Positions 1 to 64,000 of a DNA stretch of 64,000 nt are shown one piece after another. The stretch is from positions 5,365 to 69,364 of IMG/VR virus record IMGVR_UViG_3300038312_000168. The stretch is one strand, 5' to 3'. Source of the DNA: a virus. The notes below the pieces were generated by a model. It was not told where the DNA came from, searched no databases, and saw nothing but the letters and a program-made list of their open reading frames with translations. A program made the translations under genes and the position numbers. Position 1 is the first letter of the stretch. Every line of letters starts with the position of its first letter.

Positions 1-2
1 GC

Positions 3-146
3 GAAAACAGAGATGTAGAAAGGTTTTTGTCGAAATGCACGATTAGAATACCCTGCAATCATTGTTATGGTGCTGGCTGTGCTCATTGTAGTGGATTTGG
101 GTATACACGTGAAATCATAGACTCACGTAAGGTTATAGAGGTTTGA
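3..146 (+). CDS. 3' end of a gene cut by the window edge; product has a DnaJ-type double CxxCxGxG zinc finger
   Basis: Frame 3 is open from nt 3 to TGA at 144-146. My translation is ...KCTIRIPCNHCYGAGCAHCSGFGYTREIIDSRKVIEV*. Confidence 0.4.
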   Translation, partial: ENRDVERFLSKCTIRIPCNHCYGAGCAHCSGFGYTREIIDSRKVIEV

Positions 147-148
147 TT

Positions 149-550
149 ATGGATTATGAACTTTTAAACGAGATCAATGATAATGATGCTAAAGAGATGG
201 AAGAGTATAGGATAGAAGAACCAGAAAGGGATAATCCTGTAATAGAGGAAGGATGTATCTTTGATGGCGCGAGGGGTATATACATATTCTATCTTGCTGT
301 GCGTTATGCGATTGAAAATGGGTTTAATCCCTCCGATGAATGGAAAGAACAAGTAAAAAGAGCACAAGAGAAAGGAGAAGATGAAGAGGATTATCTTACT
401 CATAATTATGAATGGATATTTGACGAAATGGAGAACGCCGAAGATTGGTTAAATGCTGAAATAGCAGATGATGAGCATTATTTTGGGACTGTCCTTGATG
501 GAACGGATTGGGGATATTGGGAAGTAGAAGAGGATTGGTTATCTATTTAA
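149..550 (+). CDS. hypothetical acidic protein
   Basis: ATG at 149 preceded by GAGGTTTGATT (track ORF 143..550). Asp/Glu/Trp-rich, no motif recognised. Confidence 0.6.
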   Translation: MDYELLNEINDNDAKEMEEYRIEEPERDNPVIEEGCIFDGARGIYIFYLAVRYAIENGFNPSDEWKEQVKRAQEKGEDEEDYLTHNYEWIFDEMENAEDWLNAEIADDEHYFGTVLDGTDWGYWEVEEDWLSI

Positions 551-623
551 ATATACACCCTTTTTCATTTTAGATGTTGGTTCAATCCAGAAAAGGGTTT
601 TTCCCGAAAGGGAGAGTGATTAC

Positions 624-1016
624 ATGGAAAAATGGGTATTTCTTACTGGAGATGTAAACTGGAAACAGTTTGGCGCTAAATGGTTTAAGATTGATAGTTA
701 TGATAATGATTATTGTTACGTCATTGAGATAATTAATTTTGAGGATGCTACAGGAGAAAAAATCAAGGTTGATGAAGGTGAATACCGTTATGTTGGTATT
801 CTCTATACGGTTCTCTTGGATAATGAAAGTGCTATAAAATCAGCATTATCATCATTTGGTGAAACACTAGAGGATCTTAAGGGATTAACCAAAAAACAAA
901 GGGTAAAACGTATTGCTGAAGCAATTTCTTCTTATGGTTATCCTATGGATAGGGATGAAGAATTGTATTCTAATAATGCTGATACGCTTTTAGCAGAACT
1001 AAAGAATATGAGGTAA
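624..1016 (+). CDS. hypothetical protein
   Basis: ATG preceded by GGGAGAGTGATTAC; lies in a co-directional gene train. Confidence 0.6.
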   Translation: MEKWVFLTGDVNWKQFGAKWFKIDSYDNDYCYVIEIINFEDATGEKIKVDEGEYRYVGILYTVLLDNESAIKSALSSFGETLEDLKGLTKKQRVKRIAEAISSYGYPMDRDEELYSNNADTLLAELKNMR

Positions 1017-1021
1017 GTATA

Positions 1022-1441
1022 ATGGAGTTTTCAGATATTCTTAAAGCGTTATGGCATTCTTCCTATGCAAGTGCATTATCAGAACCGAAAGTGCATGTAT
1101 TTGTAGGGAATAGTAGGCATATCAGTATTTCACCGTTCTATAATGCGAATTGTGATACGGGATTTGAAGACGAAAAGAAAATGTTACAAGGGAAATTGAG
1201 TAAGATTAACCTAAATTTGTTTAAAAACTTTCATCTACTTTGTTTTACGGAATTACTCATTATTCCAAAGTTTAAGGCTGGAAAAGTTATTGTGATTAAT
1301 GAGTATGGTGATTTCGTAAACGAGATTCACGTAAAAAACATACAGACTATTATCAGTTTTAATCCGTTAACGGTTTTCAGGGTTAAAACACGTCAAGACG
1401 TGGAATTAAAGGGTAATAATGTTAGGATGGTGAGGAAATGA
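1022..1441 (+). CDS. hypothetical protein
   Basis: ATG preceded by GAGGTAAGTATA; starts 5 nt after the previous stop. Confidence 0.6.
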   Translation: MEFSDILKALWHSSYASALSEPKVHVFVGNSRHISISPFYNANCDTGFEDEKKMLQGKLSKINLNLFKNFHLLCFTELLIIPKFKAGKVIVINEYGDFVNEIHVKNIQTIISFNPLTVFRVKTRQDVELKGNNVRMVRK

Positions 1442-1665
1442 CCTTTAAAGTTTATATTGTCGCATGGAAAAATGGAAGTAGTCAAATTGGAGTAAAATGC
1501 CTAGGTAAAAACTGGGAAAAACGTTTTGCATCAGAGATTGATGATATTGATCAGGTTTTTGGCACTCAAATACCGCACAGAGTTATCGCTGATACTCCTG
1601 ATGGATATAGGATTATGACTCCTTCAGAGGCGAAGAAAAAGGGATTTGAGTATAGATTTATTTAA
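1438..1665 (+). CDS. hypothetical protein
   Basis: ATGA start/stop overlap with the upstream gene; GTGAGGAA lies upstream. Confidence 0.55.
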   Translation: MTFKVYIVAWKNGSSQIGVKCLGKNWEKRFASEIDDIDQVFGTQIPHRVIADTPDGYRIMTPSEAKKKGFEYRFI

Positions 1666-1736
1666 TTCTCTTTTACTTTTCATAAAGGTTAATGGGATTC
1701 ATTAACCGTGAAGAAGTGCTAAGGAGATGAAGAAGA

Positions 1737-2048
1737 ATGTCGTTTGAATTGACGAATCAAGGATTTATGGCCAAAGTAGGAAATTATGAGATTGAGCATT
1801 ACAGTAGTGGAGTGTTTGAAGATGATGTGAAAGTAAAGCGTAATGGAAAAGAATTGTTTACTATTGCGTTTCCCATCGTCTCACATGATTATAAAATACA
1901 TCCTGTTATGATCATAGGAGATGAACATATCAATTTAGATGTTTTTGAAATGAGCAATTATCCCAACGATGATGGAATAGCTCAGGAAATGTATTACAAC
2001 GAGATTTATGTGTATGTGCTGGAACAAATTATAAAGGAATTAGAATAA
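1737..2048 (+). CDS. hypothetical protein
   Basis: ATG preceded by AAGGAGATGAAGAAGA. Confidence 0.6.
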   Translation: MSFELTNQGFMAKVGNYEIEHYSSGVFEDDVKVKRNGKELFTIAFPIVSHDYKIHPVMIIGDEHINLDVFEMSNYPNDDGIAQEMYYNEIYVYVLEQIIKELE

Positions 2049-2119
2049 CTTTAAAAAACTTTAATCTTTTCGTGTTGTTAAGTAGATGTGGTTAATGGGA
2101 TTATTGGAGATGTGAGATT

Positions 2120-2599
2120 ATGAAGGATTACAGAGAGTTTACAGTATTTGAAAGAGAAACGATTGATGATATTTGTATCGAAATGCACAAACAACGCTTA
2201 TCACGTTGTAAAATATGTGTAAATATGCATAGGTATAACAATGTGGGATTATGGTTTAAATTTGATAATGATCCGTATTATGCATACCCTTTAACCCTTG
2301 AAAAAGCGATAGAATCATTTGTAAAAGAAATACCAATAGAACTATTCGATTTTAATTATGATGATAGTTATCCTGATTATTCCGACGATGATATTTTTAA
2401 GGAGATTGATGAGATTCAGGAATATGAATCTGATATGGTTTTACACAATGTAAAACAGATTCTTTATTACCTGTATATTGGTGATTTGGAAACTATCAAA
2501 ACGGCACTTGATGATATTGATTATTGTTATCAAGCGGGGAAAGATTATAATGATGAATTAGAGACATTGAAAGAAATTGTAAAGGAATATACAAGTTAA
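2120..2599 (+). CDS. hypothetical acidic protein
   Basis: ATG preceded by TTGGAGATGTGAGATT; a hairpin plus T-run follows the stop. Confidence 0.6.
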   Translation: MKDYREFTVFERETIDDICIEMHKQRLSRCKICVNMHRYNNVGLWFKFDNDPYYAYPLTLEKAIESFVKEIPIELFDFNYDDSYPDYSDDDIFKEIDEIQEYESDMVLHNVKQILYYLYIGDLETIKTALDDIDYCYQAGKDYNDELETLKEIVKEYTS

Positions 2600-2604
2600 G
2601 TTTA

Positions 2605-2641
2605 GGTTAAGTCAACTTCGGTTGCCTTAACCACTTTTTTT
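2605..2641 (+). terminator. hairpin plus T7 tract (intrinsic-terminator-like)
   Basis: GGTTAAGtCAAC-TTCG-GTTGcCTTAACC (11 bp, one mismatch, UUCG loop) followed by ACTTTTTTTATT, 6 nt after the stop of 2120..2599. Confidence 0.6.
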
Positions 2642-3137
2642 ATTCAATTTTGGTGTTGCTACGAAAGTGTTGATTAGTGTTACGGGATAATACTTTTCGC
2701 TTTGTGGTTGGATGTGGTTACGTGTGTTGATTTTAGTATCGTGAGTGTTACCAGAGCCACATAGCGTTGATTTGAGACAGTTTAGTATCAGGATGTAGTT
2801 TAGTATAGGGAGAAGGGAGATCGTCGATTAGAAGAAGCATGTTTCTAAGGGTATTTGGTTGATTGAGTTTTGATTTAGGTTTATTTTGGGAATTGTATAA
2901 TTGTAGGGTTGATAATGTTAAATCATTATGGATAGTGGAAGTGCTACTGTGGTGTGGTAGTGGTGATTATGAGACATAGAGTCATTAATACTTTAAGGTT
3001 AATTTGGGTTTGGAATTGATACTAAAGTAGAATAACTATCCTCACCTGTCATTACCCTGAACTCGCTATTCGATTTTCAGCATAATCATTTTTGTTATAT
3101 ATTTCTAACATTGTTCATATTAATCCGATCAATAAAT

Positions 3138-3194
3138 CTATATAGTTCTATAGAATCTATATAGTTCTCTATAGTGCTCTATAGGTCACTATAG
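3138..3194. repeat. phased array of six CTATAG / CTATATAG palindromes
   Basis: Copies start at 3138, 3148, 3157, 3169, 3179 and 3189, so spacing is 9-12 bp and the last three are exactly 10 bp apart. Confidence 0.85.
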
Positions 3195-3819
3195 TTATTG
3201 TTAGGTTATCCCTAACTATCACCATATCACCAAACATACATGATATCTCACGATATGTATGTTGCTTATCTATCATGATCTATCATGGTTCGAGTTGCGG
3301 TAAATGGATATTCCCCGCAATTATGAGGAGATTAGAGTATTCGACAAATAGTCGATAATCCTTTGAGTATATCGAATGGATACCGCATAGATACGCAATG
3401 ACGATACCAACATAGCGTCATTATCGTATCACCCTTCAGACTGCATAGAAAACAGGGCATAATGAGCAGGGATTAGAACGCTATACAATGAGGGATTGAT
3501 GATAGACACAAGCAAAAATGAGATCAAGTTAATTCAGTTTTACTTTTACTCTGTCATACCCATATCACTACCCTATGAGACGTACATAGTGCGTCTACAA
3601 TGCGCGCACTCACCTAGATGATATGCGAGTATCCCTATGCTGATATGTGACAGTATAGGGTTACTGTGTGGCTATGTTGTTACCATCTCATGTATGAGAT
3701 AGACCACCATTATTCACCAATGTTTGTGACCATGTATACCTATGTGCATTGATGAACATATGTGAGCATTGATGTATTGATTCGTACATCTACGAAAAGT
3801 AGAGACCGGGGGTGCGGTT

Positions 3820-3855
3820 AGACACCTTCGGTTAAGTGTCTCAAAAATTTTTTAT
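3820..3855 (+). terminator. hairpin plus A5T6 tract at the right edge of the ORF-free region
   Basis: AGACAC-cttcggttaa-GTGTCT followed by CAAAAATTTTTTAT. The loop shares CTTCGGTT with the 2605 hairpin. Direction of action is uncertain. Confidence 0.3.
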
Positions 3856-3955
3856 AAAAAAATAACTAAATCTGGGTAAAAACCCCTAAATAAACCTATT
3901 TCTCAAAAAAGAGTTAAAACCCATTACTTCTCTATTCTTCAAAATTGCAACACTA

Positions 3956-4090
3956 TCAACAATACTCATAACGCTCTGCACATTCTGGATTTGAACACCG
4001 ATACATCTTCATAATATAAACTTCTGTACCAATTTTAAACCCTTTCTTACCACAATAAACAATCAATGAACCACAACGTGAGCAATACAC
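3956..4090 (-). CDS. possible small Zn-ribbon protein (44 aa, GTG start)
   Basis: My translation is (V/M)YCSRCGSLIVYCGKKGFKIGTEVYIMKMYRCSNPECAERYEYC*, with CxxC...CxxxxC. GGTGGTG lies about 14 nt upstream. It is below the track cutoff. Confidence 0.3.
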   Translation of the reverse strand: MYCSRCGSLIVYCGKKGFKIGTEVYIMKMYRCSNPECAERYEYC

Positions 4091-4123
4091 TTTCTTAATT
4101 GTAACACCACCTGATTATCATTT

Positions 4124-4531
4124 TTAATCCTTTTTTCTTTCATATACCTCATTGTAACACTTCTCTGCATCATATATGCACTTTACAATAACCTCTTCAC
4201 TTACTTTAGTATACAACATAACTGACAATAACGAAATCAAACCAGGAATAGTAGCAACATACTCATCTTTATCTGCATGATACGCTAAAATGCCCGATTC
4301 TGCAAGATCTTGTAATTGTACCCTGAATGGTAGAGTATCATTAAAAAAAACACCACATAACAACGTAGTAAAGGCATTATTTCCACGATTGGTAAGAATA
4401 TACTCATCATTATCAGTTTTGGTCATAAACCCATAATCAACAAAGGTGGGAAACATGGCAATTACTTGTTTGGTAAGATGCTCATCTTGGTTTCCTAACT
4501 TCACATTCAAAAAATCAATAAACGAAATCAT
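4124..4531 (-). CDS. putative tandem winged-helix DNA-binding protein (paralog family)
   Basis: ATG at 4531 preceded by GGAGAG. Two ...(D/N)(D/G)(E/K)Y(I/M)xT(N/E)(R/K)G... units. Paralog of 4573..4941. Confidence 0.4.
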   Translation of the reverse strand: MISFIDFLNVKLGNQDEHLTKQVIAMFPTFVDYGFMTKTDNDEYILTNRGNNAFTTLLCGVFFNDTLPFRVQLQDLAESGILAYHADKDEYVATIPGLISLLSVMLYTKVSEEVIVKCIYDAEKCYNEVYERKKD

Positions 4532-4572
4532 AATCTTACTCTCCAGTAACACGAATCAACATAATCGTAACA

Positions 4573-4941
4573 CTACACCCAATACTCTTTTATAATCCCT
4601 ATAATATCCTCATTTGTTATTTCATATTGAATCAAATAGGACAATGTAGCATAGATACCTTTATTGGTAATCATATATTCATCTTTATCTCTAAACCGAA
4701 GCAATTCACATGATTCAAGCACAGAACCTTGATCAACACCAACACAGTCCTTTATTATAAGTCTATGCATCAAATAGAAAAATGCCTCACCGCCCTTTTC
4801 TGTAAACATATATTTTCCATCGTTAGCCTTAATCATGATTCTATGTTCAGCAAGGGTAGGAAGTAAACTGTTAACTTTACTATGAAATTCATGTTTATCA
4901 TCCTCAAACTCCGTTTCAATAAACGTCTTAAATGTTACCAT
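4573..4941 (-). CDS. putative tandem winged-helix DNA-binding protein (paralog family)
   Basis: Shares PT(F/L)..., NDGKYMFTEKG and DKDEYMITNKG strings with 4124..4531. Confidence 0.4.
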   Translation of the reverse strand: MVTFKTFIETEFEDDKHEFHSKVNSLLPTLAEHRIMIKANDGKYMFTEKGGEAFFYLMHRLIIKDCVGVDQGSVLESCELLRFRDKDEYMITNKGIYATLSYLIQYEITNEDIIGIIKEYWV

Positions 4942-5074
4942 AACTAATACTTGTAACCCCAATCTATAAAAAGATTACTATTTGCATCTCTTTATAAAAT
5001 TTTTTCCAAAAAAATTACAAAACATGGGTAAAAACCCATAAATTAAGCAATTAACCCAAAAAAAGAAGTAAAAA

Positions 5075-5485
5075 TTACTTACTCCACCATTCTACACAAT
5101 ATTTCCCATCTCTTCTTTCCCACATCGACGGATCAAATCTAACCTCACATTTATAATCTTCAGCAAGTCTACAAACCTTATCAAAAACTTCATCAGGTGT
5201 AATTTCTCTACCAATCATAGACTGATAAAGAGTATCATAATACACCTTATTTTCATTTTTATCAACAAATTCCTGTTTCACTTTCGCAAACCAAACACAA
5301 TGTTCAGTTAGGTCAAAGTCAGCAGTAGCGTAACAATTAACGGAGCGAATATCCTTGAAACACTTTGATAACTGTTCAACGTTCTCAACATACTTATTTA
5401 AATCGTTAATTACGTGTTTAACATCATAATTTAATGATCCAAGCCCAAATAAAACATCTTTATGCAAAATAATCACCATAACCAT
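5075..5485 (-). CDS. hypothetical protein
   Basis: ATG start; lies in the - strand gene train. Confidence 0.55.
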   Translation of the reverse strand: MVMVIILHKDVLFGLGSLNYDVKHVINDLNKYVENVEQLSKCFKDIRSVNCYATADFDLTEHCVWFAKVKQEFVDKNENKVYYDTLYQSMIGREITPDEVFDKVCRLAEDYKCEVRFDPSMWERRDGKYCVEWWSK

Positions 5486-5589
5486 TCTACAAACAAAAAC
5501 AACAATGCAACCATTCCATATGATATAAACACCAAAATTGCTGTTTTAATAAACAAACTACTATGATACTTAATCCATTCCCAATCCAT
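5473..5589 (-). CDS. possible 38-aa membrane peptide
   Basis: My translation is MDWEWIKYHSSLFIKTAILVFISYGMVALLFLFVEWLW*. It fills the gap between neighbouring genes. Confidence 0.3.
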   Translation of the reverse strand: MDWEWIKYHSSLFIKTAILVFISYGMVALLFLFVEWLW

Positions 5590-5605
5590 TCTCACTCACT
5601 ATTTC

Positions 5606-5866
5606 CTACCCCAATCTAACAACATAAAGAACTACAGAATCATATGCATTATTCATTTCAGTGGCAGAAACCACATGATAACATACATCTTCTACTTTAA
5701 ACACCGTTGGTAAATCTTTCTCAATTAATTCTTCTCTAAGTTTTCCCTGAATCCAAAGTGTTTCACCAATTCTAGGAACATACGACATTGCGGTGTAAGG
5801 TGTAATACATATCTCTTCCTCTTCGGTAAGATATATAATCTCAATGCGTTTAAATTTCCAATCCAT
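5606..5866 (-). CDS. hypothetical protein
   Basis: ATG preceded by GAGGAATAAAA. Confidence 0.6.
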   Translation of the reverse strand: MDWKFKRIEIIYLTEEEEICITPYTAMSYVPRIGETLWIQGKLREELIEKDLPTVFKVEDVCYHVVSATEMNNAYDSVVLYVVRLG

Positions 5867-5909
5867 TTTTATTCCTCAGTAACACTTTCCTGCACAAACG
5901 TAACACTAA

Positions 5910-6134
5910 TCAGAAGCACCACTTTAATCCATCATAAATCAACAGAATCCCAATCCAAAACGCAATCATTAACCCAAATACTATTAATCCTACAAGGATA
6001 CCAAATCCAATACTTGTAATCCATGTAATACCTGTCAATAATCCCACGATAAGTAACATAAAAGAACAAAAGAAAATCCACAACCATCCAAGAAATACAC
6101 TTAACAAATCAATATTATCTATGTCAAAACGCAT
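5910..6134 (-). CDS. small integral membrane protein
   Basis: Nearly all hydrophobic (2-3 predicted TM segments); the start abuts the upstream stop. Confidence 0.55.
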   Translation of the reverse strand: MRFDIDNIDLLSVFLGWLWIFFCSFMLLIVGLLTGITWITSIGFGILVGLIVFGLMIAFWIGILLIYDGLKWCF

Positions 6135-6422
6135 TTATTCCCATCCCATAAGTTTTCTATAATCCTTTTTCAATCTAATAAATTGATGCTTTAATAAACA
6201 ATACTCACTTTCCAAATCTTTATATTTACGAATCAACTTTTTATAATCTGTGTCAATTTCCTCAATCACTTTTAAAGCATCGTCAAGTTCTTTTTCCATA
6301 ATCAAAACTACACTCTTATAGTAATTTATTCCCATTCCTAACGTGGTATCGGTTCTCTTAAAATATTCTGCTTCGATTTCTTCATCGGAAAATGATGATA
6401 ATAATTGTTTGACCATTTTCAT
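6135..6422 (-). CDS. hypothetical coiled-coil protein
   Basis: Charged heptad-like sequence; ATGA overlap with the upstream gene. Confidence 0.55.
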   Translation of the reverse strand: MKMVKQLLSSFSDEEIEAEYFKRTDTTLGMGINYYKSVVLIMEKELDDALKVIEEIDTDYKKLIRKYKDLESEYCLLKHQFIRLKKDYRKLMGWE

Positions 6423-6616
6423 TCACCAACACCCAATTCCTCTTCTCGCAAAGACAACATCTTATACTCATTAAACTGTAACTCTTCAAACTGTTCTTTC
6501 ATTTGTTTGAATTTCATCATAAGTGTATGATGATATGTCCATCTATCATCTTTATAACATTCAAAGAATAGTTTGGTGTTGATAACATTACCATCGTTAC
6601 CAATTACGCATGACAT
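6419..6616 (-). CDS. hypothetical protein
   Basis: ATG start; lies in the gene train. Confidence 0.5.
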   Translation of the reverse strand: MSCVIGNDGNVINTKLFFECYKDDRWTYHHTLMMKFKQMKEQFEELQFNEYKMLSLREEELGVGE

Positions 6617-6747
6617 CTCTTACACCTTACCCCATTATCAATATACTCTACAAAATCAGGACAAGTGTAACAATATTCAGACAATACTAATTTATCAAAG
6701 AACGGACACTTTACACATTGATATTTCTCAAGAATACCATATTCCAT
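6604..6747 (-). CDS. small Zn-ribbon protein (47 aa)
   Basis: My translation is MEYGILEKYQCVKCPFFDKLVLSEYCYTCPDFVEYIDNGVRCKRCHA*, with three CxxC pairs. TAATG junction with the upstream ORF. Confidence 0.4.
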   Translation of the reverse strand: MEYGILEKYQCVKCPFFDKLVLSEYCYTCPDFVEYIDNGVRCKRCHA

Positions 6748-6914
6748 TATTCCACCTTCAAAGCCTTACCAAACAATCCCCATGCGAGAGTATTCACAAT
6801 TACTAACATAGTGGGAACAAACCCATCAACAATACCAAATAAACACACAAGCGAAGTAAATCCTACTATGAAAAGAAATAAACTAAAGTAATTAAGTTGT
6901 AATATGGAAGTCAT
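6747..6914 (-). CDS. small membrane protein (55 aa)
   Basis: My translation is MTSILQLNYFSLFLFIVGFTSLVCLFGIVDGFVPTMLVIVNTLAWGLFGKALKVE*. ATGA overlap upstream. Confidence 0.4.
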   Translation of the reverse strand: MTSILQLNYFSLFLFIVGFTSLVCLFGIVDGFVPTMLVIVNTLAWGLFGKALKVE

Positions 6915-7057
6915 CTCTTATCCTCTAAATGATAAAATCCATTTTCTGCAAGTTCACGAATGCGAGAAATATGTAAGAAACAATTAGTGCCACGGCTACA
7001 ATTTAAAGCCATTTCTTCAAGCATACATAAATCTCTTACAAGTATTTTCTGGTTCAT
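6911..7057 (-). CDS. hypothetical 48-aa protein
   Basis: ATG preceded by AGGTGAAGTGTA. My translation is MNQKILVRDLCMLEEMALNCSRGTNCFLHISRIRELAENGFYHLEDKR*. Confidence 0.4.
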   Translation of the reverse strand: MNQKILVRDLCMLEEMALNCSRGTNCFLHISRIRELAENGFYHLEDKR

Positions 7058-7067
7058 TACACTTCAC

Positions 7068-7424
7068 CTAATCCGTAACAATAAGAATCGTTGCAGGGCC
7101 TACTTCCGATTTAGTTCCACAACCATGATATTCAGAATAAATAAGATGTAACAAATATCTGTCCTCAACACCAACTACGAATGTTTCAACACCCATACGC
7201 TTCTTCAATTCTTCAACTAAATCTTTTGTTGGTATTCCACCAATTTCTTCTTTAATTCTAAATGTTTCAGCAATCTTTAATAGACAATCGATTTCATCGG
7301 TAACAAGACAATCAATCTCATCAAACAATTTATTCATCTTTTCTTTATGTGTCATTCTCTTCTTACAGTCTACATTAATCTCAACATCGTAATACAGTTT
7401 ACCGATTGATTTACCATTTTCCAT
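7068..7424 (-). CDS. hypothetical protein
   Basis: ATG at 7424 preceded by GGAGTGATTAAA; contains an internal DEIDCL duplication. Confidence 0.55.
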   Translation of the reverse strand: MENGKSIGKLYYDVEINVDCKKRMTHKEKMNKLFDEIDCLVTDEIDCLLKIAETFRIKEEIGGIPTKDLVEELKKRMGVETFVVGVEDRYLLHLIYSEYHGCGTKSEVGPATILIVTD

Positions 7425-7436
7425 TTTAATCACTCC

Positions 7437-7952
7437 TTACAGATTCCACAAATTCACATGCCCCACAATTTCTGCATTTTCAAATATAATATCATTTCTA
7501 TAATTGGTATAATATGTTACTTTACAAGATTTATCATACCATCGAATATATACGTTTTCGTTTGATACAATTTCTATTAAACCTCTCATTTCATCACGCT
7601 CAATTACATCACCAACGCATAAATCCTTCACGTAGACTTTCCTACACGGTTTGATTACAAGAGTCTCCCAATTAATAGGACCATTAAATGTCATTCTATA
7701 TTTCCCTACATAACACGCAATAATAGGATGAAAAACACCACAGTTATGTGTTTCATCGTGATGATAGTCAACACCCACACTGTCAAGTTCATTATCAAGC
7801 AATTTACCATCACTCTTTAATGAAATAATAACTTCTTCAATCATAGTTTCTAATGAACCTTCGATTGTAATACTATTATCATAGACATATGATAATTTTT
7901 TAATAATCGCTTCTAATTCTTGATTTGTAAAGTAAATATATTCCGATTTCAT
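7437..7952 (-). CDS. hypothetical protein
   Basis: ATG preceded by GAGGTGTAAAAA. Confidence 0.6.
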   Translation of the reverse strand: MKSEYIYFTNQELEAIIKKLSYVYDNSITIEGSLETMIEEVIISLKSDGKLLDNELDSVGVDYHHDETHNCGVFHPIIACYVGKYRMTFNGPINWETLVIKPCRKVYVKDLCVGDVIERDEMRGLIEIVSNENVYIRWYDKSCKVTYYTNYRNDIIFENAEIVGHVNLWNL

Positions 7953-7962
7953 TTTTTACACC

Positions 7963-8226
7963 TCACGAATACCATGTTCCTTCATTTACACCATTGTAAA
8001 ACTTCATATGATACTGAAATTCCCACATATCAATGTCAGAATCACCACAGCGAATTTCCTTTGACAATTCATGGAATACTTCATTGAGATCAGAATCATT
8101 GTCTGTAGAAAATACACTTAGTTTTCTACCAGAATTTAATGTGATAACAATTTCATTCTGGAATATTTCTACCAGAGAAATGTTTTCAATGCAAATCAGT
8201 TTCCTGTCAGTATATAGGTAGCGCAT
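7963..8226 (-). CDS. hypothetical protein
   Basis: The second ATG (8226) has GGAGG about 10 nt upstream and avoids overlap with the upstream gene. Confidence 0.5.
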   Translation of the reverse strand: MRYLYTDRKLICIENISLVEIFQNEIVITLNSGRKLSVFSTDNDSDLNEVFHELSKEIRCGDSDIDMWEFQYHMKFYNGVNEGTWYS

Positions 8227-8227
8227 G

Positions 8228-8608
8228 TTAATCATCCTCCACTACAATTTCAGGTAAGGGTTCATGTCCCGTATCCAAAGGAGTACTGAAGTCTACCGTC
8301 CATCCACCTTCAGGAAACCGTTTCCAAGCATAAGCGTGACGAATAACCTGATGAATATCCCATGCCTCTTGTCCGAGTCCTACAACGTCATTGTATATGC
8401 TGTAATATTCATTAGACTCTAATTCTGGGAATATCATCTCACGTAGACGGTCAAGATAGAAACGCGCATTATCCTGATTGAACTCATGCTCGAATCTAAA
8501 TTCATCGGAGATTACATGAAATTGTCCCATACGAACACGCGAGTAAAATTCAAGTGCGTTCATTATTACTTGTGCCTGTTTTTCGTTGAAAGTAAGAGTG
8601 AATTTCAT
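8228..8608 (-). CDS. hypothetical protein
   Basis: ATG preceded by GGTGGTGAGTG; 1-nt TGATG overlap with the upstream gene. Confidence 0.55.
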   Translation of the reverse strand: MKFTLTFNEKQAQVIMNALEFYSRVRMGQFHVISDEFRFEHEFNQDNARFYLDRLREMIFPELESNEYYSIYNDVVGLGQEAWDIHQVIRHAYAWKRFPEGGWTVDFSTPLDTGHEPLPEIVVEDD

Positions 8609-9051
8609 CACTCACCACCTTCCACAAACTTCCTTACAGGTGTTCTCTTCACTTCCACAAGCGCATACTCTACCACTTCAGCATCTTCGGGATATTCCTG
8701 GTAGAGATAAATGGATGTGCGCGTTTTACAATTGTAACCAGTTCTCTGTTTAAAATGGTTTTTTATTTGCCATCGTTTCATCCAAATTTTACCATTCTTT
8801 ACAAAGAGAGGATTCAAACCACCACTTGAGAATAATCCATCCTTCTCTACGCGAAATACAGTATCGATTACTTCACGTTCAGTAAGAATTTCAGCAAAGT
8901 ATTCTGCACCACTAGAAAGTAGTTCAAGTTTCGGATCAAAATGACATTGACCCCACACTTTACCTTTACAACCCACTGCATCACAATCAGCGCTCATATT
9001 TTCACACGGAATTACATCTTCCATGTTACCAATGAAACGATACCTTTTCAT
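8608..9051 (-). CDS. hypothetical protein
   Basis: ATG preceded by AGGTGAAAAGGA. Confidence 0.55.
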   Translation of the reverse strand: MKRYRFIGNMEDVIPCENMSADCDAVGCKGKVWGQCHFDPKLELLSSGAEYFAEILTEREVIDTVFRVEKDGLFSSGGLNPLFVKNGKIWMKRWQIKNHFKQRTGYNCKTRTSIYLYQEYPEDAEVVEYALVEVKRTPVRKFVEGGE

Positions 9052-9176
9052 TCCTTTTCACCTTACAGTATACAGTTACAAGTGTAAGGATAAAAAGGTT
9101 ACGAAATGAAACACAAAAGAGAAAAAGGGTAAGGAAGATAATACTAATGAAATACTAATATATTTAAAATTAGTAT

Positions 9177-9317
9177 TTAGATTACTGTAATGGTCACTAC
9201 AACCTTCTTTCCTTCAAATTCTGAAATAGTATTCTCAATGAAATCCTCATCAACGCACCACAAATCATATTTGTTGTCGTAAGAAACAACCCCTTCAAGA
9301 ACAATATCAGTAATCAT
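9177..9317 (-). CDS. possible 46-aa protein
   Basis: My translation is MITDIVLEGVVSYDNKYDLWCVDEDFIENTISEFEGKKVVVTITVI*. It fills the 9052-9320 gap. Confidence 0.35.
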   Translation of the reverse strand: MITDIVLEGVVSYDNKYDLWCVDEDFIENTISEFEGKKVVVTITVI

Positions 9318-9320
9318 TGT

Positions 9321-9563
9321 TTACGCCTCCCAAATATCAGTAATAACTACCATGTTTTTATAAAGTGCAACTCTACCCTTATTCTTTGTCATGGGGTCAT
9401 CGGTAGAAACCACTGAAACTGCATATCTCTGTTGTCCATACCAATCATATGGTTCAATGCCGCATACTTTTCTTACTTTCAGTTCACTACTGTTGCCCGA
9501 TCTTGAAGCGAGACAAACAATGTCACCCACTTTGATTTCTCTGCCTAGAATATCTGTAACCAT
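9321..9563 (-). CDS. hypothetical protein
   Basis: ATG at 9563; the track gives an alternative GTG at 9572. Confidence 0.5.
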   Translation of the reverse strand: MVTDILGREIKVGDIVCLASRSGNSSELKVRKVCGIEPYDWYGQQRYAVSVVSTDDPMTKNKGRVALYKNMVVITDIWEA

Positions 9564-9586
9564 GTAAGTCACATCCCAAAAAAGGG

Positions 9587-9955
9587 TTACTCCATCTCCT
9601 CTGCAAGTTCAGCCGTTGCAAGTGCAAGCCAATCAATGAACTCTTCCCTACACGGACAACCGTAGGTAAGGTTGGTGAAGAAGGTAGTGAATCCTTCAAT
9701 CGTAATGACAAACGATTCATCACCCTGCTCAACAAGATCCATCTCCTCCAGGCGATTCAACATAACCTGCTGTGACTCCTCGCTCTTGAACTCGTCCTCA
9801 CCCGCACCAAGCATCTGCTTACACAGCACCGCATAGATGATTGCCGCGCCCACATCTGTAGGGTAATACTGTCCCGATTCTGTGCGCTCAACGATTCCAA
9901 TTCCCTCAAGGATGTCGTATCCTTCCTTTACTTCATTGCTAACTTCGGGTGTCAT
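9587..9955 (-). CDS. putative tandem winged-helix DNA-binding protein, first gene beside the divergent control region
   Basis: Two units, LEGIGIVERTESGQYYPTDVG and LEEMDLVEQGDESFVITIEG. Visibly GC-richer than its neighbours. Confidence 0.4.
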   Translation of the reverse strand: MTPEVSNEVKEGYDILEGIGIVERTESGQYYPTDVGAAIIYAVLCKQMLGAGEDEFKSEESQQVMLNRLEEMDLVEQGDESFVITIEGFTTFFTNLTYGCPCREEFIDWLALATAELAEEME

Positions 9956-10162
9956 GTTTCTCTTGCACCGAATATTATGTCTACCCTTCGCTATATATGC
10001 GTTGTGTAATGCGTTTGGATTGAAAAACGAGTAAAGAAAGAAAGTTTGAGTTAATTGTAAGGTAAGTGAGTAGACTAATTTAGATTGTGGTTACTTGTAA
10101 GAAAGATGGGTCTATCCCATAAGTCATGTAAGGACATCTGCATATATATTATTAATATTATT

Positions 10163-10368
10163 ATTACTGATTCATTACACGTAATAGAATACAAAAATAG
10201 ATGTGAAATAGAATTACGTGTAAGGAGAAGAGAATAAATATATATTTACTATCATCATTACTGATTTCTTACTGAAAATAGAATACCACATCGATTTGGA
10301 ATTAGGTTTGGTATGGGTTTTGGCATAAATATAATATTTTATAATATATTTATTACATGATTCTTACA
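10163..10368. promoter_or_regulatory. three copies of the motif ATTAC(T/A)(G/T)(A/G)(T/A)TT(C/T)(A/C/T)T(T/A)(A/C)
   Basis: ATTACTGATTCATTACA at 10163, ATTACTGATTTCTTACT at 10257 and ATTACATGATTCTTACA at 10352. In each, the TTAC half-sites are 11 bp apart. Copies are 94 and 95 bp apart. Confidence 0.6.
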
Positions 10369-10537
10369 TGAATATTATTACCAGTAAGAATATAGTATAA
10401 TATATTATTATAATATTCTTACAAGAAATAGAATACAAAATAGAATATCAGTAAGGATAGTAAGTATAATAATCATTATACTATTTCCTTACACTATTCT
10501 TACTGGAAATATAATAGGAATAATGATTTCATAATAT

Positions 10538-10557
10538 TTGTACATATATATGTACAA
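10538..10557. repeat. perfect 20-bp palindrome TTGTACATATATATGTACAA
   Basis: Read directly. A related GTACATATGTAC palindrome lies at 63976-63987. Confidence 0.85.
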
Positions 10558-10589
10558 GTGTAAGGAGGAGTATTAATATCATTTTAAAA

Positions 10590-10726
10590 GGAGCGCGAAG
10601 CGCGATTGGCGGTAGTCGAGCGTCTCAACGCGAGCGTAACCGCTGTGACAAAAAAAAAGAAAAACCGGAAAAAAGAAAATGTAATATTGTGTGGCAACTT
10701 GCCCCACGGAGGACCCCTTACCCCTT
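10590..10726. other. GC-rich structured island inside an AT-rich intergenic region
   Basis: CGCG-AAG-CGCG mini-hairpin, GCGGT...ACCGC enclosing GCGT-ctca-ACGC, an A-rich tract, then three CCCC runs. Confidence 0.5.
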
Positions 10727-10891
10727 ATATTTGAAACTCATAGTATATAAAGGTTTCGGTCCATGTTGATATTTTTGGAGTGTCATATATCTTATTAGAT
10801 ATAAAATATATATATAATTATTACTGATAGTAATATTGGTAATGTGTATCATGCATTTTTACCTACATTTTTCATACGTGCCGCACTGGAA

Positions 10892-11149
10892 ATGAAGGTT
10901 GAAATGACAAAAAATAAGTATTCAGTAATCAAAGTAATACGCATGGCAGAAATGTGTCAGTATGTCTTTACGTGCGTTAAGGATGGAATTGTCGAGTATC
11001 ATTACCTGTATTGCGCTGATCTTCTCGAAGCGGTCAAGAAGCATGAGATGATTTATGGGTTTGAGTATCATGTGAGGAATGTTGAAGTTCAGGAGGGAAA
11101 ATCACCCGATAGGTTTCAGTCTAAAATTGAGGATTACATCATCTCCTAG
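10892..11149 (+). CDS. hypothetical protein
   Basis: First in-frame ATG of track ORF 10844..11149. The palindrome ATTACTGATAGTAAT lies upstream. Confidence 0.5.
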   Translation: MKVEMTKNKYSVIKVIRMAEMCQYVFTCVKDGIVEYHYLYCADLLEAVKKHEMIYGFEYHVRNVEVQEGKSPDRFQSKIEDYIIS

Positions 11150-11289
11150 AATCAAAAAATTTACCCCTTTCTTTATATAGAAACATGCAAAATCCGACCC
11201 TATCTTTCAAAAATGGTATAATGATATGGTTGGAGAATGTTGGTGTTTATTTTGCATGTTTTACTCTTCAATTTGGGCTTATCCCAAAA

Positions 11290-11529
11290 CTACCATGAGA
11301 AGAGTGCAATGAGGAACCAAATGAAACCTGATAGTGCCTCACTTGCCGCACTCAACTTCATGTTCATGGTAGCAAATGTAATAGCGAGAGTGAAGAGTCC
11401 AATTGAAGTGAAGAGCGCGGTAAAAATGTTTACAGAACCATTGTTGAAGATACAATCGTTCAGTTGAGGAAGAAGAGTAAACGAAAAAGAGAAACCAACG
11501 ATACTAATGATTTTATCTTGCCATGTCAT
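11290..11529 (-). CDS. 3-TM membrane protein with a PQ-loop / SemiSWEET-like pattern
   Basis: 79 aa. LLPQL sits in TM1 followed by GSVNIFTALFTSIG. The gene starts 13 nt downstream of the tRNA-Gln 3' end on the same strand. Confidence 0.35.
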   Translation of the reverse strand: MTWQDKIISIVGFSFSFTLLPQLNDCIFNNGSVNIFTALFTSIGLFTLAITFATMNMKLSAASEALSGFIWFLIALFSW

Positions 11530-11541
11530 GTTCTATTACCA

Positions 11542-11678
11542 TTCTCCCGGCAGGACTCGAACCTGCATTACCGGATTTATTCAGAGTGTGACAGGTGTTA
11601 CCGCCCGCTTCAGGTTAAATTGTGAGTTTTACCCACACTCTTTCAAATTCCGGCATGATACCATTACACTACGGGAGT
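11542..11678 (-). tRNA. tRNA-Gln(UUG) containing a 66-nt bulge-helix-bulge intron
   Basis: The reverse complement has acceptor CTCCCG/CGGGAG, D arm GTGTAATGGTATCAT, anticodon stem CCGGA/TCCGG with loop AT-TTG-A..A, and T arm GCAGG-TTCGAGT-CCTGC. The 1:72 pair looks like A.A in my fold. Confidence 0.8.
11577..11642 (-). other. archaeal-type tRNA intron at canonical position 37/38
   Basis: A 4-bp helix ATTT/GAAT is flanked by the 3-nt bulges GA|A and AA|A and closed by the 8-bp helix AGAGTGTG/CACACTCT. Confidence 0.75.
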
Positions 11679-11680
11679 GA

Positions 11681-11753
11681 TGACAACGAAGGGATTTGAA
11701 CCCTCACTTGACAGTTTTGGAGACTGCTGCACTTCCGATTATGCTACGTTGTC
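11681..11753 (-). tRNA. tRNA-Trp(CCA)
   Basis: GACAACG-TA-GCAT-AATCGGAA-GTGC-A-GCAGT-CTCCAAA-ACTGT-CAAGT-GAGGG-TTCAAAT-CCCTT-CGTTGTC-A gives a full cloverleaf. Confidence 0.85.
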
Positions 11754-11756
11754 TAA

Positions 11757-11837
11757 TGTGTCAGACAGGGTTTGAACCTGTGATACCCTTCGGCAAAGGA
11801 TTTTAAGTCCTCCGTGTTTCCGCTCCACCACTGACAC
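11757..11837 (-). tRNA. tRNA-Leu(UAA), class II with a long variable arm
   Basis: Acceptor GTGTCAG/CTGACAC, anticodon arm GAGGA-CTTAAAA-TCCTT, variable arm TGCCGAAGGGTATC, T arm ACAGG-TTCAAAC-CCTGT. Confidence 0.8.
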
Positions 11838-11939
11838 GCTATTTACTTCATTACACGTTGAACAATAAATAACTTACGTTATATTCCTGATATACAAAAG
11901 GAAGGATTTAATTAACTATAATTAAAACACATAAGATAT

Positions 11940-12341
11940 ATGATGAGTAATAGTTTATCTGATCTTGCTTATTGTGGTGGATTATTCGACGGTGAGGGAT
12001 GTGTTACACTTACAAAAGACGGTGATTCAAATTATAGATTACGATTGAAAATAACATCAACTGATTATTCTGTTCTTGCGTGGTTACAAGAACATTTTGG
12101 TGGGTTTATACATCTTTCACATAAGGAAAGTGAATACAATAAAGAATCATGGGATTGGTATTGTAAAACTGAAGATCAGATTGTGTTTCTGTTTGGTATT
12201 CTCCCTTACACTATAATCAAACGCGCACAAATCATTGAAGCATTGAATTATCATTTTGAAAAACAGAATGGTGGAAAGTTAACTGAAGATGAATTTGTAT
12301 TACGAGAAAGATATTACATGAAATTAAAATCAATGAAATAA
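11940..12341 (+). mobile_element. free-standing LAGLIDADG homing endonuclease (133 aa, single motif)
   Basis: LAYCGGLFDGEGCV near the N-terminus. Sits between the tRNA cluster and the structural operon. Confidence 0.65.
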
Positions 12342-12516
12342 CCTCAAAATACTCTTCTTTTCTTTCTTCTTTTTATACTTAACCGAAAGGTTTATATAGT
12401 AGTAATTAAATATGTATATTATATTATATCTGTTTGTTAAATAGGTATAATAAACTATACTATACTATAGTTTATTTTTTTATATAGAGGGGTGAATAAA
12501 AATCGTTTCTGAACGT

Positions 12517-13587
12517 ATGTTTGTGGATGGACCTGTTTTCCCAATTGCACAGAAGAATAGAAATGGATGGGGTGTTCCTCACGATTCTATTGATTCTGCT
12601 ATTTCTTCGTTAAAAACATCCGTAGTTCGAATTTGCCCCTCTATTTTTGGAGAGAGCGAACATCACTGTGATATTACGGGTAGCAGGAAGGATGAAATCG
12701 GTAAAATTGTTGATGCTTACCAGAAAGATAATGAGGTAAGAGCAGTTGTTGAGATTACTGATTCTACCGCTATTTCCAAGTTGAGTGATGGAACATGGGA
12801 ACCTACATGGTCTGTGTTCGGTGGTGGTGTGCGTGATTCTGATGGTTGGATTCATGGGTATACGAATGAATCGTTAACGTTTGTTAAAAAACCTGCATGG
12901 GAAACTGCTAAAGGTGAAATATTCTTTTCTGCAAGTGAAGATGAGCGATCAGAAGTAAAGAATTTAAAATCCTATACAAAACTTGGTTTAAACCAGGATA
13001 AAGAAGATAATAGTAAATTTTATGCTTCTCTTTTAAATTCTGATGATTTCCTTACAGATAATTCATTTTCTGACACTATTGAAACTTTAAAAGGTGATTT
13101 TATGACTGATACTAATATTGAAAACACCCCTACTGAGGGTGTTGATTTTGAGAAGGTAGTTGCCTCGAAGGAAGAGGAGATTACCAAACTTAAGGAGCAG
13201 ATTAAAACGATGGAGAAGGTGCAGGCTGCTGCTATTTTCCCTGACACGTTTGAAACCGTTGTCGCTTCTCGTATTGATGTTGCACTTAAGGCAGAGCGTG
13301 AGCGCATTGAAAAGGATCTCGCCCTGACTGATTACAAGAATGTGTGTGCCTCGCTTGAGATTGCACCCGAAGTAGAGCGGTTCCAGAGTGAGAAGTTTTC
13401 CGCTTCGGATGTGCGTATGCACATTGATCTTCTGAATAAGGTTGCAGGTAAGCGTGAGAAAGTCGAAGCGGGCGCTCCTCTGTATTCCAATACCTCCGAA
13501 AAGAAGGGTGAGACTCCTGAATCGTTCCAGAATGAATCTGGTTGGACTGTTGGTTATTACCGTGACGGTCAGTGGTTCGCAGAGTAA
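12517..13587 (+). CDS. prohead protease fused to a scaffold-like C-terminal domain
   Basis: The N-terminal half (EHHCDITGSRKDEIGKIVDAY...TWSVFGG) has an HK97-type protease pattern. The C-terminal half is charged and coiled-coil (KEEEITKLKEQIKTMEK). The gene lies directly upstream of the capsid genes. Confidence 0.5.
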   Translation: MFVDGPVFPIAQKNRNGWGVPHDSIDSAISSLKTSVVRICPSIFGESEHHCDITGSRKDEIGKIVDAYQKDNEVRAVVEITDSTAISKLSDGTWEPTWSVFGGGVRDSDGWIHGYTNESLTFVKKPAWETAKGEIFFSASEDERSEVKNLKSYTKLGLNQDKEDNSKFYASLLNSDDFLTDNSFSDTIETLKGDFMTDTNIENTPTEGVDFEKVVASKEEEITKLKEQIKTMEKVQAAAIFPDTFETVVASRIDVALKAERERIEKDLALTDYKNVCASLEIAPEVERFQSEKFSASDVRMHIDLLNKVAGKREKVEAGAPLYSNTSEKKGETPESFQNESGWTVGYYRDGQWFAE

Positions 13588-13611
13588 AATAAATAATTGA
13601 GGTGAATTTAT

Positions 13612-14562
13612 ATGGGTTACTATGGTTTTGTCGAGCCGGATAATAAGGTTATTGCGTATGCGCCCAATTCTATTCTGATTCAGGAAGAGAAGGCAGAAGC
13701 AGCGACTATTAAGCCGGGCATGGTTGTAATGAAAGGCACGAATGATGATGATGTTGTCATTTGTGATGGAGTTTCTAAGGCACCGTTTGGTGTTGCAGGT
13801 TTCGAGCAGAGTTTCTTAGGCGCTGCATCATCTACGTCTAACCGCCCTGCTAATGTTAAGACTGCGTTTGCATCCGCTGCTCGCGTTCCTGTGCTTGGTG
13901 GTGGCGGTTTCGTTGCCATGATGACGCTTGCCCCTGGTGTTGGCACTGTTAAGGGCGATTTACTTGCATCTTGGGGTGGTGGAACGGTTGTTCCTGTTGT
14001 GCCTATGCCCGGAGGGTTTGGTGTCAGAATTCCGTTTGTTAAGAATACTTCTGAGACTGATACCGGCGTTGATCTTCCAGAGGGAATGATTGTTTCCGAT
14101 GTCATTGTTCAGGTGACTAAGGAAGTTGCCGACGCTACTATTGATGTTGGGCTTCTGTATGCAGAGGATTCTAATGGTGGTGACGCTGATGGTTTCCTCG
14201 ATGCTGAATCGTGTGCTGCTGCTGGATTCGTGAAGCACAATAATGTTGCTCTTACTTCTGCCGCCGCTGCTCTTACGCTTGGTGCATATCTGGTTGAAGC
14301 GGATATTAAAGATGCTACTGCTGAAACTGGAGCGCAGACTTGTAGGGTTCCCACATATCATGTTGTAAATAGTGGGCAGGTTTCTGTCTCGTATACTACT
14401 TCTAATAGTGCCAACCTTGCCGGTAACATTTACGTTGTGTGTGCTGCTCCTGGATTCCAGATTGTAGGGCGCGCTGAAGAGACTCTTGCACCTGTTACTG
14501 TTACTGCTGATAATGTTACGTCTTACGTCAGTCAGGCCGTTATGTCAAGGGTGTATATTTAA
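13612..14562 (+). CDS. capsid-associated protein (decoration or auxiliary capsid protein candidate)
   Basis: 316 aa and Ala/Gly/Val-rich. Lies between the protease and the major capsid gene. Strong SD (GAGGTGAATTTAT). Confidence 0.4.
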   Translation: MGYYGFVEPDNKVIAYAPNSILIQEEKAEAATIKPGMVVMKGTNDDDVVICDGVSKAPFGVAGFEQSFLGAASSTSNRPANVKTAFASAARVPVLGGGGFVAMMTLAPGVGTVKGDLLASWGGGTVVPVVPMPGGFGVRIPFVKNTSETDTGVDLPEGMIVSDVIVQVTKEVADATIDVGLLYAEDSNGGDADGFLDAESCAAAGFVKHNNVALTSAAAALTLGAYLVEADIKDATAETGAQTCRVPTYHVVNSGQVSVSYTTSNSANLAGNIYVVCAAPGFQIVGRAEETLAPVTVTADNVTSYVSQAVMSRVYI

Positions 14563-14585
14563 ATATTTTTTGAGGTGACTATAAA

Positions 14586-15434
14586 ATGACTTTTCCCGTT
14601 GAATATTACAGACAGATAAAGGATGCCATTGTCTTTACCGCGCGTAAACAGGCAGTAGCACGTAAGATTATTAATACCCGTAACATTTCCGGTGGCATTG
14701 GTGTTCAGCAGTGGACGTATGACACTGCAAATGAAGTTTCGGATGCTCTGCTTACGTATCAGTTCACTGACACGGCTGAGGATTGGATTGAACTTGCTCG
14801 TACTGACATTCCTATTCCGCTTCTGCATAAAGAGTTCCGTATTTCTCGTCGTGATCTTGCCGCTGCTGCTCGCGGTGGATTTGGTATTTCGACCGCTACT
14901 GTTTCGAGTGCTGCCTACAAGGTTATGAATCTTGAGAACCAGTTAATTCTTAATGGTTTTGCTGCCGATGGAACTAACTATGATATCAGGGGTCTTTACC
15001 AGAGTGCAGGTAATTCTTACACTGGTACTAATGACTTTGGAACTGCCGGAAAGCCGATTGAGGCGGTTGCAGGTGCCATTGATCTGATGCAGGCTGATAA
15101 TATTACCGGCCCGTATAACCTTGTTCTGAATCCCACGCAGTATATGGAACTTGCAATTTCGATTCTTGGTTCTGGTGCAGGTGAGCGTGAGATTGCAATG
15201 GTTAAGGAGATTCTTGAGGGTGGAAGTATTTATTCTACGTCCTTCCAGACTGCCGGAACGGGTATGCTTCTTGCTGATGCTTCCGCCGGTTTCTTTGAGA
15301 TGGTTGTCGCGCAGGATATGACCACTGAGACTGAGGTGCTTCAGAAATCTAAGGATCTTTGGGGTAGAGTTTACGAGTGTGTCATTCCTGTCGTGTATGA
15401 CTCTAATGCGATTTGTAAGTTAACTACTATCTAA
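14586..15434 (+). CDS. major capsid protein, HK97 fold, encapsulin/linocin-M18-like
   Basis: [59 protein letters not shown] and [11 protein letters not shown] align with my recollection of Thermotoga encapsulin ([61 protein letters not shown]). Confidence 0.7.
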   Translation: [282 protein letters not shown]

Positions 15435-15449
15435 GGTGGGTGATTTACA

Positions 15450-15839
15450 ATGTCTTGGAGTAATATTACAGAACTACGCGGTTTGGTAGAGACTGAAATA
15501 TCAGACTCTACTCTCCAAGATATTCTTGATATTGCACAGAGATACATTGAATCACGCATTGGCGTTCAATCAAACTCTACATATGAAATCCAAACGGCTC
15601 ATCTTTTTAAATCAGCCGCACTCACCCTAAAGCGAATGAAAACAAACGGCGAATTGCCGTATATGTCAAAATTGGGATCAGCCCAACAATATAATGAAAT
15701 CGACGATATAATCAAAATGTATGAGAAAGAAACGTCATCGTTAATTCGCAAATCAATTTTCAGTGTTCAGAAAGCCTCAACTGGATTACCATATGTTCGG
15801 TCAAGATGCAATTACGTTGAGGATGAAGAAAATGGATAA
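15450..15839 (+). CDS. head-tail connector/adaptor (gp6-like) candidate
   Basis: 129 aa immediately after the capsid gene. The N-terminus (ITELRGLVETEISDSTLQDILDIAQRYIESRIG) is typical of adaptor proteins. Confidence 0.45.
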   Translation: MSWSNITELRGLVETEISDSTLQDILDIAQRYIESRIGVQSNSTYEIQTAHLFKSAALTLKRMKTNGELPYMSKLGSAQQYNEIDDIIKMYEKETSSLIRKSIFSVQKASTGLPYVRSRCNYVEDEENG

Positions 15840-16089
15840 TACGGAAACATGCGAATTACAACATTGTCGTTTACGGACTGACATTTTATGTGAAGTTCAG
15901 CGTAGGGAAGAGAAGCAGGATGAACGGTTCCTCGCTCTTATTGAAGAATTAAGACAAGATTGGAAAGAAACAAAGAAGGAAGTAAGTTCAATAAAAGACA
16001 CAATGATTACGGGTTTTATTACGTTAATCATTACTATTATTGGTGTTTTCGCTACTTACATTTTTATGAATGTTATTGGGTTCATTTAA
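15832..16089 (+). CDS. small protein with a C-terminal TM anchor
   Basis: ATG at 15832 overlaps the upstream stop. The C-terminus is ITGFITLIITIIGVFATYIFMNVIGFI. Confidence 0.45.
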   Translation: MDNTETCELQHCRLRTDILCEVQRREEKQDERFLALIEELRQDWKETKKEVSSIKDTMITGFITLIITIIGVFATYIFMNVIGFI

Positions 16090-16098
16090 GGTGGTTTT

Positions 16099-16479
16099 AT
16101 GCAACAGAGCGGGTTCAAAATGAATAATATACTGAAGAAATTGGGCGCTCTACATACTTTTCTTATACAGGAATCTACAACTCCCGCCGACACTTTTTAT
16201 CAGGAATCCACCACTGAATATGAAGAAGTAAAATATTGGGCAGTTGTTCTCCCTGCTCGTGCCTATGATCTTCACTCTAACGTTTTTGCCCGTTTAAATC
16301 GTTCTGGTACTGAACAATTTGGTATTATTAATATTTTCATTAGTATTACTGATGGTGATACGATTGTAATCAATCGAGATTATTATTCTGATTCTGTGGG
16401 GCGCTACCAAATTGTAGGAAAGGAAATCTACGGAACATCTTACTATCTTCTTGAGGCACACCTGGAGACTGCATCATGA
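16099..16479 (+). CDS. head closure / head-tail joining protein candidate
   Basis: Position in the connector module; SD AAGGTGG. Confidence 0.35.
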   Translation: MQQSGFKMNNILKKLGALHTFLIQESTTPADTFYQESTTEYEEVKYWAVVLPARAYDLHSNVFARLNRSGTEQFGIINIFISITDGDTIVINRDYYSDSVGRYQIVGKEIYGTSYYLLEAHLETAS

Positions 16480-16898
16480 AAACGGTGGTGTATGGTGTAG
16501 AAGAAACCAATGCTAAGATAAGTCAAATTCTTGCTGTTGTGCAAGATAATGTGGATAACACGCTTGATCTTTTCAGTGGTGATATGACGAAAGAAATCAA
16601 GGATTCAGCCCCGTATGATACAGGACGTTATATGAGTTCTTGGTTTTACGAGCGTAAAGAATCATTGAAGTATGCAATTATAAGTCAAAATTCTTACGTG
16701 CCTTACAACACGGTTCTTGTGTTTGGCACAGAGAAATTCAAACCGATTGCCAATGAATCACGCTATAAGTATTCTGACTCTGATCGTGGTATTATCCATG
16801 ATGTAAGACAGATTAAGTTTATATATAGTATTAAACTTGGTCAATTAATTAAGCGTGTGAACTTAATAGGTGCAAACATATCATTAGCGGGGTTATAA
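16476..16898 (+). CDS. HK97 gp10-like tail/neck component candidate
   Basis: SAPYDTGRYMSSW resembles the gp10-family xPxDTGxLxxS motif; ATGA overlap upstream. Confidence 0.4.
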   Translation: MKTVVYGVEETNAKISQILAVVQDNVDNTLDLFSGDMTKEIKDSAPYDTGRYMSSWFYERKESLKYAIISQNSYVPYNTVLVFGTEKFKPIANESRYKYSDSDRGIIHDVRQIKFIYSIKLGQLIKRVNLIGANISLAGL

Positions 16899-17296
16899 TG
16901 GATATAGATGGTGTTTTAAAGGAACTTGCAGATTTTATTGAAGAGAAAGTTCCAGAACTTGCAAATAAAGTTACTACCATTTATCCCGAATCAGAACGAT
17001 TCGCTCCCCCTACTGTTGTAATAGACATTGTAGCAGGGAGAGCAACCCTAATTATTGATGGAGCAAAGACACATGAATTAGTGCGTATTGCAATCGTCTC
17101 TGATAAGAAGAGTGAAATCAATCGCATTTTTAAATTAATTACAGATGCGTTTTTGGATTATGGACGGGAACTTACATTAAGTGCATATGGCGGTGTAAGT
17201 TATATTTCTCCTGTTGCTCCTGCATTTGTAGAAAAGAATAGTGTTTTGAAACGCGAATTGGATATTATTGTAATTGAATTTAGAAAGAGAGGTTGA
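16898..17296 (+). CDS. tail terminator / tail completion protein candidate
   Basis: 132 aa directly upstream of the major tail gene. Confidence 0.35.
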   Translation: MDIDGVLKELADFIEEKVPELANKVTTIYPESERFAPPTVVIDIVAGRATLIIDGAKTHELVRIAIVSDKKSEINRIFKLITDAFLDYGRELTLSAYGGVSYISPVAPAFVEKNSVLKRELDIIVIEFRKRG

Positions 17297-17301
17297 ATTT
17301 T

Positions 17302-18225
17302 ATGGGACAAAACGCAGGTTATACTACAACCGTTGAATATATTAAAGAGACTTCATTTGGCACAAAGCCTAATAATCCTGAAATGCAGTGGATAGGTATT
17401 GTTACTGATGCTAAGTTTACTGATAAACCGAAGTCATTTTCCACGCGGTATTTTACGGATGCTGCCTACACTGATCCGAAGTCTGCTGCCTACAAGCACA
17501 TTAAGACTGTAATGGAAGCGGGCATTGAGATTGAGTATGTGCCACAGGACATTCTTGGTGGTTTCATTGGGTTTGCGCTTGGTGGTGATGATACTACTTG
17601 CACAGGACTTGCAGATGGTATTAATTCCGCTACGATTGGTGCAATCATTACAGGTGGAACGAATAAGTATCTTCTCTACGAGGGATGTGTAGTTGATGAG
17701 TTTACGCTCTCGATTCCCGAAGATGATGTTCTGAAATGTTCTGCTAAATTTACTGCTGCTGATGCTCCTGCTCCTTCTGCTACGGATTATAAGGGAACGG
17801 GTAGTAATGCAACTGAGAGCACCGATGCAATGCTTACGTGTGATGATGTAAGTGACATTAAGTTAAGTGTAGACAATGGAACTACTTGGGCAAGTGCTAC
17901 TGATATTGTGCGTGAGATTGAGTTATCTATCTCGAATAAGAACGTTTATCTCAAGGATCTTGCATCTGCAAACAGCACCCACATTGCAGGTGTTGTGAAC
18001 ACGGGTAAGGACGTTAAACTTGGTCTTGAACTATATTATGATGATCTTGACCTGCTCACACAGGTTCAGGCACTTACACAGTGTGGATTCAAGTTTACCA
18101 TTGATGGTAAGACGTTTACGCTTACGGGAATTCAATTCCCTGAATATCCCCTTGATGTTAAGCCTGATGAGGTTATTGGGGATAAGATTGAATCGCTGCA
18201 AATTACCGGGCTTACAATAGCCTAA
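17302..18225 (+). CDS. major tail (tube) protein
   Basis: 307 aa immediately upstream of the chaperone pair and tape measure. No sheath-sized gene is present. Confidence 0.55.
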   Translation: MGQNAGYTTTVEYIKETSFGTKPNNPEMQWIGIVTDAKFTDKPKSFSTRYFTDAAYTDPKSAAYKHIKTVMEAGIEIEYVPQDILGGFIGFALGGDDTTCTGLADGINSATIGAIITGGTNKYLLYEGCVVDEFTLSIPEDDVLKCSAKFTAADAPAPSATDYKGTGSNATESTDAMLTCDDVSDIKLSVDNGTTWASATDIVREIELSISNKNVYLKDLASANSTHIAGVVNTGKDVKLGLELYYDDLDLLTQVQALTQCGFKFTIDGKTFTLTGIQFPEYPLDVKPDEVIGDKIESLQITGLTIA

Positions 18226-18247
18226 ATATTTTTTATTACTGATTGTT

Positions 18248-18670
18248 ATGGTTGCAATTTCTATTAATAATGAAACGTATGAACTGTCTGATGAACCTTA
18301 TCATGGTATTGTGCGTAAGGTTCGGAAGATGCAGAAAGCGATGCTTATTGAACTTCTATCCAGGTTCAAGGATGAACTTAACGATAGTATGAAAATTGAG
18401 GATGCTCTTGCCATGATTGCAAATAAGCATCCCGATGAGATTATAGAATATTCAGAGCGTGAGGAAGATTTTATTGTTGTTACTACGATTTCTCTCGCTA
18501 CCAATAAAATGTGGAATATAGAGGACTTTGACACTGTTCCTATTGGGAAAATGGATAAGATTTTCCAACAGTGTAAGGATGTTCTTGGCGGCGATGTGAA
18601 CCGTTTTTTCAGAGGTTACGCGACGAATACACAGGAAGCGCCGAAGGAACTCAAGTTGAAGAAGAAGTAG
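18248..18670 (+). CDS. tail assembly chaperone (gpG-like, zero-frame product)
   Basis: 140 aa directly upstream of the tape measure; contains the slippery site. Confidence 0.6.
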   Translation: MVAISINNETYELSDEPYHGIVRKVRKMQKAMLIELLSRFKDELNDSMKIEDALAMIANKHPDEIIEYSEREEDFIVVTTISLATNKMWNIEDFDTVPIGKMDKIFQQCKDVLGGDVNRFFRGYATNTQEAPKELKLKKK

Positions 18671-18978
18671 GACAACTTTCTTTTTCAAGTAATAAAGTAG
18701 CAGAAGTGCGTAATAAACTTAAGGGGCGTAAACAGTTACGCAATCTCCTCGAAGATGATACTTACTACAAGAAAATAGCGCGTTGGAAACATGCATTGCG
18801 TAATGGGTCTGACGATGAAGATTTTGCAGACTTTGTTTTAATTGATGCTTTTGGATGGTCTTGGGAACATTTGAACCAATTACCTGAACAAAAGTATCTT
18901 GCTATTTCTAAAATACTCTCTTTAAAGAACGCTGAAGAAGCAAAACAGGCTAAACGACAGAAGCAAAAGAAAAGGTGA
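18248..18978 (+). CDS. gpGT-like frameshift fusion chaperone (about 243 aa predicted)
   Basis: A -1 slip at 18604-18610 joins ...GGDVNRFF to QRLRDEYTGSAEGTQVEEEVGQLS...KQKKR*. The track ORF 18706..18978 has no good start of its own. Confidence 0.5.
18604..18610 (+). promoter_or_regulatory. candidate -1 programmed ribosomal frameshift heptamer T TTT TTC
   Basis: In the zero frame the sequence reads cgT TTT TTC (F120 F121). The -1 frame is open from 18577 to 18978. Confidence 0.55.
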
Positions 18979-18984
18979 TGATTG

Positions 18985-21900
18985 ATGCAACTTGGAGATA
19001 ATGACATTGTAATTTATGTTGGCGGTAATATTACTGACTTACAAAATAAGATGAGACAGGCACAAGGTGTTACCGCCGCTACCAGTGCATCAATAGCAGG
19101 AACAGTAGGACGTATGGGCGGTTCTATTGAAAGGACATTAAAAACCACAGGTAATACCATTGTTGGTGCTACTGGTGCTGCTTCTGTCGCAATGGTTTAT
19201 CCTCTTACTCGTATTGCAGGTTCCATTTTTGAAATCGGTAGTGAACTTGACTCCATGTCACAGAAAACTGTATCAGTCTTTGACTTAATGGGTAGAAGTG
19301 TAAACGATGTTAAGAAAGATTTAGAAGATTTTGCTTTTTCACTTGCCGGTAATGCAATGTTCTCCGCTAATGAAATCATGGAGAGCATGTATGGCATGGC
19401 TCAGGCAGGTATGCAGGTTGAAGATATTTACACTTTAATGCCTGAAGTTATCAACCTTGCAACTGCGCAAAACATGGATCTTGATACCACTTTTAGAATG
19501 TTATACGGAACATTGCAGGCATATAAATTAAATGCTTCTGATGCTACAAAAGTAACTCATGCTATGGCAGCATCAATGAGTGCTTCAGTGCTTGATGCTG
19601 AAGATTTAGTTTACGCATTGAAATATATTAATCCTACATTTGCTGCACTTGGTTACAGTTATAATGAAGGATTAACAATGATTGCAATGTTACGTGATTT
19701 AACTTTCACTGGTCAAAATGGTGGAAGAATTTTACGTGACGCTTTTACTGATTTAATCGCTCCTACTTCTGAAGCAATAAATATTATGCGTAAGTGGGGC
19801 ATTTCAGTTTATACAAATAGCGATGAAATAAATGGTTTAGTTGCTGAGTATTATAGTGCATCTGAAGCACTTGATCAGATGAAGAGTGATACATCTGCAT
19901 CTAACGAAGAAATACAAAAACATAAAGATTTTATTATTCAGTTACAAGGGCAGATGGTAGGTTTAGATAAATCATCTGAGCAATATAAGAGTTTAAAGAA
20001 GGCGCTTGATGAAGCACTTTACGCAGAACGTGTAATGAAGAATGAAGTCAAGAAATCAAGCACCGAAATTGATAATCAAACTGCAAAAGTAAAAGCCCTT
20101 GAAAAACAAGTTAATGATTTTTCTGCTACCGGAATGAAAGCGCCTGCTGAAATTCTTAATGAGTTGTGGAAGGCGCGTGAAGCGGGTATGACTGAAGGGG
20201 AGTTTTCTACCGTTTTCGGTAAACAGTCATATGCCGCAATGATGCAACTCACCAGAGATAAGGAAAAATACGCTGAAGTTTTAGAGTATGTTACATACAC
20301 TGAAGGTGAAGTGAATGAAGCGCAAAGACAATCTGATATTGTTACCGCTTCTACTGCTGCAAGTTGGACTATTTTAACCAATCATATTTCATCAGCGGCA
20401 GGTGAAATTTATAGATCAGTAGCACCTGCATTAAAGGTTTTATTTGATTCGTTAAATGAAAACTTCGATGGTATCAAAGAGTTTTGTATTCTTGTAGCAC
20501 AGAACTTTGTTCCTATCTTACAGGATATTGCAAATCGTGTAATTGGTGTAGTTACATGGTTTAATGGATTAGATGAAGGAACAAAGAATCTTATTGCAAA
20601 AATAACAGCAATGGGTGTTGCATTTACACTTATTGCTGTTCCTCTAATGTTGTTTACTGGTATCATTCTATGGACACTTTCACCTATTGTGGGATTCATC
20701 GGTAAGATTGGACTTGCAGTTGAGCGCATTGGTATCTTACGTGCTGGAATGATTGCATTTAACAAAGATGCAACAATCTTTGGCATGAATATAATGAATA
20801 TTAAGGGCTCATTAAGTTCTTTTTTAACCACATTAACAAAAGGAACTAGCGCGAAAGGTATAACCGCTGTTACTGGTGAAATATTTTCATCAACGAAAGC
20901 ATTAGAAGCATTAGGTAGTGCAGGAATGATGATCAATCCTACACTTGTAACAACTGCCGCAACAACAGCAGGTGTAGGGACTGCTACTGCCGGTTTGGGT
21001 GCTACAATAATTTCAACGCTTGGTGCTATTTTACCACCAATACTTATAGCAGTTGCAGCAATAACCGCACTCTGGTTTGCCTGGAAGAATAACTGGTTTG
21101 GAATCAGAGATATTACTGCAAGTGTTATTGAGTTTATTACAGAACATTTCAAGGTTTTCTTTGAATTTATTGATTCTACATTTGGTGTAATCTTTAATAG
21201 TATTTCAAATCTTATTGATGCCTTTATTAACGGTGATGTTAATGGTCTATTCAGTGCTTTAGGTAGTCTTATTGGTGGAATTGTAAGACTAACACTTGGT
21301 TTACCTGAAACGTTTTTAAAAATCGGTAGACAAATGATCATTGATCTGATCAGAGGTGTAATTGCTGAAGCACCAAACACTGGACCTGCGTTAATTAGAT
21401 GGATTGTTGACGGTGGTATTCAAGAGTTTTGTTTAGCGGCGATTCGTGCTGCCGTTGATGCTGGAATTGCATTTGTCAAAGGTTTTATTGATGGAATAAT
21501 GGGTAAAGCACCCGAAGTTAAAGATAAATCTAAACCTACCGGTAAAGCGGTAACTGATGGTATTAAAGAAGGTGCTGAATCTGGATTATCAGACGTTTAT
21601 AAGACAATGGAAGATGGTGCTGTAAAGAGTGCCAATATTTTTGAGCAGAAATTCAATGATACGTTTAGTAAATTGGATACCAAGAATCTTACTGAAGATG
21701 AATTAAATAATTTTAAGGCACTTGAACTTTCAAGAAAAGTTGTTGATTTAACAGAATTAACAGACGATGATAAACAGTTCATTGGTGAATTACAAACTTT
21801 AATTGAAGAAAATGGTGGTGAGATTCCAGAGAAGTTAAAGAAGAAGATTGATGAACAAGTTAAAGAACAGAAACCGTGGTCTGCGTTCCATGAAGATTTT

Positions 21901-23070
21901 AGAAAAGAATTTGACTTAATTCTTCATGAATGGAATGCCATGAGTCCTCAAATGGCACAAGAAATGAAAAAAGGATTTAAGGCAGCAGAACCATTTGTTA
22001 ACCTTTCTGATGGACTTCAGGATGAAGAGAAACAGATAATTGGATTCCTTGAATCTATCGCTTCTGAATCTGGTAAACTGCCTGATGATTTACAGAATGC
22101 TTTAAACACTAAAATAAAGACAAAACAACCACTTGATGAATGGTGGGGTGACTACTATCAAAAGTGGAAGGATACTGATAAATTAGTTGATGAGAAAATA
22201 AGTGAAGATTTGATTACTAAAACAGTTACATTGCAGGTTGAAGTTGCAATGGATGATAATATAGATGTAGAAGATAGTGCAAAAGAAACATCAGAATCTT
22301 ACGTAGATAATTTTATTAAAACAAATAATGGTGTTTTAGGCCCATTTGGATTATCAGCAATTATATTTTCTGAAATTGCAAAATCAGTAGAAAAATCAGG
22401 AAATGTTGGTAAAGATGCTGCAAATGCATTTGCAAATAATTACAATAAAACACTCGAAGAAAAAGAAATTACTTTAACAATTTATCCTACAAGCACCTTT
22501 GATAATCTTGATTACTCTGATTTCAATCCTGAAGATTATGACACAAGTGTAACACATACTATCGATACTACCATTGAACCTACAACCGATGAAGAGAAGA
22601 AAGAACAGGCAAATACTACATCTAAGGAAGAGGGTAAGGAATTAGTAAATTCTTACAAAGAGGGTGTAGAAGAGAAGAAACCAGAACTTGACGCTACTGT
22701 TGAAACAGTGAAAACAACAATCCTCGACAAACTAAATCTTGCAGAGAAAGCGTATGATCTTGGTTACACATTTGTTAATTCCTACACAAATGGAATATTA
22801 GCAGCAATTCCCGCTTTACAATCTGCAATTAATCAGATGAATGGTATTCTCAATAGTGTAGAAGCACCGCCGGTTAGTGTTACGTATAATGTGTCTGCTG
22901 CAATGGTTAACTTCGAAGGTTTACCACAACTTCAGGGTGGTGGAACTACAAACAATTATGACATTGACGTAAATCTGAATAATGCTACAATTCGTAGTGA
23001 GCAGGATATAGACAAACTTGCAGATGCCGTGTATGAACGTATCAGTAGGAATGCGGGGTTAACAGCATGA
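18985..23070 (+). CDS. tail tape measure protein
   Basis: About 1360 aa and the longest ORF. Follows the chaperone pair. Has central TM segments (AFTLIAVPLMLFTGIILWTL, ILPPILIAVAAITALWFAW) plus coiled-coil stretches. Confidence 0.85.
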   Translation: MQLGDNDIVIYVGGNITDLQNKMRQAQGVTAATSASIAGTVGRMGGSIERTLKTTGNTIVGATGAASVAMVYPLTRIAGSIFEIGSELDSMSQKTVSVFDLMGRSVNDVKKDLEDFAFSLAGNAMFSANEIMESMYGMAQAGMQVEDIYTLMPEVINLATAQNMDLDTTFRMLYGTLQAYKLNASDATKVTHAMAASMSASVLDAEDLVYALKYINPTFAALGYSYNEGLTMIAMLRDLTFTGQNGGRILRDAFTDLIAPTSEAINIMRKWGISVYTNSDEINGLVAEYYSASEALDQMKSDTSASNEEIQKHKDFIIQLQGQMVGLDKSSEQYKSLKKALDEALYAERVMKNEVKKSSTEIDNQTAKVKALEKQVNDFSATGMKAPAEILNELWKAREAGMTEGEFSTVFGKQSYAAMMQLTRDKEKYAEVLEYVTYTEGEVNEAQRQSDIVTASTAASWTILTNHISSAAGEIYRSVAPALKVLFDSLNENFDGIKEFCILVAQNFVPILQDIANRVIGVVTWFNGLDEGTKNLIAKITAMGVAFTLIAVPLMLFTGIILWTLSPIVGFIGKIGLAVERIGILRAGMIAFNKDATIFGMNIMNIKGSLSSFLTTLTKGTSAKGITAVTGEIFSSTKALEALGSAGMMINPTLVTTAATTAGVGTATAGLGATIISTLGAILPPILIAVAAITALWFAWKNNWFGIRDITASVIEFITEHFKVFFEFIDSTFGVIFNSISNLIDAFINGDVNGLFSALGSLIGGIVRLTLGLPETFLKIGRQMIIDLIRGVIAEAPNTGPALIRWIVDGGIQEFCLAAIRAAVDAGIAFVKGFIDGIMGKAPEVKDKSKPTGKAVTDGIKEGAESGLSDVYKTMEDGAVKSANIFEQKFNDTFSKLDTKNLTEDELNNFKALELSRKVVDLTELTDDDKQFIGELQTLIEENGGEIPEKLKKKIDEQVKEQKPWSAFHEDFRKEFDLILHEWNAMSPQMAQEMKKGFKAAEPFVNLSDGLQDEEKQIIGFLESIASESGKLPDDLQNALNTKIKTKQPLDEWWGDYYQKWKDTDKLVDEKISEDLITKTVTLQVEVAMDDNIDVEDSAKETSESYVDNFIKTNNGVLGPFGLSAIIFSEIAKSVEKSGNVGKDAANAFANNYNKTLEEKEITLTIYPTSTFDNLDYSDFNPEDYDTSVTHTIDTTIEPTTDEEKKEQANTTSKEEGKELVNSYKEGVEEKKPELDATVETVKTTILDKLNLAEKAYDLGYTFVNSYTNGILAAIPALQSAINQMNGILNSVEAPPVSVTYNVSAAMVNFEGLPQLQGGGTTNNYDIDVNLNNATIRSEQDIDKLADAVYERISRNAGLTA

Positions 23071-24116
23071 AGGCAGTTCTCCGTGGATTACGTGATTATA
23101 ATGTTAATTCATACACGGTTACACTGAAGAGTAATGAGAAGAAATATTGCGTTGTTACTATTTCTGCAAAGGACTATTACACGCTTCAGAGTGAATCAGA
23201 GTTGATGTTAATTGTTGATGGAATGGAAATATTCACAGGTATAATCAACAAAATTAACTTTGATTACCTGAATAATAAATACATTATTACCCTAGATGAA
23301 CTTGCCTACAAATTAGCAATAGACTATGATTTGTTGAGTAAAAGTGCAAGTTTTGACATCACTTACACTTCAATGACCTCTGATACCATTTTGTCAGAGA
23401 TCCTCGCTGAAACAGCGTATACAGTGGGCTATGTGCCGTCACAGACTATTACAGAACTGAAGGGTGATAAACTTAATCGCTATGAATGGTTACGTTTGCT
23501 CGCTGATAATTGTGTTTGTGGTATAGATGCAAATGGTAAGTATACTACTGATTCTGCAAACATTGTCTCGGAACAGACTGCATGTGATGTGTGGACGGTA
23601 GGAAATGAGATTTATATTGGTGTAAATGGTTGCACTCGTAGTAATAAGTCAAGTCATGTTTGGAGTAAGAAAACATGCGATATAACCAATGCAATCATTG
23701 ACATTCCTGAAATAGAGATTAATGTTCATCCTGTGCAGAAGGTTATTGTAATTGGTAAGAATAATGTTACTGGAGAGGCAAGTGTAGGCACAAATCCTAC
23801 TATTGTTATTACAGATGATTCGTGTGTGGATGTAGCAGCGTGTGAGAAACGTGCAAAGGATGAATTGAGTAAACAGAATAAGTTTGCATCTCTTACCCTA
23901 AATGTCAATCCTGATTTGTTCTACTCGAAAGTTATTGAACTTGGTTGTCATGTTACCATAAGTGAACCTGCATTTGTAGCAGGGACGTATGAGATTATTG
24001 AGATGGAAATTTCTATTGATAAATGTAGCATCACACTTGATAGACCAAAGAAACGATTAGAAACTATACTTGATGATTTAAAGCGTCGTATGAATTTAAT
24101 TGAGAGGTGGAGATAA
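23067..24116 (+). CDS. distal tail / baseplate protein candidate
   Basis: First gene after the tape measure, with an ATGA overlap. Confidence 0.4.
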   Translation: MKAVLRGLRDYNVNSYTVTLKSNEKKYCVVTISAKDYYTLQSESELMLIVDGMEIFTGIINKINFDYLNNKYIITLDELAYKLAIDYDLLSKSASFDITYTSMTSDTILSEILAETAYTVGYVPSQTITELKGDKLNRYEWLRLLADNCVCGIDANGKYTTDSANIVSEQTACDVWTVGNEIYIGVNGCTRSNKSSHVWSKKTCDITNAIIDIPEIEINVHPVQKVIVIGKNNVTGEASVGTNPTIVITDDSCVDVAACEKRAKDELSKQNKFASLTLNVNPDLFYSKVIELGCHVTISEPAFVAGTYEIIEMEISIDKCSITLDRPKKRLETILDDLKRRMNLIERWR

Positions 24117-27008
24117 ATGTATATTGGAGATATTTATATTCCGTATGTATCGGAATTTTCAGCAAATAAAACCACCAAAGAGAGTAAAGAAACTAACTTT
24201 ATCTCCGGCGATGCTGATCTTGATGAGACTGCACCTAAACTGAAAGAACTTACTATATCGGGTGTTGCAGCAGCGCATGGAAGTAAGACTTCTGATGATT
24301 ACGCTAATGATCTTGAAGCAGCATTGATACGTAATTCTGCCTACAATATTGTTGAGTATAATAATAAGAAGGGTTACTTTGTCCTTAATGATGTTGATAT
24401 TCCTGACACGGTAGAGAATCAGAATGCGCGTGAGTTTAGTGGAACAGGTAAGTTTCTTCCTTCTGCCCGCTATGAATGTGCTTACCGCGTAGAGACTGAT
24501 TACATTGAGAGTGATCTTGCAATTCAGTTTCCTCCTATCATCGCTCTTCCTACAGGTGCAACCAACGTCAGAATCAAATCACCCTGGGAAATAATGTTTA
24601 TTGATGAATGGCATGGAACTGTAGGTAGTGATGGTAAATTATCCATCTTTAAACCGTTCCCTATCTTTGATTCTGATAACTATGTAACTGCAACATCCAC
24701 GGGCGATAAGACTTTCATGGAGTCTGCTTATGGTTGTTACGTAACAGTCCTCAATGCACAAGATGAAATAACAAAATGGACTACAGTAGTAGGCACAGAT
24801 TTACCAAAGGGACGTTATAAGGTTGTATTCCGTTTGCAGGATTTAAATGTAACAGATGATATTGGCGTAACTGTAACGGGTAGTATAAGTGGTGAATTGA
24901 TTAATGAAACCTTTACAACGGGTGATACTTATTGGGTTACAATCGAAACATCAGAGTTTGAAGTTATTACACATGAAACATTAACCATTGACATAAAGAA
25001 ACTGACTGCAACTGCAAATACTATTGAAGTGAATTACGGGTTTGTTCTTCCTACCTATACTGCAAAGGTAGTGTTTGAGAATGATACTGAAGTAGATTGT
25101 GGTAATGTCAAGGTGTTTGATTCTAATGGTTCTACAATTGAATCAAATTGGAAACAAGTGTTCAATTACAATCATGATTTCTCTACCGGAATAATTATTC
25201 AAAATTCATTCTTCCGTTGGCATGTGGATACAAATGAGATTTGGAACAATACAGGTGAATTAACTAATCTCATTAATGATCAGGTAGGAAGATTATATCC
25301 ACGCGCATTTAAGAATAATGATGTCAGTTACATTGTAAAGGAGATTCGACCTGATTTAGTTGAAATAGAGTTTTCCTTGTTTGATGGTGAATCGGATGCA
25401 AATGCAACAGATTGTAGAGAGATAGTTCTTGCCCGTTTCACTCCTTTGTATGTTACCTTTGAATTAATCCGTAATGGAACATTCAAGTGGGATTGGCACG
25501 TTGATTTCAGCACTATGCCTTCATGGAAAGCGATTAGCGCACCATCTGATTTAATGGTAACATCTTCATTGTCTAATACTGAACATACAAGTGAAAATGG
25601 TATTTTTACTGTTATATTTGATGAGTGTATTGCGGGTATTTGTAAATCAAAGAATAGTAGTGCATTAGTGCTTGGTGAAGGTGGAATGTATGTAAACAAT
25701 ACTGCTGAATCAGGTAACTTCATGTTTACACTTTTCATGATTTCTGGTTCTTTAGGTTCACAGTATATATTCCAAAATACTACCGATGTTAGTTTAACAA
25801 ATGTGCAAAAAAATAGAATTTATGATAATTTTTCTATTGATTCATCAAGTGAATATATAGTAGAAAATGGTAGTAATTTTACTGAAACATATTCTAATGG
25901 ATTGTTTATAAGAAGTAACAGTGATACGTTAATTACCAAGAAATTAAAGAATTTAAAATTAGGAACAGGTAAATATAAACTTTACTTTACTGTTTTCACA
26001 CAAAAAACAATTACACGCGAAGTAGGTATTATTATTGCAGGTGATCCTACTTATGATAATACTTACTATGTGTGCTGTTTAGAACTCGATGCAACACAAG
26101 CAAATGGTGGTAATTTATCTAAGATTAAATTACTCAAATTCAAACAGAATCAAAATAGTCAGGGTTCTTATGGTGTAGATGGATATGGTGAATATGGATA
26201 TGGTGCAGATGGTAGTGAAGTAGTTGCAGCGTCAAAAACAATAACTTGTCAGACATATACTTCACAATGGATTGAGTGTGAATATAATAATGAAAATAGA
26301 ACTTTTGATATTTATTTCTATAATGCAAGTGATTCAAAACCCACAATACCCACATTGACGTATGTAGGTGATGAATCATTCGAGTATGGTAATATTGGTT
26401 TGTTTGCACGTTCTTCGGAAGCAGGAACAGATAATATTTACGTGTTTTTTAAACAATTAGAAGTAACCGATTCAATGATATATGAAAAAGCGGGTTATCC
26501 ATTTATAGCAATCACAGGAACATCACACGGAGGAGCGGCTGCATCACAGAAAATAACAATATTTGATGGTATTATTGGAGAAGATATAGATGTTGGACGT
26601 TATAATTTAATTGTGCAAACAATTTCTACAAGTGCAACAAGTGAACTTACATTTTCATTTATAAATGATACAAAATCTACAACATTAGCTATTGATACAG
26701 TTGAATCAAGTGAAATTATTGGTGGTGATGCAGTATTAACAACATATAATCATGTAATTGAATTTAAAGAATCGGAAATTGGTGATAATGCTATTATTAC
26801 CATTGATAAAACAATCAGTGGTTATTATCCATTAAATTTGATTACATATGCAGCACTTATTCCAATTTCAAATACAGAAAACAGTGAGATTATTACACCA
26901 ACAAATCTCTCGTTTGCATCGTTAAATGAACAAAATTATTACAGAAATCTTGAACCTAAAGAATTTGGTTCAAATCTGTTAAATAGAAAGTATAAATCAT
27001 ATAGGTGA
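24117..27008 (+). CDS. large tail tip / receptor-binding protein, paralog 1
   Basis: 963 aa. The N-terminal ~430 aa are homologous to 27571..31020 (MYIGDIYIPY, FPPIIALPTGATNVRIK, VNYGFVLP, IIIQNSFFRW). The C-terminus is divergent. Confidence 0.55.
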   Translation: MYIGDIYIPYVSEFSANKTTKESKETNFISGDADLDETAPKLKELTISGVAAAHGSKTSDDYANDLEAALIRNSAYNIVEYNNKKGYFVLNDVDIPDTVENQNAREFSGTGKFLPSARYECAYRVETDYIESDLAIQFPPIIALPTGATNVRIKSPWEIMFIDEWHGTVGSDGKLSIFKPFPIFDSDNYVTATSTGDKTFMESAYGCYVTVLNAQDEITKWTTVVGTDLPKGRYKVVFRLQDLNVTDDIGVTVTGSISGELINETFTTGDTYWVTIETSEFEVITHETLTIDIKKLTATANTIEVNYGFVLPTYTAKVVFENDTEVDCGNVKVFDSNGSTIESNWKQVFNYNHDFSTGIIIQNSFFRWHVDTNEIWNNTGELTNLINDQVGRLYPRAFKNNDVSYIVKEIRPDLVEIEFSLFDGESDANATDCREIVLARFTPLYVTFELIRNGTFKWDWHVDFSTMPSWKAISAPSDLMVTSSLSNTEHTSENGIFTVIFDECIAGICKSKNSSALVLGEGGMYVNNTAESGNFMFTLFMISGSLGSQYIFQNTTDVSLTNVQKNRIYDNFSIDSSSEYIVENGSNFTETYSNGLFIRSNSDTLITKKLKNLKLGTGKYKLYFTVFTQKTITREVGIIIAGDPTYDNTYYVCCLELDATQANGGNLSKIKLLKFKQNQNSQGSYGVDGYGEYGYGADGSEVVAASKTITCQTYTSQWIECEYNNENRTFDIYFYNASDSKPTIPTLTYVGDESFEYGNIGLFARSSEAGTDNIYVFFKQLEVTDSMIYEKAGYPFIAITGTSHGGAAASQKITIFDGIIGEDIDVGRYNLIVQTISTSATSELTFSFINDTKSTTLAIDTVESSEIIGGDAVLTTYNHVIEFKESEIGDNAIITIDKTISGYYPLNLITYAALIPISNTENSEIITPTNLSFASLNEQNYYRNLEPKEFGSNLLNRKYKSYR

Positions 27009-27014
27009 TAAAAT

Positions 27015-27557
27015 ATGGCAAATACATATACTACTAATTATAATTTAGCAAAACCTGCTAATGGTGATATAAATTGGCATACTCCTATCAATGGTAATTT
27101 TGATACCATTGATACTACGATGAAAACTATTTCTGATAAAATACCATCAGGGGTTATTCAAATGTATGGTGCAGCAACGGCACCTACTGGTTGGTTGGAA
27201 TGTGATGGTTCTGCCGTATCAAGAACCACATATAGTTCTTTATTTGCAATAATTGGAACAGCATTTGGTGTAGGAGATGAATCTACAACTTTTAATTTAC
27301 CTGATTTACGTGGTGAATTTGTAAGAGGTTGGGATAATGAACGTGGTGTAGATTCAGATCGTGTTTTGGGTTCATCACAAGAGGATGAATTAAAAAGACA
27401 TACACATTTTGTAGGTTCTTATGGTTCTTATGGTTTATTATATCCTTATGTTGATAGGTTTGCTAATACTTTATCGTCTGAAGTTACTGTTGGGGCCACT
27501 GGCGGCACAGAAACCCGTCCACGTAATATTGCATTGATGTATATTATTAAAATTTAA
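27015..27557 (+). CDS. tail fibre protein with a phage tail-collar domain
   Basis: GVIQMYGAATAPTGWLECDGSAVSRTTYSSLFAIIGTAFGVGDESTTFNLPDLRGEFVRGW matches the tail-collar consensus (P.GWl.CdG...y..Lf..iG..yG....F.lPDLRG). Confidence 0.8.
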   Translation: MANTYTTNYNLAKPANGDINWHTPINGNFDTIDTTMKTISDKIPSGVIQMYGAATAPTGWLECDGSAVSRTTYSSLFAIIGTAFGVGDESTTFNLPDLRGEFVRGWDNERGVDSDRVLGSSQEDELKRHTHFVGSYGSYGLLYPYVDRFANTLSSEVTVGATGGTETRPRNIALMYIIKI

Positions 27558-27570
27558 GAGGTGATACAAA

Positions 27571-30500
27571 ATGTATATAGGTGACATTTATTTACCCATT
27601 CTTTCTTCCATTGATAAGAAATCTGTCTCGAAAATAACAAAAGAGATTGCAGGTATTAACATATCCGACCCTAAGACTATTTCCATACGTCGCAATCTTC
27701 AACCTGTTACACTTGATGGTTATCTTTACAATGATGGAGAAAAGAATGATGCACAATACGCAGAAGATGTAGAGGCATTGCAGTATCGTTCCGCTGGATA
27801 TTGTTATACAAAGTATGCAGACTTAGATGGTTTCATTGAGATTGAAAGTGCTGATGCTCCACAGACTTCAGAAGAGTTAGGTGTAAGGAATTATTCAATC
27901 GAAGGCAAGTATCTACCTGCTACAAAATATGAGCGTGTAGTGGAAGTAGAAACTGAAATGCGTGAGAATGAATTTAACATTGAGTTTCCACCGCATGTTG
28001 CACTTCCCATTGGTGCTACCAATGTTAGAGTTAAGACTTCGCAAGACAGTGTAAAGTTACCTACACCTGCATTTATGGCAGGAGACTTACCGATTTATAG
28101 ACCATTTCCCGCATTCTATCCTGACAATGTGATACATTCTACCTCTGACACTCCTAAGTATGATAAAACAGCGTATAAGATGTCCTACAATCTACTCGAT
28201 GCAAAGGATGAATCTATCTCTTACACGATGGTTTCAGGTGTTGATATTCCGCTTGGTTCTTACCGTGTAGTCTTACGCATTAAAGCAGATTCTACGGTCA
28301 ATGGTGACGTTAAAATCACTGTTTCTGACGGTACTAATAATGTGGTTGATAGTTTACATACCCTGGTAGGAGATGGGGTCTGGAACATAGTGAAAACAGC
28401 ATCTTTCAGCATACTTCAGAGGGGTTTGACATACACTGTAACAGTATCAAAAGCAACTGATAGTGTATCCAATATTGCAGTCAACTATGGTTTCCTCCTA
28501 CCTGAAAAGAGAGCGAGAGTTGCGTTTGATGTAGCAGTAGAATATGATGTTGGTGAGTGTAAGGTTTACGACACTGTAACAACCGATGCAGCAGAAGCAG
28601 ATTGGATACAAGTCTACAATCCTGAACATGATTTTGCAGGTGACATTGTTGTTCAGAACTCTATGTTCCGGTGGGTAATCAAACAAACTGCCTGGAAGGA
28701 TGCAACAAAGGTTTACAATGTTACTGGCACTTCTCCCGTTGAAATTGGTGAACTGTATAACAAGGCGTTTGGCGATGATTCGGTTGCAATCAAGTTTAAG
28801 GAGATTAAACCCAATTACCTGAAGTTTACTTTCGAGTTAGACACAGGTAATGCAACATCAGAGTCTACGAGTGCAAAAGAGATTGATACTGTTGAGATTA
28901 CACCATTCAATGTTGTAATTGACAAGGATGTAATTGGAACTTACAAGGATCATTATACCTTCGAGTCTACCCCTGGTGCATTGGTAGAATATGAGAATGG
29001 TATCATTGCAGGTATTGATGCTAATAGTGTCTACGGTTTGATTAAGTCTGTTGATGTTACGAGTAGTATTGATGGAGATATTATTGAGACTACTGGTAGT
29101 GAATCGAGTGATTCTTACGTAGTGCCTTTTGTCATTCCGTGTGAGATTACATCTTACTTGTATAAACAGGCAACAGATTTAGTTATTAGTAAGGACAACA
29201 ACGACATCGAGCGGAAGTTCTGGAAGGATGATTTCAGCGTTGATTCATTTCCCTTCTATGATAATGTGGTCGCAAACTCCAAGAATTACTTCACGGTATC
29301 CGGGGGAGAACTTGTATTCAATACGAACGGTGAATCAGTTCAACCAGAAATTGTATCACAATTTGCAGGGTGCAAGTATGGGGAATACGAACTCGTATTC
29401 AAAGTCAACGACCCTGAAATCGATACGAAGAAATTAATCTCGATCCTTTTCGCTGTGAACGGGGTCAATTATTGGGGGGTTTTACTCACAAGAGAAATTG
29501 GAAATACTATTTCAAGATGTTACCTTCATAAGAATAATGTGATCGTGTCCGGGAGCGGGAAAACGTATGATTCTATTAACTTTAATGATGGAAACTATCA
29601 CACCCTAAAAGTGGTCTGGACTACTACCGGGATCACGTTCTACCTTGACGGTTCTCTTGGGAATACGTATGCCCCAACATCCAATAATTACCCCAGTATC
29701 TCTGATGCTAAAATTGGAGTTGGTATCCCATATATCCAGTATTCTTGTAATGCGAATATTGCATCAATCACATACCGTCCATCCATCTCCTACACCGACG
29801 ACTTCACCACCGACACCGTATCTGGTGCAAACGGGCGGTATCAGGCAGTCACCGGAACAGTTGCCTACGATGACGTAAACAAGCGGATGAATGTCACCAC
29901 AGCGACAGGAGCGAATGGAAAAGCATCTGGTAGACTTAAATCCTACAAGTTCACAGAAGGTTCTCAAATCTACGATGTCACTCTACCTACGGGTGCTGAT
30001 GGCGATTTCATTACTCTTGTAACCCATCCGGCTAACGGACTGATGACTGATGGTATCGGTGTAGGATTACAGTCTGATGGAGCAGGGAATTGGAATCTTG
30101 CTACTCTCTCTGGAACAACCGTTACAGAAGGTGCAGACAGTGGATTAGATGATGGTGATGTCGCAAGGATTGAGATTGAGAAGGATCTTTCAGGTGCGTA
30201 TTGGTATTACATCTACAATGCTGCTGGAGCGAAACCTGCAACTCCAACGGGTAAACTGTTCACAACTCTGTCAGAGGGTTACACTGGTTGGTATGCTAAC
30301 GGTGCAGGAGCAGAAACACAGACGTATGCGATTGATAATATCTCCATCCGCGCTGAATCCATCGTTGGCAGAACCAATGTTGAGGTGGAAGAACCGTTCT
30401 GGTTCCGCGATGAGTTTAGCGAGAACTCGCTTGGGCGAGCCGTAACCGTAGTCGGAGGAAGTAGTATGGCGATTGCGGTTGCAGATGGTGCGTTACGATT

Positions 30501-31020
30501 CACCTCTTCGGGAGATTCGTACCAACACGGGCATATCTATTACCCGTTTATGAAGTTCCGTGATCTGGATCTATCCGTCACTCTTAACGGGACTGCTTCG
30601 CTGTATGGAGCGTTCATCCCCCTGTTCAACGCATACGGTTCATCATCGGGTAGAATTATCAATTATTACGGGGTTTATCTCAGATCTTCAAATAGCGACA
30701 TCATCATAACAGCATTTAACTCTGATGGTATGGCGACAGGAACGCCCCTCGCTTTAGGTGCAATTACCCCCATATTCCCTGCAACTCTGCGTGTGACGGT
30801 AAGTGCATCAGGACTTGTAACAGCGTATTATGGGGGGGTTGCCATCTGCTCCTGCTCGATACCCGCGCTGGTAACGTCTCCGTTCATGGCTGCTATTGAG
30901 GTGATGATTCGGACACAGAATACGAACCTTACATTCGACAATCTCCAAATCTCCGGCACTAGAGTCTACAACAAACCCATCCACCGAGGAGCAATGCTTG
31001 GATTATACTCTACGAGTTGA
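27571..31020 (+). CDS. large tail tip / receptor-binding protein, paralog 2, with ConA/LamG-like C-terminal domains
   Basis: 1149 aa. Shares its N-terminus with 24117..27008. The C-terminal half has a lectin-fold-like signature (GNYHTLKVVWTTTGITFYLDGSLG). Confidence 0.55.
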   Translation: MYIGDIYLPILSSIDKKSVSKITKEIAGINISDPKTISIRRNLQPVTLDGYLYNDGEKNDAQYAEDVEALQYRSAGYCYTKYADLDGFIEIESADAPQTSEELGVRNYSIEGKYLPATKYERVVEVETEMRENEFNIEFPPHVALPIGATNVRVKTSQDSVKLPTPAFMAGDLPIYRPFPAFYPDNVIHSTSDTPKYDKTAYKMSYNLLDAKDESISYTMVSGVDIPLGSYRVVLRIKADSTVNGDVKITVSDGTNNVVDSLHTLVGDGVWNIVKTASFSILQRGLTYTVTVSKATDSVSNIAVNYGFLLPEKRARVAFDVAVEYDVGECKVYDTVTTDAAEADWIQVYNPEHDFAGDIVVQNSMFRWVIKQTAWKDATKVYNVTGTSPVEIGELYNKAFGDDSVAIKFKEIKPNYLKFTFELDTGNATSESTSAKEIDTVEITPFNVVIDKDVIGTYKDHYTFESTPGALVEYENGIIAGIDANSVYGLIKSVDVTSSIDGDIIETTGSESSDSYVVPFVIPCEITSYLYKQATDLVISKDNNDIERKFWKDDFSVDSFPFYDNVVANSKNYFTVSGGELVFNTNGESVQPEIVSQFAGCKYGEYELVFKVNDPEIDTKKLISILFAVNGVNYWGVLLTREIGNTISRCYLHKNNVIVSGSGKTYDSINFNDGNYHTLKVVWTTTGITFYLDGSLGNTYAPTSNNYPSISDAKIGVGIPYIQYSCNANIASITYRPSISYTDDFTTDTVSGANGRYQAVTGTVAYDDVNKRMNVTTATGANGKASGRLKSYKFTEGSQIYDVTLPTGADGDFITLVTHPANGLMTDGIGVGLQSDGAGNWNLATLSGTTVTEGADSGLDDGDVARIEIEKDLSGAYWYYIYNAAGAKPATPTGKLFTTLSEGYTGWYANGAGAETQTYAIDNISIRAESIVGRTNVEVEEPFWFRDEFSENSLGRAVTVVGGSSMAIAVADGALRFTSSGDSYQHGHIYYPFMKFRDLDLSVTLNGTASLYGAFIPLFNAYGSSSGRIINYYGVYLRSSNSDIIITAFNSDGMATGTPLALGAITPIFPATLRVTVSASGLVTAYYGGVAICSCSIPALVTSPFMAAIEVMIRTQNTNLTFDNLQISGTRVYNKPIHRGAMLGLYSTS

Positions 31021-31025
31021 TAATA

Positions 31026-31730
31026 ATGAATACTTTTAAATTTTATTGTGGAAAAAAAGTATATTTTGATGAAGAAACAAATAGACATTATATTTTAGAG
31101 AAAAAAACATCATCAAATAATTACCGTAGAAGATATGGTGAGATAAAAACGTGTAAAGAATGTGGCAATGAATTTTTTACAATTCATGACAGTGAATTTT
31201 GTTGCAAAGTGTGTATGGGTATATATGTAGAAATAATTGATATAAATATTGTTGATGGATTATATGTTTATGTAACTTCAAATCTTGATTATTTTATCTA
31301 TACAAATGAATATGGTAAATATAGAAAACGATATGGTTTTCTAAAAAATTGTAAATTTTGTGGGAAATTATTTTTTGCACATAAAGAAAAAACAATGTTT
31401 TGTTCAAATTCGTGTAAATTTAGCGGTGAAAACAGTTATTCTTATGTTGATGGTAATACTGATTTAAAACATTCAATGAGAACATCAACAAAATATAAAA
31501 CATGGCGTGAAAATGTAATGACACGCGATGAACATACTTGTAAAAATTGTGGATGTAAAAGTAATTTAGATGTTCATCATATTGTTACTGTTGAAGATAT
31601 TTTTGAAACATATGAAATTGAAGATATATTAGATATGCGTAACTGTGAATTTCTGTGGGATGAAGATAACGGTATAACTCTTTGCCGTGATTGTCATATT
31701 GGAGTGCATAATGGGAGTGTTAGTTTATGA
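31026..31730 (+). mobile_element. HNH homing endonuclease with duplicated N-terminal Zn-ribbon modules
   Basis: CKNCGCKSNLDVHHIV...NGITLCRDCHIGVHNG forms the HNH core. Two repeats are present: YRRRYGEIKTCKECGNEFF...CCKVC and YRKRYGFLKNCKFCGKLFF...CSNSC. Confidence 0.8.
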
Positions 31731-32650
31731 CTGAAGTAACTTGTTCAGCGTTTATCGTTGATTTTAACTGGAATTGTATTGCAGAATTTACAGGTGTAAC
31801 TTCTTCTGTGGTTGATACTACTAATGGAAGATTAACACTTGCAGATACAACCTATATCTATCCTACCGGATTAACGTTTGGAGAAGGATATTATCAGTTC
31901 AAGATTCAGCGTTCTGCTGCATCTGGTAGTATTACACTATTGGTAGGTAATAATGAAATAAACATCACTAATGCAGGTGCGATTGCATTTAATGGTGGGA
32001 CTGCTGAAACATATACTATTGATCCTACCAATGCAGTTAATGTTGAATTACTTGTAGGCACTACTTCGATTACTGTTTATGCTGACAGGGTTTTGAAGGG
32101 AACTAAAACAGGATTAACGATTGCTGCAAGTAATGTCAAAATGAAAATGGCAACCGCTAACTTCTACGTTTATGATATTATTATCAATGCTGAATCATCT
32201 GATACTACAAGTGGTGTAGTTGCATGTGTTGGTGGAATCGGAAGTGGTGCGAGATATGGAGTGGAAGAATCTGTTTACAACACATTCACTACTGCAAATG
32301 TAGACAAAGGTGTTTACCTTACTTCTGCAAAAGTAAAAACAACTAATCCTAATGCAGACGAAGTATCGCTTGAATATGTCAACGAAACTACTTCTACTAC
32401 ACTTGATAATACTTCTATTGTAGTAGATGCTGATTACACCATTAAAACTACACCAATTACTATCAAAGAAAATGAGACTGATGTTTTAACAGTAGGTGTA
32501 AAGAACTCTACCACTTGTAATCAACCTGCTACTTACGTGGAATCTCTTTCCCTGATTCCAGTTTCAGGTAACAGTGTTTTATACCCACAAGATTTAGCAT
32601 TTATCAGTGGTGTGAAACCATCACAGAAGCGTAAGGTGGAGGTGAAATAA
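31727..32650 (+). CDS. structural protein, tail-fibre module (function unknown)
   Basis: 307 aa and Thr/Val/Asn-rich; ATGA overlap with the HNH gene. Confidence 0.35.
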   Translation: MTEVTCSAFIVDFNWNCIAEFTGVTSSVVDTTNGRLTLADTTYIYPTGLTFGEGYYQFKIQRSAASGSITLLVGNNEINITNAGAIAFNGGTAETYTIDPTNAVNVELLVGTTSITVYADRVLKGTKTGLTIAASNVKMKMATANFYVYDIIINAESSDTTSGVVACVGGIGSGARYGVEESVYNTFTTANVDKGVYLTSAKVKTTNPNADEVSLEYVNETTSTTLDNTSIVVDADYTIKTTPITIKENETDVLTVGVKNSTTCNQPATYVESLSLIPVSGNSVLYPQDLAFISGVKPSQKRKVEVK

Positions 32651-33277
32651 ATGTTACGTAAGATAGAATATCGGGGTGATTTTCCTACAACGGAAGAACA
32701 TATTCAATTTTCTGTAATAGAAATTCAAACAAAAGAAGTAGTCAATGAACTTGAAGAACCTGAAGAGTATAATGTTGCATACCTCGATGTTGCTGAAACT
32801 TATCAGGCGATTGTTGATTACGAGACAATCATTTCCTATGATGAAGAGGGTAATGAAGTAGAAGTGCAGAATCCTATTTACGAGACTGTTGAAGTGGATA
32901 TGGATTCATTCTCCCTCCCTGCTACGTGGAATGAGATTCAGAATGTGTTGCACTTTGACTTCAAGATTAAAGATAGACTCTACACCTTTGGTAACACTCC
33001 TGGAGCGATTAAAGTAGGATTACAAGATTCTATTATTTGTAGAACTGTGTATGAACCTGTCATGATTAATTATGGTGACAGAGGCAACATTACACAGAAA
33101 CAGTCTTACATTAAACGTCTTGTAACACCTACTGAACCTCCCTTACTTGTAATCAATGGTGTGTTTACTGTGCAAAATAATTATGATGAGTTTGTTGAAC
33201 AATACACGAAAGAACAGATGACACTTGAAGATATTGAACTTTACCGTGATGGTGTTTTTATTAAAAATTATAGGTGA
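32651..33277 (+). CDS. hypothetical protein
   Basis: Starts 1 nt after the upstream stop. Confidence 0.5.
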   Translation: MLRKIEYRGDFPTTEEHIQFSVIEIQTKEVVNELEEPEEYNVAYLDVAETYQAIVDYETIISYDEEGNEVEVQNPIYETVEVDMDSFSLPATWNEIQNVLHFDFKIKDRLYTFGNTPGAIKVGLQDSIICRTVYEPVMINYGDRGNITQKQSYIKRLVTPTEPPLLVINGVFTVQNNYDEFVEQYTKEQMTLEDIELYRDGVFIKNYR

Positions 33278-33283
33278 ATAAAA

Positions 33284-33640
33284 ATGAATGAATTTGGCAA
33301 TGGATATATAGAAAAGGTTTGGTGTAATTCTGTAACAACCCCTCAACCATTAAAAGTGATTCCTTACCTGAAAGATTATAAAGTATTCTTCAGTGTAAGA
33401 GGAACGGAAATAGGTAGAATAACAATTGGTGTATTTGTGGATGATATTCTGGATCAGATGCTTACCACGAATATTCTAGAGAAGAATAAAAGTCTTGCAA
33501 TTTGGTTCTGGTATCCTTACAAGCATAAACAAAAGGGTAAGCACGTAATTCAGTTCAAGATTGGTGAAGCAACGGATAGAACAGCTGATTCTGTTACATG
33601 GAAATATACATCTGACAAATATATAGTTGAGGTGATTTAA
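33284..33640 (+). CDS. hypothetical protein
   Basis: SD AGGTGAATAAAA upstream. Confidence 0.5.
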   Translation: MNEFGNGYIEKVWCNSVTTPQPLKVIPYLKDYKVFFSVRGTEIGRITIGVFVDDILDQMLTTNILEKNKSLAIWFWYPYKHKQKGKHVIQFKIGEATDRTADSVTWKYTSDKYIVEVI

Positions 33641-33898
33641 ATGGATAACATTTTACAGTTTTTAATTGACAGTGGTATTCTCTACATGATTGTTTCTACC
33701 CTTCTTACTGTTGGTATTGGATTTATTGTAGGGAAAGGAGTATCGTTCAAAGAGATTCAGGATATTATTGGTGCGATTGAAGAGAGTTATGAGGATGGAT
33801 ATATCAGTCCCGATGAAGCACGTAAGATTTACAAAGAGATTGAAGATGTCATTGGACAGGATTGGTATATCCGGTTGTTCAGATTATTCAAGAGGTGA
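33641..33898 (+). CDS. holin-like single-TM protein
   Basis: 85 aa with TM SGILYMIVSTLLTVGIGFIVG and a highly charged C-terminus ending RLFRLFKR. Directly upstream of a secreted peptidase. Confidence 0.4.
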   Translation: MDNILQFLIDSGILYMIVSTLLTVGIGFIVGKGVSFKEIQDIIGAIEESYEDGYISPDEARKIYKEIEDVIGQDWYIRLFRLFKR

Positions 33899-33901
33899 TG
33901 T

Positions 33902-34456
33902 ATGAAATTTGATATAAAGAAATTTAAACTCTACTTCTTTACACTTTTATCTGCTGTGTTTGGAACACCTAAAGAAAGACCAATAAAAATTGATATTTAC
34001 ATTGAAGATAACATTGATCCGGAATTTGTAAAGAACTCTCTTTACCTTATTCCTCAATTGTGGAAATTCAACTTCCTTACAGAAGCACCTAAGTATCGTG
34101 TAATGAATGGAGAATGGAAGGGATTTCTTATACCTGAAGCGGATAATACTGTTGTAATCTTCGATGGTAAGGCTCGTAATGCCAAATATGCAGGAGGTTG
34201 TGCAGGAAAGAGTGTTGGTGTAACAAAGAACACATGGGAAACAGATGAATTAGGATTTGGATTACGCATTTGGCATGAACTTCTCCATGCACAGAAGATT
34301 GATTCTGATGCAATGTTACGTAGTCCTGAATTTGAAGAATGGTTAGAATCACAGTTTAAATATATTCTTACCGAAAATAGAACTGCATACCAACATTCTA
34401 TGCAGTTTCAGATACTTTTCTATAACTTCCTTACGCGGAAGTTTGTAAGGGGATAA
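33902..34456 (+). CDS. secreted or anchored HExxH zinc metallopeptidase (lysin candidate)
   Basis: N-terminal hydrophobic segment KLYFFTLLSAVFGTP; IWHELLHAQ contains the HExxH motif. It is the last gene of the + strand late block. Confidence 0.5.
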   Translation: MKFDIKKFKLYFFTLLSAVFGTPKERPIKIDIYIEDNIDPEFVKNSLYLIPQLWKFNFLTEAPKYRVMNGEWKGFLIPEADNTVVIFDGKARNAKYAGGCAGKSVGVTKNTWETDELGFGLRIWHELLHAQKIDSDAMLRSPEFEEWLESQFKYILTENRTAYQHSMQFQILFYNFLTRKFVRG

Positions 34457-34473
34457 ATCCTCTTACCTTTTTT

Positions 34474-34611
34474 AAATCTCTTCAATTCTTTGAGTAAAAC
34501 ATCACTTTTCGAGCATGATGTTTTGAAGAGGTATATTTACTCATCTGAAAAAAGATAGGGTGCGGAAACATATAGTTTTGATATGTTTCAGGGGTAATAT
34601 TTTGATTCTAG
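34474..34611 (+). repeat. conserved noncoding element, copy 1 (partner at 45288..45425 in opposite orientation)
   Basis: An exact 27-nt core AAATCTCTTCAATTCTTTGAGTAAAAC, the hairpin GAAACATAT-agttttg-ATATGTTTC, and then an ATTTTGATT T-tract. Confidence 0.8.
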
Positions 34612-34850
34612 TTTATGGTTACTCGACCATATGAATCAAGAATAAATCCAAGATAAGAGTTAACATTACAACAAGTATCAATTTTACCTGACTGTTTATC
34701 AATGTTGCAAATGTTACTACATATCACATGGTTTCCATTCTCATCCACAAGTTCAAGCGTAACAAATTTATCATTGTCTACAAGATTAAAGTAGACATTC
34801 TCAACCTTACTCTTTTCCGCGTCAAAGACGCCACAAACCTTGTAATCCAT
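34608..34850 (-). CDS. hypothetical protein
   Basis: ATG at 34850 preceded by GGTGTAAAGAAA; the track ORF extends to a TTG at 34925. Confidence 0.45.
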   Translation of the reverse strand: MDYKVCGVFDAEKSKVENVYFNLVDNDKFVTLELVDENGNHVICSNICNIDKQSGKIDTCCNVNSYLGFILDSYGRVTIN

Positions 34851-34945
34851 TTTCTTTACACCAAACCTATGTTGTATACAATTAGTTTTACGTTTGTCTA
34901 TAAAAGGGTTTTGAAATTGATTCAACCTGAACTATTATGCAAAAA

Positions 34946-35542
34946 TTATTCTGGATGATAATAACGATACAGGTAATAACGGAGGGTATTTTCCACATTG
35001 AAGCAAATATTGTCAACAGAACCATTTGCATCCAGAATGAAATATCGATGTTTTCCCTCTTTTGCAAGTTTTATATAATTGTCCTGAATCTTACTTAAAC
35101 GCTGTATTTCCTCTGTCATGTTGTTTATCTTACGCCGTTTAGCATTACGTAAGGCGAACATCGATGGATTACCGTAAAGTAAGATGGTTATATCGGGAAA
35201 GAGTGTATTACCATCGAAGAAGCGCATAATCTCATCAGTGTCGCGCGAGAGGACCACACCATAACGCGCAATGATTTCATCCAGGTAAGGATCGGTAATT
35301 ACAATCTTACCCTCTTCGAGTGCAGGAGTGATGAATGAATCAATGTGGTCATAATGATCGAGCAGCGTAAGAAGTAATTGTTTTTCAGGGTTGTCCTTAT
35401 GCTTCTTAATCAAATCACGCATATCTTCAGCGAATGGTTCTGCCGTGTAAACAATATCTTCAAAGTCAGTCAGATTTTCACGTAAATAGTTAAGGACAGT
35501 GGTTTTTCCACTTCCCTCAACACCTTCAATACTTATAATCAT
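34946..35542 (-). CDS. tmk: thymidylate kinase
   Basis: MIISIEGVEGSGKTTVLNYL carries the P-loop. ATG at 35542 is preceded by AGGTGGTATAAA. Confidence 0.75.
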   Translation of the reverse strand: MIISIEGVEGSGKTTVLNYLRENLTDFEDIVYTAEPFAEDMRDLIKKHKDNPEKQLLLTLLDHYDHIDSFITPALEEGKIVITDPYLDEIIARYGVVLSRDTDEIMRFFDGNTLFPDITILLYGNPSMFALRNAKRRKINNMTEEIQRLSKIQDNYIKLAKEGKHRYFILDANGSVDNICFNVENTLRYYLYRYYHPE

Positions 35543-35553
35543 TTTATACCACC

Positions 35554-36189
35554 TCATAAAAAGTTGAGTGCTTCAATAGTCTCTTTTGGGAGTTTAATCT
35601 TCAATGCACCATTTTTATAATCTGTAATCAAGTCAGAAAGTTTAGGATACGCTTCAAGTAACTTCTGTGCGCGTCTATCACCCACTCCAGGCAAGGACAA
35701 GTAAATGTCATAGAGTGGATTTGTACTTGACTTAACTTTCTTATGCTTAACACTCTCTACTTTCTTACCCTTGCCTACCATTTCACGGATCTTAAAGATT
35801 GCATGGAATAATTGAGGCGCGGTATCAAATTGAATCATCTTTACATTATACCTTGCTGCTACAGAACAGAGGGAACCAACAGTATGTGTGGTTTTCCATT
35901 GTTTAGCGTAAGGAATAAAGTAGAGACTCTTGAAATTACCGTGTATGAAAAGGTAAGGTTCATCAAACTGTTCAAGGTTGGTAAGTTGAGTTTCTAATCT
36001 TCCATCGCGCACCGAATTGACAAAATCAGCAACAGATTTACGTTCAATGACAATCTTCTTCTCACCATCAATAACCCAAGCGAAATCACCCGATTCCATA
36101 TATTCAAAACGGACTTCAACATTTAATGTTTTTGCAATGCGAGCAATCTTATTTTGAACAGTTTTGGGTTCTCTTGTATCTACAATCAA
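35554..36189 (-). CDS. XPF/Hef/Mus81-family (ERCC4) nuclease with C-terminal helix-hairpin-helix
   Basis: VDTREP...VIERKSVADFVNSVRDGRL contains the ERK motif; LPGVGDRRAQKLLEAY is the HhH. Apparent TTG start. Confidence 0.7.
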   Translation of the reverse strand: MIVDTREPKTVQNKIARIAKTLNVEVRFEYMESGDFAWVIDGEKKIVIERKSVADFVNSVRDGRLETQLTNLEQFDEPYLFIHGNFKSLYFIPYAKQWKTTHTVGSLCSVAARYNVKMIQFDTAPQLFHAIFKIREMVGKGKKVESVKHKKVKSSTNPLYDIYLSLPGVGDRRAQKLLEAYPKLSDLITDYKNGALKIKLPKETIEALNFL

Positions 36190-36202
36190 ATATTCTATGG
36201 TA

Positions 36203-37282
36203 TCACCTATATATTTTTACTAAATGTTTGTCTATCGTTCCATACTCTCTTGTAAAGTCACAGTAACCAGGATGAGGACAATAACCATACTGCTTGACAA
36301 GTTCACAACGTGGGAAAATAGGTTGGTTGTAAACATCAAGCAGTCTATCAAGTTGTCGCTCTTCTACAATGCAATGATACGCCTCTGTGCGTCCATTACG
36401 TGTGCTTACAAGATATTTCTCAAGTATATCCTTGATCTCGCCATAGAGGAAACCACTATCACGCAGGTAGGAAATAAGCAAGTAGCGCCCTCTAAAACCT
36501 ACTCGTTTTGACATACTGTTTATCAGTAAGGATGAAATGCATGGTGGAAGAGATTTGAGTAGAGAATCATGCGTTATCTGCCTACAAATGGCTTCATCAA
36601 ACTCAAATCTATAATCTTGTAAGGAGAGTGAATTACAGCGATTACAATAGTATTTTCCACCCACATCAAACATTTCCATGTTTAGGTATTTGCTACCGTA
36701 AATTACATAATCACATGGATGTGGTTGCACTGTAGCCTTACGCTGTATGAACTTCAATCCACGCTCAAGATCATCTGTTGTAAGGGGTATGCAGTATCTA
36801 CCACGACGATTGTTGAATGTTCCGGGAATGGTTGCTACACGCGCAATATCTCCCATGACTTTCTCATCCATTGTAGTCAATTTGAACTTCCTTACAAAAA
36901 ATGTGTGTGCGCTAAAGAGTGCTGCTTTCTTATTCTTCAAATCCGTGTAATTCTTGGTAAAGAGGTAGAAGTGAAATCCATTACCAGAATAAAGCATCAA
37001 GTAGCGCATATTACGCTTATCAAACTCATTTGAGAGTTTAACTGCATCAACAAATGATTTCTCGCCGTCAAGGTCAAAGAATATCTTATCTACGTTGAGG
37101 AATGCATTATCATACACTTCAGAGGACGTATAATTATAAATGGTAGCAAACACCCGCTTGTATGATTTATAGCGATTTATCTGCTCGTAAAATTCCTCAG
37201 AAGTATTTGTTGTAATCCGGTAAGGAATAGAAATTTGACGCGGGAATGAATCATAAAGTAACTTGTGAATAGTAGCGCACAC
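36203..37282 (-). CDS. archaeo-eukaryotic primase, PriS catalytic domain fused to a PriL-like Fe-S domain
   Basis: IFFDLDGE (DxD) and SGNGFHFYLF mark the PriS core. The C-terminal LPPCISSLL...RGRYLLISYLRDSGF...YHC...FPRC...YCPHPGYC gives a PriL-CTD-like pattern with five Cys. Confidence 0.7.
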   Translation of the reverse strand: MCATIHKLLYDSFPRQISIPYRITTNTSEEFYEQINRYKSYKRVFATIYNYTSSEVYDNAFLNVDKIFFDLDGEKSFVDAVKLSNEFDKRNMRYLMLYSGNGFHFYLFTKNYTDLKNKKAALFSAHTFFVRKFKLTTMDEKVMGDIARVATIPGTFNNRRGRYCIPLTTDDLERGLKFIQRKATVQPHPCDYVIYGSKYLNMEMFDVGGKYYCNRCNSLSLQDYRFEFDEAICRQITHDSLLKSLPPCISSLLINSMSKRVGFRGRYLLISYLRDSGFLYGEIKDILEKYLVSTRNGRTEAYHCIVEERQLDRLLDVYNQPIFPRCELVKQYGYCPHPGYCDFTREYGTIDKHLVKIYR

Positions 37283-37333
37283 AATCTTCCACCACTATTC
37301 TATATGTAAAAAAGAGTTTAAATAGATTGTTAT

Positions 37334-38008
37334 TTAGAGGAAGTCATCTTGTGTGGTTTCATCATAAATCATGTCACATATGTAGGCAAATTCACAATAA
37401 TTGCACAACCATGATGGTTTTGCTTCAAACTTCTTTTCTTCAATCTTCTTTACTGTATTGTCAAACTTACGTAACACGGATTTAATACGTTTCTGTTCCA
37501 CATCTTCAATGAAAGAATCATCAGGATAACCAGTAAAGAATATGCCAACCTGATCAATAGTTATTCCAGTTGTTTTCTGCACTAGGTAGACATACAAGTG
37601 TAGTTCATCAAGATAATTCTTGTAATCACTTACACGATACTTACCCGTCTTGTAATCAACCAGGATGTTCTTACCATCTTTCTCATAAATTGCATCAATG
37701 ATTCCTACAAGATTCTTCTCTTCATCATACAATTTACGTTCAGCGTAGGTAGCACGATCAAGACCAAACATGGAAAGAATGATGTAGAAGTTACCAATAT
37801 GTGTCTTGTAGAAATCATCCTTCATTAAGAACTGCTCGTAGTATTCAAAGTCTGCTGCATTTTTATTGAAAGATTCAAATAGTTCATGCAGAGTGCTACC
37901 TTTCTTCGCTGCTTCATTTGAAACGCGGTCCTTACCATAAATCGTGTAAGTCTCAATGTAGAACTTGCGAGGACACTTACGGTAAAGATACATTTTACTC
38001 TTACTCAT
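37334..38008 (-). CDS. Cas4/RecB-family PD-(D/E)xK nuclease with a Cys cluster
   Basis: N-terminal YRKCPRKFY, IIDAIYEK...LVDYKTGK, and C-terminal CNYCEFAYIC. Confidence 0.7.
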   Translation of the reverse strand: MSKSKMYLYRKCPRKFYIETYTIYGKDRVSNEAAKKGSTLHELFESFNKNAADFEYYEQFLMKDDFYKTHIGNFYIILSMFGLDRATYAERKLYDEEKNLVGIIDAIYEKDGKNILVDYKTGKYRVSDYKNYLDELHLYVYLVQKTTGITIDQVGIFFTGYPDDSFIEDVEQKRIKSVLRKFDNTVKKIEEKKFEAKPSWLCNYCEFAYICDMIYDETTQDDFL

Positions 38009-38016
38009 GCGGAACT

Positions 38017-38250
38017 TCAAATCCTTACCTCCTTACCGCTCATCCATGCCTGTAACCATCCACGTTCTGCCCAATACTTACACATATCAACAAATTTGTA
38101 AGTCTTGTTCTCATACTCTACTTTACGTGGAATATTCTTACCATTGACAAAATCAAAGAATGCCATTTTCATTACTGATTCAAAAGAATCAAAGGTAATC
38201 CATCGTTCATTTTGCATTGTTTCCATGTAGTAATAATGTGCAACTGACAT
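38017..38250 (-). CDS. hypothetical protein
   Basis: ATG start; lies in the gene train. Confidence 0.5.
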   Translation of the reverse strand: MSVAHYYYMETMQNERWITFDSFESVMKMAFFDFVNGKNIPRKVEYENKTYKFVDMCKYWAERGWLQAWMSGKEVRI

Positions 38251-38344
38251 TTAATCCAACTCCGAAGTAATACAGTAATCTGAATAGGTTTTTCTCACTG
38301 ATATACGCTTTAAAATTGATTTAAGGGTAGAAATGAAATGCACC

Positions 38345-38539
38345 TTACCAACATCCATAGTCTGTTAAATCGATACATTCACCACAATTTTCACATTCCG
38401 CTTTATGAACACAACCAATTCCTGTTCCAATAATGTGTAAGTGAATCGTTAATTCATATTTATTATCATCAAAACAACGCTCATGTCGAGCGATAAACTG
38501 ATTGAGTTGTGCAAGTTCATTTTCGTTTAGTTCTAACAT
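38345..38539 (-). CDS. small Cys-rich protein
   Basis: ATG at 38539 forms a TAATG junction with the RNR stop; GGTG lies upstream; contains CENCGECIDLTDYGCW. Confidence 0.5.
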   Translation of the reverse strand: MLELNENELAQLNQFIARHERCFDDNKYELTIHLHIIGTGIGCVHKAECENCGECIDLTDYGCW

Positions 38540-41500
38540 TATCCGCACCTACTGTATCCACACGCACAAGTCTTACAACCTTCAACCATACTTAAATGTT
38601 CACCACATTCAGGACAGATATTTGATTCAGTCTTTATTTCTTCCTTACATGGAATAGAAATTGGTTCTGATTCTTTATCAGGAATCAGACTTTCAATTAC
38701 TCGACCGATAACATCCGAGCATGATTTTCCATCACAATTACCTTCAGAGAATTTCTTGTAAGCGACAGGACAAGTAACATTACGTAAAGTCTTGATTATA
38801 TCCCAGGTAGGAACATTCCAACGCATTGAAAGAGAAATCATCTGTCCCAATGCATCATTCATAGCGGTGCAACCACCTTTGTTGTTTATAATGCATTCAT
38901 AGGGTTTACCATCTTTTTCTGCAACGGAAATGATAAGTTTACCACAACCTGAACGTCTCTTACTATTTGTAGCGGGAAGATCAGATGGGCGCTTAGGTAG
39001 GATTCTACCATCGGGGAGTGGTGTTGTAGGGGTGGAATCTTTCTTGAGTTCCATTACAATATCATCTCTGCTACCTGTTACATAAATGGTAACTCCCTTA
39101 CATCCTTTCTCATAAGCGTAAAGAATAGCACTTCTAATATCGTCTTTAGTAGCGCCTGGAGGCATGTTAATTGTCTTACTGATTGCAGCATGACAATACT
39201 GTTGAAACGCTGCCTGCATGTCAATGTGTGACTTCCAATCGATGTCAAGAGCCGTCTTGAACACAGATTTAAACTCTTTAGGCAACCATGTAATATCTTG
39301 AATAGTCCCTGTTTCGTAAGCATGATTGATTACTTCCTGCTTCTTTTTGTCCCATTGTGAAACCTCAACATGTGATTCAATGTAATTATTCAGTTTTTCT
39401 TCAAAGACTGGATCAACCATCAGGTATCCTTTCTTTTTACCATCTACCCATGTATACCGCTTGTGAACCAGGGAATAAACAGGTTCAATACCATATGAGG
39501 TTTCAGAGAGTGTTGCAATACTTCCAGTGGGTGCTATACATGTTGTAGTTGCATTACGTATGGGTATATCATGTAGGAACCAATCAGAACCTTCATATGC
39601 TGGAAATACACCAAGTTCTTTTGCAAGTTCTCTTGATGTTAGAACAGACATATCATTAAGAATGCCCATAACCTTTTTTGCCTGATACAGTGCATCAGAA
39701 CTATCGTAAGGAATACCCATCTTCATTAGCATGTGATGGAATCCCATGTAACCTAATCCAATCTTACGAGTCTTTCTACTCGCTTCTGCAATCTCTTCAA
39801 TAGGATATTTGTTAAGATCAATAATCTTATCAAGAAACTCTGTTGAAAGTTCAATGGTATTTATTAAATCATTTTGCATTAATCCATTATTATTAACAAA
39901 GTTAGATAAATTTATACTGCCTAGATTACATGATTCGCCTGGTAATAGTGGTTGCTCTCCGCAGTTAGAGGCCAATATGCCGTTGAAAATGCCAGTATGG
40001 TTCTTAGGCTCGTTGAAACAGTAAACCTTGTCTACAATTTCATTGTTCCGTTCAATAGATACAATTTTAATAAACCTTTTTGCATCTCTTTTATTAGTTG
40101 TTACAGTGGGGACTCTATATGTTTTAAACCCAAGATCAACCAATTTTTTAACATTAGATGCAGGAATTGTAAGTCTATAACAATCAAGACAATAATATTC
40201 TTTTTGACCACCATTACCATCGGGCATTAATTTATAATCAGATTTTTTCATCAAATTAACAGAAGTATTAATACCAAGTGTATCAAGCATATATTTTACA
40301 TCCATTAAAAAATCTCTTTTAACAGATGAAATAGCGATACTACCTTCACTTGTATTTTTACATCCATCACTGTCAACAATTCCTGCTAACCATTCTAATC
40401 TTGATTTAATTGTATATGAACAATTAGGAACAAACAATTTTTCATAATCACCCTGTAATGTAACAAGAATTCTATCGTGATCATCACTTTGATTATAATT
40501 AACACGTTTTGCATTTAAATATTCTACTAAATCTTTTTTAATTCCATATAAATATATATACTTTATACCATTTGATTGACATTTATAACCATCACCACTA
40601 AAGAAACCATGTGTATATGCAAATTCAAGTTCTTTTTTACCCTCAATAACGGGGTAATCACACTTGATAAGTTTGTCACCTACTACTAAATCCTTTGCTT
40701 CTTTTTTAACAATTTTATTTTTATTACCTTTATAACCATATTGTAAAACAAACTTATGATAAGGAGTACATTTTACTTTGTTACCATCACTGAATGTTAC
40801 TTCCATAACCTCTTGATCGTATCCAGTAACACACGGAGTAACAACACTCCATTCAAACCCATTCCAGATAGTTGTTTCTTTATCTACACACTCATCAATG
40901 CGCTTATATCCTTCATTGGTAAGAATGAGTGTTTCACCAACCAAACACGGATTGGTTGCTTCAATATTACCAAGATGTTTGCAAGTATTATCATCATTAA
41001 TTGTATTGTAGAATAATACCCCTGGTTCACCTGTCTTGGAAATTCCATCTACAATCTTATCAAAAACTTCTTTCGCTCTGATTGTTTTGTAAACTTTACC
41101 ATCGAAGTGAAGATTATACTCTTTATCATTCTTTACAGCACTAATAAATTCATCATCAATCATTACAGAAATATTGAAGTTAGAAAGATCACCTTCAGTA
41201 TTCTTACACGCAATGAACTTCTCAATATCTGGATGCCAAACAGGGAGAACACCCATATTCGCACCCCTTCTTTTAGATCCCTGAACCACAGCACCAGTAG
41301 CAGCATTAAACACTTTCATGAAAGAAATGGGGCCTGATGCAACACCATCTGTTCCATTTACTTTGTCACCTTCAGGTCGAAGATTACCAAAGGAAAATCC
41401 TGTTCCACCTGCTGCCTTATGAATTAATGCGGCATTTTTAATTGCATCAAAAATACTTTCCATTGAATCATTTACAGGAATTACAAAACATGCAGAAAGT

Positions 41501-41700
41501 TGTCCTATTTCCGTTCCTGCATTCATAAGTGTAGGCGAATTAGGCACAAAATCTTTATTCACCATCATATCATAGTAAATCTCTCGTTCATCGTCCGTAT
41601 TTCCTACATAGTCTGCAACTCTTCTACAGACATCTTCCCAGGACGATTCACCTTCACGGAAATAACGAGCAGCAAGAACTTCATTAACAATGTCACTCAT
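38539..41700 (-). CDS. nrdJ: class II (B12-type) ribonucleotide reductase interrupted by an intein
   Basis: The TNP|CGEQPL thiyl-radical loop is split by the insertion. Also GGTGFSFGNLRP and a C-terminal Zn ribbon (CPECGEHLSMVEGCKTCACGYSRCG). About 725 aa after intein removal. Confidence 0.8.
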   Translation of the reverse strand: MSDIVNEVLAARYFREGESSWEDVCRRVADYVGNTDDEREIYYDMMVNKDFVPNSPTLMNAGTEIGQLSACFVIPVNDSMESIFDAIKNAALIHKAAGGTGFSFGNLRPEGDKVNGTDGVASGPISFMKVFNAATGAVVQGSKRRGANMGVLPVWHPDIEKFIACKNTEGDLSNFNISVMIDDEFISAVKNDKEYNLHFDGKVYKTIRAKEVFDKIVDGISKTGEPGVLFYNTINDDNTCKHLGNIEATNPCLVGETLILTNEGYKRIDECVDKETTIWNGFEWSVVTPCVTGYDQEVMEVTFSDGNKVKCTPYHKFVLQYGYKGNKNKIVKKEAKDLVVGDKLIKCDYPVIEGKKELEFAYTHGFFSGDGYKCQSNGIKYIYLYGIKKDLVEYLNAKRVNYNQSDDHDRILVTLQGDYEKLFVPNCSYTIKSRLEWLAGIVDSDGCKNTSEGSIAISSVKRDFLMDVKYMLDTLGINTSVNLMKKSDYKLMPDGNGGQKEYYCLDCYRLTIPASNVKKLVDLGFKTYRVPTVTTNKRDAKRFIKIVSIERNNEIVDKVYCFNEPKNHTGIFNGILASNCGEQPLLPGESCNLGSINLSNFVNNNGLMQNDLINTIELSTEFLDKIIDLNKYPIEEIAEASRKTRKIGLGYMGFHHMLMKMGIPYDSSDALYQAKKVMGILNDMSVLTSRELAKELGVFPAYEGSDWFLHDIPIRNATTTCIAPTGSIATLSETSYGIEPVYSLVHKRYTWVDGKKKGYLMVDPVFEEKLNNYIESHVEVSQWDKKKQEVINHAYETGTIQDITWLPKEFKSVFKTALDIDWKSHIDMQAAFQQYCHAAISKTINMPPGATKDDIRSAILYAYEKGCKGVTIYVTGSRDDIVMELKKDSTPTTPLPDGRILPKRPSDLPATNSKRRSGCGKLIISVAEKDGKPYECIINNKGGCTAMNDALGQMISLSMRWNVPTWDIIKTLRNVTCPVAYKKFSEGNCDGKSCSDVIGRVIESLIPDKESEPISIPCKEEIKTESNICPECGEHLSMVEGCKTCACGYSRCG
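39964..40947 (-). mobile_element. intein (328 aa) with a LAGLIDADG homing endonuclease domain
   Basis: Starts CLVGETLILT and ends GILASN, followed by +1 Cys of CGEQPL. Internal LAGIVDSDGC and HGFFSGDGY motifs. Confidence 0.8.
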
Positions 41701-41705
41701 AGTAA

Positions 41706-42059
41706 TTACCTCTTGAATAGTTTGTAAGTGTAAGCATGTGCATTGAAGTAATCAGCACAACACTTTGCAGTCTTTGGTCCATTGAATGTTTTACAAGAGA
41801 ATACATCAATATAACAACAATCTGTTTCCTCACTGAAATGTGCAGTGATGCACGATGTTTCAATAAGTTGTATTACAGAGTAACCATAGAGTTGTGGTTC
41901 AGTTCCAAACCGTTCTATAACCATTTCACCATGACGTTTCATGTCAATAAAGTTACAAAGATCAATCATCCACGCCTTGATATATTCACCATCACAAATC
42001 TTTTCATGATTGCACTCAAAAAGATTCATGTGTAAGGATAAACCAAAATCACCCTTCAA
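41706..42059 (-). CDS. pyruvoyl-dependent decarboxylase of the AdoMetDC (SpeD/SpeH) fold
   Basis: GYSVIQLIETSCITAHFSEETDCCYIDVFSCK aligns with [32 protein letters not shown] of Thermotoga SpeD as I recall it. Ser, His and Cys are conserved, but the residue before the Ser is Thr rather than Glu. A TTG start follows AGGTGG. Confidence 0.6.
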   Translation of the reverse strand: MKGDFGLSLHMNLFECNHEKICDGEYIKAWMIDLCNFIDMKRHGEMVIERFGTEPQLYGYSVIQLIETSCITAHFSEETDCCYIDVFSCKTFNGPKTAKCCADYFNAHAYTYKLFKR

Positions 42060-42060
42060 G

Positions 42061-42330
42061 TTATTCCACCTTCTCAAGTCTCATTACCATTTTCTCATAC
42101 TCATAATACTTATTTGTCTTTTCAATAATACGTGTCTGTGCATTTTTAATTACGGGTTCATCCATAGCCATTGCAAGAATCTGTCCCGATTCATCGCGGA
42201 TTACAAATGTAGGATTACCTGAAAGAAAATGAGAGAATGTTGCCTTAACATACTGTTCATTCTGTTCTTGTCGTTTCCGTTCTTCATGCATTGCTGCAAT
42301 CTGTTTTGAATTTTGGGGTTTGTAAACCAT
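42061..42330 (-). CDS. hypothetical protein
   Basis: ATG at 42330 preceded by GGAG. Confidence 0.5.
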   Translation of the reverse strand: MVYKPQNSKQIAAMHEERKRQEQNEQYVKATFSHFLSGNPTFVIRDESGQILAMAMDEPVIKNAQTRIIEKTNKYYEYEKMVMRLEKVE

Positions 42331-42331
42331 C

Positions 42332-42997
42332 TTAATCAACTCCTACAAGTCTTTCAATATCATTTTCATCTCGCGTTATATAAATGTGTGGAATTAGACT
42401 TACGTGTTGATAGCGTCCAATAGGTAATCCAAGTGCATCTGCAATGTATTTCTGAAGATGCACAAGTCCAAACGCATTTTGACCGAAGGCAGCGCACATA
42501 TCGTTGCTACGGAAGGTTACATTCATGCACAACTTTCCATCTATGATTACACATTGCACATGATTTAAACAGGGACAATTCTCCATATCAAAGTGTAGAG
42601 GTGGATTCCACAGAGACATAACCGCTTGACGGGAAGTAGGATGATCTCTAAGTTCATTGATTACGTAGGCAACCTGATTGAAATGGCTATAAACAAAATC
42701 ATAACATTCCTCATCACCATACATATAATCAAACATCAAATCATGATACGTGTAATCAAAATCTGCCTTAGTTCCATTAAGAATCTGATCTGCATACTGT
42801 TCTGCAAATAGTTTACCAAAAGGTGCTCGCTCACTTACCATTGGTTCTGTAAACGGATTATCAATTACAATGCAAGAACCATCAATTTCAAGTGTCTTTT
42901 CCCCTTTCGTTGTAATACGCCCGTAACCTTTATTGTATATTTCCTTTACAATAAGTTCATGTGCGTGTCCAATGCAATACGTATGAATCAGTTTCAT
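42332..42997 (-). CDS. thyA: ThyA-family enzyme, short archaeal type: thymidylate synthase or dUMP hydroxymethylase
   Basis: SRQAVMSLWNP and CPCLNHVQCVIIDGKLCMNVTFRSNDMCAAFGQNAF align with [35 protein letters not shown]. The catalytic Cys, Arg-Ser, Asp and the uracil-specifying Asn are retained. Confidence 0.65.
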   Translation of the reverse strand: MKLIHTYCIGHAHELIVKEIYNKGYGRITTKGEKTLEIDGSCIVIDNPFTEPMVSERAPFGKLFAEQYADQILNGTKADFDYTYHDLMFDYMYGDEECYDFVYSHFNQVAYVINELRDHPTSRQAVMSLWNPPLHFDMENCPCLNHVQCVIIDGKLCMNVTFRSNDMCAAFGQNAFGLVHLQKYIADALGLPIGRYQHVSLIPHIYITRDENDIERLVGVD

Positions 42998-42999
42998 TT

Positions 43000-43872
43000 T
43001 TACACCAACATCTGTTTCAAGTAAAAGTCAATCTCACTCTGCATATAATTAAGCGATAAATTGTTGTTTAATCTACACGTAAACAATTCACTGTCTCTGT
43101 GTATCGTAAACATTCCTTCATCTCTCTCTACACGTTCCTTGCCTACACGTTTAATTCTGGTAGACAAATCAGCGTAGACACGAATGCACTTGATGTCATA
43201 CACTTCACCGAAGTTCTGCATGAGGTAAATCAATCCACGCTCATCAATTACATATGTGTTATAATCCAGCACATCCTTCTTCAAACAACAGTAACGATAC
43301 CCACCAAACTCTGTGTAGGCAATCATATCATCGCGTGAGAAGGTATCAAACTCTTCTTTGGTTACAAAAGTATGTCCTGTCTCACCTGGATAACGTATAG
43401 GACGATCCGTGTAGGACTCCATCATCTTGATACCATGCTCACGCTCAATATACTCTGCAATGGTTGTCTTACCACTTCCTGACTCGCCCACAATACAGAT
43501 AATAAGGGGTTTACGATTTACCTTACGCATTACATGGTAGCGAATATCATTCCAACAAATAACCCTGTGTGAGTATTCCTTATCATCAATATAAATATCT
43601 GCACCAATCTTTCTACAATCATTACCATATTCCTCAATGCGGTAACAAAGATTCTCATTGACATCATTGAACTTGATTTCATTATCAATGAGAAATTCAA
43701 CCATTTCACGTTCTTCTCTCCCTTGACGACATGAATTGATGATAATATCATGTCCCTCATCATATAGTTCATTGATTACCTCTTTAGCATTACGCTTCAG
43801 ATAACCAATGTCAGGATACTTGTTTGTTACAATAGTCCCGTCAAAATCTACTGCAATAACTAATTTCTTCAT
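43000..43872 (-). CDS. fusion of a HAD-type phosphatase with a guanylate-kinase-like (d)NMP kinase
   Basis: The N-terminal LVIAVDFDGTIV carries DxDxT; ...ADIYIDDKE follows. The C-terminal IVGESGSGKTTIAEY...ESYTDRPIRYPGETGHTFVTKEEFD gives a Gmk pattern. Confidence 0.65.
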   Translation of the reverse strand: MKKLVIAVDFDGTIVTNKYPDIGYLKRNAKEVINELYDEGHDIIINSCRQGREEREMVEFLIDNEIKFNDVNENLCYRIEEYGNDCRKIGADIYIDDKEYSHRVICWNDIRYHVMRKVNRKPLIICIVGESGSGKTTIAEYIEREHGIKMMESYTDRPIRYPGETGHTFVTKEEFDTFSRDDMIAYTEFGGYRYCCLKKDVLDYNTYVIDERGLIYLMQNFGEVYDIKCIRVYADLSTRIKRVGKERVERDEGMFTIHRDSELFTCRLNNNLSLNYMQSEIDFYLKQMLV

Positions 43873-44300
43873 TAAGTCACCACACATACAATAATAAATC
43901 CAATCATAAAACCAATAAGAATACAAACAATGTAAGAATAATTTTGATCTATTATATTACCAATAGTTCTTTCTTTGACTTGTTCATCAGTAATCAAAAC
44001 TTCTTCCTCTTCTTCTTCCATATTCTCCAATTCTTCAATGATCATATCCACATCAATGAATCGTGCTTCTGGTTGTGGATTTACTTCTGCCATTGATTTA
44101 AGTGTAAAGAGAGAACGTGTAACAACAACAGCAAGTTCTTCATCCTCAAATGATGCAATATTCACTGCACCATTGACAAATCCATTAACATCATACATTC
44201 CTGTTATGTCATTGTAATGACACTCAAATCCACAGAAATCGAGGAAATTGTAAGGAGTGTAACATTTACACTCCTCATTGTAAATATCCAGGCAAATCAA
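43872..44300 (-). CDS. hypothetical protein with a poly-Glu stretch and a C-terminal TM anchor
   Basis: TTG start 6 nt after GGTG. The C-terminus is YIVCILIGFMIGFIIVCVV. Confidence 0.45.
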   Translation of the reverse strand: MICLDIYNEECKCYTPYNFLDFCGFECHYNDITGMYDVNGFVNGAVNIASFEDEELAVVVTRSLFTLKSMAEVNPQPEARFIDVDMIIEELENMEEEEEEVLITDEQVKERTIGNIIDQNYSYIVCILIGFMIGFIIVCVVT

Positions 44301-45191
44301 TTAAACACCTTCAATCTGAATATCCCTGATTCTCTGTTGATAATACTGGAAAATGTTTCTAGGTGCACAACAATTATGTTTCTTACATTCTTCATTAATA
44401 TATTGCGCAACTAACGGCATTGCAACTTTAATATCAGTAAAGTCATTACCAATGTCTGTTCTTACCTTTTCTATTGCACCGTAAATTTCAGAATCAGGTA
44501 ATGTAGGTAACTGAATCTTACCTATTTCTTCCATTCTAGGTATCTTTTCCAGAGAAGGAAGATCCTGTTTCTCTTTGAAATAAACAATACCCCTCTTAGT
44601 TCCTGCACCTTCACCACAATTCCAGGGCAATTCAGCCCAAACTTTACCTACAACACCCTCCATGCTGTTTTCTTTCGCCTTTGTAATCATCTCATCTTTA
44701 AATTCATACAGAGATTCAATTGTAGAAACATTGCACGTTCCATACAATTCTACAACCGGAATATCAAAGTGATAACAGGTCTGATACACTTTGTTATAAT
44801 GAAGGAATCTGTTTTGTTTTGCGCTCCAAATATCAAACACTACAAAATCATAATCCTCATGCATCTCAATACGTGTAGGTGAACGTCCTTTCATTAACAT
44901 TTCACCAAAAACAACTAATTCATCACCATAATCACGCTCATTTAGAATCATGTCACGGATTGCATCAACATGGGATGTCTGATTGAATCCACTGTAAAAC
45001 ATATCAGAGGCATTTGCTAGATTCCTACTGCGTAAATGAATGTTATTTTCATCATTTAAACAGATTCCAAGGCAGGAACCATCTCTTTTTACTTGAAAAA
45101 AGATTTCCTGACCCAAAAGAATCTCAGGGTTAGGTTTCAGATTCGCAATCCTTTCAAGTTCTGGATACTTGATCTTGTCTATCTCAATCAT
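44301..45191 (-). CDS. ATP-dependent polynucleotide ligase (RNA-ligase-like or minimal DNA ligase)
   Basis: Motif I QVKRDGS, III VVFGEM, IIIa FVVFDIW, IV EGVVGK, V YFKEKQ. The C-terminus is helical and no obvious OB domain is present. Confidence 0.65.
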   Translation of the reverse strand: MIEIDKIKYPELERIANLKPNPEILLGQEIFFQVKRDGSCLGICLNDENNIHLRSRNLANASDMFYSGFNQTSHVDAIRDMILNERDYGDELVVFGEMLMKGRSPTRIEMHEDYDFVVFDIWSAKQNRFLHYNKVYQTCYHFDIPVVELYGTCNVSTIESLYEFKDEMITKAKENSMEGVVGKVWAELPWNCGEGAGTKRGIVYFKEKQDLPSLEKIPRMEEIGKIQLPTLPDSEIYGAIEKVRTDIGNDFTDIKVAMPLVAQYINEECKKHNCCAPRNIFQYYQQRIRDIQIEGV

Positions 45192-45287
45192 CCTTTCACC
45201 TGCATAATTAGTTTTCAGTTTGATTATTTATGTCTTATGTTTTGAACAGAAAAAAGAATAGTCGCTTTACACGATAACAATGTGCCT

Positions 45288-45425
45288 CTACAATCAAAAA
45301 ATCATACCGGAATCATATCGTTTTCGTATGTTTCCAGACCCTATCTTTCTTTGGACGGGTGTTTATACCTTTGAAAAAGATAGGTGTCAGAAATGCACGT
45401 TTTACTCAAAGAATTGAAGAGATTT
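45288..45425 (-). repeat. conserved noncoding element, copy 2 (partner at 34474..34611)
   Basis: The reverse complement shares the exact 27-nt core. My hand alignment gives 85/119 identical positions, followed by a shared TTTTGATT.TAG tail. It lies between the polB stop and the ligase start. Confidence 0.8.
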
Positions 45426-45434
45426 TATATTCCT

Positions 45435-47759
45435 CTACCAGAAACGTTCTATTCCGTCTAATTCGTGTATATTCCATCCCATGCTCAAGAATATGTAATT
45501 GAACTTCTCACGTATCAACTTCTCTTCCATGCGCGCATAATCTATAACGAATCCTTCAGGTATTGGTTGTTCATCGGTGAATGATATTGCATGTGTCTTA
45601 GGCAGTCCTGGTGGAACATCTTTAACATAGATATATTTCATCTTCTCCATTTTGATATTACCATTGCAGTATTTATTGAAATAAATTGCACCATGAATGT
45701 GAATAGGCATGTTGGAAGTATATTCGTGAAAATCCTTTGATACACCTTTTGGAATACCTATTTCATAAGGAGAATAAACACCTGCAATGATCTTGTCCCT
45801 TACTTCTTTCACTAATGGAAATATCTCTTCCTTACCCTTTCCGGTAAGAATCATCTTGAATACATTACTTTGTAACTCTCTGATTACGGTAGGTGTATCA
45901 CTACGCTTTGCCTCAAATCCTTTGATTTCAAGTTTGGGATGGTCGGATATATCAGCACCATCCTTGTAGACAATTAGACCGGCATAACGCTTCTTTACCG
46001 CATTGTCATATTCATCGCCTACAAAGAATACATTGCCATAAATCTTTTCAAATTCAATGAACATTTTGTTATAGGTTGAATCACCAAATTCTGATTCACA
46101 AAAGTAATCAAGTGAGTTATTAATGTAATCGATTATTTCAATGCCCTCATCAATTACGTCCTTAGCATCCTCCTTTTTCAATTTAAACAGAATAGCGTCG
46201 GTGTCCCCGCCCACAATCTCATGTTCTCTTTCCTTTACCTTTTCCTGCATCCACAAATTAGTTCTCCGTCCAAAGTAAGTAATAGATTTACCAATATCTC
46301 TTGTAAACAACCTGAAATGAGGAGCAAGCATCACTCCATACACTGAATTGAGTAGGAACTTACAAACAGTCTGAATAGTATCCCACATCTCGTAATCATG
46401 AGAACCAAGTTCAAATGTGTCACGCTTATTTTTAAACTTTTGTCGCAAGTTCCAAAGATCCTCAACAACACGCGGAATGAAACCGCGCTTGTCTAAACTA
46501 AAGTAAACATCATCAACGGTAACATAATTGTTACATTTTGTTACATCGGTAACAATCGTTTCTGGTGACATATTACACGTAAGAATCGCTGTAGGATACA
46601 AAGAGCGCACATCACCTACTGCTACATTCTGATGGACTCCTACGGTTGGTGTAATGACAATAGCACCTGTAATCTTTGTGTAATCCTTCTGCTTACGAGT
46701 AGTGGGTAAGACAATACCATACTCCTTCGCCTTGAGTAAAAAGAAACAATCAAGCACCTTACTGTTGTAGAATACATCATACCAACTGCAAAAGGTAAAG
46801 CGACGAATAGTATCAAAATATTTGACAATGCCCTTTGACTCTTCGATCTTTACCATGAGGTAGACATCTTTGATATTATACTCGATGAACTTGTCAAGAT
46901 TATTGCGCCAAAAGTCCTCAAACTTCTCTTGATGTTCAATTTTACCTGCACCCAATTCATAACGTGATATATAATCCAGGGAGTATGATTCCATTTCTTG
47001 TGTAGACAGTTTCTTGTAGCACACCATTAAATCTAACCAAATCCTACAGCGCGGTTTGTCTACAATGTCACCATAACCCTTACCCATCTGTTTAATGGGA
47101 GACAACAAACGTGGATTAATCTTCAACGCTTTCATACGATTAAATAGGTAAGGATAATCAAATCTATCACCATTCCAGGCAAGGAATAAATCAAAATCAA
47201 GTTGTTGCACCAATGCAAGGAATTTATTAAGCATTTCCTTTTCGGTAACAAACATAAAAACACGCGCTTCAACTTCATTACCATCGAATTGAATCTTACG
47301 AGTGTATTTGTCCTTACTGACTACTCCATCAGGTGCAACCGTAAAACAATAATAGAGATTACGGAAGTTGTCATAGGCAGCAATGGAAGTAATCATAGTG
47401 TCTGCCTTCGAGATATTGGGTATTCCATCCGTCTCAATATCAAAAAAACATACCCTAATCACCTCACTTTCAATACCTTTCTGGTAGTAATTATCAATCA
47501 GGTATCTAATAGTAGGGGGCACATCACCTTCATACGTAAATTCATGCAGTTTTCTCGATGATTTGAAGTCCTTTTGATTAACGCATGTAATACGCTGTAA
47601 TGTCTCTCCAAACAGAGAGTAGTAGGTTTCTCCTACAATGTTCTGTCGAGGCACATAAAAATAGGGTTGAAAGCGATTGATACGTTGCTCATAACGCTCA
47701 CCGTGTTCATCTCGACCACGAATGATAATAGAATCCCCTATTGACTCGGTTATAATCAT
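45435..47759 (-). CDS. polB: family B DNA polymerase
   Basis: ExoI FFDIETD, ExoII WNGDRFDYPYL, ExoIII YNIKDVYL, PolA DVRSLYPT, PolB KFLLNSVYG, PolC GGDTDAI. Confidence 0.9.
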   Translation of the reverse strand: MIITESIGDSIIIRGRDEHGERYEQRINRFQPYFYVPRQNIVGETYYSLFGETLQRITCVNQKDFKSSRKLHEFTYEGDVPPTIRYLIDNYYQKGIESEVIRVCFFDIETDGIPNISKADTMITSIAAYDNFRNLYYCFTVAPDGVVSKDKYTRKIQFDGNEVEARVFMFVTEKEMLNKFLALVQQLDFDLFLAWNGDRFDYPYLFNRMKALKINPRLLSPIKQMGKGYGDIVDKPRCRIWLDLMVCYKKLSTQEMESYSLDYISRYELGAGKIEHQEKFEDFWRNNLDKFIEYNIKDVYLMVKIEESKGIVKYFDTIRRFTFCSWYDVFYNSKVLDCFFLLKAKEYGIVLPTTRKQKDYTKITGAIVITPTVGVHQNVAVGDVRSLYPTAILTCNMSPETIVTDVTKCNNYVTVDDVYFSLDKRGFIPRVVEDLWNLRQKFKNKRDTFELGSHDYEMWDTIQTVCKFLLNSVYGVMLAPHFRLFTRDIGKSITYFGRRTNLWMQEKVKEREHEIVGGDTDAILFKLKKEDAKDVIDEGIEIIDYINNSLDYFCESEFGDSTYNKMFIEFEKIYGNVFFVGDEYDNAVKKRYAGLIVYKDGADISDHPKLEIKGFEAKRSDTPTVIRELQSNVFKMILTGKGKEEIFPLVKEVRDKIIAGVYSPYEIGIPKGVSKDFHEYTSNMPIHIHGAIYFNKYCNGNIKMEKMKYIYVKDVPPGLPKTHAISFTDEQPIPEGFVIDYARMEEKLIREKFNYIFLSMGWNIHELDGIERFW

Positions 47760-47811
47760 GTGTAATGATTATAGTTTGAAGGGTTATAAACTTACTGAAA
47801 TGAAAAAAGAG

Positions 47812-48318
47812 TTAAAAGAAGTAATCAAGTGAATTGCATTGATGTGACTTCTTCGATTGTTCAATGCGCGTTTTATCGGGCATTACGAGTGCAACCTTCT
47901 GTTTCTTAAACATCTTTTCATCCGCTTGCATTTCTGCAAGGAATGTTTTCATGTTATCTTTGTCACTGATATACATCTTAATAAGAGGTGAATACTCATC
48001 AAACTCTCTTTTACTCATATCAAGCGCACTTGATGTTTTCTCGTAATAATTATCGAGCAGTGTATCCAACTTGTCTTTCTTCACCTTATCCTTACGAATC
48101 CAGATAGGCATACAATACATCTGTTGTGCGTGTAGGAGAAGTAATCCACGAAAGATTGATGGGTTGATCTTGAATAAATATTGATTAAGTTTATCCGCTT
48201 CCTCCAGATACATTACATCCTGTGAAAAGATACGGAGAAGCATATATTCCTTTCCTACAAGATGTGAAGGGTAGATTTGCTCCTTACTGATGATACGCTT
48301 CATTAAATTGAACGGCAT
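47812..48318 (-). CDS. hypothetical protein with a PIP-box-like C-terminus
   Basis: Strong SD (GGAGTG). Ends ...QCNSLDYFF. Lies directly upstream of polB. Confidence 0.45.
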   Translation of the reverse strand: MPFNLMKRIISKEQIYPSHLVGKEYMLLRIFSQDVMYLEEADKLNQYLFKINPSIFRGLLLLHAQQMYCMPIWIRKDKVKKDKLDTLLDNYYEKTSSALDMSKREFDEYSPLIKMYISDKDNMKTFLAEMQADEKMFKKQKVALVMPDKTRIEQSKKSHQCNSLDYFF

Positions 48319-48791
48319 TTAATACACTCCTTACTCGTTAATCCATTACGTATACGTTCACCAAACACTACAATGCAGGATGGAAATGGTGCTGCCATAG
48401 GTTTACGATGAGTAGGATTAGTAAATTTAACTCTACCACTGATAAATCTAATCTCATCGGCAAGCATGATATATTTATGCCAATAAGAAGTATCAGTCCG
48501 GGCAGGAATGAGACAAACAACAGTAGCACCACATAATGCCTCATTGTATGCCTTCTCTACCCATCGTGGTATTTCCTTACCGTAAGGAGGATTCATAAAG
48601 ACTATATCTTTACTCCAATCTTTGTATAATCCATTTTCCTCAATAGAGTAATACTTGTAACACTTTGCATTTTGTGATGTTGCACACGGATCAAGCGTAA
48701 AATTAAATTCGTCGTTCAATGCATCGAATAAATCACGCGGGGTTTCCCATTCCATATCCTTTGAGGAATAATGCACATCCATCTTACTCAT
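48303..48791 (-). CDS. phage-type N6-adenine DNA methyltransferase
   Basis: Contains FTLDPCAT and the catalytic FMNPPYG (NPPY) motif. Confidence 0.75.
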   Translation of the reverse strand: MSKMDVHYSSKDMEWETPRDLFDALNDEFNFTLDPCATSQNAKCYKYYSIEENGLYKDWSKDIVFMNPPYGKEIPRWVEKAYNEALCGATVVCLIPARTDTSYWHKYIMLADEIRFISGRVKFTNPTHRKPMAAPFPSCIVVFGERIRNGLTSKECIKCRSI

Positions 48792-49074
48792 AGTCTACAC
48801 CGCACGTTTTAGTGACAAATTCAAGGTTCTCTACCGTTTCAACAATCTCTGTATGATGCTTTAAATCGTAACCATAATTTTCAAGAAAACCTGATGCAGA
48901 ACGGATAATACGTTGTTCACGTTCTGTTTCATTGTAATCAAAGACTGCAATGAGTTTACCATTCTCATCTTTGTAGACACCATTGAAATTGTCAATGAGG
49001 AGTAAGCGTAAGGTAGAGAAACATGCATCGAGAGGGAACTTGTGAAAGTCAGAATAATTAAAAAGAAGTTTCAT
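48784..49074 (-). CDS. hypothetical protein
   Basis: ATG at 49074 preceded by GGTGAT. Confidence 0.5.
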   Translation of the reverse strand: MKLLFNYSDFHKFPLDACFSTLRLLLIDNFNGVYKDENGKLIAVFDYNETEREQRIIRSASGFLENYGYDLKHHTEIVETVENLEFVTKTCGVDYE

Positions 49075-49079
49075 GAGTA

Positions 49080-50027
49080 TCACCAGAATGTATCCTTACC
49101 ATAATCTACTTTGATATAATCAAGTATTTCGCCAAGACCAAGTTGATTAATACAGAATTTCCATTGTGACGGATGAGTTCTCTTCATACGCTGGAATCTG
49201 TTTTCACCCTTAGTCATATGAACCCCAAACATACAGAACATACAACCCGTTCTCTGTTCTCCTGTGCAGATTAATTCACCATTCTTTTCAATAATATCAC
49301 CATAAATCTTACTATATGGAATATTATTATCTTTCAGATAATGTAACACATCTTGTTCTAACCAGAATCCCATTGGTGTTGATTTTGGTGATTTAAGATC
49401 ATATCCATTACAACCCTGTCTTAAATATGTCTGCATCCTCATTCTACTTTCAGCAGCAATTTCACCTGTAAGTGGCACTCGTCCTGTTTCTTTAACATAT
49501 TTCTTCATTGGCCCCTTCTTCATAACATCACAACATTTATCAGATATTTTAAATGGTGCTTCAACTAGGTATCTCCATTTCTTAGAAAGAACCATTGAAG
49601 GACAATATTCACCCTTTTGATTCATACCTGTTAAACGTAAGTTTCTTGATGCTACATTTTTTTCAGTTGGATTCTGTAAATCATTAATATAACGTGAAAT
49701 ACGCTTACTAATTACTGGATACCCATAAGTTTCAATAACTTTCTTAAAATTCATTTCGGGCTTGAGCCATACAACATTATCAATAGACTTAACAAAATCT
49801 CTGATCTCTGGATATTCTAATCCAGTATCAACAAATACAGCAGGCACATTAGGATATTGACTTCTTACAATGTCTAAAAGAACGGTGGAATCTTTACCAC
49901 CACTGAATGCAACATAAACATCACCATAATAGTGATTATACCATTCCCTAATTCTTATTTCTGTTTTTCTAATTTTAAGTTCTAAGGGTAATGATTGCAT
50001 CTGTTGTAATTCATACATCTCTAGCAT
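49080..50027 (-). CDS. PP-loop ATP pyrophosphatase of the PAPS-reductase/DndC-like family with a C-terminal Cys cluster
   Basis: VAFSGGKDSTVLLDIV carries the SGGKDS motif. C-terminal CTGEQRTGCMFCMFG. Confidence 0.65.
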   Translation of the reverse strand: MLEMYELQQMQSLPLELKIRKTEIRIREWYNHYYGDVYVAFSGGKDSTVLLDIVRSQYPNVPAVFVDTGLEYPEIRDFVKSIDNVVWLKPEMNFKKVIETYGYPVISKRISRYINDLQNPTEKNVASRNLRLTGMNQKGEYCPSMVLSKKWRYLVEAPFKISDKCCDVMKKGPMKKYVKETGRVPLTGEIAAESRMRMQTYLRQGCNGYDLKSPKSTPMGFWLEQDVLHYLKDNNIPYSKIYGDIIEKNGELICTGEQRTGCMFCMFGVHMTKGENRFQRMKRTHPSQWKFCINQLGLGEILDYIKVDYGKDTFW

Positions 50028-50581
50028 TATAACACCTTAGTCAAATGATACCGTGAAAGTGTTGCACCTGTCTGATGCTTGTATTTGGAAGTAGATTTCT
50101 CATTATATCCTACCCTACACGTTTCACCCTCAAAAAATACTAACTGTGCAATCGGCATACCATTGTAAAGACGAATAGGACGATTATTTACATTGAAGAG
50201 TTCAAACGTAAGAGTTCCACCGAAACCTGCATCAATCCAACCTCCAGTCTGATGAATGGTAAGACCCAGGCGAGCAAGAGATGATTTCCCTTCACATGCT
50301 GCTGCAATGTTTTTAGGTAAGGTAATAGTCTCTTGTGAAACAGCAAGCACAAACATTCCAGGTTGAATTGTAAAGGTATCTGCTTCAACTACTTCATGTC
50401 CGTAGAGAATTGTGTTGCGGTCATACGGATCAATCATCTGCCCGTTGTTAATGTAATATTTAAACTGATTTGAGAGGTGTAAGTCATATGAATTGGGGTT
50501 TATACTCTCTTCATTGAAAGGGGTAATAATCAGGTTTCCATAGTCAATACACTGTTTAATCTGATAGTCTACCAGAATCAT
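50027..50581 (-). CDS. dcd: dCTP deaminase (possibly a bifunctional dCTP deaminase/dUTPase)
   Basis: SSLARLGLTIHQTGGWIDAGFGGTLTFELFN shows the Dcd/dUTPase-fold signature. Confidence 0.75.
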   Translation of the reverse strand: MILVDYQIKQCIDYGNLIITPFNEESINPNSYDLHLSNQFKYYINNGQMIDPYDRNTILYGHEVVEADTFTIQPGMFVLAVSQETITLPKNIAAACEGKSSLARLGLTIHQTGGWIDAGFGGTLTFELFNVNNRPIRLYNGMPIAQLVFFEGETCRVGYNEKSTSKYKHQTGATLSRYHLTKVL

Positions 50582-50820
50582 TCTTTATCACTCTTATCGA
50601 TGTTGTATTTGTTGAACTGACTGTAAGAATACAAAGGACACTGTAACTGCTCACACTCTACTCTACCATCTTCACAATATCCCTGACAATCGTAGCAATA
50701 AGCACTTATCGCTTCCTTGCGTGTGATATGTTTACCTTCAAGAAAATTAATAAGATTGGTTTTACCACTATAACTCTTACCATGTTTCTTGATGAGTTTA
50801 ATGGTTGATTTGTTATCCAT
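50578..50820 (-). CDS. conserved phage-type Cys-rich protein
   Basis: AYCYDCQGYCEDGRVECEQLQCPLYSY matches the C..C.G...C....CPLY pattern I recall from many prophages. Confidence 0.5.
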   Translation of the reverse strand: MDNKSTIKLIKKHGKSYSGKTNLINFLEGKHITRKEAISAYCYDCQGYCEDGRVECEQLQCPLYSYSQFNKYNIDKSDKE

Positions 50821-51746
50821 TACGCACCTCTCTTACCAAGAATACGCATGAGTTTGAAGGCCATGTTTGCAAAGGTAATCTCAGCATTAGCACCGTATAC
50901 CATTCTGTAATCTGATTCTGCAATGATCTCAATGGCAGTAATCTTATCAGAGGCAGACAGTGTAGTATCATTCCACACTTTCAGGTAGATTTGGAATGTA
51001 ATGCTCCGGTAATCAACCGTGTTACTATTCCACAGTTTACGTGCTTCGGTGATTTTCCTACCCTTAATTAACGTGTAAAGTTCATCTGCAACATTGATAT
51101 TCTTCTTAGTGTCTAATTCACCAAGATTCTTGTAAATATCAAGTGCCTTTACCATTGAACGAATATCAGGGTAATTAACATCGATGATCTCATTTAGACT
51201 TATATCGTCAATGGTAATGTTCTCTTCGGTGCAGATGTGTCTTAATCGTGTAAGAATCTCATTACGTGCAGGTTTACCAAAAGATACAACCTTACACCTG
51301 GAACGGAGTGGTTCAATAATCTTACTAATTACATTACACGTAAGGATGAATCGACAGCGAGAAGAATACTCCTCCATAATGTTACGAAGAATATTCTGTG
51401 CATCAGGTGTAAGTCCATCTGCTTCATCTAAATGCACAATCTTAGGCACATCAGACTTGAATGATACAGTAGATGCAAATGCTTTTACCTTTTCACGCAC
51501 CGTATCAATACCACGCTCATCAGACGCATTAAGATAAAGTCTATCAGCATCAAGTTCATTGATGATAATTTTAGCAAGTGTGGTCTTACCTGTTCCTGCA
51601 CTTGACTCGAAAATCAGATTGGGAAGGGAAAAAGGATTCTCCCTTACAACTTTGCGTAGTCCAGTAATTACAGTGGTATCATTACCAATGTAATCCTCAA
51701 ACGTTTGTGGGCGATATTTCTCCACAAAAAGTTTGTTGGTAATCAT
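50820..51746 (-). CDS. replication factor C small-subunit-like clamp loader
   Basis: Walker A SAGTGKTTLAKI, Walker B VHLDEADGLT and the SRC motif LRSRCKVVSF. Confidence 0.8.
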   Translation of the reverse strand: MITNKLFVEKYRPQTFEDYIGNDTTVITGLRKVVRENPFSLPNLIFESSAGTGKTTLAKIIINELDADRLYLNASDERGIDTVREKVKAFASTVSFKSDVPKIVHLDEADGLTPDAQNILRNIMEEYSSRCRFILTCNVISKIIEPLRSRCKVVSFGKPARNEILTRLRHICTEENITIDDISLNEIIDVNYPDIRSMVKALDIYKNLGELDTKKNINVADELYTLIKGRKITEARKLWNSNTVDYRSITFQIYLKVWNDTTLSASDKITAIEIIAESDYRMVYGANAEITFANMAFKLMRILGKRGA

Positions 51747-51751
51747 TTACA

Positions 51752-52534
51752 TCACCACGTAACTTTGTGAGGAATAAGTAAACCAGAGACATCAATTTCC
51801 GTGTTCTTACCCGTAATGTAATCAAACGTAACAGGGTAGAGAACATCATTACCATACTGATCCTTTGTCTGTTCAGTGACAAATCCCATCGTAATATCTA
51901 ACTGTGCCTCTGCAAACGAATCTTCAAGGGCATTGATATCAAATTCAACAGTAAACTCCTCACCATACTTGTTATCAATATCCGCATGAACTTCGAGTTT
52001 AGAACGCTTATCAGTGCTTAGATTGATATATTCTCCCTCTACAGGAATAGTAAATCGCACAATGGTTTCATTAAGATTCTTTGCAACCTTGATAAACTTC
52101 TGGATATCGTCTGCATCAAACGCAATAACAATCTCACGCGGAGGAATAGATGATTTAATGTTCTCGATACTCTTACCCGGAATACTCCGTGAAGCATACT
52201 CGTAATCAATCTGTGGAACATTAACCGTCAGTTTATCGTCAGATAGAACAATCAAATCGTCAGTTGTAACAACACCAACATACTCTTCATCGAAGTTTGC
52301 AAGATACCGCTTCCTGAAGTCAAGTTCATTGATGCACATCTCAACAGACTCGTCAACATCATATTCAACCTGCTTACCATTTGCAATAAAGGCAGTAATC
52401 ATTACTCGCTTCTCAGTGTTGGTTACACTCGCAATGATATTTTCATTGGGCTTACGTGTAATAACCATATCACCATTCATCGCAATTCCAAGCACATTAA
52501 TAAAATTCTTCAGGGTATTAACAGAAACATGCAT
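51752..52534 (-). CDS. PCNA-like sliding clamp
   Basis: 260 aa immediately downstream of RFC. The size and alternating pattern fit a clamp; strong SD (GGAGTGAT). Sequence similarity was judged only loosely. Confidence 0.5.
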   Translation of the reverse strand: MHVSVNTLKNFINVLGIAMNGDMVITRKPNENIIASVTNTEKRVMITAFIANGKQVEYDVDESVEMCINELDFRKRYLANFDEEYVGVVTTDDLIVLSDDKLTVNVPQIDYEYASRSIPGKSIENIKSSIPPREIVIAFDADDIQKFIKVAKNLNETIVRFTIPVEGEYINLSTDKRSKLEVHADIDNKYGEEFTVEFDINALEDSFAEAQLDITMGFVTEQTKDQYGNDVLYPVTFDYITGKNTEIDVSGLLIPHKVTW

Positions 52535-52539
52535 TATAA

Positions 52540-53370
52540 TCACTCCTTACCATTAATCAGATTATACAGTGTCGTTCCAGTAACATCATACTTACCAGGA
52601 GGATACTTTTTCTCTTTCTTACTCGATTCGATGATTGCAAAGTAATGAGCATTGTCTTTATTCATTTCCCGCACAGCATGAATAACAATCTGTGATTCAA
52701 CTGCAACCTTACTAACCCACTTTGGCACTTTCTCTGACTCTACAACCTGCCCCATTCTTACAATCGTGGTGTCAGTCTTGGGATACATAATGAAGATTAT
52801 ACCAACTTTAGCAACCTCAACACACTTGTCAAATAGATTATCAACATGCATGTTACGAATCTTCCAAAGGTTCTGATTTGCTGTTCCCTGATACTTATCT
52901 ATTTTAAGTTCAAAGCGTCCTGCATTTTCACCAATTTCAGTATATCGTTCAATTCCATCTACAATAATCCAATCAGTGTTATCCTTCTTTTTAATAACAT
53001 CGAGCAGAAACATATTCCAATCGCACACATTCTTTGATGTGCGTAACATATCTTCTGCTGTAGAACGGTCATATGGACGTAGAGAATCAAGTGCTTCAAT
53101 AGTAAGTTCACGATCCTTAATGTAATCAAGATCCAATGGTAAAACACTATTTGCATCGAATGACAAAACCTTTACATTAGAACCGGGAGTAATCATACCA
53201 TATGCAGTAGTTGTCTTACCTTCACCTTTGTTTCCATAAATTACAATAATATCTTTACTCTGTGGGGAGAGAATTGCATCATCATAGGAAAATGATGCAG
53301 TAGGATCTTCCTTCTGCTGTATCTCTTCTACTGCTTTATCTAAAGACCTTTTACCAAGTGCCATAATCAT
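52540..53370 (-). CDS. RecA-superfamily P-loop ATPase (AAA_24/Sak4-like or RadA-like)
   Basis: IIVIYGNKGEGKTTTAYG (Walker A) and DWIIVDGIE (Walker B). Confidence 0.5.
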   Translation of the reverse strand: MIMALGKRSLDKAVEEIQQKEDPTASFSYDDAILSPQSKDIIVIYGNKGEGKTTTAYGMITPGSNVKVLSFDANSVLPLDLDYIKDRELTIEALDSLRPYDRSTAEDMLRTSKNVCDWNMFLLDVIKKKDNTDWIIVDGIERYTEIGENAGRFELKIDKYQGTANQNLWKIRNMHVDNLFDKCVEVAKVGIIFIMYPKTDTTIVRMGQVVESEKVPKWVSKVAVESQIVIHAVREMNKDNAHYFAIIESSKKEKKYPPGKYDVTGTTLYNLINGKE

Positions 53371-53375
53371 TCCTC

Positions 53376-53585
53376 TTACTTACGAGCAAACACGGAAGGT
53401 AGGGATGCAACGAAAATACCAAGAACAATACCACAAACAGTCTGCATGAAACCAGTAATACCAATCATACCCAACAAAACATATGCAATGTAGCAAAATG
53501 CAGCATACCAAATGATAAGAAGTGCAATACACATTATGATTACTACAATAGCGCCAATAGTCTTTAACGCTGTAATATAATCCAT
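53376..53585 (-). CDS. small 2-TM membrane protein
   Basis: 69 aa, almost entirely hydrophobic. Confidence 0.5.
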   Translation of the reverse strand: MDYITALKTIGAIVVIIMCIALLIIWYAAFCYIAYVLLGMIGITGFMQTVCGIVLGIFVASLPSVFARK

Positions 53586-53603
53586 AATAATTACCTAAAA
53601 ATA

Positions 53604-54743
53604 TTAGAGGAAATCATCATCCTCAACAAGTTCATCAACAGTCTCTACATCCTCTGCAATCTCATACGAATCTTCAGGGCGAGAGAATTTAGGATCGGTG
53701 ACGAAACCAAACAGACTACCGGATGCCTCACCCTTCTTATTGAAGTAAGGCTTGAAACATGCAATTCCTACTGCCTGCTCACAAAGACCTGCAACTGTAT
53801 TCAATTCACAAGAAAGTGTAACATTACCCTCAAATCCATCATCAAGAGGCGTCACTTCAACATATGCGTAAGTATCAAAAATACTAATCTTGGAAATGAT
53901 TACCTCTGCAAGTAAGAACATCTGCTCCTTATACTCTCCATTTACTACCTGATTCGCAACGTCATATACATCCTCAAAAGCAGCACAGTTATCTCCAAGT
54001 GAATCCTCTACGAGCGTAACAAATTCATCGTAATCAAACTCATCATCGAGTTCAACAAGTTTAGATGTGTTAATTCCAGTAGAGATGTTTACGATATCTT
54101 TATTCTCATCCTTGCACGTTCCCTTGAACATATAAACCTTACCAAATTCAGGAACAAAGTTTACAGGGTCTTTTATAAACACATTTCCCGGTTTAACTTC
54201 ACCAGAATTGGGCATTTCAAAGAATCCAAATGCTCTATTCTCCATTTGAACCTTCGGAACCTTCTTTCCAATTAAGAAAGACTGAAATGTAGTAGTATTC
54301 TTCTTAGTGTAAAGCAGATTACCATCTACATCAATCAGACCATCGGTGATAGCGTTTTCCTTCCACTCATCACCAAACATCTTCTGATGTATTACAACCT
54401 GCTCTTCTGCTTCCTTGTAAGCCTTCTCTGTGACATTACGTGGTCGAGTATAACCAAAGAAGAAACCCTTAATCGGTGTCATGTTAGAACGCAATGCGGC
54501 ATTATAAGAACCAACAATCGATTTAATGGTAACAATACTTGCCTTAGACGCGGTAATACCATCCCGCTTCATGTATTCAGCAAAGCGTTTCTTATACTCT
54601 GCCATAATAACATCGGGACGCTCTCCGGCCTTTTCTGCAATCTCATTGATTCTTGCTACAATGCTCTCATCCACATCGGTGGACTTGTCTTTCTTACTTT
54701 TCAATGCCAATCTAAGCACCAATATGTTATTGGTGAGTTCCAC
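53604..54743 (-). CDS. putative ssDNA-binding protein
   Basis: Lies within the replisome operon. The acidic C-terminal tail ...EDVETVDELVEDDDFL resembles SSB / T7 gp2.5 tails. GTG start with no SD. Confidence 0.35.
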   Translation of the reverse strand: MELTNNILVLRLALKSKKDKSTDVDESIVARINEIAEKAGERPDVIMAEYKKRFAEYMKRDGITASKASIVTIKSIVGSYNAALRSNMTPIKGFFFGYTRPRNVTEKAYKEAEEQVVIHQKMFGDEWKENAITDGLIDVDGNLLYTKKNTTTFQSFLIGKKVPKVQMENRAFGFFEMPNSGEVKPGNVFIKDPVNFVPEFGKVYMFKGTCKDENKDIVNISTGINTSKLVELDDEFDYDEFVTLVEDSLGDNCAAFEDVYDVANQVVNGEYKEQMFLLAEVIISKISIFDTYAYVEVTPLDDGFEGNVTLSCELNTVAGLCEQAVGIACFKPYFNKKGEASGSLFGFVTDPKFSRPEDSYEIAEDVETVDELVEDDDFL

Positions 54744-54760
54744 TATAAAAAAGATTTGAT

Positions 54761-56263
54761 TTAAGATAGCATGTATACGGTGGTATCTTCTTCCTTATTC
54801 TTTAATACACGCATCTTTCCACTTTCTATGAGTAATGCAATGAGTTTTTCAGAAGAACTCTCACCGGCACCAAAATTCTTGAAGAACACTTTTTGCCATT
54901 CTTCTTTTGTGTAGCGCATACCAATATATTCCCGACGTAAGCGCATAACAAGCCTGTTTAACTTTTCGTTGCGTCCTGTGTTGTTAGAAATGATATAGAA
55001 CGCTACAGAACGCATGGCAGGGAACAATAAACGTGCGGCATTGTGTGCATCCTCTCTATCAATATAATTACGATAGTTCATCATAGCGAAGAGTGCAGCC
55101 ACTTTAATGAAATTAATTGATACACGCGACACCATCGATTCCCACGCTTCAATTTGTTCAGGATTCAACCCCGGAACAATATTGCGTAATTCTGTAATGT
55201 ATTCGTTGATAATCTCATCTACACCCGCGCGCATATAGATAGTTTCTGTATCCTTATGCATATTTTGTAAGTTTTCTACTTCTTCCTTCAGTTTCTTACG
55301 CAGTTTATCTTGTAACCTCTTTTTGTCCTTGCGCTTCTTTTCTGCCTCAGAAATATCATCTACAAAGGAAGGAATAGCACTTACAATATACTCTGAAGTC
55401 TTTGTGCGCTTGATAGGATCTTCCGGCTGCACATAAACAATCATGCGCGGGAATAAACCTTTCTTGAACAAGTGGGTATACGTATCCAAATGATAACTTG
55501 TAATCACGATAGAACAAGCAGGATTCGAGTGAATGCGGTTATCTGTAGAAGTAATCATATTACCCTTAGAACCAATGCGATTCATGGTTTTATCAAGTAT
55601 AGCCTGAATGCGAATCTTCTTATGGTCAAGGACCGCTTCACCCTCATCAAATACCACATAATCAAAAGATGCTAAAATCCCAGGTTCAATCGGATCAACC
55701 CAACCTCTATCTTTCTTACTAAATGCATTGATACGCATATTATTGGAAACAATCTTCTTATTGATTTCTCCAATCAATTTATTAATTTTAAATTCACCCA
55801 CGGAATAATATGATTTATCCGCTATATCAGCAAATTCAGCAAGTATATCATTAAATTCACTCTTTGCCATACCCGAAGGCATTATAACACACGCATGAAG
55901 GCGCAAATCATCTTTTACGCCACGTTCAACACGCACATGATTAAAGAGTTGTGATAGTGCTACAAACCCATAGATGTCACATGCATCTGCATTGAGCACA
56001 ACGCGCGTATTCCAATATTCACGCCACAAATCAAGGAAGTTATATCCCTCACGATTACTTGATAAATCTTTGACTAAAATATCACTCTTACGCTGTAAAT
56101 ATTTCATCTGATATATGCGCTGTTCACGCGTATATTCTTCAAATCCAAAGATTTCAAAATATTCTTCACCATAAACATCAAGGCACAGTTCATTGATTCG
56201 TTGCACCAATTCTTCATCATTAAGGTATCCAACCTCATCTTCTAACGGTATTTCATAATCCAT
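54761..56263 (-). CDS. MCM-like AAA+ replicative helicase (minimal)
   Basis: MPSGMAKSEF compares with GDPGxAKS; GILASFDYVVFDEGEAV with GALVLADGGVCCIDEFDKM; ACSIVITS with sensor 1; LFPRMIV with SRFDLI. Confidence 0.6.
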   Translation of the reverse strand: MDYEIPLEDEVGYLNDEELVQRINELCLDVYGEEYFEIFGFEEYTREQRIYQMKYLQRKSDILVKDLSSNREGYNFLDLWREYWNTRVVLNADACDIYGFVALSQLFNHVRVERGVKDDLRLHACVIMPSGMAKSEFNDILAEFADIADKSYYSVGEFKINKLIGEINKKIVSNNMRINAFSKKDRGWVDPIEPGILASFDYVVFDEGEAVLDHKKIRIQAILDKTMNRIGSKGNMITSTDNRIHSNPACSIVITSYHLDTYTHLFKKGLFPRMIVYVQPEDPIKRTKTSEYIVSAIPSFVDDISEAEKKRKDKKRLQDKLRKKLKEEVENLQNMHKDTETIYMRAGVDEIINEYITELRNIVPGLNPEQIEAWESMVSRVSINFIKVAALFAMMNYRNYIDREDAHNAARLLFPAMRSVAFYIISNNTGRNEKLNRLVMRLRREYIGMRYTKEEWQKVFFKNFGAGESSSEKLIALLIESGKMRVLKNKEEDTTVYMLS

Positions 56264-56264
56264 T

Positions 56265-57155
56265 TTAAATTCCTCTTACATAAGAATAATCTTCAAATAA
56301 TAATTCATCGGGCAAAACCCACTGTTGCCTAAATGTATTCATTCTCTGTAATTCCTGATTAATAACAGTGGGTGTGATTGCGCTACTAGTGTAAGAACGC
56401 ATGTTTCCATCATAAAGGGTAGAGAAATTACGATTATCATACATCATGCCTGTATTCCTTACTGTGTTCCCCTGAAGTGCGATTAATCGTGTCCTGCACC
56501 TATAATGAAGTGGTGGACGATAGTATTGTGCTACACTTGCAGGAAAAATAGAACCGTGTAACATGCGGCATATATCTGATGTTCTATGATCAATTACTGC
56601 CTGGAACTGAAAATAATTTGTCCCATTATCAATATATGTCTGCGTTGTTGCATAATTGTAAATATCATTTACAAGCGTCCTTGCAACAATTCCTGTGCGA
56701 TGTGCAAATGAATCATTGTAAACATTGAGTAATCGCTGTTGAACCTGATGCACAGTCATTTTTGCAATTTCATCTATCGTGTAAGTGGCATAGAAACGAT
56801 TAGAAACATCGCGCATGATATTCTTTCCACTTGACCAAAAGAGCACAGCAATAAGATATTCTATCAATGCGATATCACGATACTCATCAACTACATCTTC
56901 TGCTGCATACACTTGATAATCGCTCTTTTCTACCTCTGTTATACCAAGTGTAAGGACATCATAAATATTATTGGAAACTTTAACACGCGAAACAGGACGG
57001 TTCAACTCTGTAATCAATGCACGTTCAAGTGCATCATTGATTTGATACTTGTTTGGAATACTTGTAATAGAACGGGTAAAAAAGGTATTCAGGGTTCTAC
57101 TCATACGAGTTTCTTGCTGAATTACTTTTCTTTCGTTGTAATAACTTAAAACCAT
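56265..57155 (-). CDS. head morphogenesis protein, Mu F / SPP1 gp7 family
   Basis: DHRTSDICRMLHGSIF matches the family signature D.rt...C..l.G.vf. Confidence 0.6.
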   Translation of the reverse strand: MVLSYYNERKVIQQETRMSRTLNTFFTRSITSIPNKYQINDALERALITELNRPVSRVKVSNNIYDVLTLGITEVEKSDYQVYAAEDVVDEYRDIALIEYLIAVLFWSSGKNIMRDVSNRFYATYTIDEIAKMTVHQVQQRLLNVYNDSFAHRTGIVARTLVNDIYNYATTQTYIDNGTNYFQFQAVIDHRTSDICRMLHGSIFPASVAQYYRPPLHYRCRTRLIALQGNTVRNTGMMYDNRNFSTLYDGNMRSYTSSAITPTVINQELQRMNTFRQQWVLPDELLFEDYSYVRGI

Positions 57156-57898
57156 GTTTCTAATCCTTGTTTACTCTCTTGAATTACAACGGGTTTATGA
57201 TTCTTAATCCTTTCAAGAATAATATCATAATACCCTTTATCTAATTCAAATCCAATGTAATTCCTATTTGTGTTCATACAAGCGATTGCAGTAGTACCAC
57301 TACCCATACAATTATCTAAAACAGTATCACCTTCATTTGTATAAGTTTTAATAAGATATTCAAATAATTCAACAGGTTTTTGGGTTGGATGAATAGTTTT
57401 ACCAACACTTTTAAATTCTAAAATTGAACGTGGATAATTAGTTTTTTCTTGAAAATTAACCTTACCACTGTCTCCATAACAATTACCGTTATTACCACGT
57501 TTAACAACCTTATTAAAATCAATTACATTTTGTGGATTATATGTTGGTTGTTTTTGATAAAATACTAATATTTCTTCATGATTTTTCATAGGCATTCTTT
57601 TTGCATTCAAATGACCTGTTGCTGATGTTTTTTTCCAAACCCATGAATATTTTAACATTTTAATATTGGATGCGCCCAACAATGAAGTAAATGGTTGACT
57701 TCCTGTAAGAACAATAGCACCATTATCTTTTATAATTCTTTTATATTGTTCCCACAATAAATCAAGGGGTATAACACTATCCCACTTGTTTTGAGTAGTC
57801 CCATAAGGAAGATCGCAAAGAATCATATCAACTGACTTATCTTCAATCCGATTCATCCCTTCTAAACAATCCTCATTATAAACAACATTCAACTCCAT
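57146..57898 (-). CDS. beta-class DNA methyltransferase (N6-A or N4-C)
   Basis: MILCDLPYGT carries the (D/S)PPY-type motif first; VLDNCMGSGTTAIAC is the SAM-binding motif near the C-terminus. Confidence 0.75.
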   Translation of the reverse strand: MELNVVYNEDCLEGMNRIEDKSVDMILCDLPYGTTQNKWDSVIPLDLLWEQYKRIIKDNGAIVLTGSQPFTSLLGASNIKMLKYSWVWKKTSATGHLNAKRMPMKNHEEILVFYQKQPTYNPQNVIDFNKVVKRGNNGNCYGDSGKVNFQEKTNYPRSILEFKSVGKTIHPTQKPVELFEYLIKTYTNEGDTVLDNCMGSGTTAIACMNTNRNYIGFELDKGYYDIILERIKNHKPVVIQESKQGLETWF

Positions 57899-57948
57899 GT
57901 ATATCACTATTTTATTTCCTGTAACAACATTAAAAAGGTTGTTATATG

Positions 57949-59310
57949 TTATTCTTCACTAGGATATTTCATTCCATTATCAGTAGGTTTTCTACTCTTT
58001 CTTCCACGCTTCAGAAGTTCAATGGTGTTATCTCCAGTGTCGCGCTCATCTTTCTCAATCATTTCTTTTGGGAATCCAAGTGAAATACGCAGTTCAGGTT
58101 TATTAATAACAGACATCGTGTAAGCATCAAGTAAATCACCCGGCTGCACAGCAGGTTTTGATAACTCTTCAAAGACTACTTTAATATCATCGGGATTCTT
58201 ACCCATTGCAACCGCGCGTTGTTTGACAATTCCACCTTCATCATTCAGAATACTCATGATCTTCTTCTGCAACCCTTCGAGCACCACTAACCTATCTGCC
58301 TCACTTACATAACCGGCAGCATAAGTTGTCCCTTCCGCTCTGCCCATTGTAAGAGGAGCCTGCAATAGTCCAACCTGAATATCGGTTTCAAGTGATTCTT
58401 TGAATCCAGTAACATTGATGTTACTTCCACCCGAATCTAACTGTTTAATGTCAAATCCTGCACCAATAATATCCTGATTCTCTGCAATATACTGATGCTC
58501 ATCGCTCAATTCCTGCATGATTTCCTGTGCTTCTACCATTGAAATATCACCGGAAGCAAGCATATCACCAAGAATACGGTAGTCAATAAAGTAACGTCCA
58601 ATACCATACTTTTTAATGTAATTAGTGTAACCTTCAACCAAATCTAAGTATTTATAAATCAAATCCTCAACAGGCGTAATCAAAGAAGTGCCGTAGATAC
58701 CATACGTTTCTCTACCTAAAATATCTCTAAACGTGTAATCATAGGAACAGAATGAACCATACATTACCTGTTCAGGACGGTAAGAACCCGCTTCTAAATC
58801 ATTGAGATTTCCTAACTCATTGACATAAAAACGATTAACGGGAGGAGTAAGAATAAAAGTGGTATCTGCACTACCTTTTGTTACACCGCGCGGAACAATA
58901 GTAGTCTGACTCATCAGAAGAGGATCAAAACTCATCTTTTCAGGATTCTTCATATTATTATAAAGTCCTACGTAAGTTCCATCCCTACAAAGTAATCGTG
59001 CAAGAGTCTGCGTTTTCTCTTCAAAATTAGTGCGCTCTGACCACTTTTCATAATTCTTTACAAGCGATGATTTTCCCTCAAATCTAATACCTTTTACAAG
59101 CGTAAGGGCAAGTTTCTGAAGTGGAATGAACACATGAGGACTTGTAATCGAAAGTTCTCGATACAGATTGAATTTATTTTTTGTATCGAAATTCCTGTAA
59201 GCACCCGCACTATATTTTGTTTCCTTGCGCTCTATTCCAGTTGATGCAAAAACCTTAACAATTTTAGATTTTTTCTGCTCTAAATCTATTGATGCATTTA
59301 CATTATCCAT
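57949..59310 (-). CDS. portal protein
   Basis: 453 aa starting 2 nt downstream of the TerL stop; size and synteny fit a portal. Confidence 0.6.
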   Translation of the reverse strand: MDNVNASIDLEQKKSKIVKVFASTGIERKETKYSAGAYRNFDTKNKFNLYRELSITSPHVFIPLQKLALTLVKGIRFEGKSSLVKNYEKWSERTNFEEKTQTLARLLCRDGTYVGLYNNMKNPEKMSFDPLLMSQTTIVPRGVTKGSADTTFILTPPVNRFYVNELGNLNDLEAGSYRPEQVMYGSFCSYDYTFRDILGRETYGIYGTSLITPVEDLIYKYLDLVEGYTNYIKKYGIGRYFIDYRILGDMLASGDISMVEAQEIMQELSDEHQYIAENQDIIGAGFDIKQLDSGGSNINVTGFKESLETDIQVGLLQAPLTMGRAEGTTYAAGYVSEADRLVVLEGLQKKIMSILNDEGGIVKQRAVAMGKNPDDIKVVFEELSKPAVQPGDLLDAYTMSVINKPELRISLGFPKEMIEKDERDTGDNTIELLKRGRKSRKPTDNGMKYPSEE

Positions 59311-59311
59311 A

Positions 59312-61834
59312 TTAATGTCTCCTATTTATTCCAATCATGAATTTACGTTTACTGCGTGTTCCTTTGTCTATTAATGTTGAACCTCTATTGATTGTCATTC
59401 GCACAAGTCCTTCGAGTGCATCCGGGGCATCATCGTGTTTATGGACCGGATACCGCACTAATTGATTAATCAACTCAGGATATGATTCAGTCCAATCATC
59501 ACGGAACAAAACTTTACCCGATGTAACAAAAGGTTCAACAGACTCAATACGAATCCGCTTTCTCTTCTGATTCTTGATTTCTTTAATCTTCATGCGCTTA
59601 CGCATGTCTTTGATTTTATCATTACGATCTTTGAGAAATTGTGAAATAAGACTCTGGAAACCATTTGTTTCAATACCCAATTCTTCACAATTATAAAAAT
59701 TGTAATAATACACCATTTTTTCAATTGAAACATTAGGTGGTGATGTATTACTCAACCAACAATCACGCACGTAAAGAACATGGTCCTTAATTGCACCCAC
59801 AACAATTACACAATAATCATTTTCATTACCAAGTGCCGGATCAACGTAAATAACATGCTTACAATCCTTGAAATAAGGATTCTGTGCGCGTTCTTGTGGG
59901 AGTTTAAGTTCAGTGTAATAATGTAAGTTATCTATTTTGAACAGTTGTGTTTCAGATGGTAATGGTTGATTCAAATACTGACTTGAAAATTCTACTGCAC
60001 CCTTTTCGATACGTAATGCTTGAATCTTTTGTTCATCATAAATTGATGGATACTTTGGTTTACCATTTTCATCTATAATAGAATCAATCTCAATGTCATA
60101 ACGCATAAATTCAGGTATTTTTGGATTTTGCTCGATAATTTCGCCGTAAATTTCATCGTCGGACCATCGAGTTCCTATCACCATTAATAGACCATCAGGC
60201 TCCAAAATAGAGATTAAATCTTTATACCAACGTTTCTTTTGTTCTCGAACTGTAACCGACTCACGATCTTGCGTATTGCACTGGCCTAGATTCAATCCTT
60301 TTCCATTTCTACGAACATAAATTACATGATTTGGCACTTCTACACAATACACTTTACCGTCATAATCTGTTTTATACCAATTTTTTTTACTTACGAATGG
60401 TTCACAACGTCCTAAATTAAATTCAGTTAAATTATAAGTGGTTGTTCTATATTTTTTACCTGTTGGATTAACAGTGTTTGTAATTCTAGAATTAACATTG
60501 GCTGTGCTACCAACCTTTATAATTAATTCTTGTATATCATCAGCCAATTGTTTTGATGAAGTATAATAACATTTACTACCATGATTATTATAAGAACCAT
60601 CACCCATATGAAAACCATCTAAAAATCTTCTAATTAATATAGGTGACAATTCTTTAACAAATGCTGGAATCTTTTTCTCTCTTGCTTTCAAACCACACTG
60701 TGATACAAAATTTGCTAATTGAGAAGAATGAATACGAAAATCAATTACACCATCTTTATTTTTACGTTCAATATATTTATAAGGTAATTTATTAAGTATT
60801 TCCCTTATTAAAACACATTTATCAGAATTTACTTTTTCGGATTGTGATAAACTAACACAATTAAAATTAATCCCAAATCTTGAACTTACTGAACCATCGG
60901 CAATAAAAAAACCAAGAAATTCAAGGAAATCACCCATATCAATTTCTTTTCTATTTTCAATAAAATTGTTTCTATATCTTACTTCATTTAAAACAATCTT
61001 TTCTTTATTAACCCCTTTCCAAACTCCATTCTTTTTAAAATGACCACACATTCCATAAATATCATCTACTTTTTCTATTTTATAATTTTTACTAATGTTT
61101 CTTTTAAAATACATATTATGATCAGGTGTTACAAGAAAATCAATCGTAGGATGATTGACCCCAATCATTTCACCTTTATAATCTTTCTCAATGTAACGAA
61201 TTGGTTTTTGATATTCAATTTCATCTGTTTCAGGATTTAACGTAGCAACAAGATCAACGCCTTTATCTAAATCCTTAAACAATTTCCATCCATTATTTGT
61301 AAGCACTTCGGTTTTATCATCAAAACAAACATCATCAAGAATGATAATATCATAATGTTCTGACGTTAATGCAGCAAGAGCGCCACGCGCTTTTAGGTTT
61401 GGTTCCTTCTTTACAATGCGTGGATTCAAAACTACTTCTTGCTGATTATCTCTCGATATAGGATTATCATTACCAAAGTCTGTAAAGAATTGTTTAATAT
61501 TCTCATTCTTTGTTAATTGTTCCTTAATTTCAGAAAGAATTTGCTCTGCTAAATCGTTGGTTGCAGATGTAATGAGAATACGTAAGGTGAATTTACCATC
61601 ATGTTTCACGTAATCATCAAGCAGACGATCAATAACAAAAGAAACATCGTAAATAGTAGTCTTGTAAGTTCCACGCGGTTTTAACCGCATAATACGTTTG
61701 CGAGTCTTAATAACTTCTTCAAGGTTATCACACCACTCTTTATGAACATCTTTAGTTATTTTCTCGTAACCAAGCATGTATTTTGCAATGTTAAAAAGAG
61801 TAAGATGTTTACCATGATAAACAATATTTGACAT
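59312..61834 (-). CDS. terL: terminase large subunit interrupted by an intein
   Basis: PRGTYKTT (P-loop-like), Walker B YDIIILDDV followed by the insertion, VIGTRWSDDEIYG, and nuclease motifs VIYVDPALGNENDYCVIVV and HDDAPDALEGL. Confidence 0.85.
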   Translation of the reverse strand: MSNIVYHGKHLTLFNIAKYMLGYEKITKDVHKEWCDNLEEVIKTRKRIMRLKPRGTYKTTIYDVSFVIDRLLDDYVKHDGKFTLRILITSATNDLAEQILSEIKEQLTKNENIKQFFTDFGNDNPISRDNQQEVVLNPRIVKKEPNLKARGALAALTSEHYDIIILDDVCFDDKTEVLTNNGWKLFKDLDKGVDLVATLNPETDEIEYQKPIRYIEKDYKGEMIGVNHPTIDFLVTPDHNMYFKRNISKNYKIEKVDDIYGMCGHFKKNGVWKGVNKEKIVLNEVRYRNNFIENRKEIDMGDFLEFLGFFIADGSVSSRFGINFNCVSLSQSEKVNSDKCVLIREILNKLPYKYIERKNKDGVIDFRIHSSQLANFVSQCGLKAREKKIPAFVKELSPILIRRFLDGFHMGDGSYNNHGSKCYYTSSKQLADDIQELIIKVGSTANVNSRITNTVNPTGKKYRTTTYNLTEFNLGRCEPFVSKKNWYKTDYDGKVYCVEVPNHVIYVRRNGKGLNLGQCNTQDRESVTVREQKKRWYKDLISILEPDGLLMVIGTRWSDDEIYGEIIEQNPKIPEFMRYDIEIDSIIDENGKPKYPSIYDEQKIQALRIEKGAVEFSSQYLNQPLPSETQLFKIDNLHYYTELKLPQERAQNPYFKDCKHVIYVDPALGNENDYCVIVVGAIKDHVLYVRDCWLSNTSPPNVSIEKMVYYYNFYNCEELGIETNGFQSLISQFLKDRNDKIKDMRKRMKIKEIKNQKRKRIRIESVEPFVTSGKVLFRDDWTESYPELINQLVRYPVHKHDDAPDALEGLVRMTINRGSTLIDKGTRSKRKFMIGINRRH
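60275..61327 (-). mobile_element. intein (about 351 aa) with a double-motif LAGLIDADG endonuclease
   Basis: Starts CFDDKTEVLTNNGW directly after Walker B. Internal LGFFIADGSV and FLDGFHMGDGSY. Ends ...GLNLGQCN before TQDRES. The exact C-terminal boundary is ambiguous. Confidence 0.7.
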
Positions 61835-61836
61835 TA

Positions 61837-62322
61837 TTACTCTTCATCAATATACTGCACCCAGGCAGGAACAATATGTTCAACCTTATCAACAATTTCA
61901 CCGTCAAGACGCGCTTTTAACAAAAGAAGTTCACGCTTCTCACGTAAGAGTTTTGCATGAGTAGGACTATTCTCCTTACCCTCTAAAACCATTCTACGTT
62001 CAAGTAGATTGATTTTAGCAAGTTCCTCTGTAATGACATCGACATTTTCCGTGTCCTTAATCTTCTGAATCTCAATATCTAAATCGGATTCAGCACTCTC
62101 ATCATACTCAAAAAAGATATGCTCACGATGCAACTTGAGATCAGCGACATCAACAAAGATACCATCCTGTTCAAGTTTATTTTTCAGTTCATTGATGGGA
62201 ATACTTGCCGTAAAAAGAATTGGGTCAACCGCTGCACTCAAATCTGGATTCTGACAAAACACACAACCCTTAACATTTTTATTGGAAACAATCTTGTCTC
62301 CAACTTTTACACCCTGTTTCAT
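61837..62322 (-). CDS. terminase small subunit candidate
   Basis: 161 aa directly upstream of terL; coiled-coil C-terminal half; SD GAGGTA. Assigned from position only. Confidence 0.35.
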   Translation of the reverse strand: MKQGVKVGDKIVSNKNVKGCVFCQNPDLSAAVDPILFTASIPINELKNKLEQDGIFVDVADLKLHREHIFFEYDESAESDLDIEIQKIKDTENVDVITEELAKINLLERRMVLEGKENSPTHAKLLREKRELLLLKARLDGEIVDKVEHIVPAWVQYIDEE

Positions 62323-62446
62323 GTAAGATACCTCGAAAAATAGTTAATATAAAATAGATAGTATAATATCTTAAAATACTACTATTTAAATGTTTCGTTT
62401 AAAAGAGAGAAAAAGTTGAGAAAAGTGTAAGAATAATGAGAAAAAG

Positions 62447-62614
62447 TTAAGAAATTAGAATATAATCATTAAAATTTTCATACATAGCAGGATATTGTAT
62501 TCCTACCTCAAAAATTGATTCACCCTCAGATGTACAATTAAAATATCTTATTTCCATTTCTTGACAATCAGAATCAAACTCTTGTAACTTTTCAATTAAC
62601 TCATAAACCTTCAT
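62447..62614 (-). CDS. MKVxELIxKL-family small protein, paralog A (55 aa)
   Basis: My translation is MKVYELIEKLQEFDSDCQEMEIRYFNCTSEGESIFEVGIQYPAMYENFNDYILIS*. Confidence 0.5.
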   Translation of the reverse strand: MKVYELIEKLQEFDSDCQEMEIRYFNCTSEGESIFEVGIQYPAMYENFNDYILIS

Positions 62615-62623
62615 TACAATCAC

Positions 62624-62779
62624 CTAATGATAAATTAAACAAACATCTTCACCAAAATTATCAGGATCACAAACCTCTACCTCATCAGCAGTCCAAAACC
62701 ACGTATCACTTACTCCGTAATAAACATCAAGGTTAGGATCAAGTTCCCGTAACTTCTCAATTAATTCTTTAACCTTCAT
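62624..62779 (-). CDS. MKVxELIxKL-family small protein, paralog B (51 aa)
   Basis: My translation is MKVKELIEKLRELDPNLDVYYGVSDTWFWTADEVEVCDPDNFGEDVCLIYH*. Confidence 0.5.
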   Translation of the reverse strand: MKVKELIEKLRELDPNLDVYYGVSDTWFWTADEVEVCDPDNFGEDVCLIYH

Positions 62780-62783
62780 TATT

Positions 62784-62951
62784 TCATTTCACCTCTGCCT
62801 CAAAACTACATTCAATAACTAATCTGTAATAACCATCGTAATAATATTTATTAATACCTTTAATTCTTTTTAATCGATTATCAACATCAACATTTACTTC
62901 TTCAAATGGATAATATTGTTCTAATTCTTTGATAAGTTCACCGACTTTCAT
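62784..62951 (-). CDS. MKVxELIxxL-family small protein, paralog C (55 aa, chimeric C-terminus)
   Basis: My translation is MKVGELIKELEQYYPFEEVNVDVDNRLKRIKGINKYYYDGYYRLVIECSFEAEVK*. Confidence 0.5.
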   Translation of the reverse strand: MKVGELIKELEQYYPFEEVNVDVDNRLKRIKGINKYYYDGYYRLVIECSFEAEVK

Positions 62952-63085
62952 TTAATCACATAATCTCCTCGTTTTTTAACAATATTTTCAATTGGTATGG
63001 GACGGTTCCAGTCATAATCCCACATTTGAATTTCATCGTCGGATGGTAACTGTTGTAACTTTTCTATAAGTTCACCAACTTTCAT
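62948..63085 (-). CDS. MKVxELIxKL-family small protein, paralog D (45 aa)
   Basis: My translation is MKVGELIEKLQQLPSDDEIQMWDYDWNRPIPIENIVKKRGDYVIK*. ATGA overlap with paralog C. Confidence 0.5.
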   Translation of the reverse strand: MKVGELIEKLQQLPSDDEIQMWDYDWNRPIPIENIVKKRGDYVIK

Positions 63086-63088
63086 TCC

Positions 63089-63400
63089 TTACACCTCTGC
63101 CTCAAACCCACACGCATGACATCTGTAACCACCAATCAACGTTTCAGTAGCAGTAGTTGATCCCCACGGTTGTGACTCATAGATTAACTTGTAATCCTCA
63201 TATTCGAGTTTTGAGCCACAATTACAACAATAGTCAAGATGGTAATCACTGGTAAACAGTTCACCATTTTTAAAGATGTAATGCTTACCATATTTTAATT
63301 GTTTACTTCCTGCTACAACTGGAACACCATTCTCTTCTATTTCTTTACGCAGTTCTGCTATAGACTGTCCACAGCACTCACAAAATAATGGTTCATACAT
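63089..63400 (-). CDS. Zn-ribbon protein (three CxxC pairs)
   Basis: Contains CECCGQ, CCNCGSKL and CHACG. Ends FEAEV*. Confidence 0.55.
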   Translation of the reverse strand: MYEPLFCECCGQSIAELRKEIEENGVPVVAGSKQLKYGKHYIFKNGELFTSDYHLDYCCNCGSKLEYEDYKLIYESQPWGSTTATETLIGGYRCHACGFEAEV

Positions 63401-63412
63401 TACTCATCACCT

Positions 63413-63613
63413 TTAATCTGTATACTCATGATATTCTTTCCATAATTTATCAAGACATTCCTCACTACACACATGTGTTTCAAAACATAAACTAATCCAC
63501 AATGTATTTTCTTTACACATTGTACATGGTTGTTCTTTTGATGATTTAAAAATAAGTAAATCCTTTGGTTCAAAATCTAGTTCAACATTAGAGAACTTCT
63601 GATCAAACTTCAT
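63413..63613 (-). CDS. small Cys-rich protein
   Basis: Contains CTMCKEN...CFETHVCSEEC. Confidence 0.5.
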   Translation of the reverse strand: MKFDQKFSNVELDFEPKDLLIFKSSKEQPCTMCKENTLWISLCFETHVCSEECLDKLWKEYHEYTD

Positions 63614-63783
63614 TACTCATCCCTCACACAATACGTATGCAATGTCTCATCCTTCCAAATCTGTTCCAGGTAGCAACTGTTACAGATCCTGTCCTTCTCA
63701 CCTGCACATGTAAGAGGAATGTTAGCATCCTCTTCTGTGGTTTCATATGCGTTACCGCATACCTTACAAGTTGTTATAGCCAT
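63613..63783 (-). CDS. small Zn-ribbon protein (56 aa)
   Basis: My translation is MAITTCKVCGNAYETTEEDANIPLTCAGEKDRICNSCYLEQIWKDETLHTYCVRDE*. TAATG junction with the next gene. Confidence 0.45.
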   Translation of the reverse strand: MAITTCKVCGNAYETTEEDANIPLTCAGEKDRICNSCYLEQIWKDETLHTYCVRDE

Positions 63784-63849
63784 TGAGTATAGTGTAAGGA
63801 AGTATAGTATTTAATTATTTTGAAAATAGATTGTTATGTACTACATACT

Positions 63850-63894
63850 GCCCCCGCAGGGCGGGGGAGGAGGCCGAAGGCCGGGTGGGGTGGG
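63850..63894. other. GC-rich hairpin island in an AT-rich intergenic region
   Basis: CCCCCGC-AGG-GCGGGGG, then GGCC-GAA-GGCC, then GGGTGGGGTGGG. Confidence 0.6.
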
Positions 63895-63920
63895 ATTTAA
63901 AAAAATATAATATTATATTC

Positions 63921-63945
63921 CTTACACGTGTAAGAATCATGTAAG
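63921..63945. promoter_or_regulatory. palindrome CTTACACGTGTAAG overlapping an inverted copy of the TTAC-N7-TTAC motif
   Basis: TGTAAGAATCATGTAAG (63929-63945) is the reverse complement of CTTACATGATTCTTACA. Sixteen of its 17 nt match the copy at 10352. Confidence 0.6.
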
Positions 63946-64000
63946 ATGGTCATTACATGAAATGCAATTTCATAAGTACATATGTACATTATAATATGTA

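Follow-up and report, generated by a model that had tools for sequence, protein, structure and literature searches.

Cellular archaeal pre-tRNAs carry canonical introns at position 37/38, enclosed in a bulge-helix-bulge (BHB) structure of the form hBHBh' and processed by the EndA/RtcB pathway (reviewed in PMC4090602). Intron-bearing tRNAs of viruses are rarely described, as the first-pass annotation of the present sequence fairly stated, but there is a precedent in the tRNA-Ala(UGC) of Halovirus HGTV-1, whose intron is mentioned in PMC13532342 and whose gene is labelled 'tRNA Ala (tgc) + Intron' in GenBank (NC_021328, 49226-49328, minus strand). The Rnl2-type RNA ligases of that virus have been proposed to act in tRNA maturation (PMC8651126). 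ARAGORN reports the HGTV-1 intron as i(37,31), and the motif around it consists of a UUUG/CAAA central helix, 3-nt bulges CA^A and UU^A (the caret marking the cut) and a GAGU/GCUC outer helix. HGTV-1 has a halophilic host (Halogranum) and 34-36 tRNA genes, its tRNAs being about 55% G+C, and it encodes both RtcB and a CCA-adding enzyme. Two other kinds of intron bear comparison. The euryarchaeal tRNA-Trp intron, a C/D box guide RNA, is long (~60-100 nt), conserved and of BHB type, and group I introns, which exceed about 200 nt and possess a P1-P9 core, also form anticodon-loop insertions in a prokaryotic setting, in bacterial, cyanobacterial and phage tRNA or protein genes.

The DNA analysed here, a stretch of 64,000 nt which we call the window, comes from an uncultivated virus found in anaerobic-digester and fermentation metagenomes, with a G+C content of 36%; the samples that contain it include the sources of ENA contigs UOOM01005144 and UOOK01009469. 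Its genes for an HK97-type capsid protein, terminase, tape-measure and tail proteins support its assignment as a tailed virus. It has three tRNA genes (Leu, Trp and Gln), forming one cluster on the minus strand, and the tRNA-Gln gene is interrupted (Table 1). This gene matches the full Rfam tRNA model with 45.3 bits, against a gathering score of 29, and in the Rfam alignment 68 nt are inserted into the anticodon loop. The first-pass annotation had read the locus as tRNA-Gln with a 66-nt insert between positions 37 and 38, and had described an anticodon stem, a 4-bp helix, two bulges, an 8-bp helix and two cuts around it; every one of these elements was recovered from the sequence exactly as claimed. 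The two 3-nt bulges lie on opposite strands with exactly 4 bp between them and are flanked by helices h and h', the latter longer than the minimum of 2-3 bp that defines such a motif. A cut after the second bulge nucleotide, where the established BHB rule would place it, falls after A37, immediately beyond the nucleotide that follows the anticodon on its 3' side, and leaves a spliced loop of A-U-UUG-A-A. The exons alone form a complete cloverleaf with a 7-nt anticodon loop, and ARAGORN identifies the 71-nt sequence that remains on excision at the BHB cut sites as tRNA-Gln(ttg). When the intron was shuffled 1,000,000 times, correctly registered helices of the required size, 4 bp in the centre and 8 bp or more outside, arose together at a frequency of 3e-6, so that a chance origin of the motif is excluded. 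On the combined evidence of the gene and its BHB motif, both conserved and covarying, and of the links of the genome to archaeal viruses, we consider the locus to be very probably a functional viral tRNA-Gln(UUG) gene with an archaeal-type intron, carried by a virus of an archaeal host.

Table 1. Features of the tRNA-Gln locus and of other relevant parts of the window. A caret marks a predicted cut or junction.
Feature	Position	Strand	Remarks
Precursor tRNA-Gln(UUG) gene	11542..11678	-	137 nt; Rfam RF00005, ARAGORN -i and call on the spliced product
5' exon	11643..11678	-	36 nt; ends ...CCGGA-AUUU-GA; from sequence and BHB cut rule
Intron	11577..11642	-	66 nt; canonical position 37/38; BHB type
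3' exon	11542..11576	-	35 nt; begins A-UCCGG
Anticodon stem (helix h), CCGGA/UCCGG	11649-11653 / 11571-11575	-	5 bp
Central BHB helix, AUUU/GAAU	11645-11648 / 11579-11582	-	4 bp; AUUU is tRNA positions 32-35, GAAU is intronic
5' bulge, GA^A	11642..11644	-	3 nt; predicted EndA cut between 11643 and 11642
3' bulge, AA^A	11576..11578	-	3 nt; predicted cut between 11577 and 11576; invariant across variants
Outer helix h', AGAGUGUG/CACACUCU	11634-11641 / 11583-11590	-	8 bp; also in MFE fold
Predicted exon-exon junction			GCCGGAAUUUGA^AUCCGGUAAUG, also written GCCGGAATTTGA^ATCCGGTAATG; other sequence type CTGGACTTTGG^ATCCAG
Predicted circular-intron junction			...CACACTCTGAATAA^AAGAGTGTGGG
tRNA-Trp(CCA)	11681..11753	-	no intron; tRNA-Gln 2 nt downstream; G1-C72, A73
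tRNA-Leu(UAA)	11757..11837	-	no intron; first in cluster
Candidate BRE/TATA-like promoter element, GTAAGTTATTTATT	11864..11877	-	27-40 nt upstream of tRNA-Leu; putative
Viral RNA ligase	44301-45191	-	PF09414 RNA_ligase domain

When compared with the systems outlined above, the locus comes closest to HGTV-1, with which it shares the apparent context of an archaeal tailed virus, a tRNA cluster, the 37/38 position, a canonical BHB and a virally encoded RNA ligase (of Rnl2 type in HGTV-1; PMC8651126). The window virus differs in having only three tRNAs and no RtcB in the approximately 70 ORFs scanned, and its intron, in tRNA-Gln instead of tRNA-Ala, is of 66 rather than 31 nt and is kept across 11 variants. 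Motif geometry, position and predicted cuts are identical to those of cellular archaeal 37/38 introns, for which circularisation of the excised intron is likewise expected; the difference is that the gene is here encoded by a virus rather than a cell. An exact-pattern search with the conserved intron core, covering one genome per prokaryotic species, gave no match. With the euryarchaeal tRNA-Trp intron the present one shares its length, conservation, BHB motif and a euryarchaeal-type context, but neither a C/D box pair nor an Rfam snoRNA/sRNA match was found. Identity as a C/D box sRNA was rejected, there being no UGAUGA in the intron and no match to an Rfam C/D family, as was a group I intron, given an insert of 66 nt with BHB geometry and no Rfam Intron_gpI match. 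An Rfam scan of 11400-11950 returned only tRNA at E ≤ 1, the intron itself matching no known RNA family.

The identity of the anticodon depends on where the intron is placed. With default settings ARAGORN misses the tRNA-Gln gene. The intron search (-i), which the first-pass annotation had proposed as a check, does recover the gene at identical coordinates with an intron of 66 nt, but puts that intron at 34/35 and so reports tRNA-Stop(tta), in the window and at all related loci alike. Taken at face value the gene would encode an ochre suppressor with anticodon UUA, a reading we find scarcely credible. Several different excisions restore a 7-nt loop because the surroundings of the junctions are A/U-rich, and the 34/35 placement disregards the BHB motif, whose cut sites yield UUG in both sequence types. 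Furthermore, TAA is the commonest stop codon of the virus, ending 45 of 69 ORFs, and the ORFs read well under the standard code. The call is nevertheless a hazard for annotation, since it could wrongly suggest stop-codon recoding.

The conservation of the gene supports its assignment as an intron-bearing tRNA-Gln. Homologues, retrieved with a search pattern that fixed the acceptor ends and that divergent or intron-less relatives may therefore escape, were found at 22 related loci; together with the window they comprise 11 distinct sequences, all of which contain the intron. The viral contig collection contained no allele that combined these acceptor ends with the lack of an intron, and capsid relatives at ≤60% identity (L024-L027 and L030-L032), like the Methanobacterium virus PhiF1, have no tRNA genes. 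Across the 11 sequences 99.1% of cells in the combined cloverleaf and BHB structure are paired; displacing the partners by 1-3 columns lowers this to 32-47%. Double changes that preserve pairing were seen at three pairs, and none of 500 shuffles attained the observed values. Compensation is found in the D stem, in the anticodon stem and in the central BHB helix. In the anticodon stem the variants form a C-G, U-G, U-A series. All four pairs of the central helix are maintained in every variant, the A32-U of the window being replaced in compensated form by C32-G in 10 of the 11 (alignment columns 33/103), and the outer helix is both invariant and fully paired. The number of independent events is nonetheless small, since all the double changes separate the lineage of the window from the rest.

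Folding of the pre-tRNA, also suggested in the first-pass annotation, does not by itself produce the BHB register. The outer helix is present in the nearest-neighbour MFE structure, but the pairing there is slightly shifted in register and its loops are symmetric, and the fold constrained to the BHB lies 2.3-3.6 kcal/mol above it. The alternative, thermodynamic register is broken in the window by a U-U apposition, whereas the BHB register is compensated, and comparison of the sequences thus favours the BHB register over that of the MFE. For the annotated BHB intron of HGTV-1, thermodynamic folding is likewise biased away from the BHB register.

Does the intron do something once excised? Its mean pairwise divergence (8.2%) equals that of the exons (8.5%) and, relative to the window, it differs by 11-19% where the exons differ by 18-22%, although the search pattern fixed 24 exon nucleotides. 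A 14-nt block in its interior, AAAACUCACAAUUU, is unchanged throughout the 11 variants, and every copy found retains the intron. These facts could be explained if the intron were a functional viral RNA, whether a circularised decoy, a regulator or a stable small RNA, or were needed for modification or timing of tRNA-Gln maturation; in that case the intron RNA itself would be under selection, and this would account for conservation on a par with that of the mature tRNA. Against this, 14 of the 44 interior columns vary, and the sampled viruses are close relatives whose similarity may reflect no more than a short divergence time. No Rfam family, C/D box RNAs included, matches the intron, a C box is absent, and searches of the window for second copies or targets produced nothing above chance or convincing; the tape-measure mRNA offers a single stretch of 13 complementary nucleotides, which shows no covariation among relatives. 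We therefore hold a function of this kind to be possible but doubtful, and the same applies to its more specific forms, a stable circular RNA with a role in infection or a gate tying the supply of tRNA-Gln to the splicing capacity of the host. In a variant of this tentative reading, the viral RNA ligase would take part in exon joining or in circularisation of the intron. The regulatory checkpoint and the protection against anticodon nucleases put forward in the first-pass annotation are speculation. Whatever the answer, the variants of this virus lineage have stably kept the intron, which makes it a natural substrate for studying why a virus would retain an element that imposes dependence on the splicing enzymes of its host.

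Removal of BHB introns is confined to archaeal and eukaryotic splicing enzymes. Found in a viral tRNA, a canonical intron of this type can serve as a marker of host domain from sequence alone. The first-pass annotation regarded it as direct evidence for an archaeal host, which is too strong for a splicing reaction that is only predicted, but the conclusion itself gains support from independent gene affinities and tRNA identity elements. Among 50,697 phage records, the ERCC4/XPF nuclease matches only the Methanobacterium viruses PhiF1 and Drs3, and the archaeo-eukaryotic primase only PhiF1 and Haloarcula tailed viruses; the ERCC4 protein also matches archaeal XPF/Hef. The terminase is most similar to that of ANMV-1, a virus of the uncultured archaeon ANME-1, and PolB to that of Halorubrum tailed virus 25, while relatives of the capsid protein occur in Methermicoccaceae and Methanolobus MAGs. 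Among isolates, PhiF1 (MK994522) comes nearest in part of the replication module: it has the same PDDEXK nuclease-primase-ERCC4 gene order at 28-30% identity, and shares a ThyA-like protein and a dCTP deaminase. It differs in its lack of tRNA genes, its DnaE-type polymerase and its pseudomurein endoisopeptidase, and similarity between the two capsid proteins is not detectable. In tRNA-Trp, G1-C72 with A73 is the archaeal and eukaryal identity set, the bacterial one being A1-U72 with G73; the tRNA-Trp of the window is of the former kind, and both it and A73 of tRNA-Gln agree with haloarchaeal virus HGTV-1. We infer an archaeal host; an inhabitant of anaerobic digesters that is a methanogen or related to one is the likeliest candidate.

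Some observations would instead suit a bacterial host among low-G+C Bacilli or Acholeplasma, in which the insert would not be spliced by EndA and the gene would be a pseudogene, a tRNA-like decoy or the subject of some other processing. Capsid relatives occur in MAGs labelled 'Bacilli bacterium' (91% identity), 'bacterium' (93%) and 'Acholeplasma sp.' (60%), the G+C content of 36% would be unremarkable in such hosts, and T4-like PolB and clamp-loader genes are found in bacteriophages too. The clamp loader was indeed rejected as an archaeal marker, for despite its match to the NCBIfam RFC small subunit its best isolate matches are to gp44 of T4-like cyanophages; since it and PolB are about equally similar to T4-like cyanophage and archaeal genes, neither discriminates the host. 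A genome scan with the capsid alignment is not decisive: the labels of the only three loci it found ('bacterium', Acholeplasma and Methanolobus) contradict one another. However, exact BHB geometry preserved by compensation in 11 variants would be inexplicable without an enzyme that recognises it, and the insert, of 66 nt, is far smaller than group I introns and has no match among ribozyme families. The homologues of the ERCC4 nuclease, primase and terminase point only to archaeal viruses, the tRNA-Trp identity set is not bacterial, and composition-based mis-binning of short viral contigs is common. A bacterial host is thus very unlikely, and we regard the Bacilli and Acholeplasma labels as mis-binning, although they are contrary evidence. 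An archaeal host places this digester virus lineage with the Archaea against those labels, and extends viral tRNA introns beyond haloarchaeal HGTV-1 to a virus for which the nearest isolated relatives have methanogens or ANME archaea as hosts.

For maturation of the tRNA we propose a pathway whose enzymatic steps are all predicted. The cluster would be transcribed in the order Leu(UAA)-Trp(CCA)-Gln(UUG) as one precursor from the minus strand, its ends trimmed by host RNase P and RNase Z, and the anticodon region of pre-tRNA-Gln would adopt the hBHBh' fold. Host EndA would then cut behind the second of the three nucleotides in either bulge, and a host RtcB-type ligase would join the halves and probably also close the intron into a circle. 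CCA is not encoded; a host CCA-adding enzyme would complete the 3' end, and the mature tRNA would decode CAA, which makes up 46% of the Gln codons of the virus, and CAG by wobble. Neither a tRNA-intron endonuclease (EndA) nor an RtcB domain was found in the approximately 70 ORFs scanned, and for this reason host enzymes most likely carry out the splicing; the dependence on host EndA and RtcB anticipated in the first-pass annotation is consistent with this result, though still deduced. The gene has an A1/A72 mismatch beside the discriminator A73; such a mismatch is unusual in tRNA-Gln and could impair function.

The presence of a viral RNA ligase raises the question of whether this protein, rather than host RtcB, joins the exon halves, making maturation partly autonomous as has been proposed for HGTV-1. 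The assignment by its Pfam domain agrees with a profile search, the AlphaFold model is confident (pLDDT 90.7), and the top Foldseek matches are T4 Rnl2, archaeal Rnl3, Naegleria Rnl5, T4 Rnl1 and fungal Trl1, with DNA ligases ranking lower. On these predictions it appears to be a genuine RNA ligase of the covalent nucleotidyltransferase superfamily, and the same role has been suggested for the HGTV-1 Rnl2-type enzymes in the literature (PMC8651126). EndA, however, leaves 2',3'-cyclic phosphate and 5'-OH ends, on which an ATP-dependent ligase specific for 5'-P and 3'-OH could act only with the help of a kinase and a cyclic phosphodiesterase. The adjoining protein, which combines HAD and P-loop kinase domains, resembles guanylate kinase and BT0820 phosphatase rather than Pnkp, its Pnkp1 match spanning the P-loop only, and a healing-and-sealing pair of the T4 type (Pnkp plus RNA ligase) was rejected. 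Since a role in RNA repair is equally possible, sealing of the tRNA halves by the viral ligase seems unlikely, and joining by host RtcB remains the preferred reading.

Finally, we considered promoter signals. Sigma-70-like promoters and intrinsic terminators show no enrichment over shuffles in the virus, and TATA-like hexamers are most frequent 31-40 nt before start codons; neither analysis discriminates cleanly between the domains. The candidate element upstream of tRNA-Leu is kept in the related locus L014, and a similar sequence, GTAAGTTTATAA, sits before the PolB gene.

The Rfam tRNA model is matched end to end by the interrupted tRNA-Gln gene, with a score of 45.3 bits (gathering score 29) and an anticodon-loop insertion of 68 nt. 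Default ARAGORN calls only the neighbouring tRNA-Trp(CCA) and tRNA-Leu(UAA) and misses tRNA-Gln; with its intron search it recovers the identical 137-nt gene and an intron of 66 nt, at the coordinates of the first-pass annotation. On the minus strand the junctions read CCGGA-AUUU-GAA-AGAGUGUG...CACACUCU-GAAU-AAA-UCCGG, comprising a 5-bp anticodon stem, a 4-bp helix, a 3-nt bulge on each opposite strand and an 8-bp helix. This is the canonical hBHBh' motif, whose elements, as claimed at first pass, are all legible in the sequence. With cuts between the second and third nucleotides of both bulges, the joined exons make up a 71-nt product that ARAGORN calls tRNA-Gln(ttg). In the unspliced gene, however, the same program puts the intron at 34/35 and reports 'tRNA-Stop(tta)', both in the window and in all related loci (L014, L016, L019 and L028-L048). 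This label is an annotation pitfall, open to being misread as an ochre suppressor, stop-codon suppression or recoding.

Coordinates of features in the window and, where a locus is named, in its relatives
Feature	Position	Strand	Remarks
tRNA-Gln gene	11542-11678	-	137 nt; Rfam and ARAGORN intron search
tRNA-Gln intron	11577-11642	-	66 nt, between BHB cut sites
tRNA-Trp(CCA)	11681-11753	-	default ARAGORN
tRNA-Leu(UAA)	11757-11837	-	default ARAGORN
HNH endonuclease, stand-alone	11940-12341		adjoins tRNA cluster
HNH endonuclease, stand-alone	31017-31730		
HK97/encapsulin-like capsid protein	14586-15434		
ERCC4+HhH nuclease	35554-36189	-	matches archaeal XPF/Hef
Archaeo-eukaryotic primase-like protein	36203-37282	-	
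Ribonucleotide reductase	38539-41700	-	LAGLIDADG intein
BT0820-family HAD phosphatase/guanylate-kinase-like P-loop kinase fusion	43000-43926	-	true start probably near 43872; adjoins RNA ligase
RNA ligase	44301-45191	-	PF09414 domain; AlphaFold model
Terminase large subunit	59312-61834	-	LAGLIDADG intein
Variant tRNA cassette	L014:4997-5235	-	likewise L023, L034, L044, L047, L048; also L038:2275-2361

When the exons were held fixed and the intron shuffled 1,000,000 times, the 4-bp central helix alone arose in 4% of shuffles, and the central helix together with an outer helix 8 bp or longer in 3e-6 of them. Folding of the precursor, suggested at first pass, gave a divided result: the whole molecule folds better than its own shuffles (z = -3.6), but its minimum-energy structure adopts an adjacent register, whose internal loops are symmetric, rather than the BHB, the BHB-constrained fold lying 2.3-3.6 kcal/mol higher in all variants. 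Since the annotated BHB intron of halovirus HGTV-1 shows the same preference for a non-BHB minimum, we take this as a known weakness of the energy model rather than as counter-evidence.

Relatives were gathered by protein-anchored IMG/VR searches and by exact-pattern scans on the acceptor-stem ends. The scan pattern, ACTCCCGTAG-N(100-125)-TCCTGCCGGGAGAA, is anchored on these ends only, fixing 24 exon nucleotides, and matched 4 viral and 15 metagenome contigs; with the intron-less spacing N(40-60) it had no match in the viral contig collection. The covariation set of 22 loci plus the window (23 sequences) reduces to 11 distinct sequences, in which 99.1% of cells of the cloverleaf-plus-BHB structure are standard pairs, compared with 32-47% when partners are slid by 1-3 columns. 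Double changes are seen in three pairs, with values reached by no shuffle: U-A / G-C in the D stem, the series C-G / U-G / U-A in the anticodon stem (locus L036 supplying the wobble intermediate) and A32-U / C32-G in the central BHB helix. All of them fall between the window lineage and the remaining sequences and therefore represent few events; the outer helix is invariant. RNAalifold favours the alternative register, yet in the window a U-U mismatch breaks it, where the BHB register is compensated. This contrast, the sharpest comparative argument, suggests that selection acts on the BHB fold rather than on the alternative. An A/A mismatch at positions 1 and 72 (window 11678 and 11543, minus strand) tops the acceptor stem, followed by discriminator A73; archaeal tRNA-Gln usually has A1-U72. 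Mismatch and A73 are identical in 11/11 variants, bases that the search pattern itself fixes.

Mean pairwise divergence is 8.2% in the intron and 8.5% in the exons, and between the window and the other tRNA-Gln lineage the intron is the less diverged. Such conservation, together with an invariant 14-nt block, AAAACUCACAAUUU, might reflect a function of the intron RNA, but it could also come simply from the closeness of the sampled viruses, and the intron matches no Rfam family, has no C box and yields no second copy or convincing target within the window. We consider a functional intron RNA distinctly unlikely. The tape-measure mRNA (19065-19077, plus strand) was rejected as a target, its 13-nt complementarity (E = 0.04 within the window), which shows no co-variation in relatives, being attributed to chance.

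The intron, gene content and tRNA identity elements support an archaeal host, and the proposal made at first pass now has independent backing. Among 50,697 phage records, the ERCC4+HhH nuclease matches only the Methanobacterium viruses PhiF1 and Drs3, and the primase-like protein only PhiF1 and Haloarcula tailed viruses. The order PDDEXK nuclease-primase-ERCC4 (35554-38020, minus strand) is that of ORF56-55-54 in PhiF1, a Methanothermobacter virus (L051:3324-5646; 28-30% identity), with which the window also has a ThyA-like protein and a dCTP deaminase in common. The terminase extein is nearest to the ANME-1 archaeal virus ANMV-1, and PolB to Halorubrum tailed virus 25, with T4-like cyanophages just behind. 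The clamp loader, archaeal-looking in NCBIfam yet equally close to T4-like gp44, was dropped as a marker. Bacterial identity sets are A1-U72/G73 for tRNA-Trp and U1-A72/G73 for tRNA-Gln; here tRNA-Trp carries G1-C72 with A73, and tRNA-Gln carries A73, as do the HGTV-1 tRNAs. Capsid relatives occur in archaeal MAGs of Methermicoccaceae (52-54% identity) and Methanolobus (33%). Closer ones sit in MAGs that carry the labels 'Bacilli bacterium', 'bacterium' and 'Acholeplasma sp.' (among them contigs L030 and L031 and protein P0014), with the capsid annotated as an encapsulin shell protein, and by these labels the host would instead be bacterial. However, as those contigs are short or virus-sized and of low G+C, mis-binning is the simplest reading, the encapsulin label probably being a mis-annotation of viral contigs.

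Maturation in an archaeal host can be outlined. Only 2-3 nt separate the three tRNA genes, which share a strand, and the Leu-Trp-Gln cluster would hence likely yield a single precursor transcript. A conserved GTAAGTTATTTATT, 27-40 nt upstream of tRNA-Leu and with a similar element ahead of the PolB gene, is plausibly a putative archaeal BRE/TATA. Some 70 scanned ORFs contain no tRNA-intron endonuclease or RtcB domain, in keeping with the predicted reliance on host EndA and RtcB, although splicing itself we infer; nor is CCA encoded in the tRNA-Gln gene. Host enzymes would for these reasons most likely carry out the whole path: RNase P and RNase Z would act first, EndA would then cut at both bulges, and RtcB and finally the CCA-adding enzyme would follow (tRNA splicing is reviewed in PMC4090602). 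In the window, 46% of the codons for Gln are CAA and 29% of those for Leu are UUA, and the payoff of the viral tRNA is likely codon supply in an A+T-rich genome (G+C ~36%).

The viral RNA ligase, by its AlphaFold model (pLDDT 90.7), best matches T4 Rnl2, archaeal Rnl3, Naegleria Rnl5, T4 Rnl1 and fungal Trl1, and may act in RNA repair, tRNA-half joining or RNA circularisation. Ligases of the Rnl kind require 5'-phosphate and 3'-OH ends. The neighbouring HAD-kinase fusion superficially resembles Pnkp, but profile searches lead to nucleotide kinases, guanylate-kinase-like, not to polynucleotide kinase; virus-autonomous ligation is therefore not supported.

Intron-bearing tRNAs of archaeal viruses are already known, if rarely mentioned. 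The GenBank record of HGTV-1 carries the annotation 'tRNA Ala (tgc) + Intron', repeated in a 2026 re-analysis (PMC13532342), and full-text searches brought up no further case. The rarity supposed at first pass is thus a fair claim, with HGTV-1 as a precedent. ARAGORN places a 31-nt intron at position 37 of that tRNA-Ala, and its BHB is likewise canonical (UUUG/CAAA, bulges CA|A and UU|A). The window virus differs in coming from digester or fermentation systems instead of hypersaline ones, in the identity of its interrupted tRNA (Gln, not Ala), in the length of the intron (66 nt, not 31 nt), in its population-level conservation and covariation, and in belonging to a lineage for which no capsid-level relative was found among isolates. 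The original observation is confirmed and its interpretation supported, with splicing inferred and a precedent known.

The window is from a tailed virus, encoding a head-morphogenesis protein, tail proteins and a 1362-aa tape-measure-sized ORF along with a family B DNA polymerase, a clamp loader, ribonucleotide reductase and nucleotide-metabolism genes. It has no nucleotide-level match to isolated phages, and the naming of contigs ('fermentation metagenome') suggests engineered anaerobic fermenters or digesters as the source. The tRNA cassette differs among close relatives, where tRNA-Thr(UGU) and two aberrant tRNA-like genes replace tRNA-Trp: in one (85 nt; 37.8 bits to the Rfam tRNA model) an 8-bp hairpin replaces the anticodon arm, and the other (77 nt) is a weak tRNA-Sec-like match (25 bits). 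Window 2600-4120, about 1.5 kb free of ORFs of at least 50 aa and with no Rfam match at gathering scores, contains six copies of the 10-nt tandem repeat TCTATATAGT (3137-3196). An A+T-rich field at 10100-10850, with direct and inverted repeats of TTCTTAC/GTAAGAA units and a 55-nt tandem array (10327-10453), sits where the cumulative GC skew reaches its minimum, with gene blocks diverging on either side, and may serve as a replication origin or regulatory hub.
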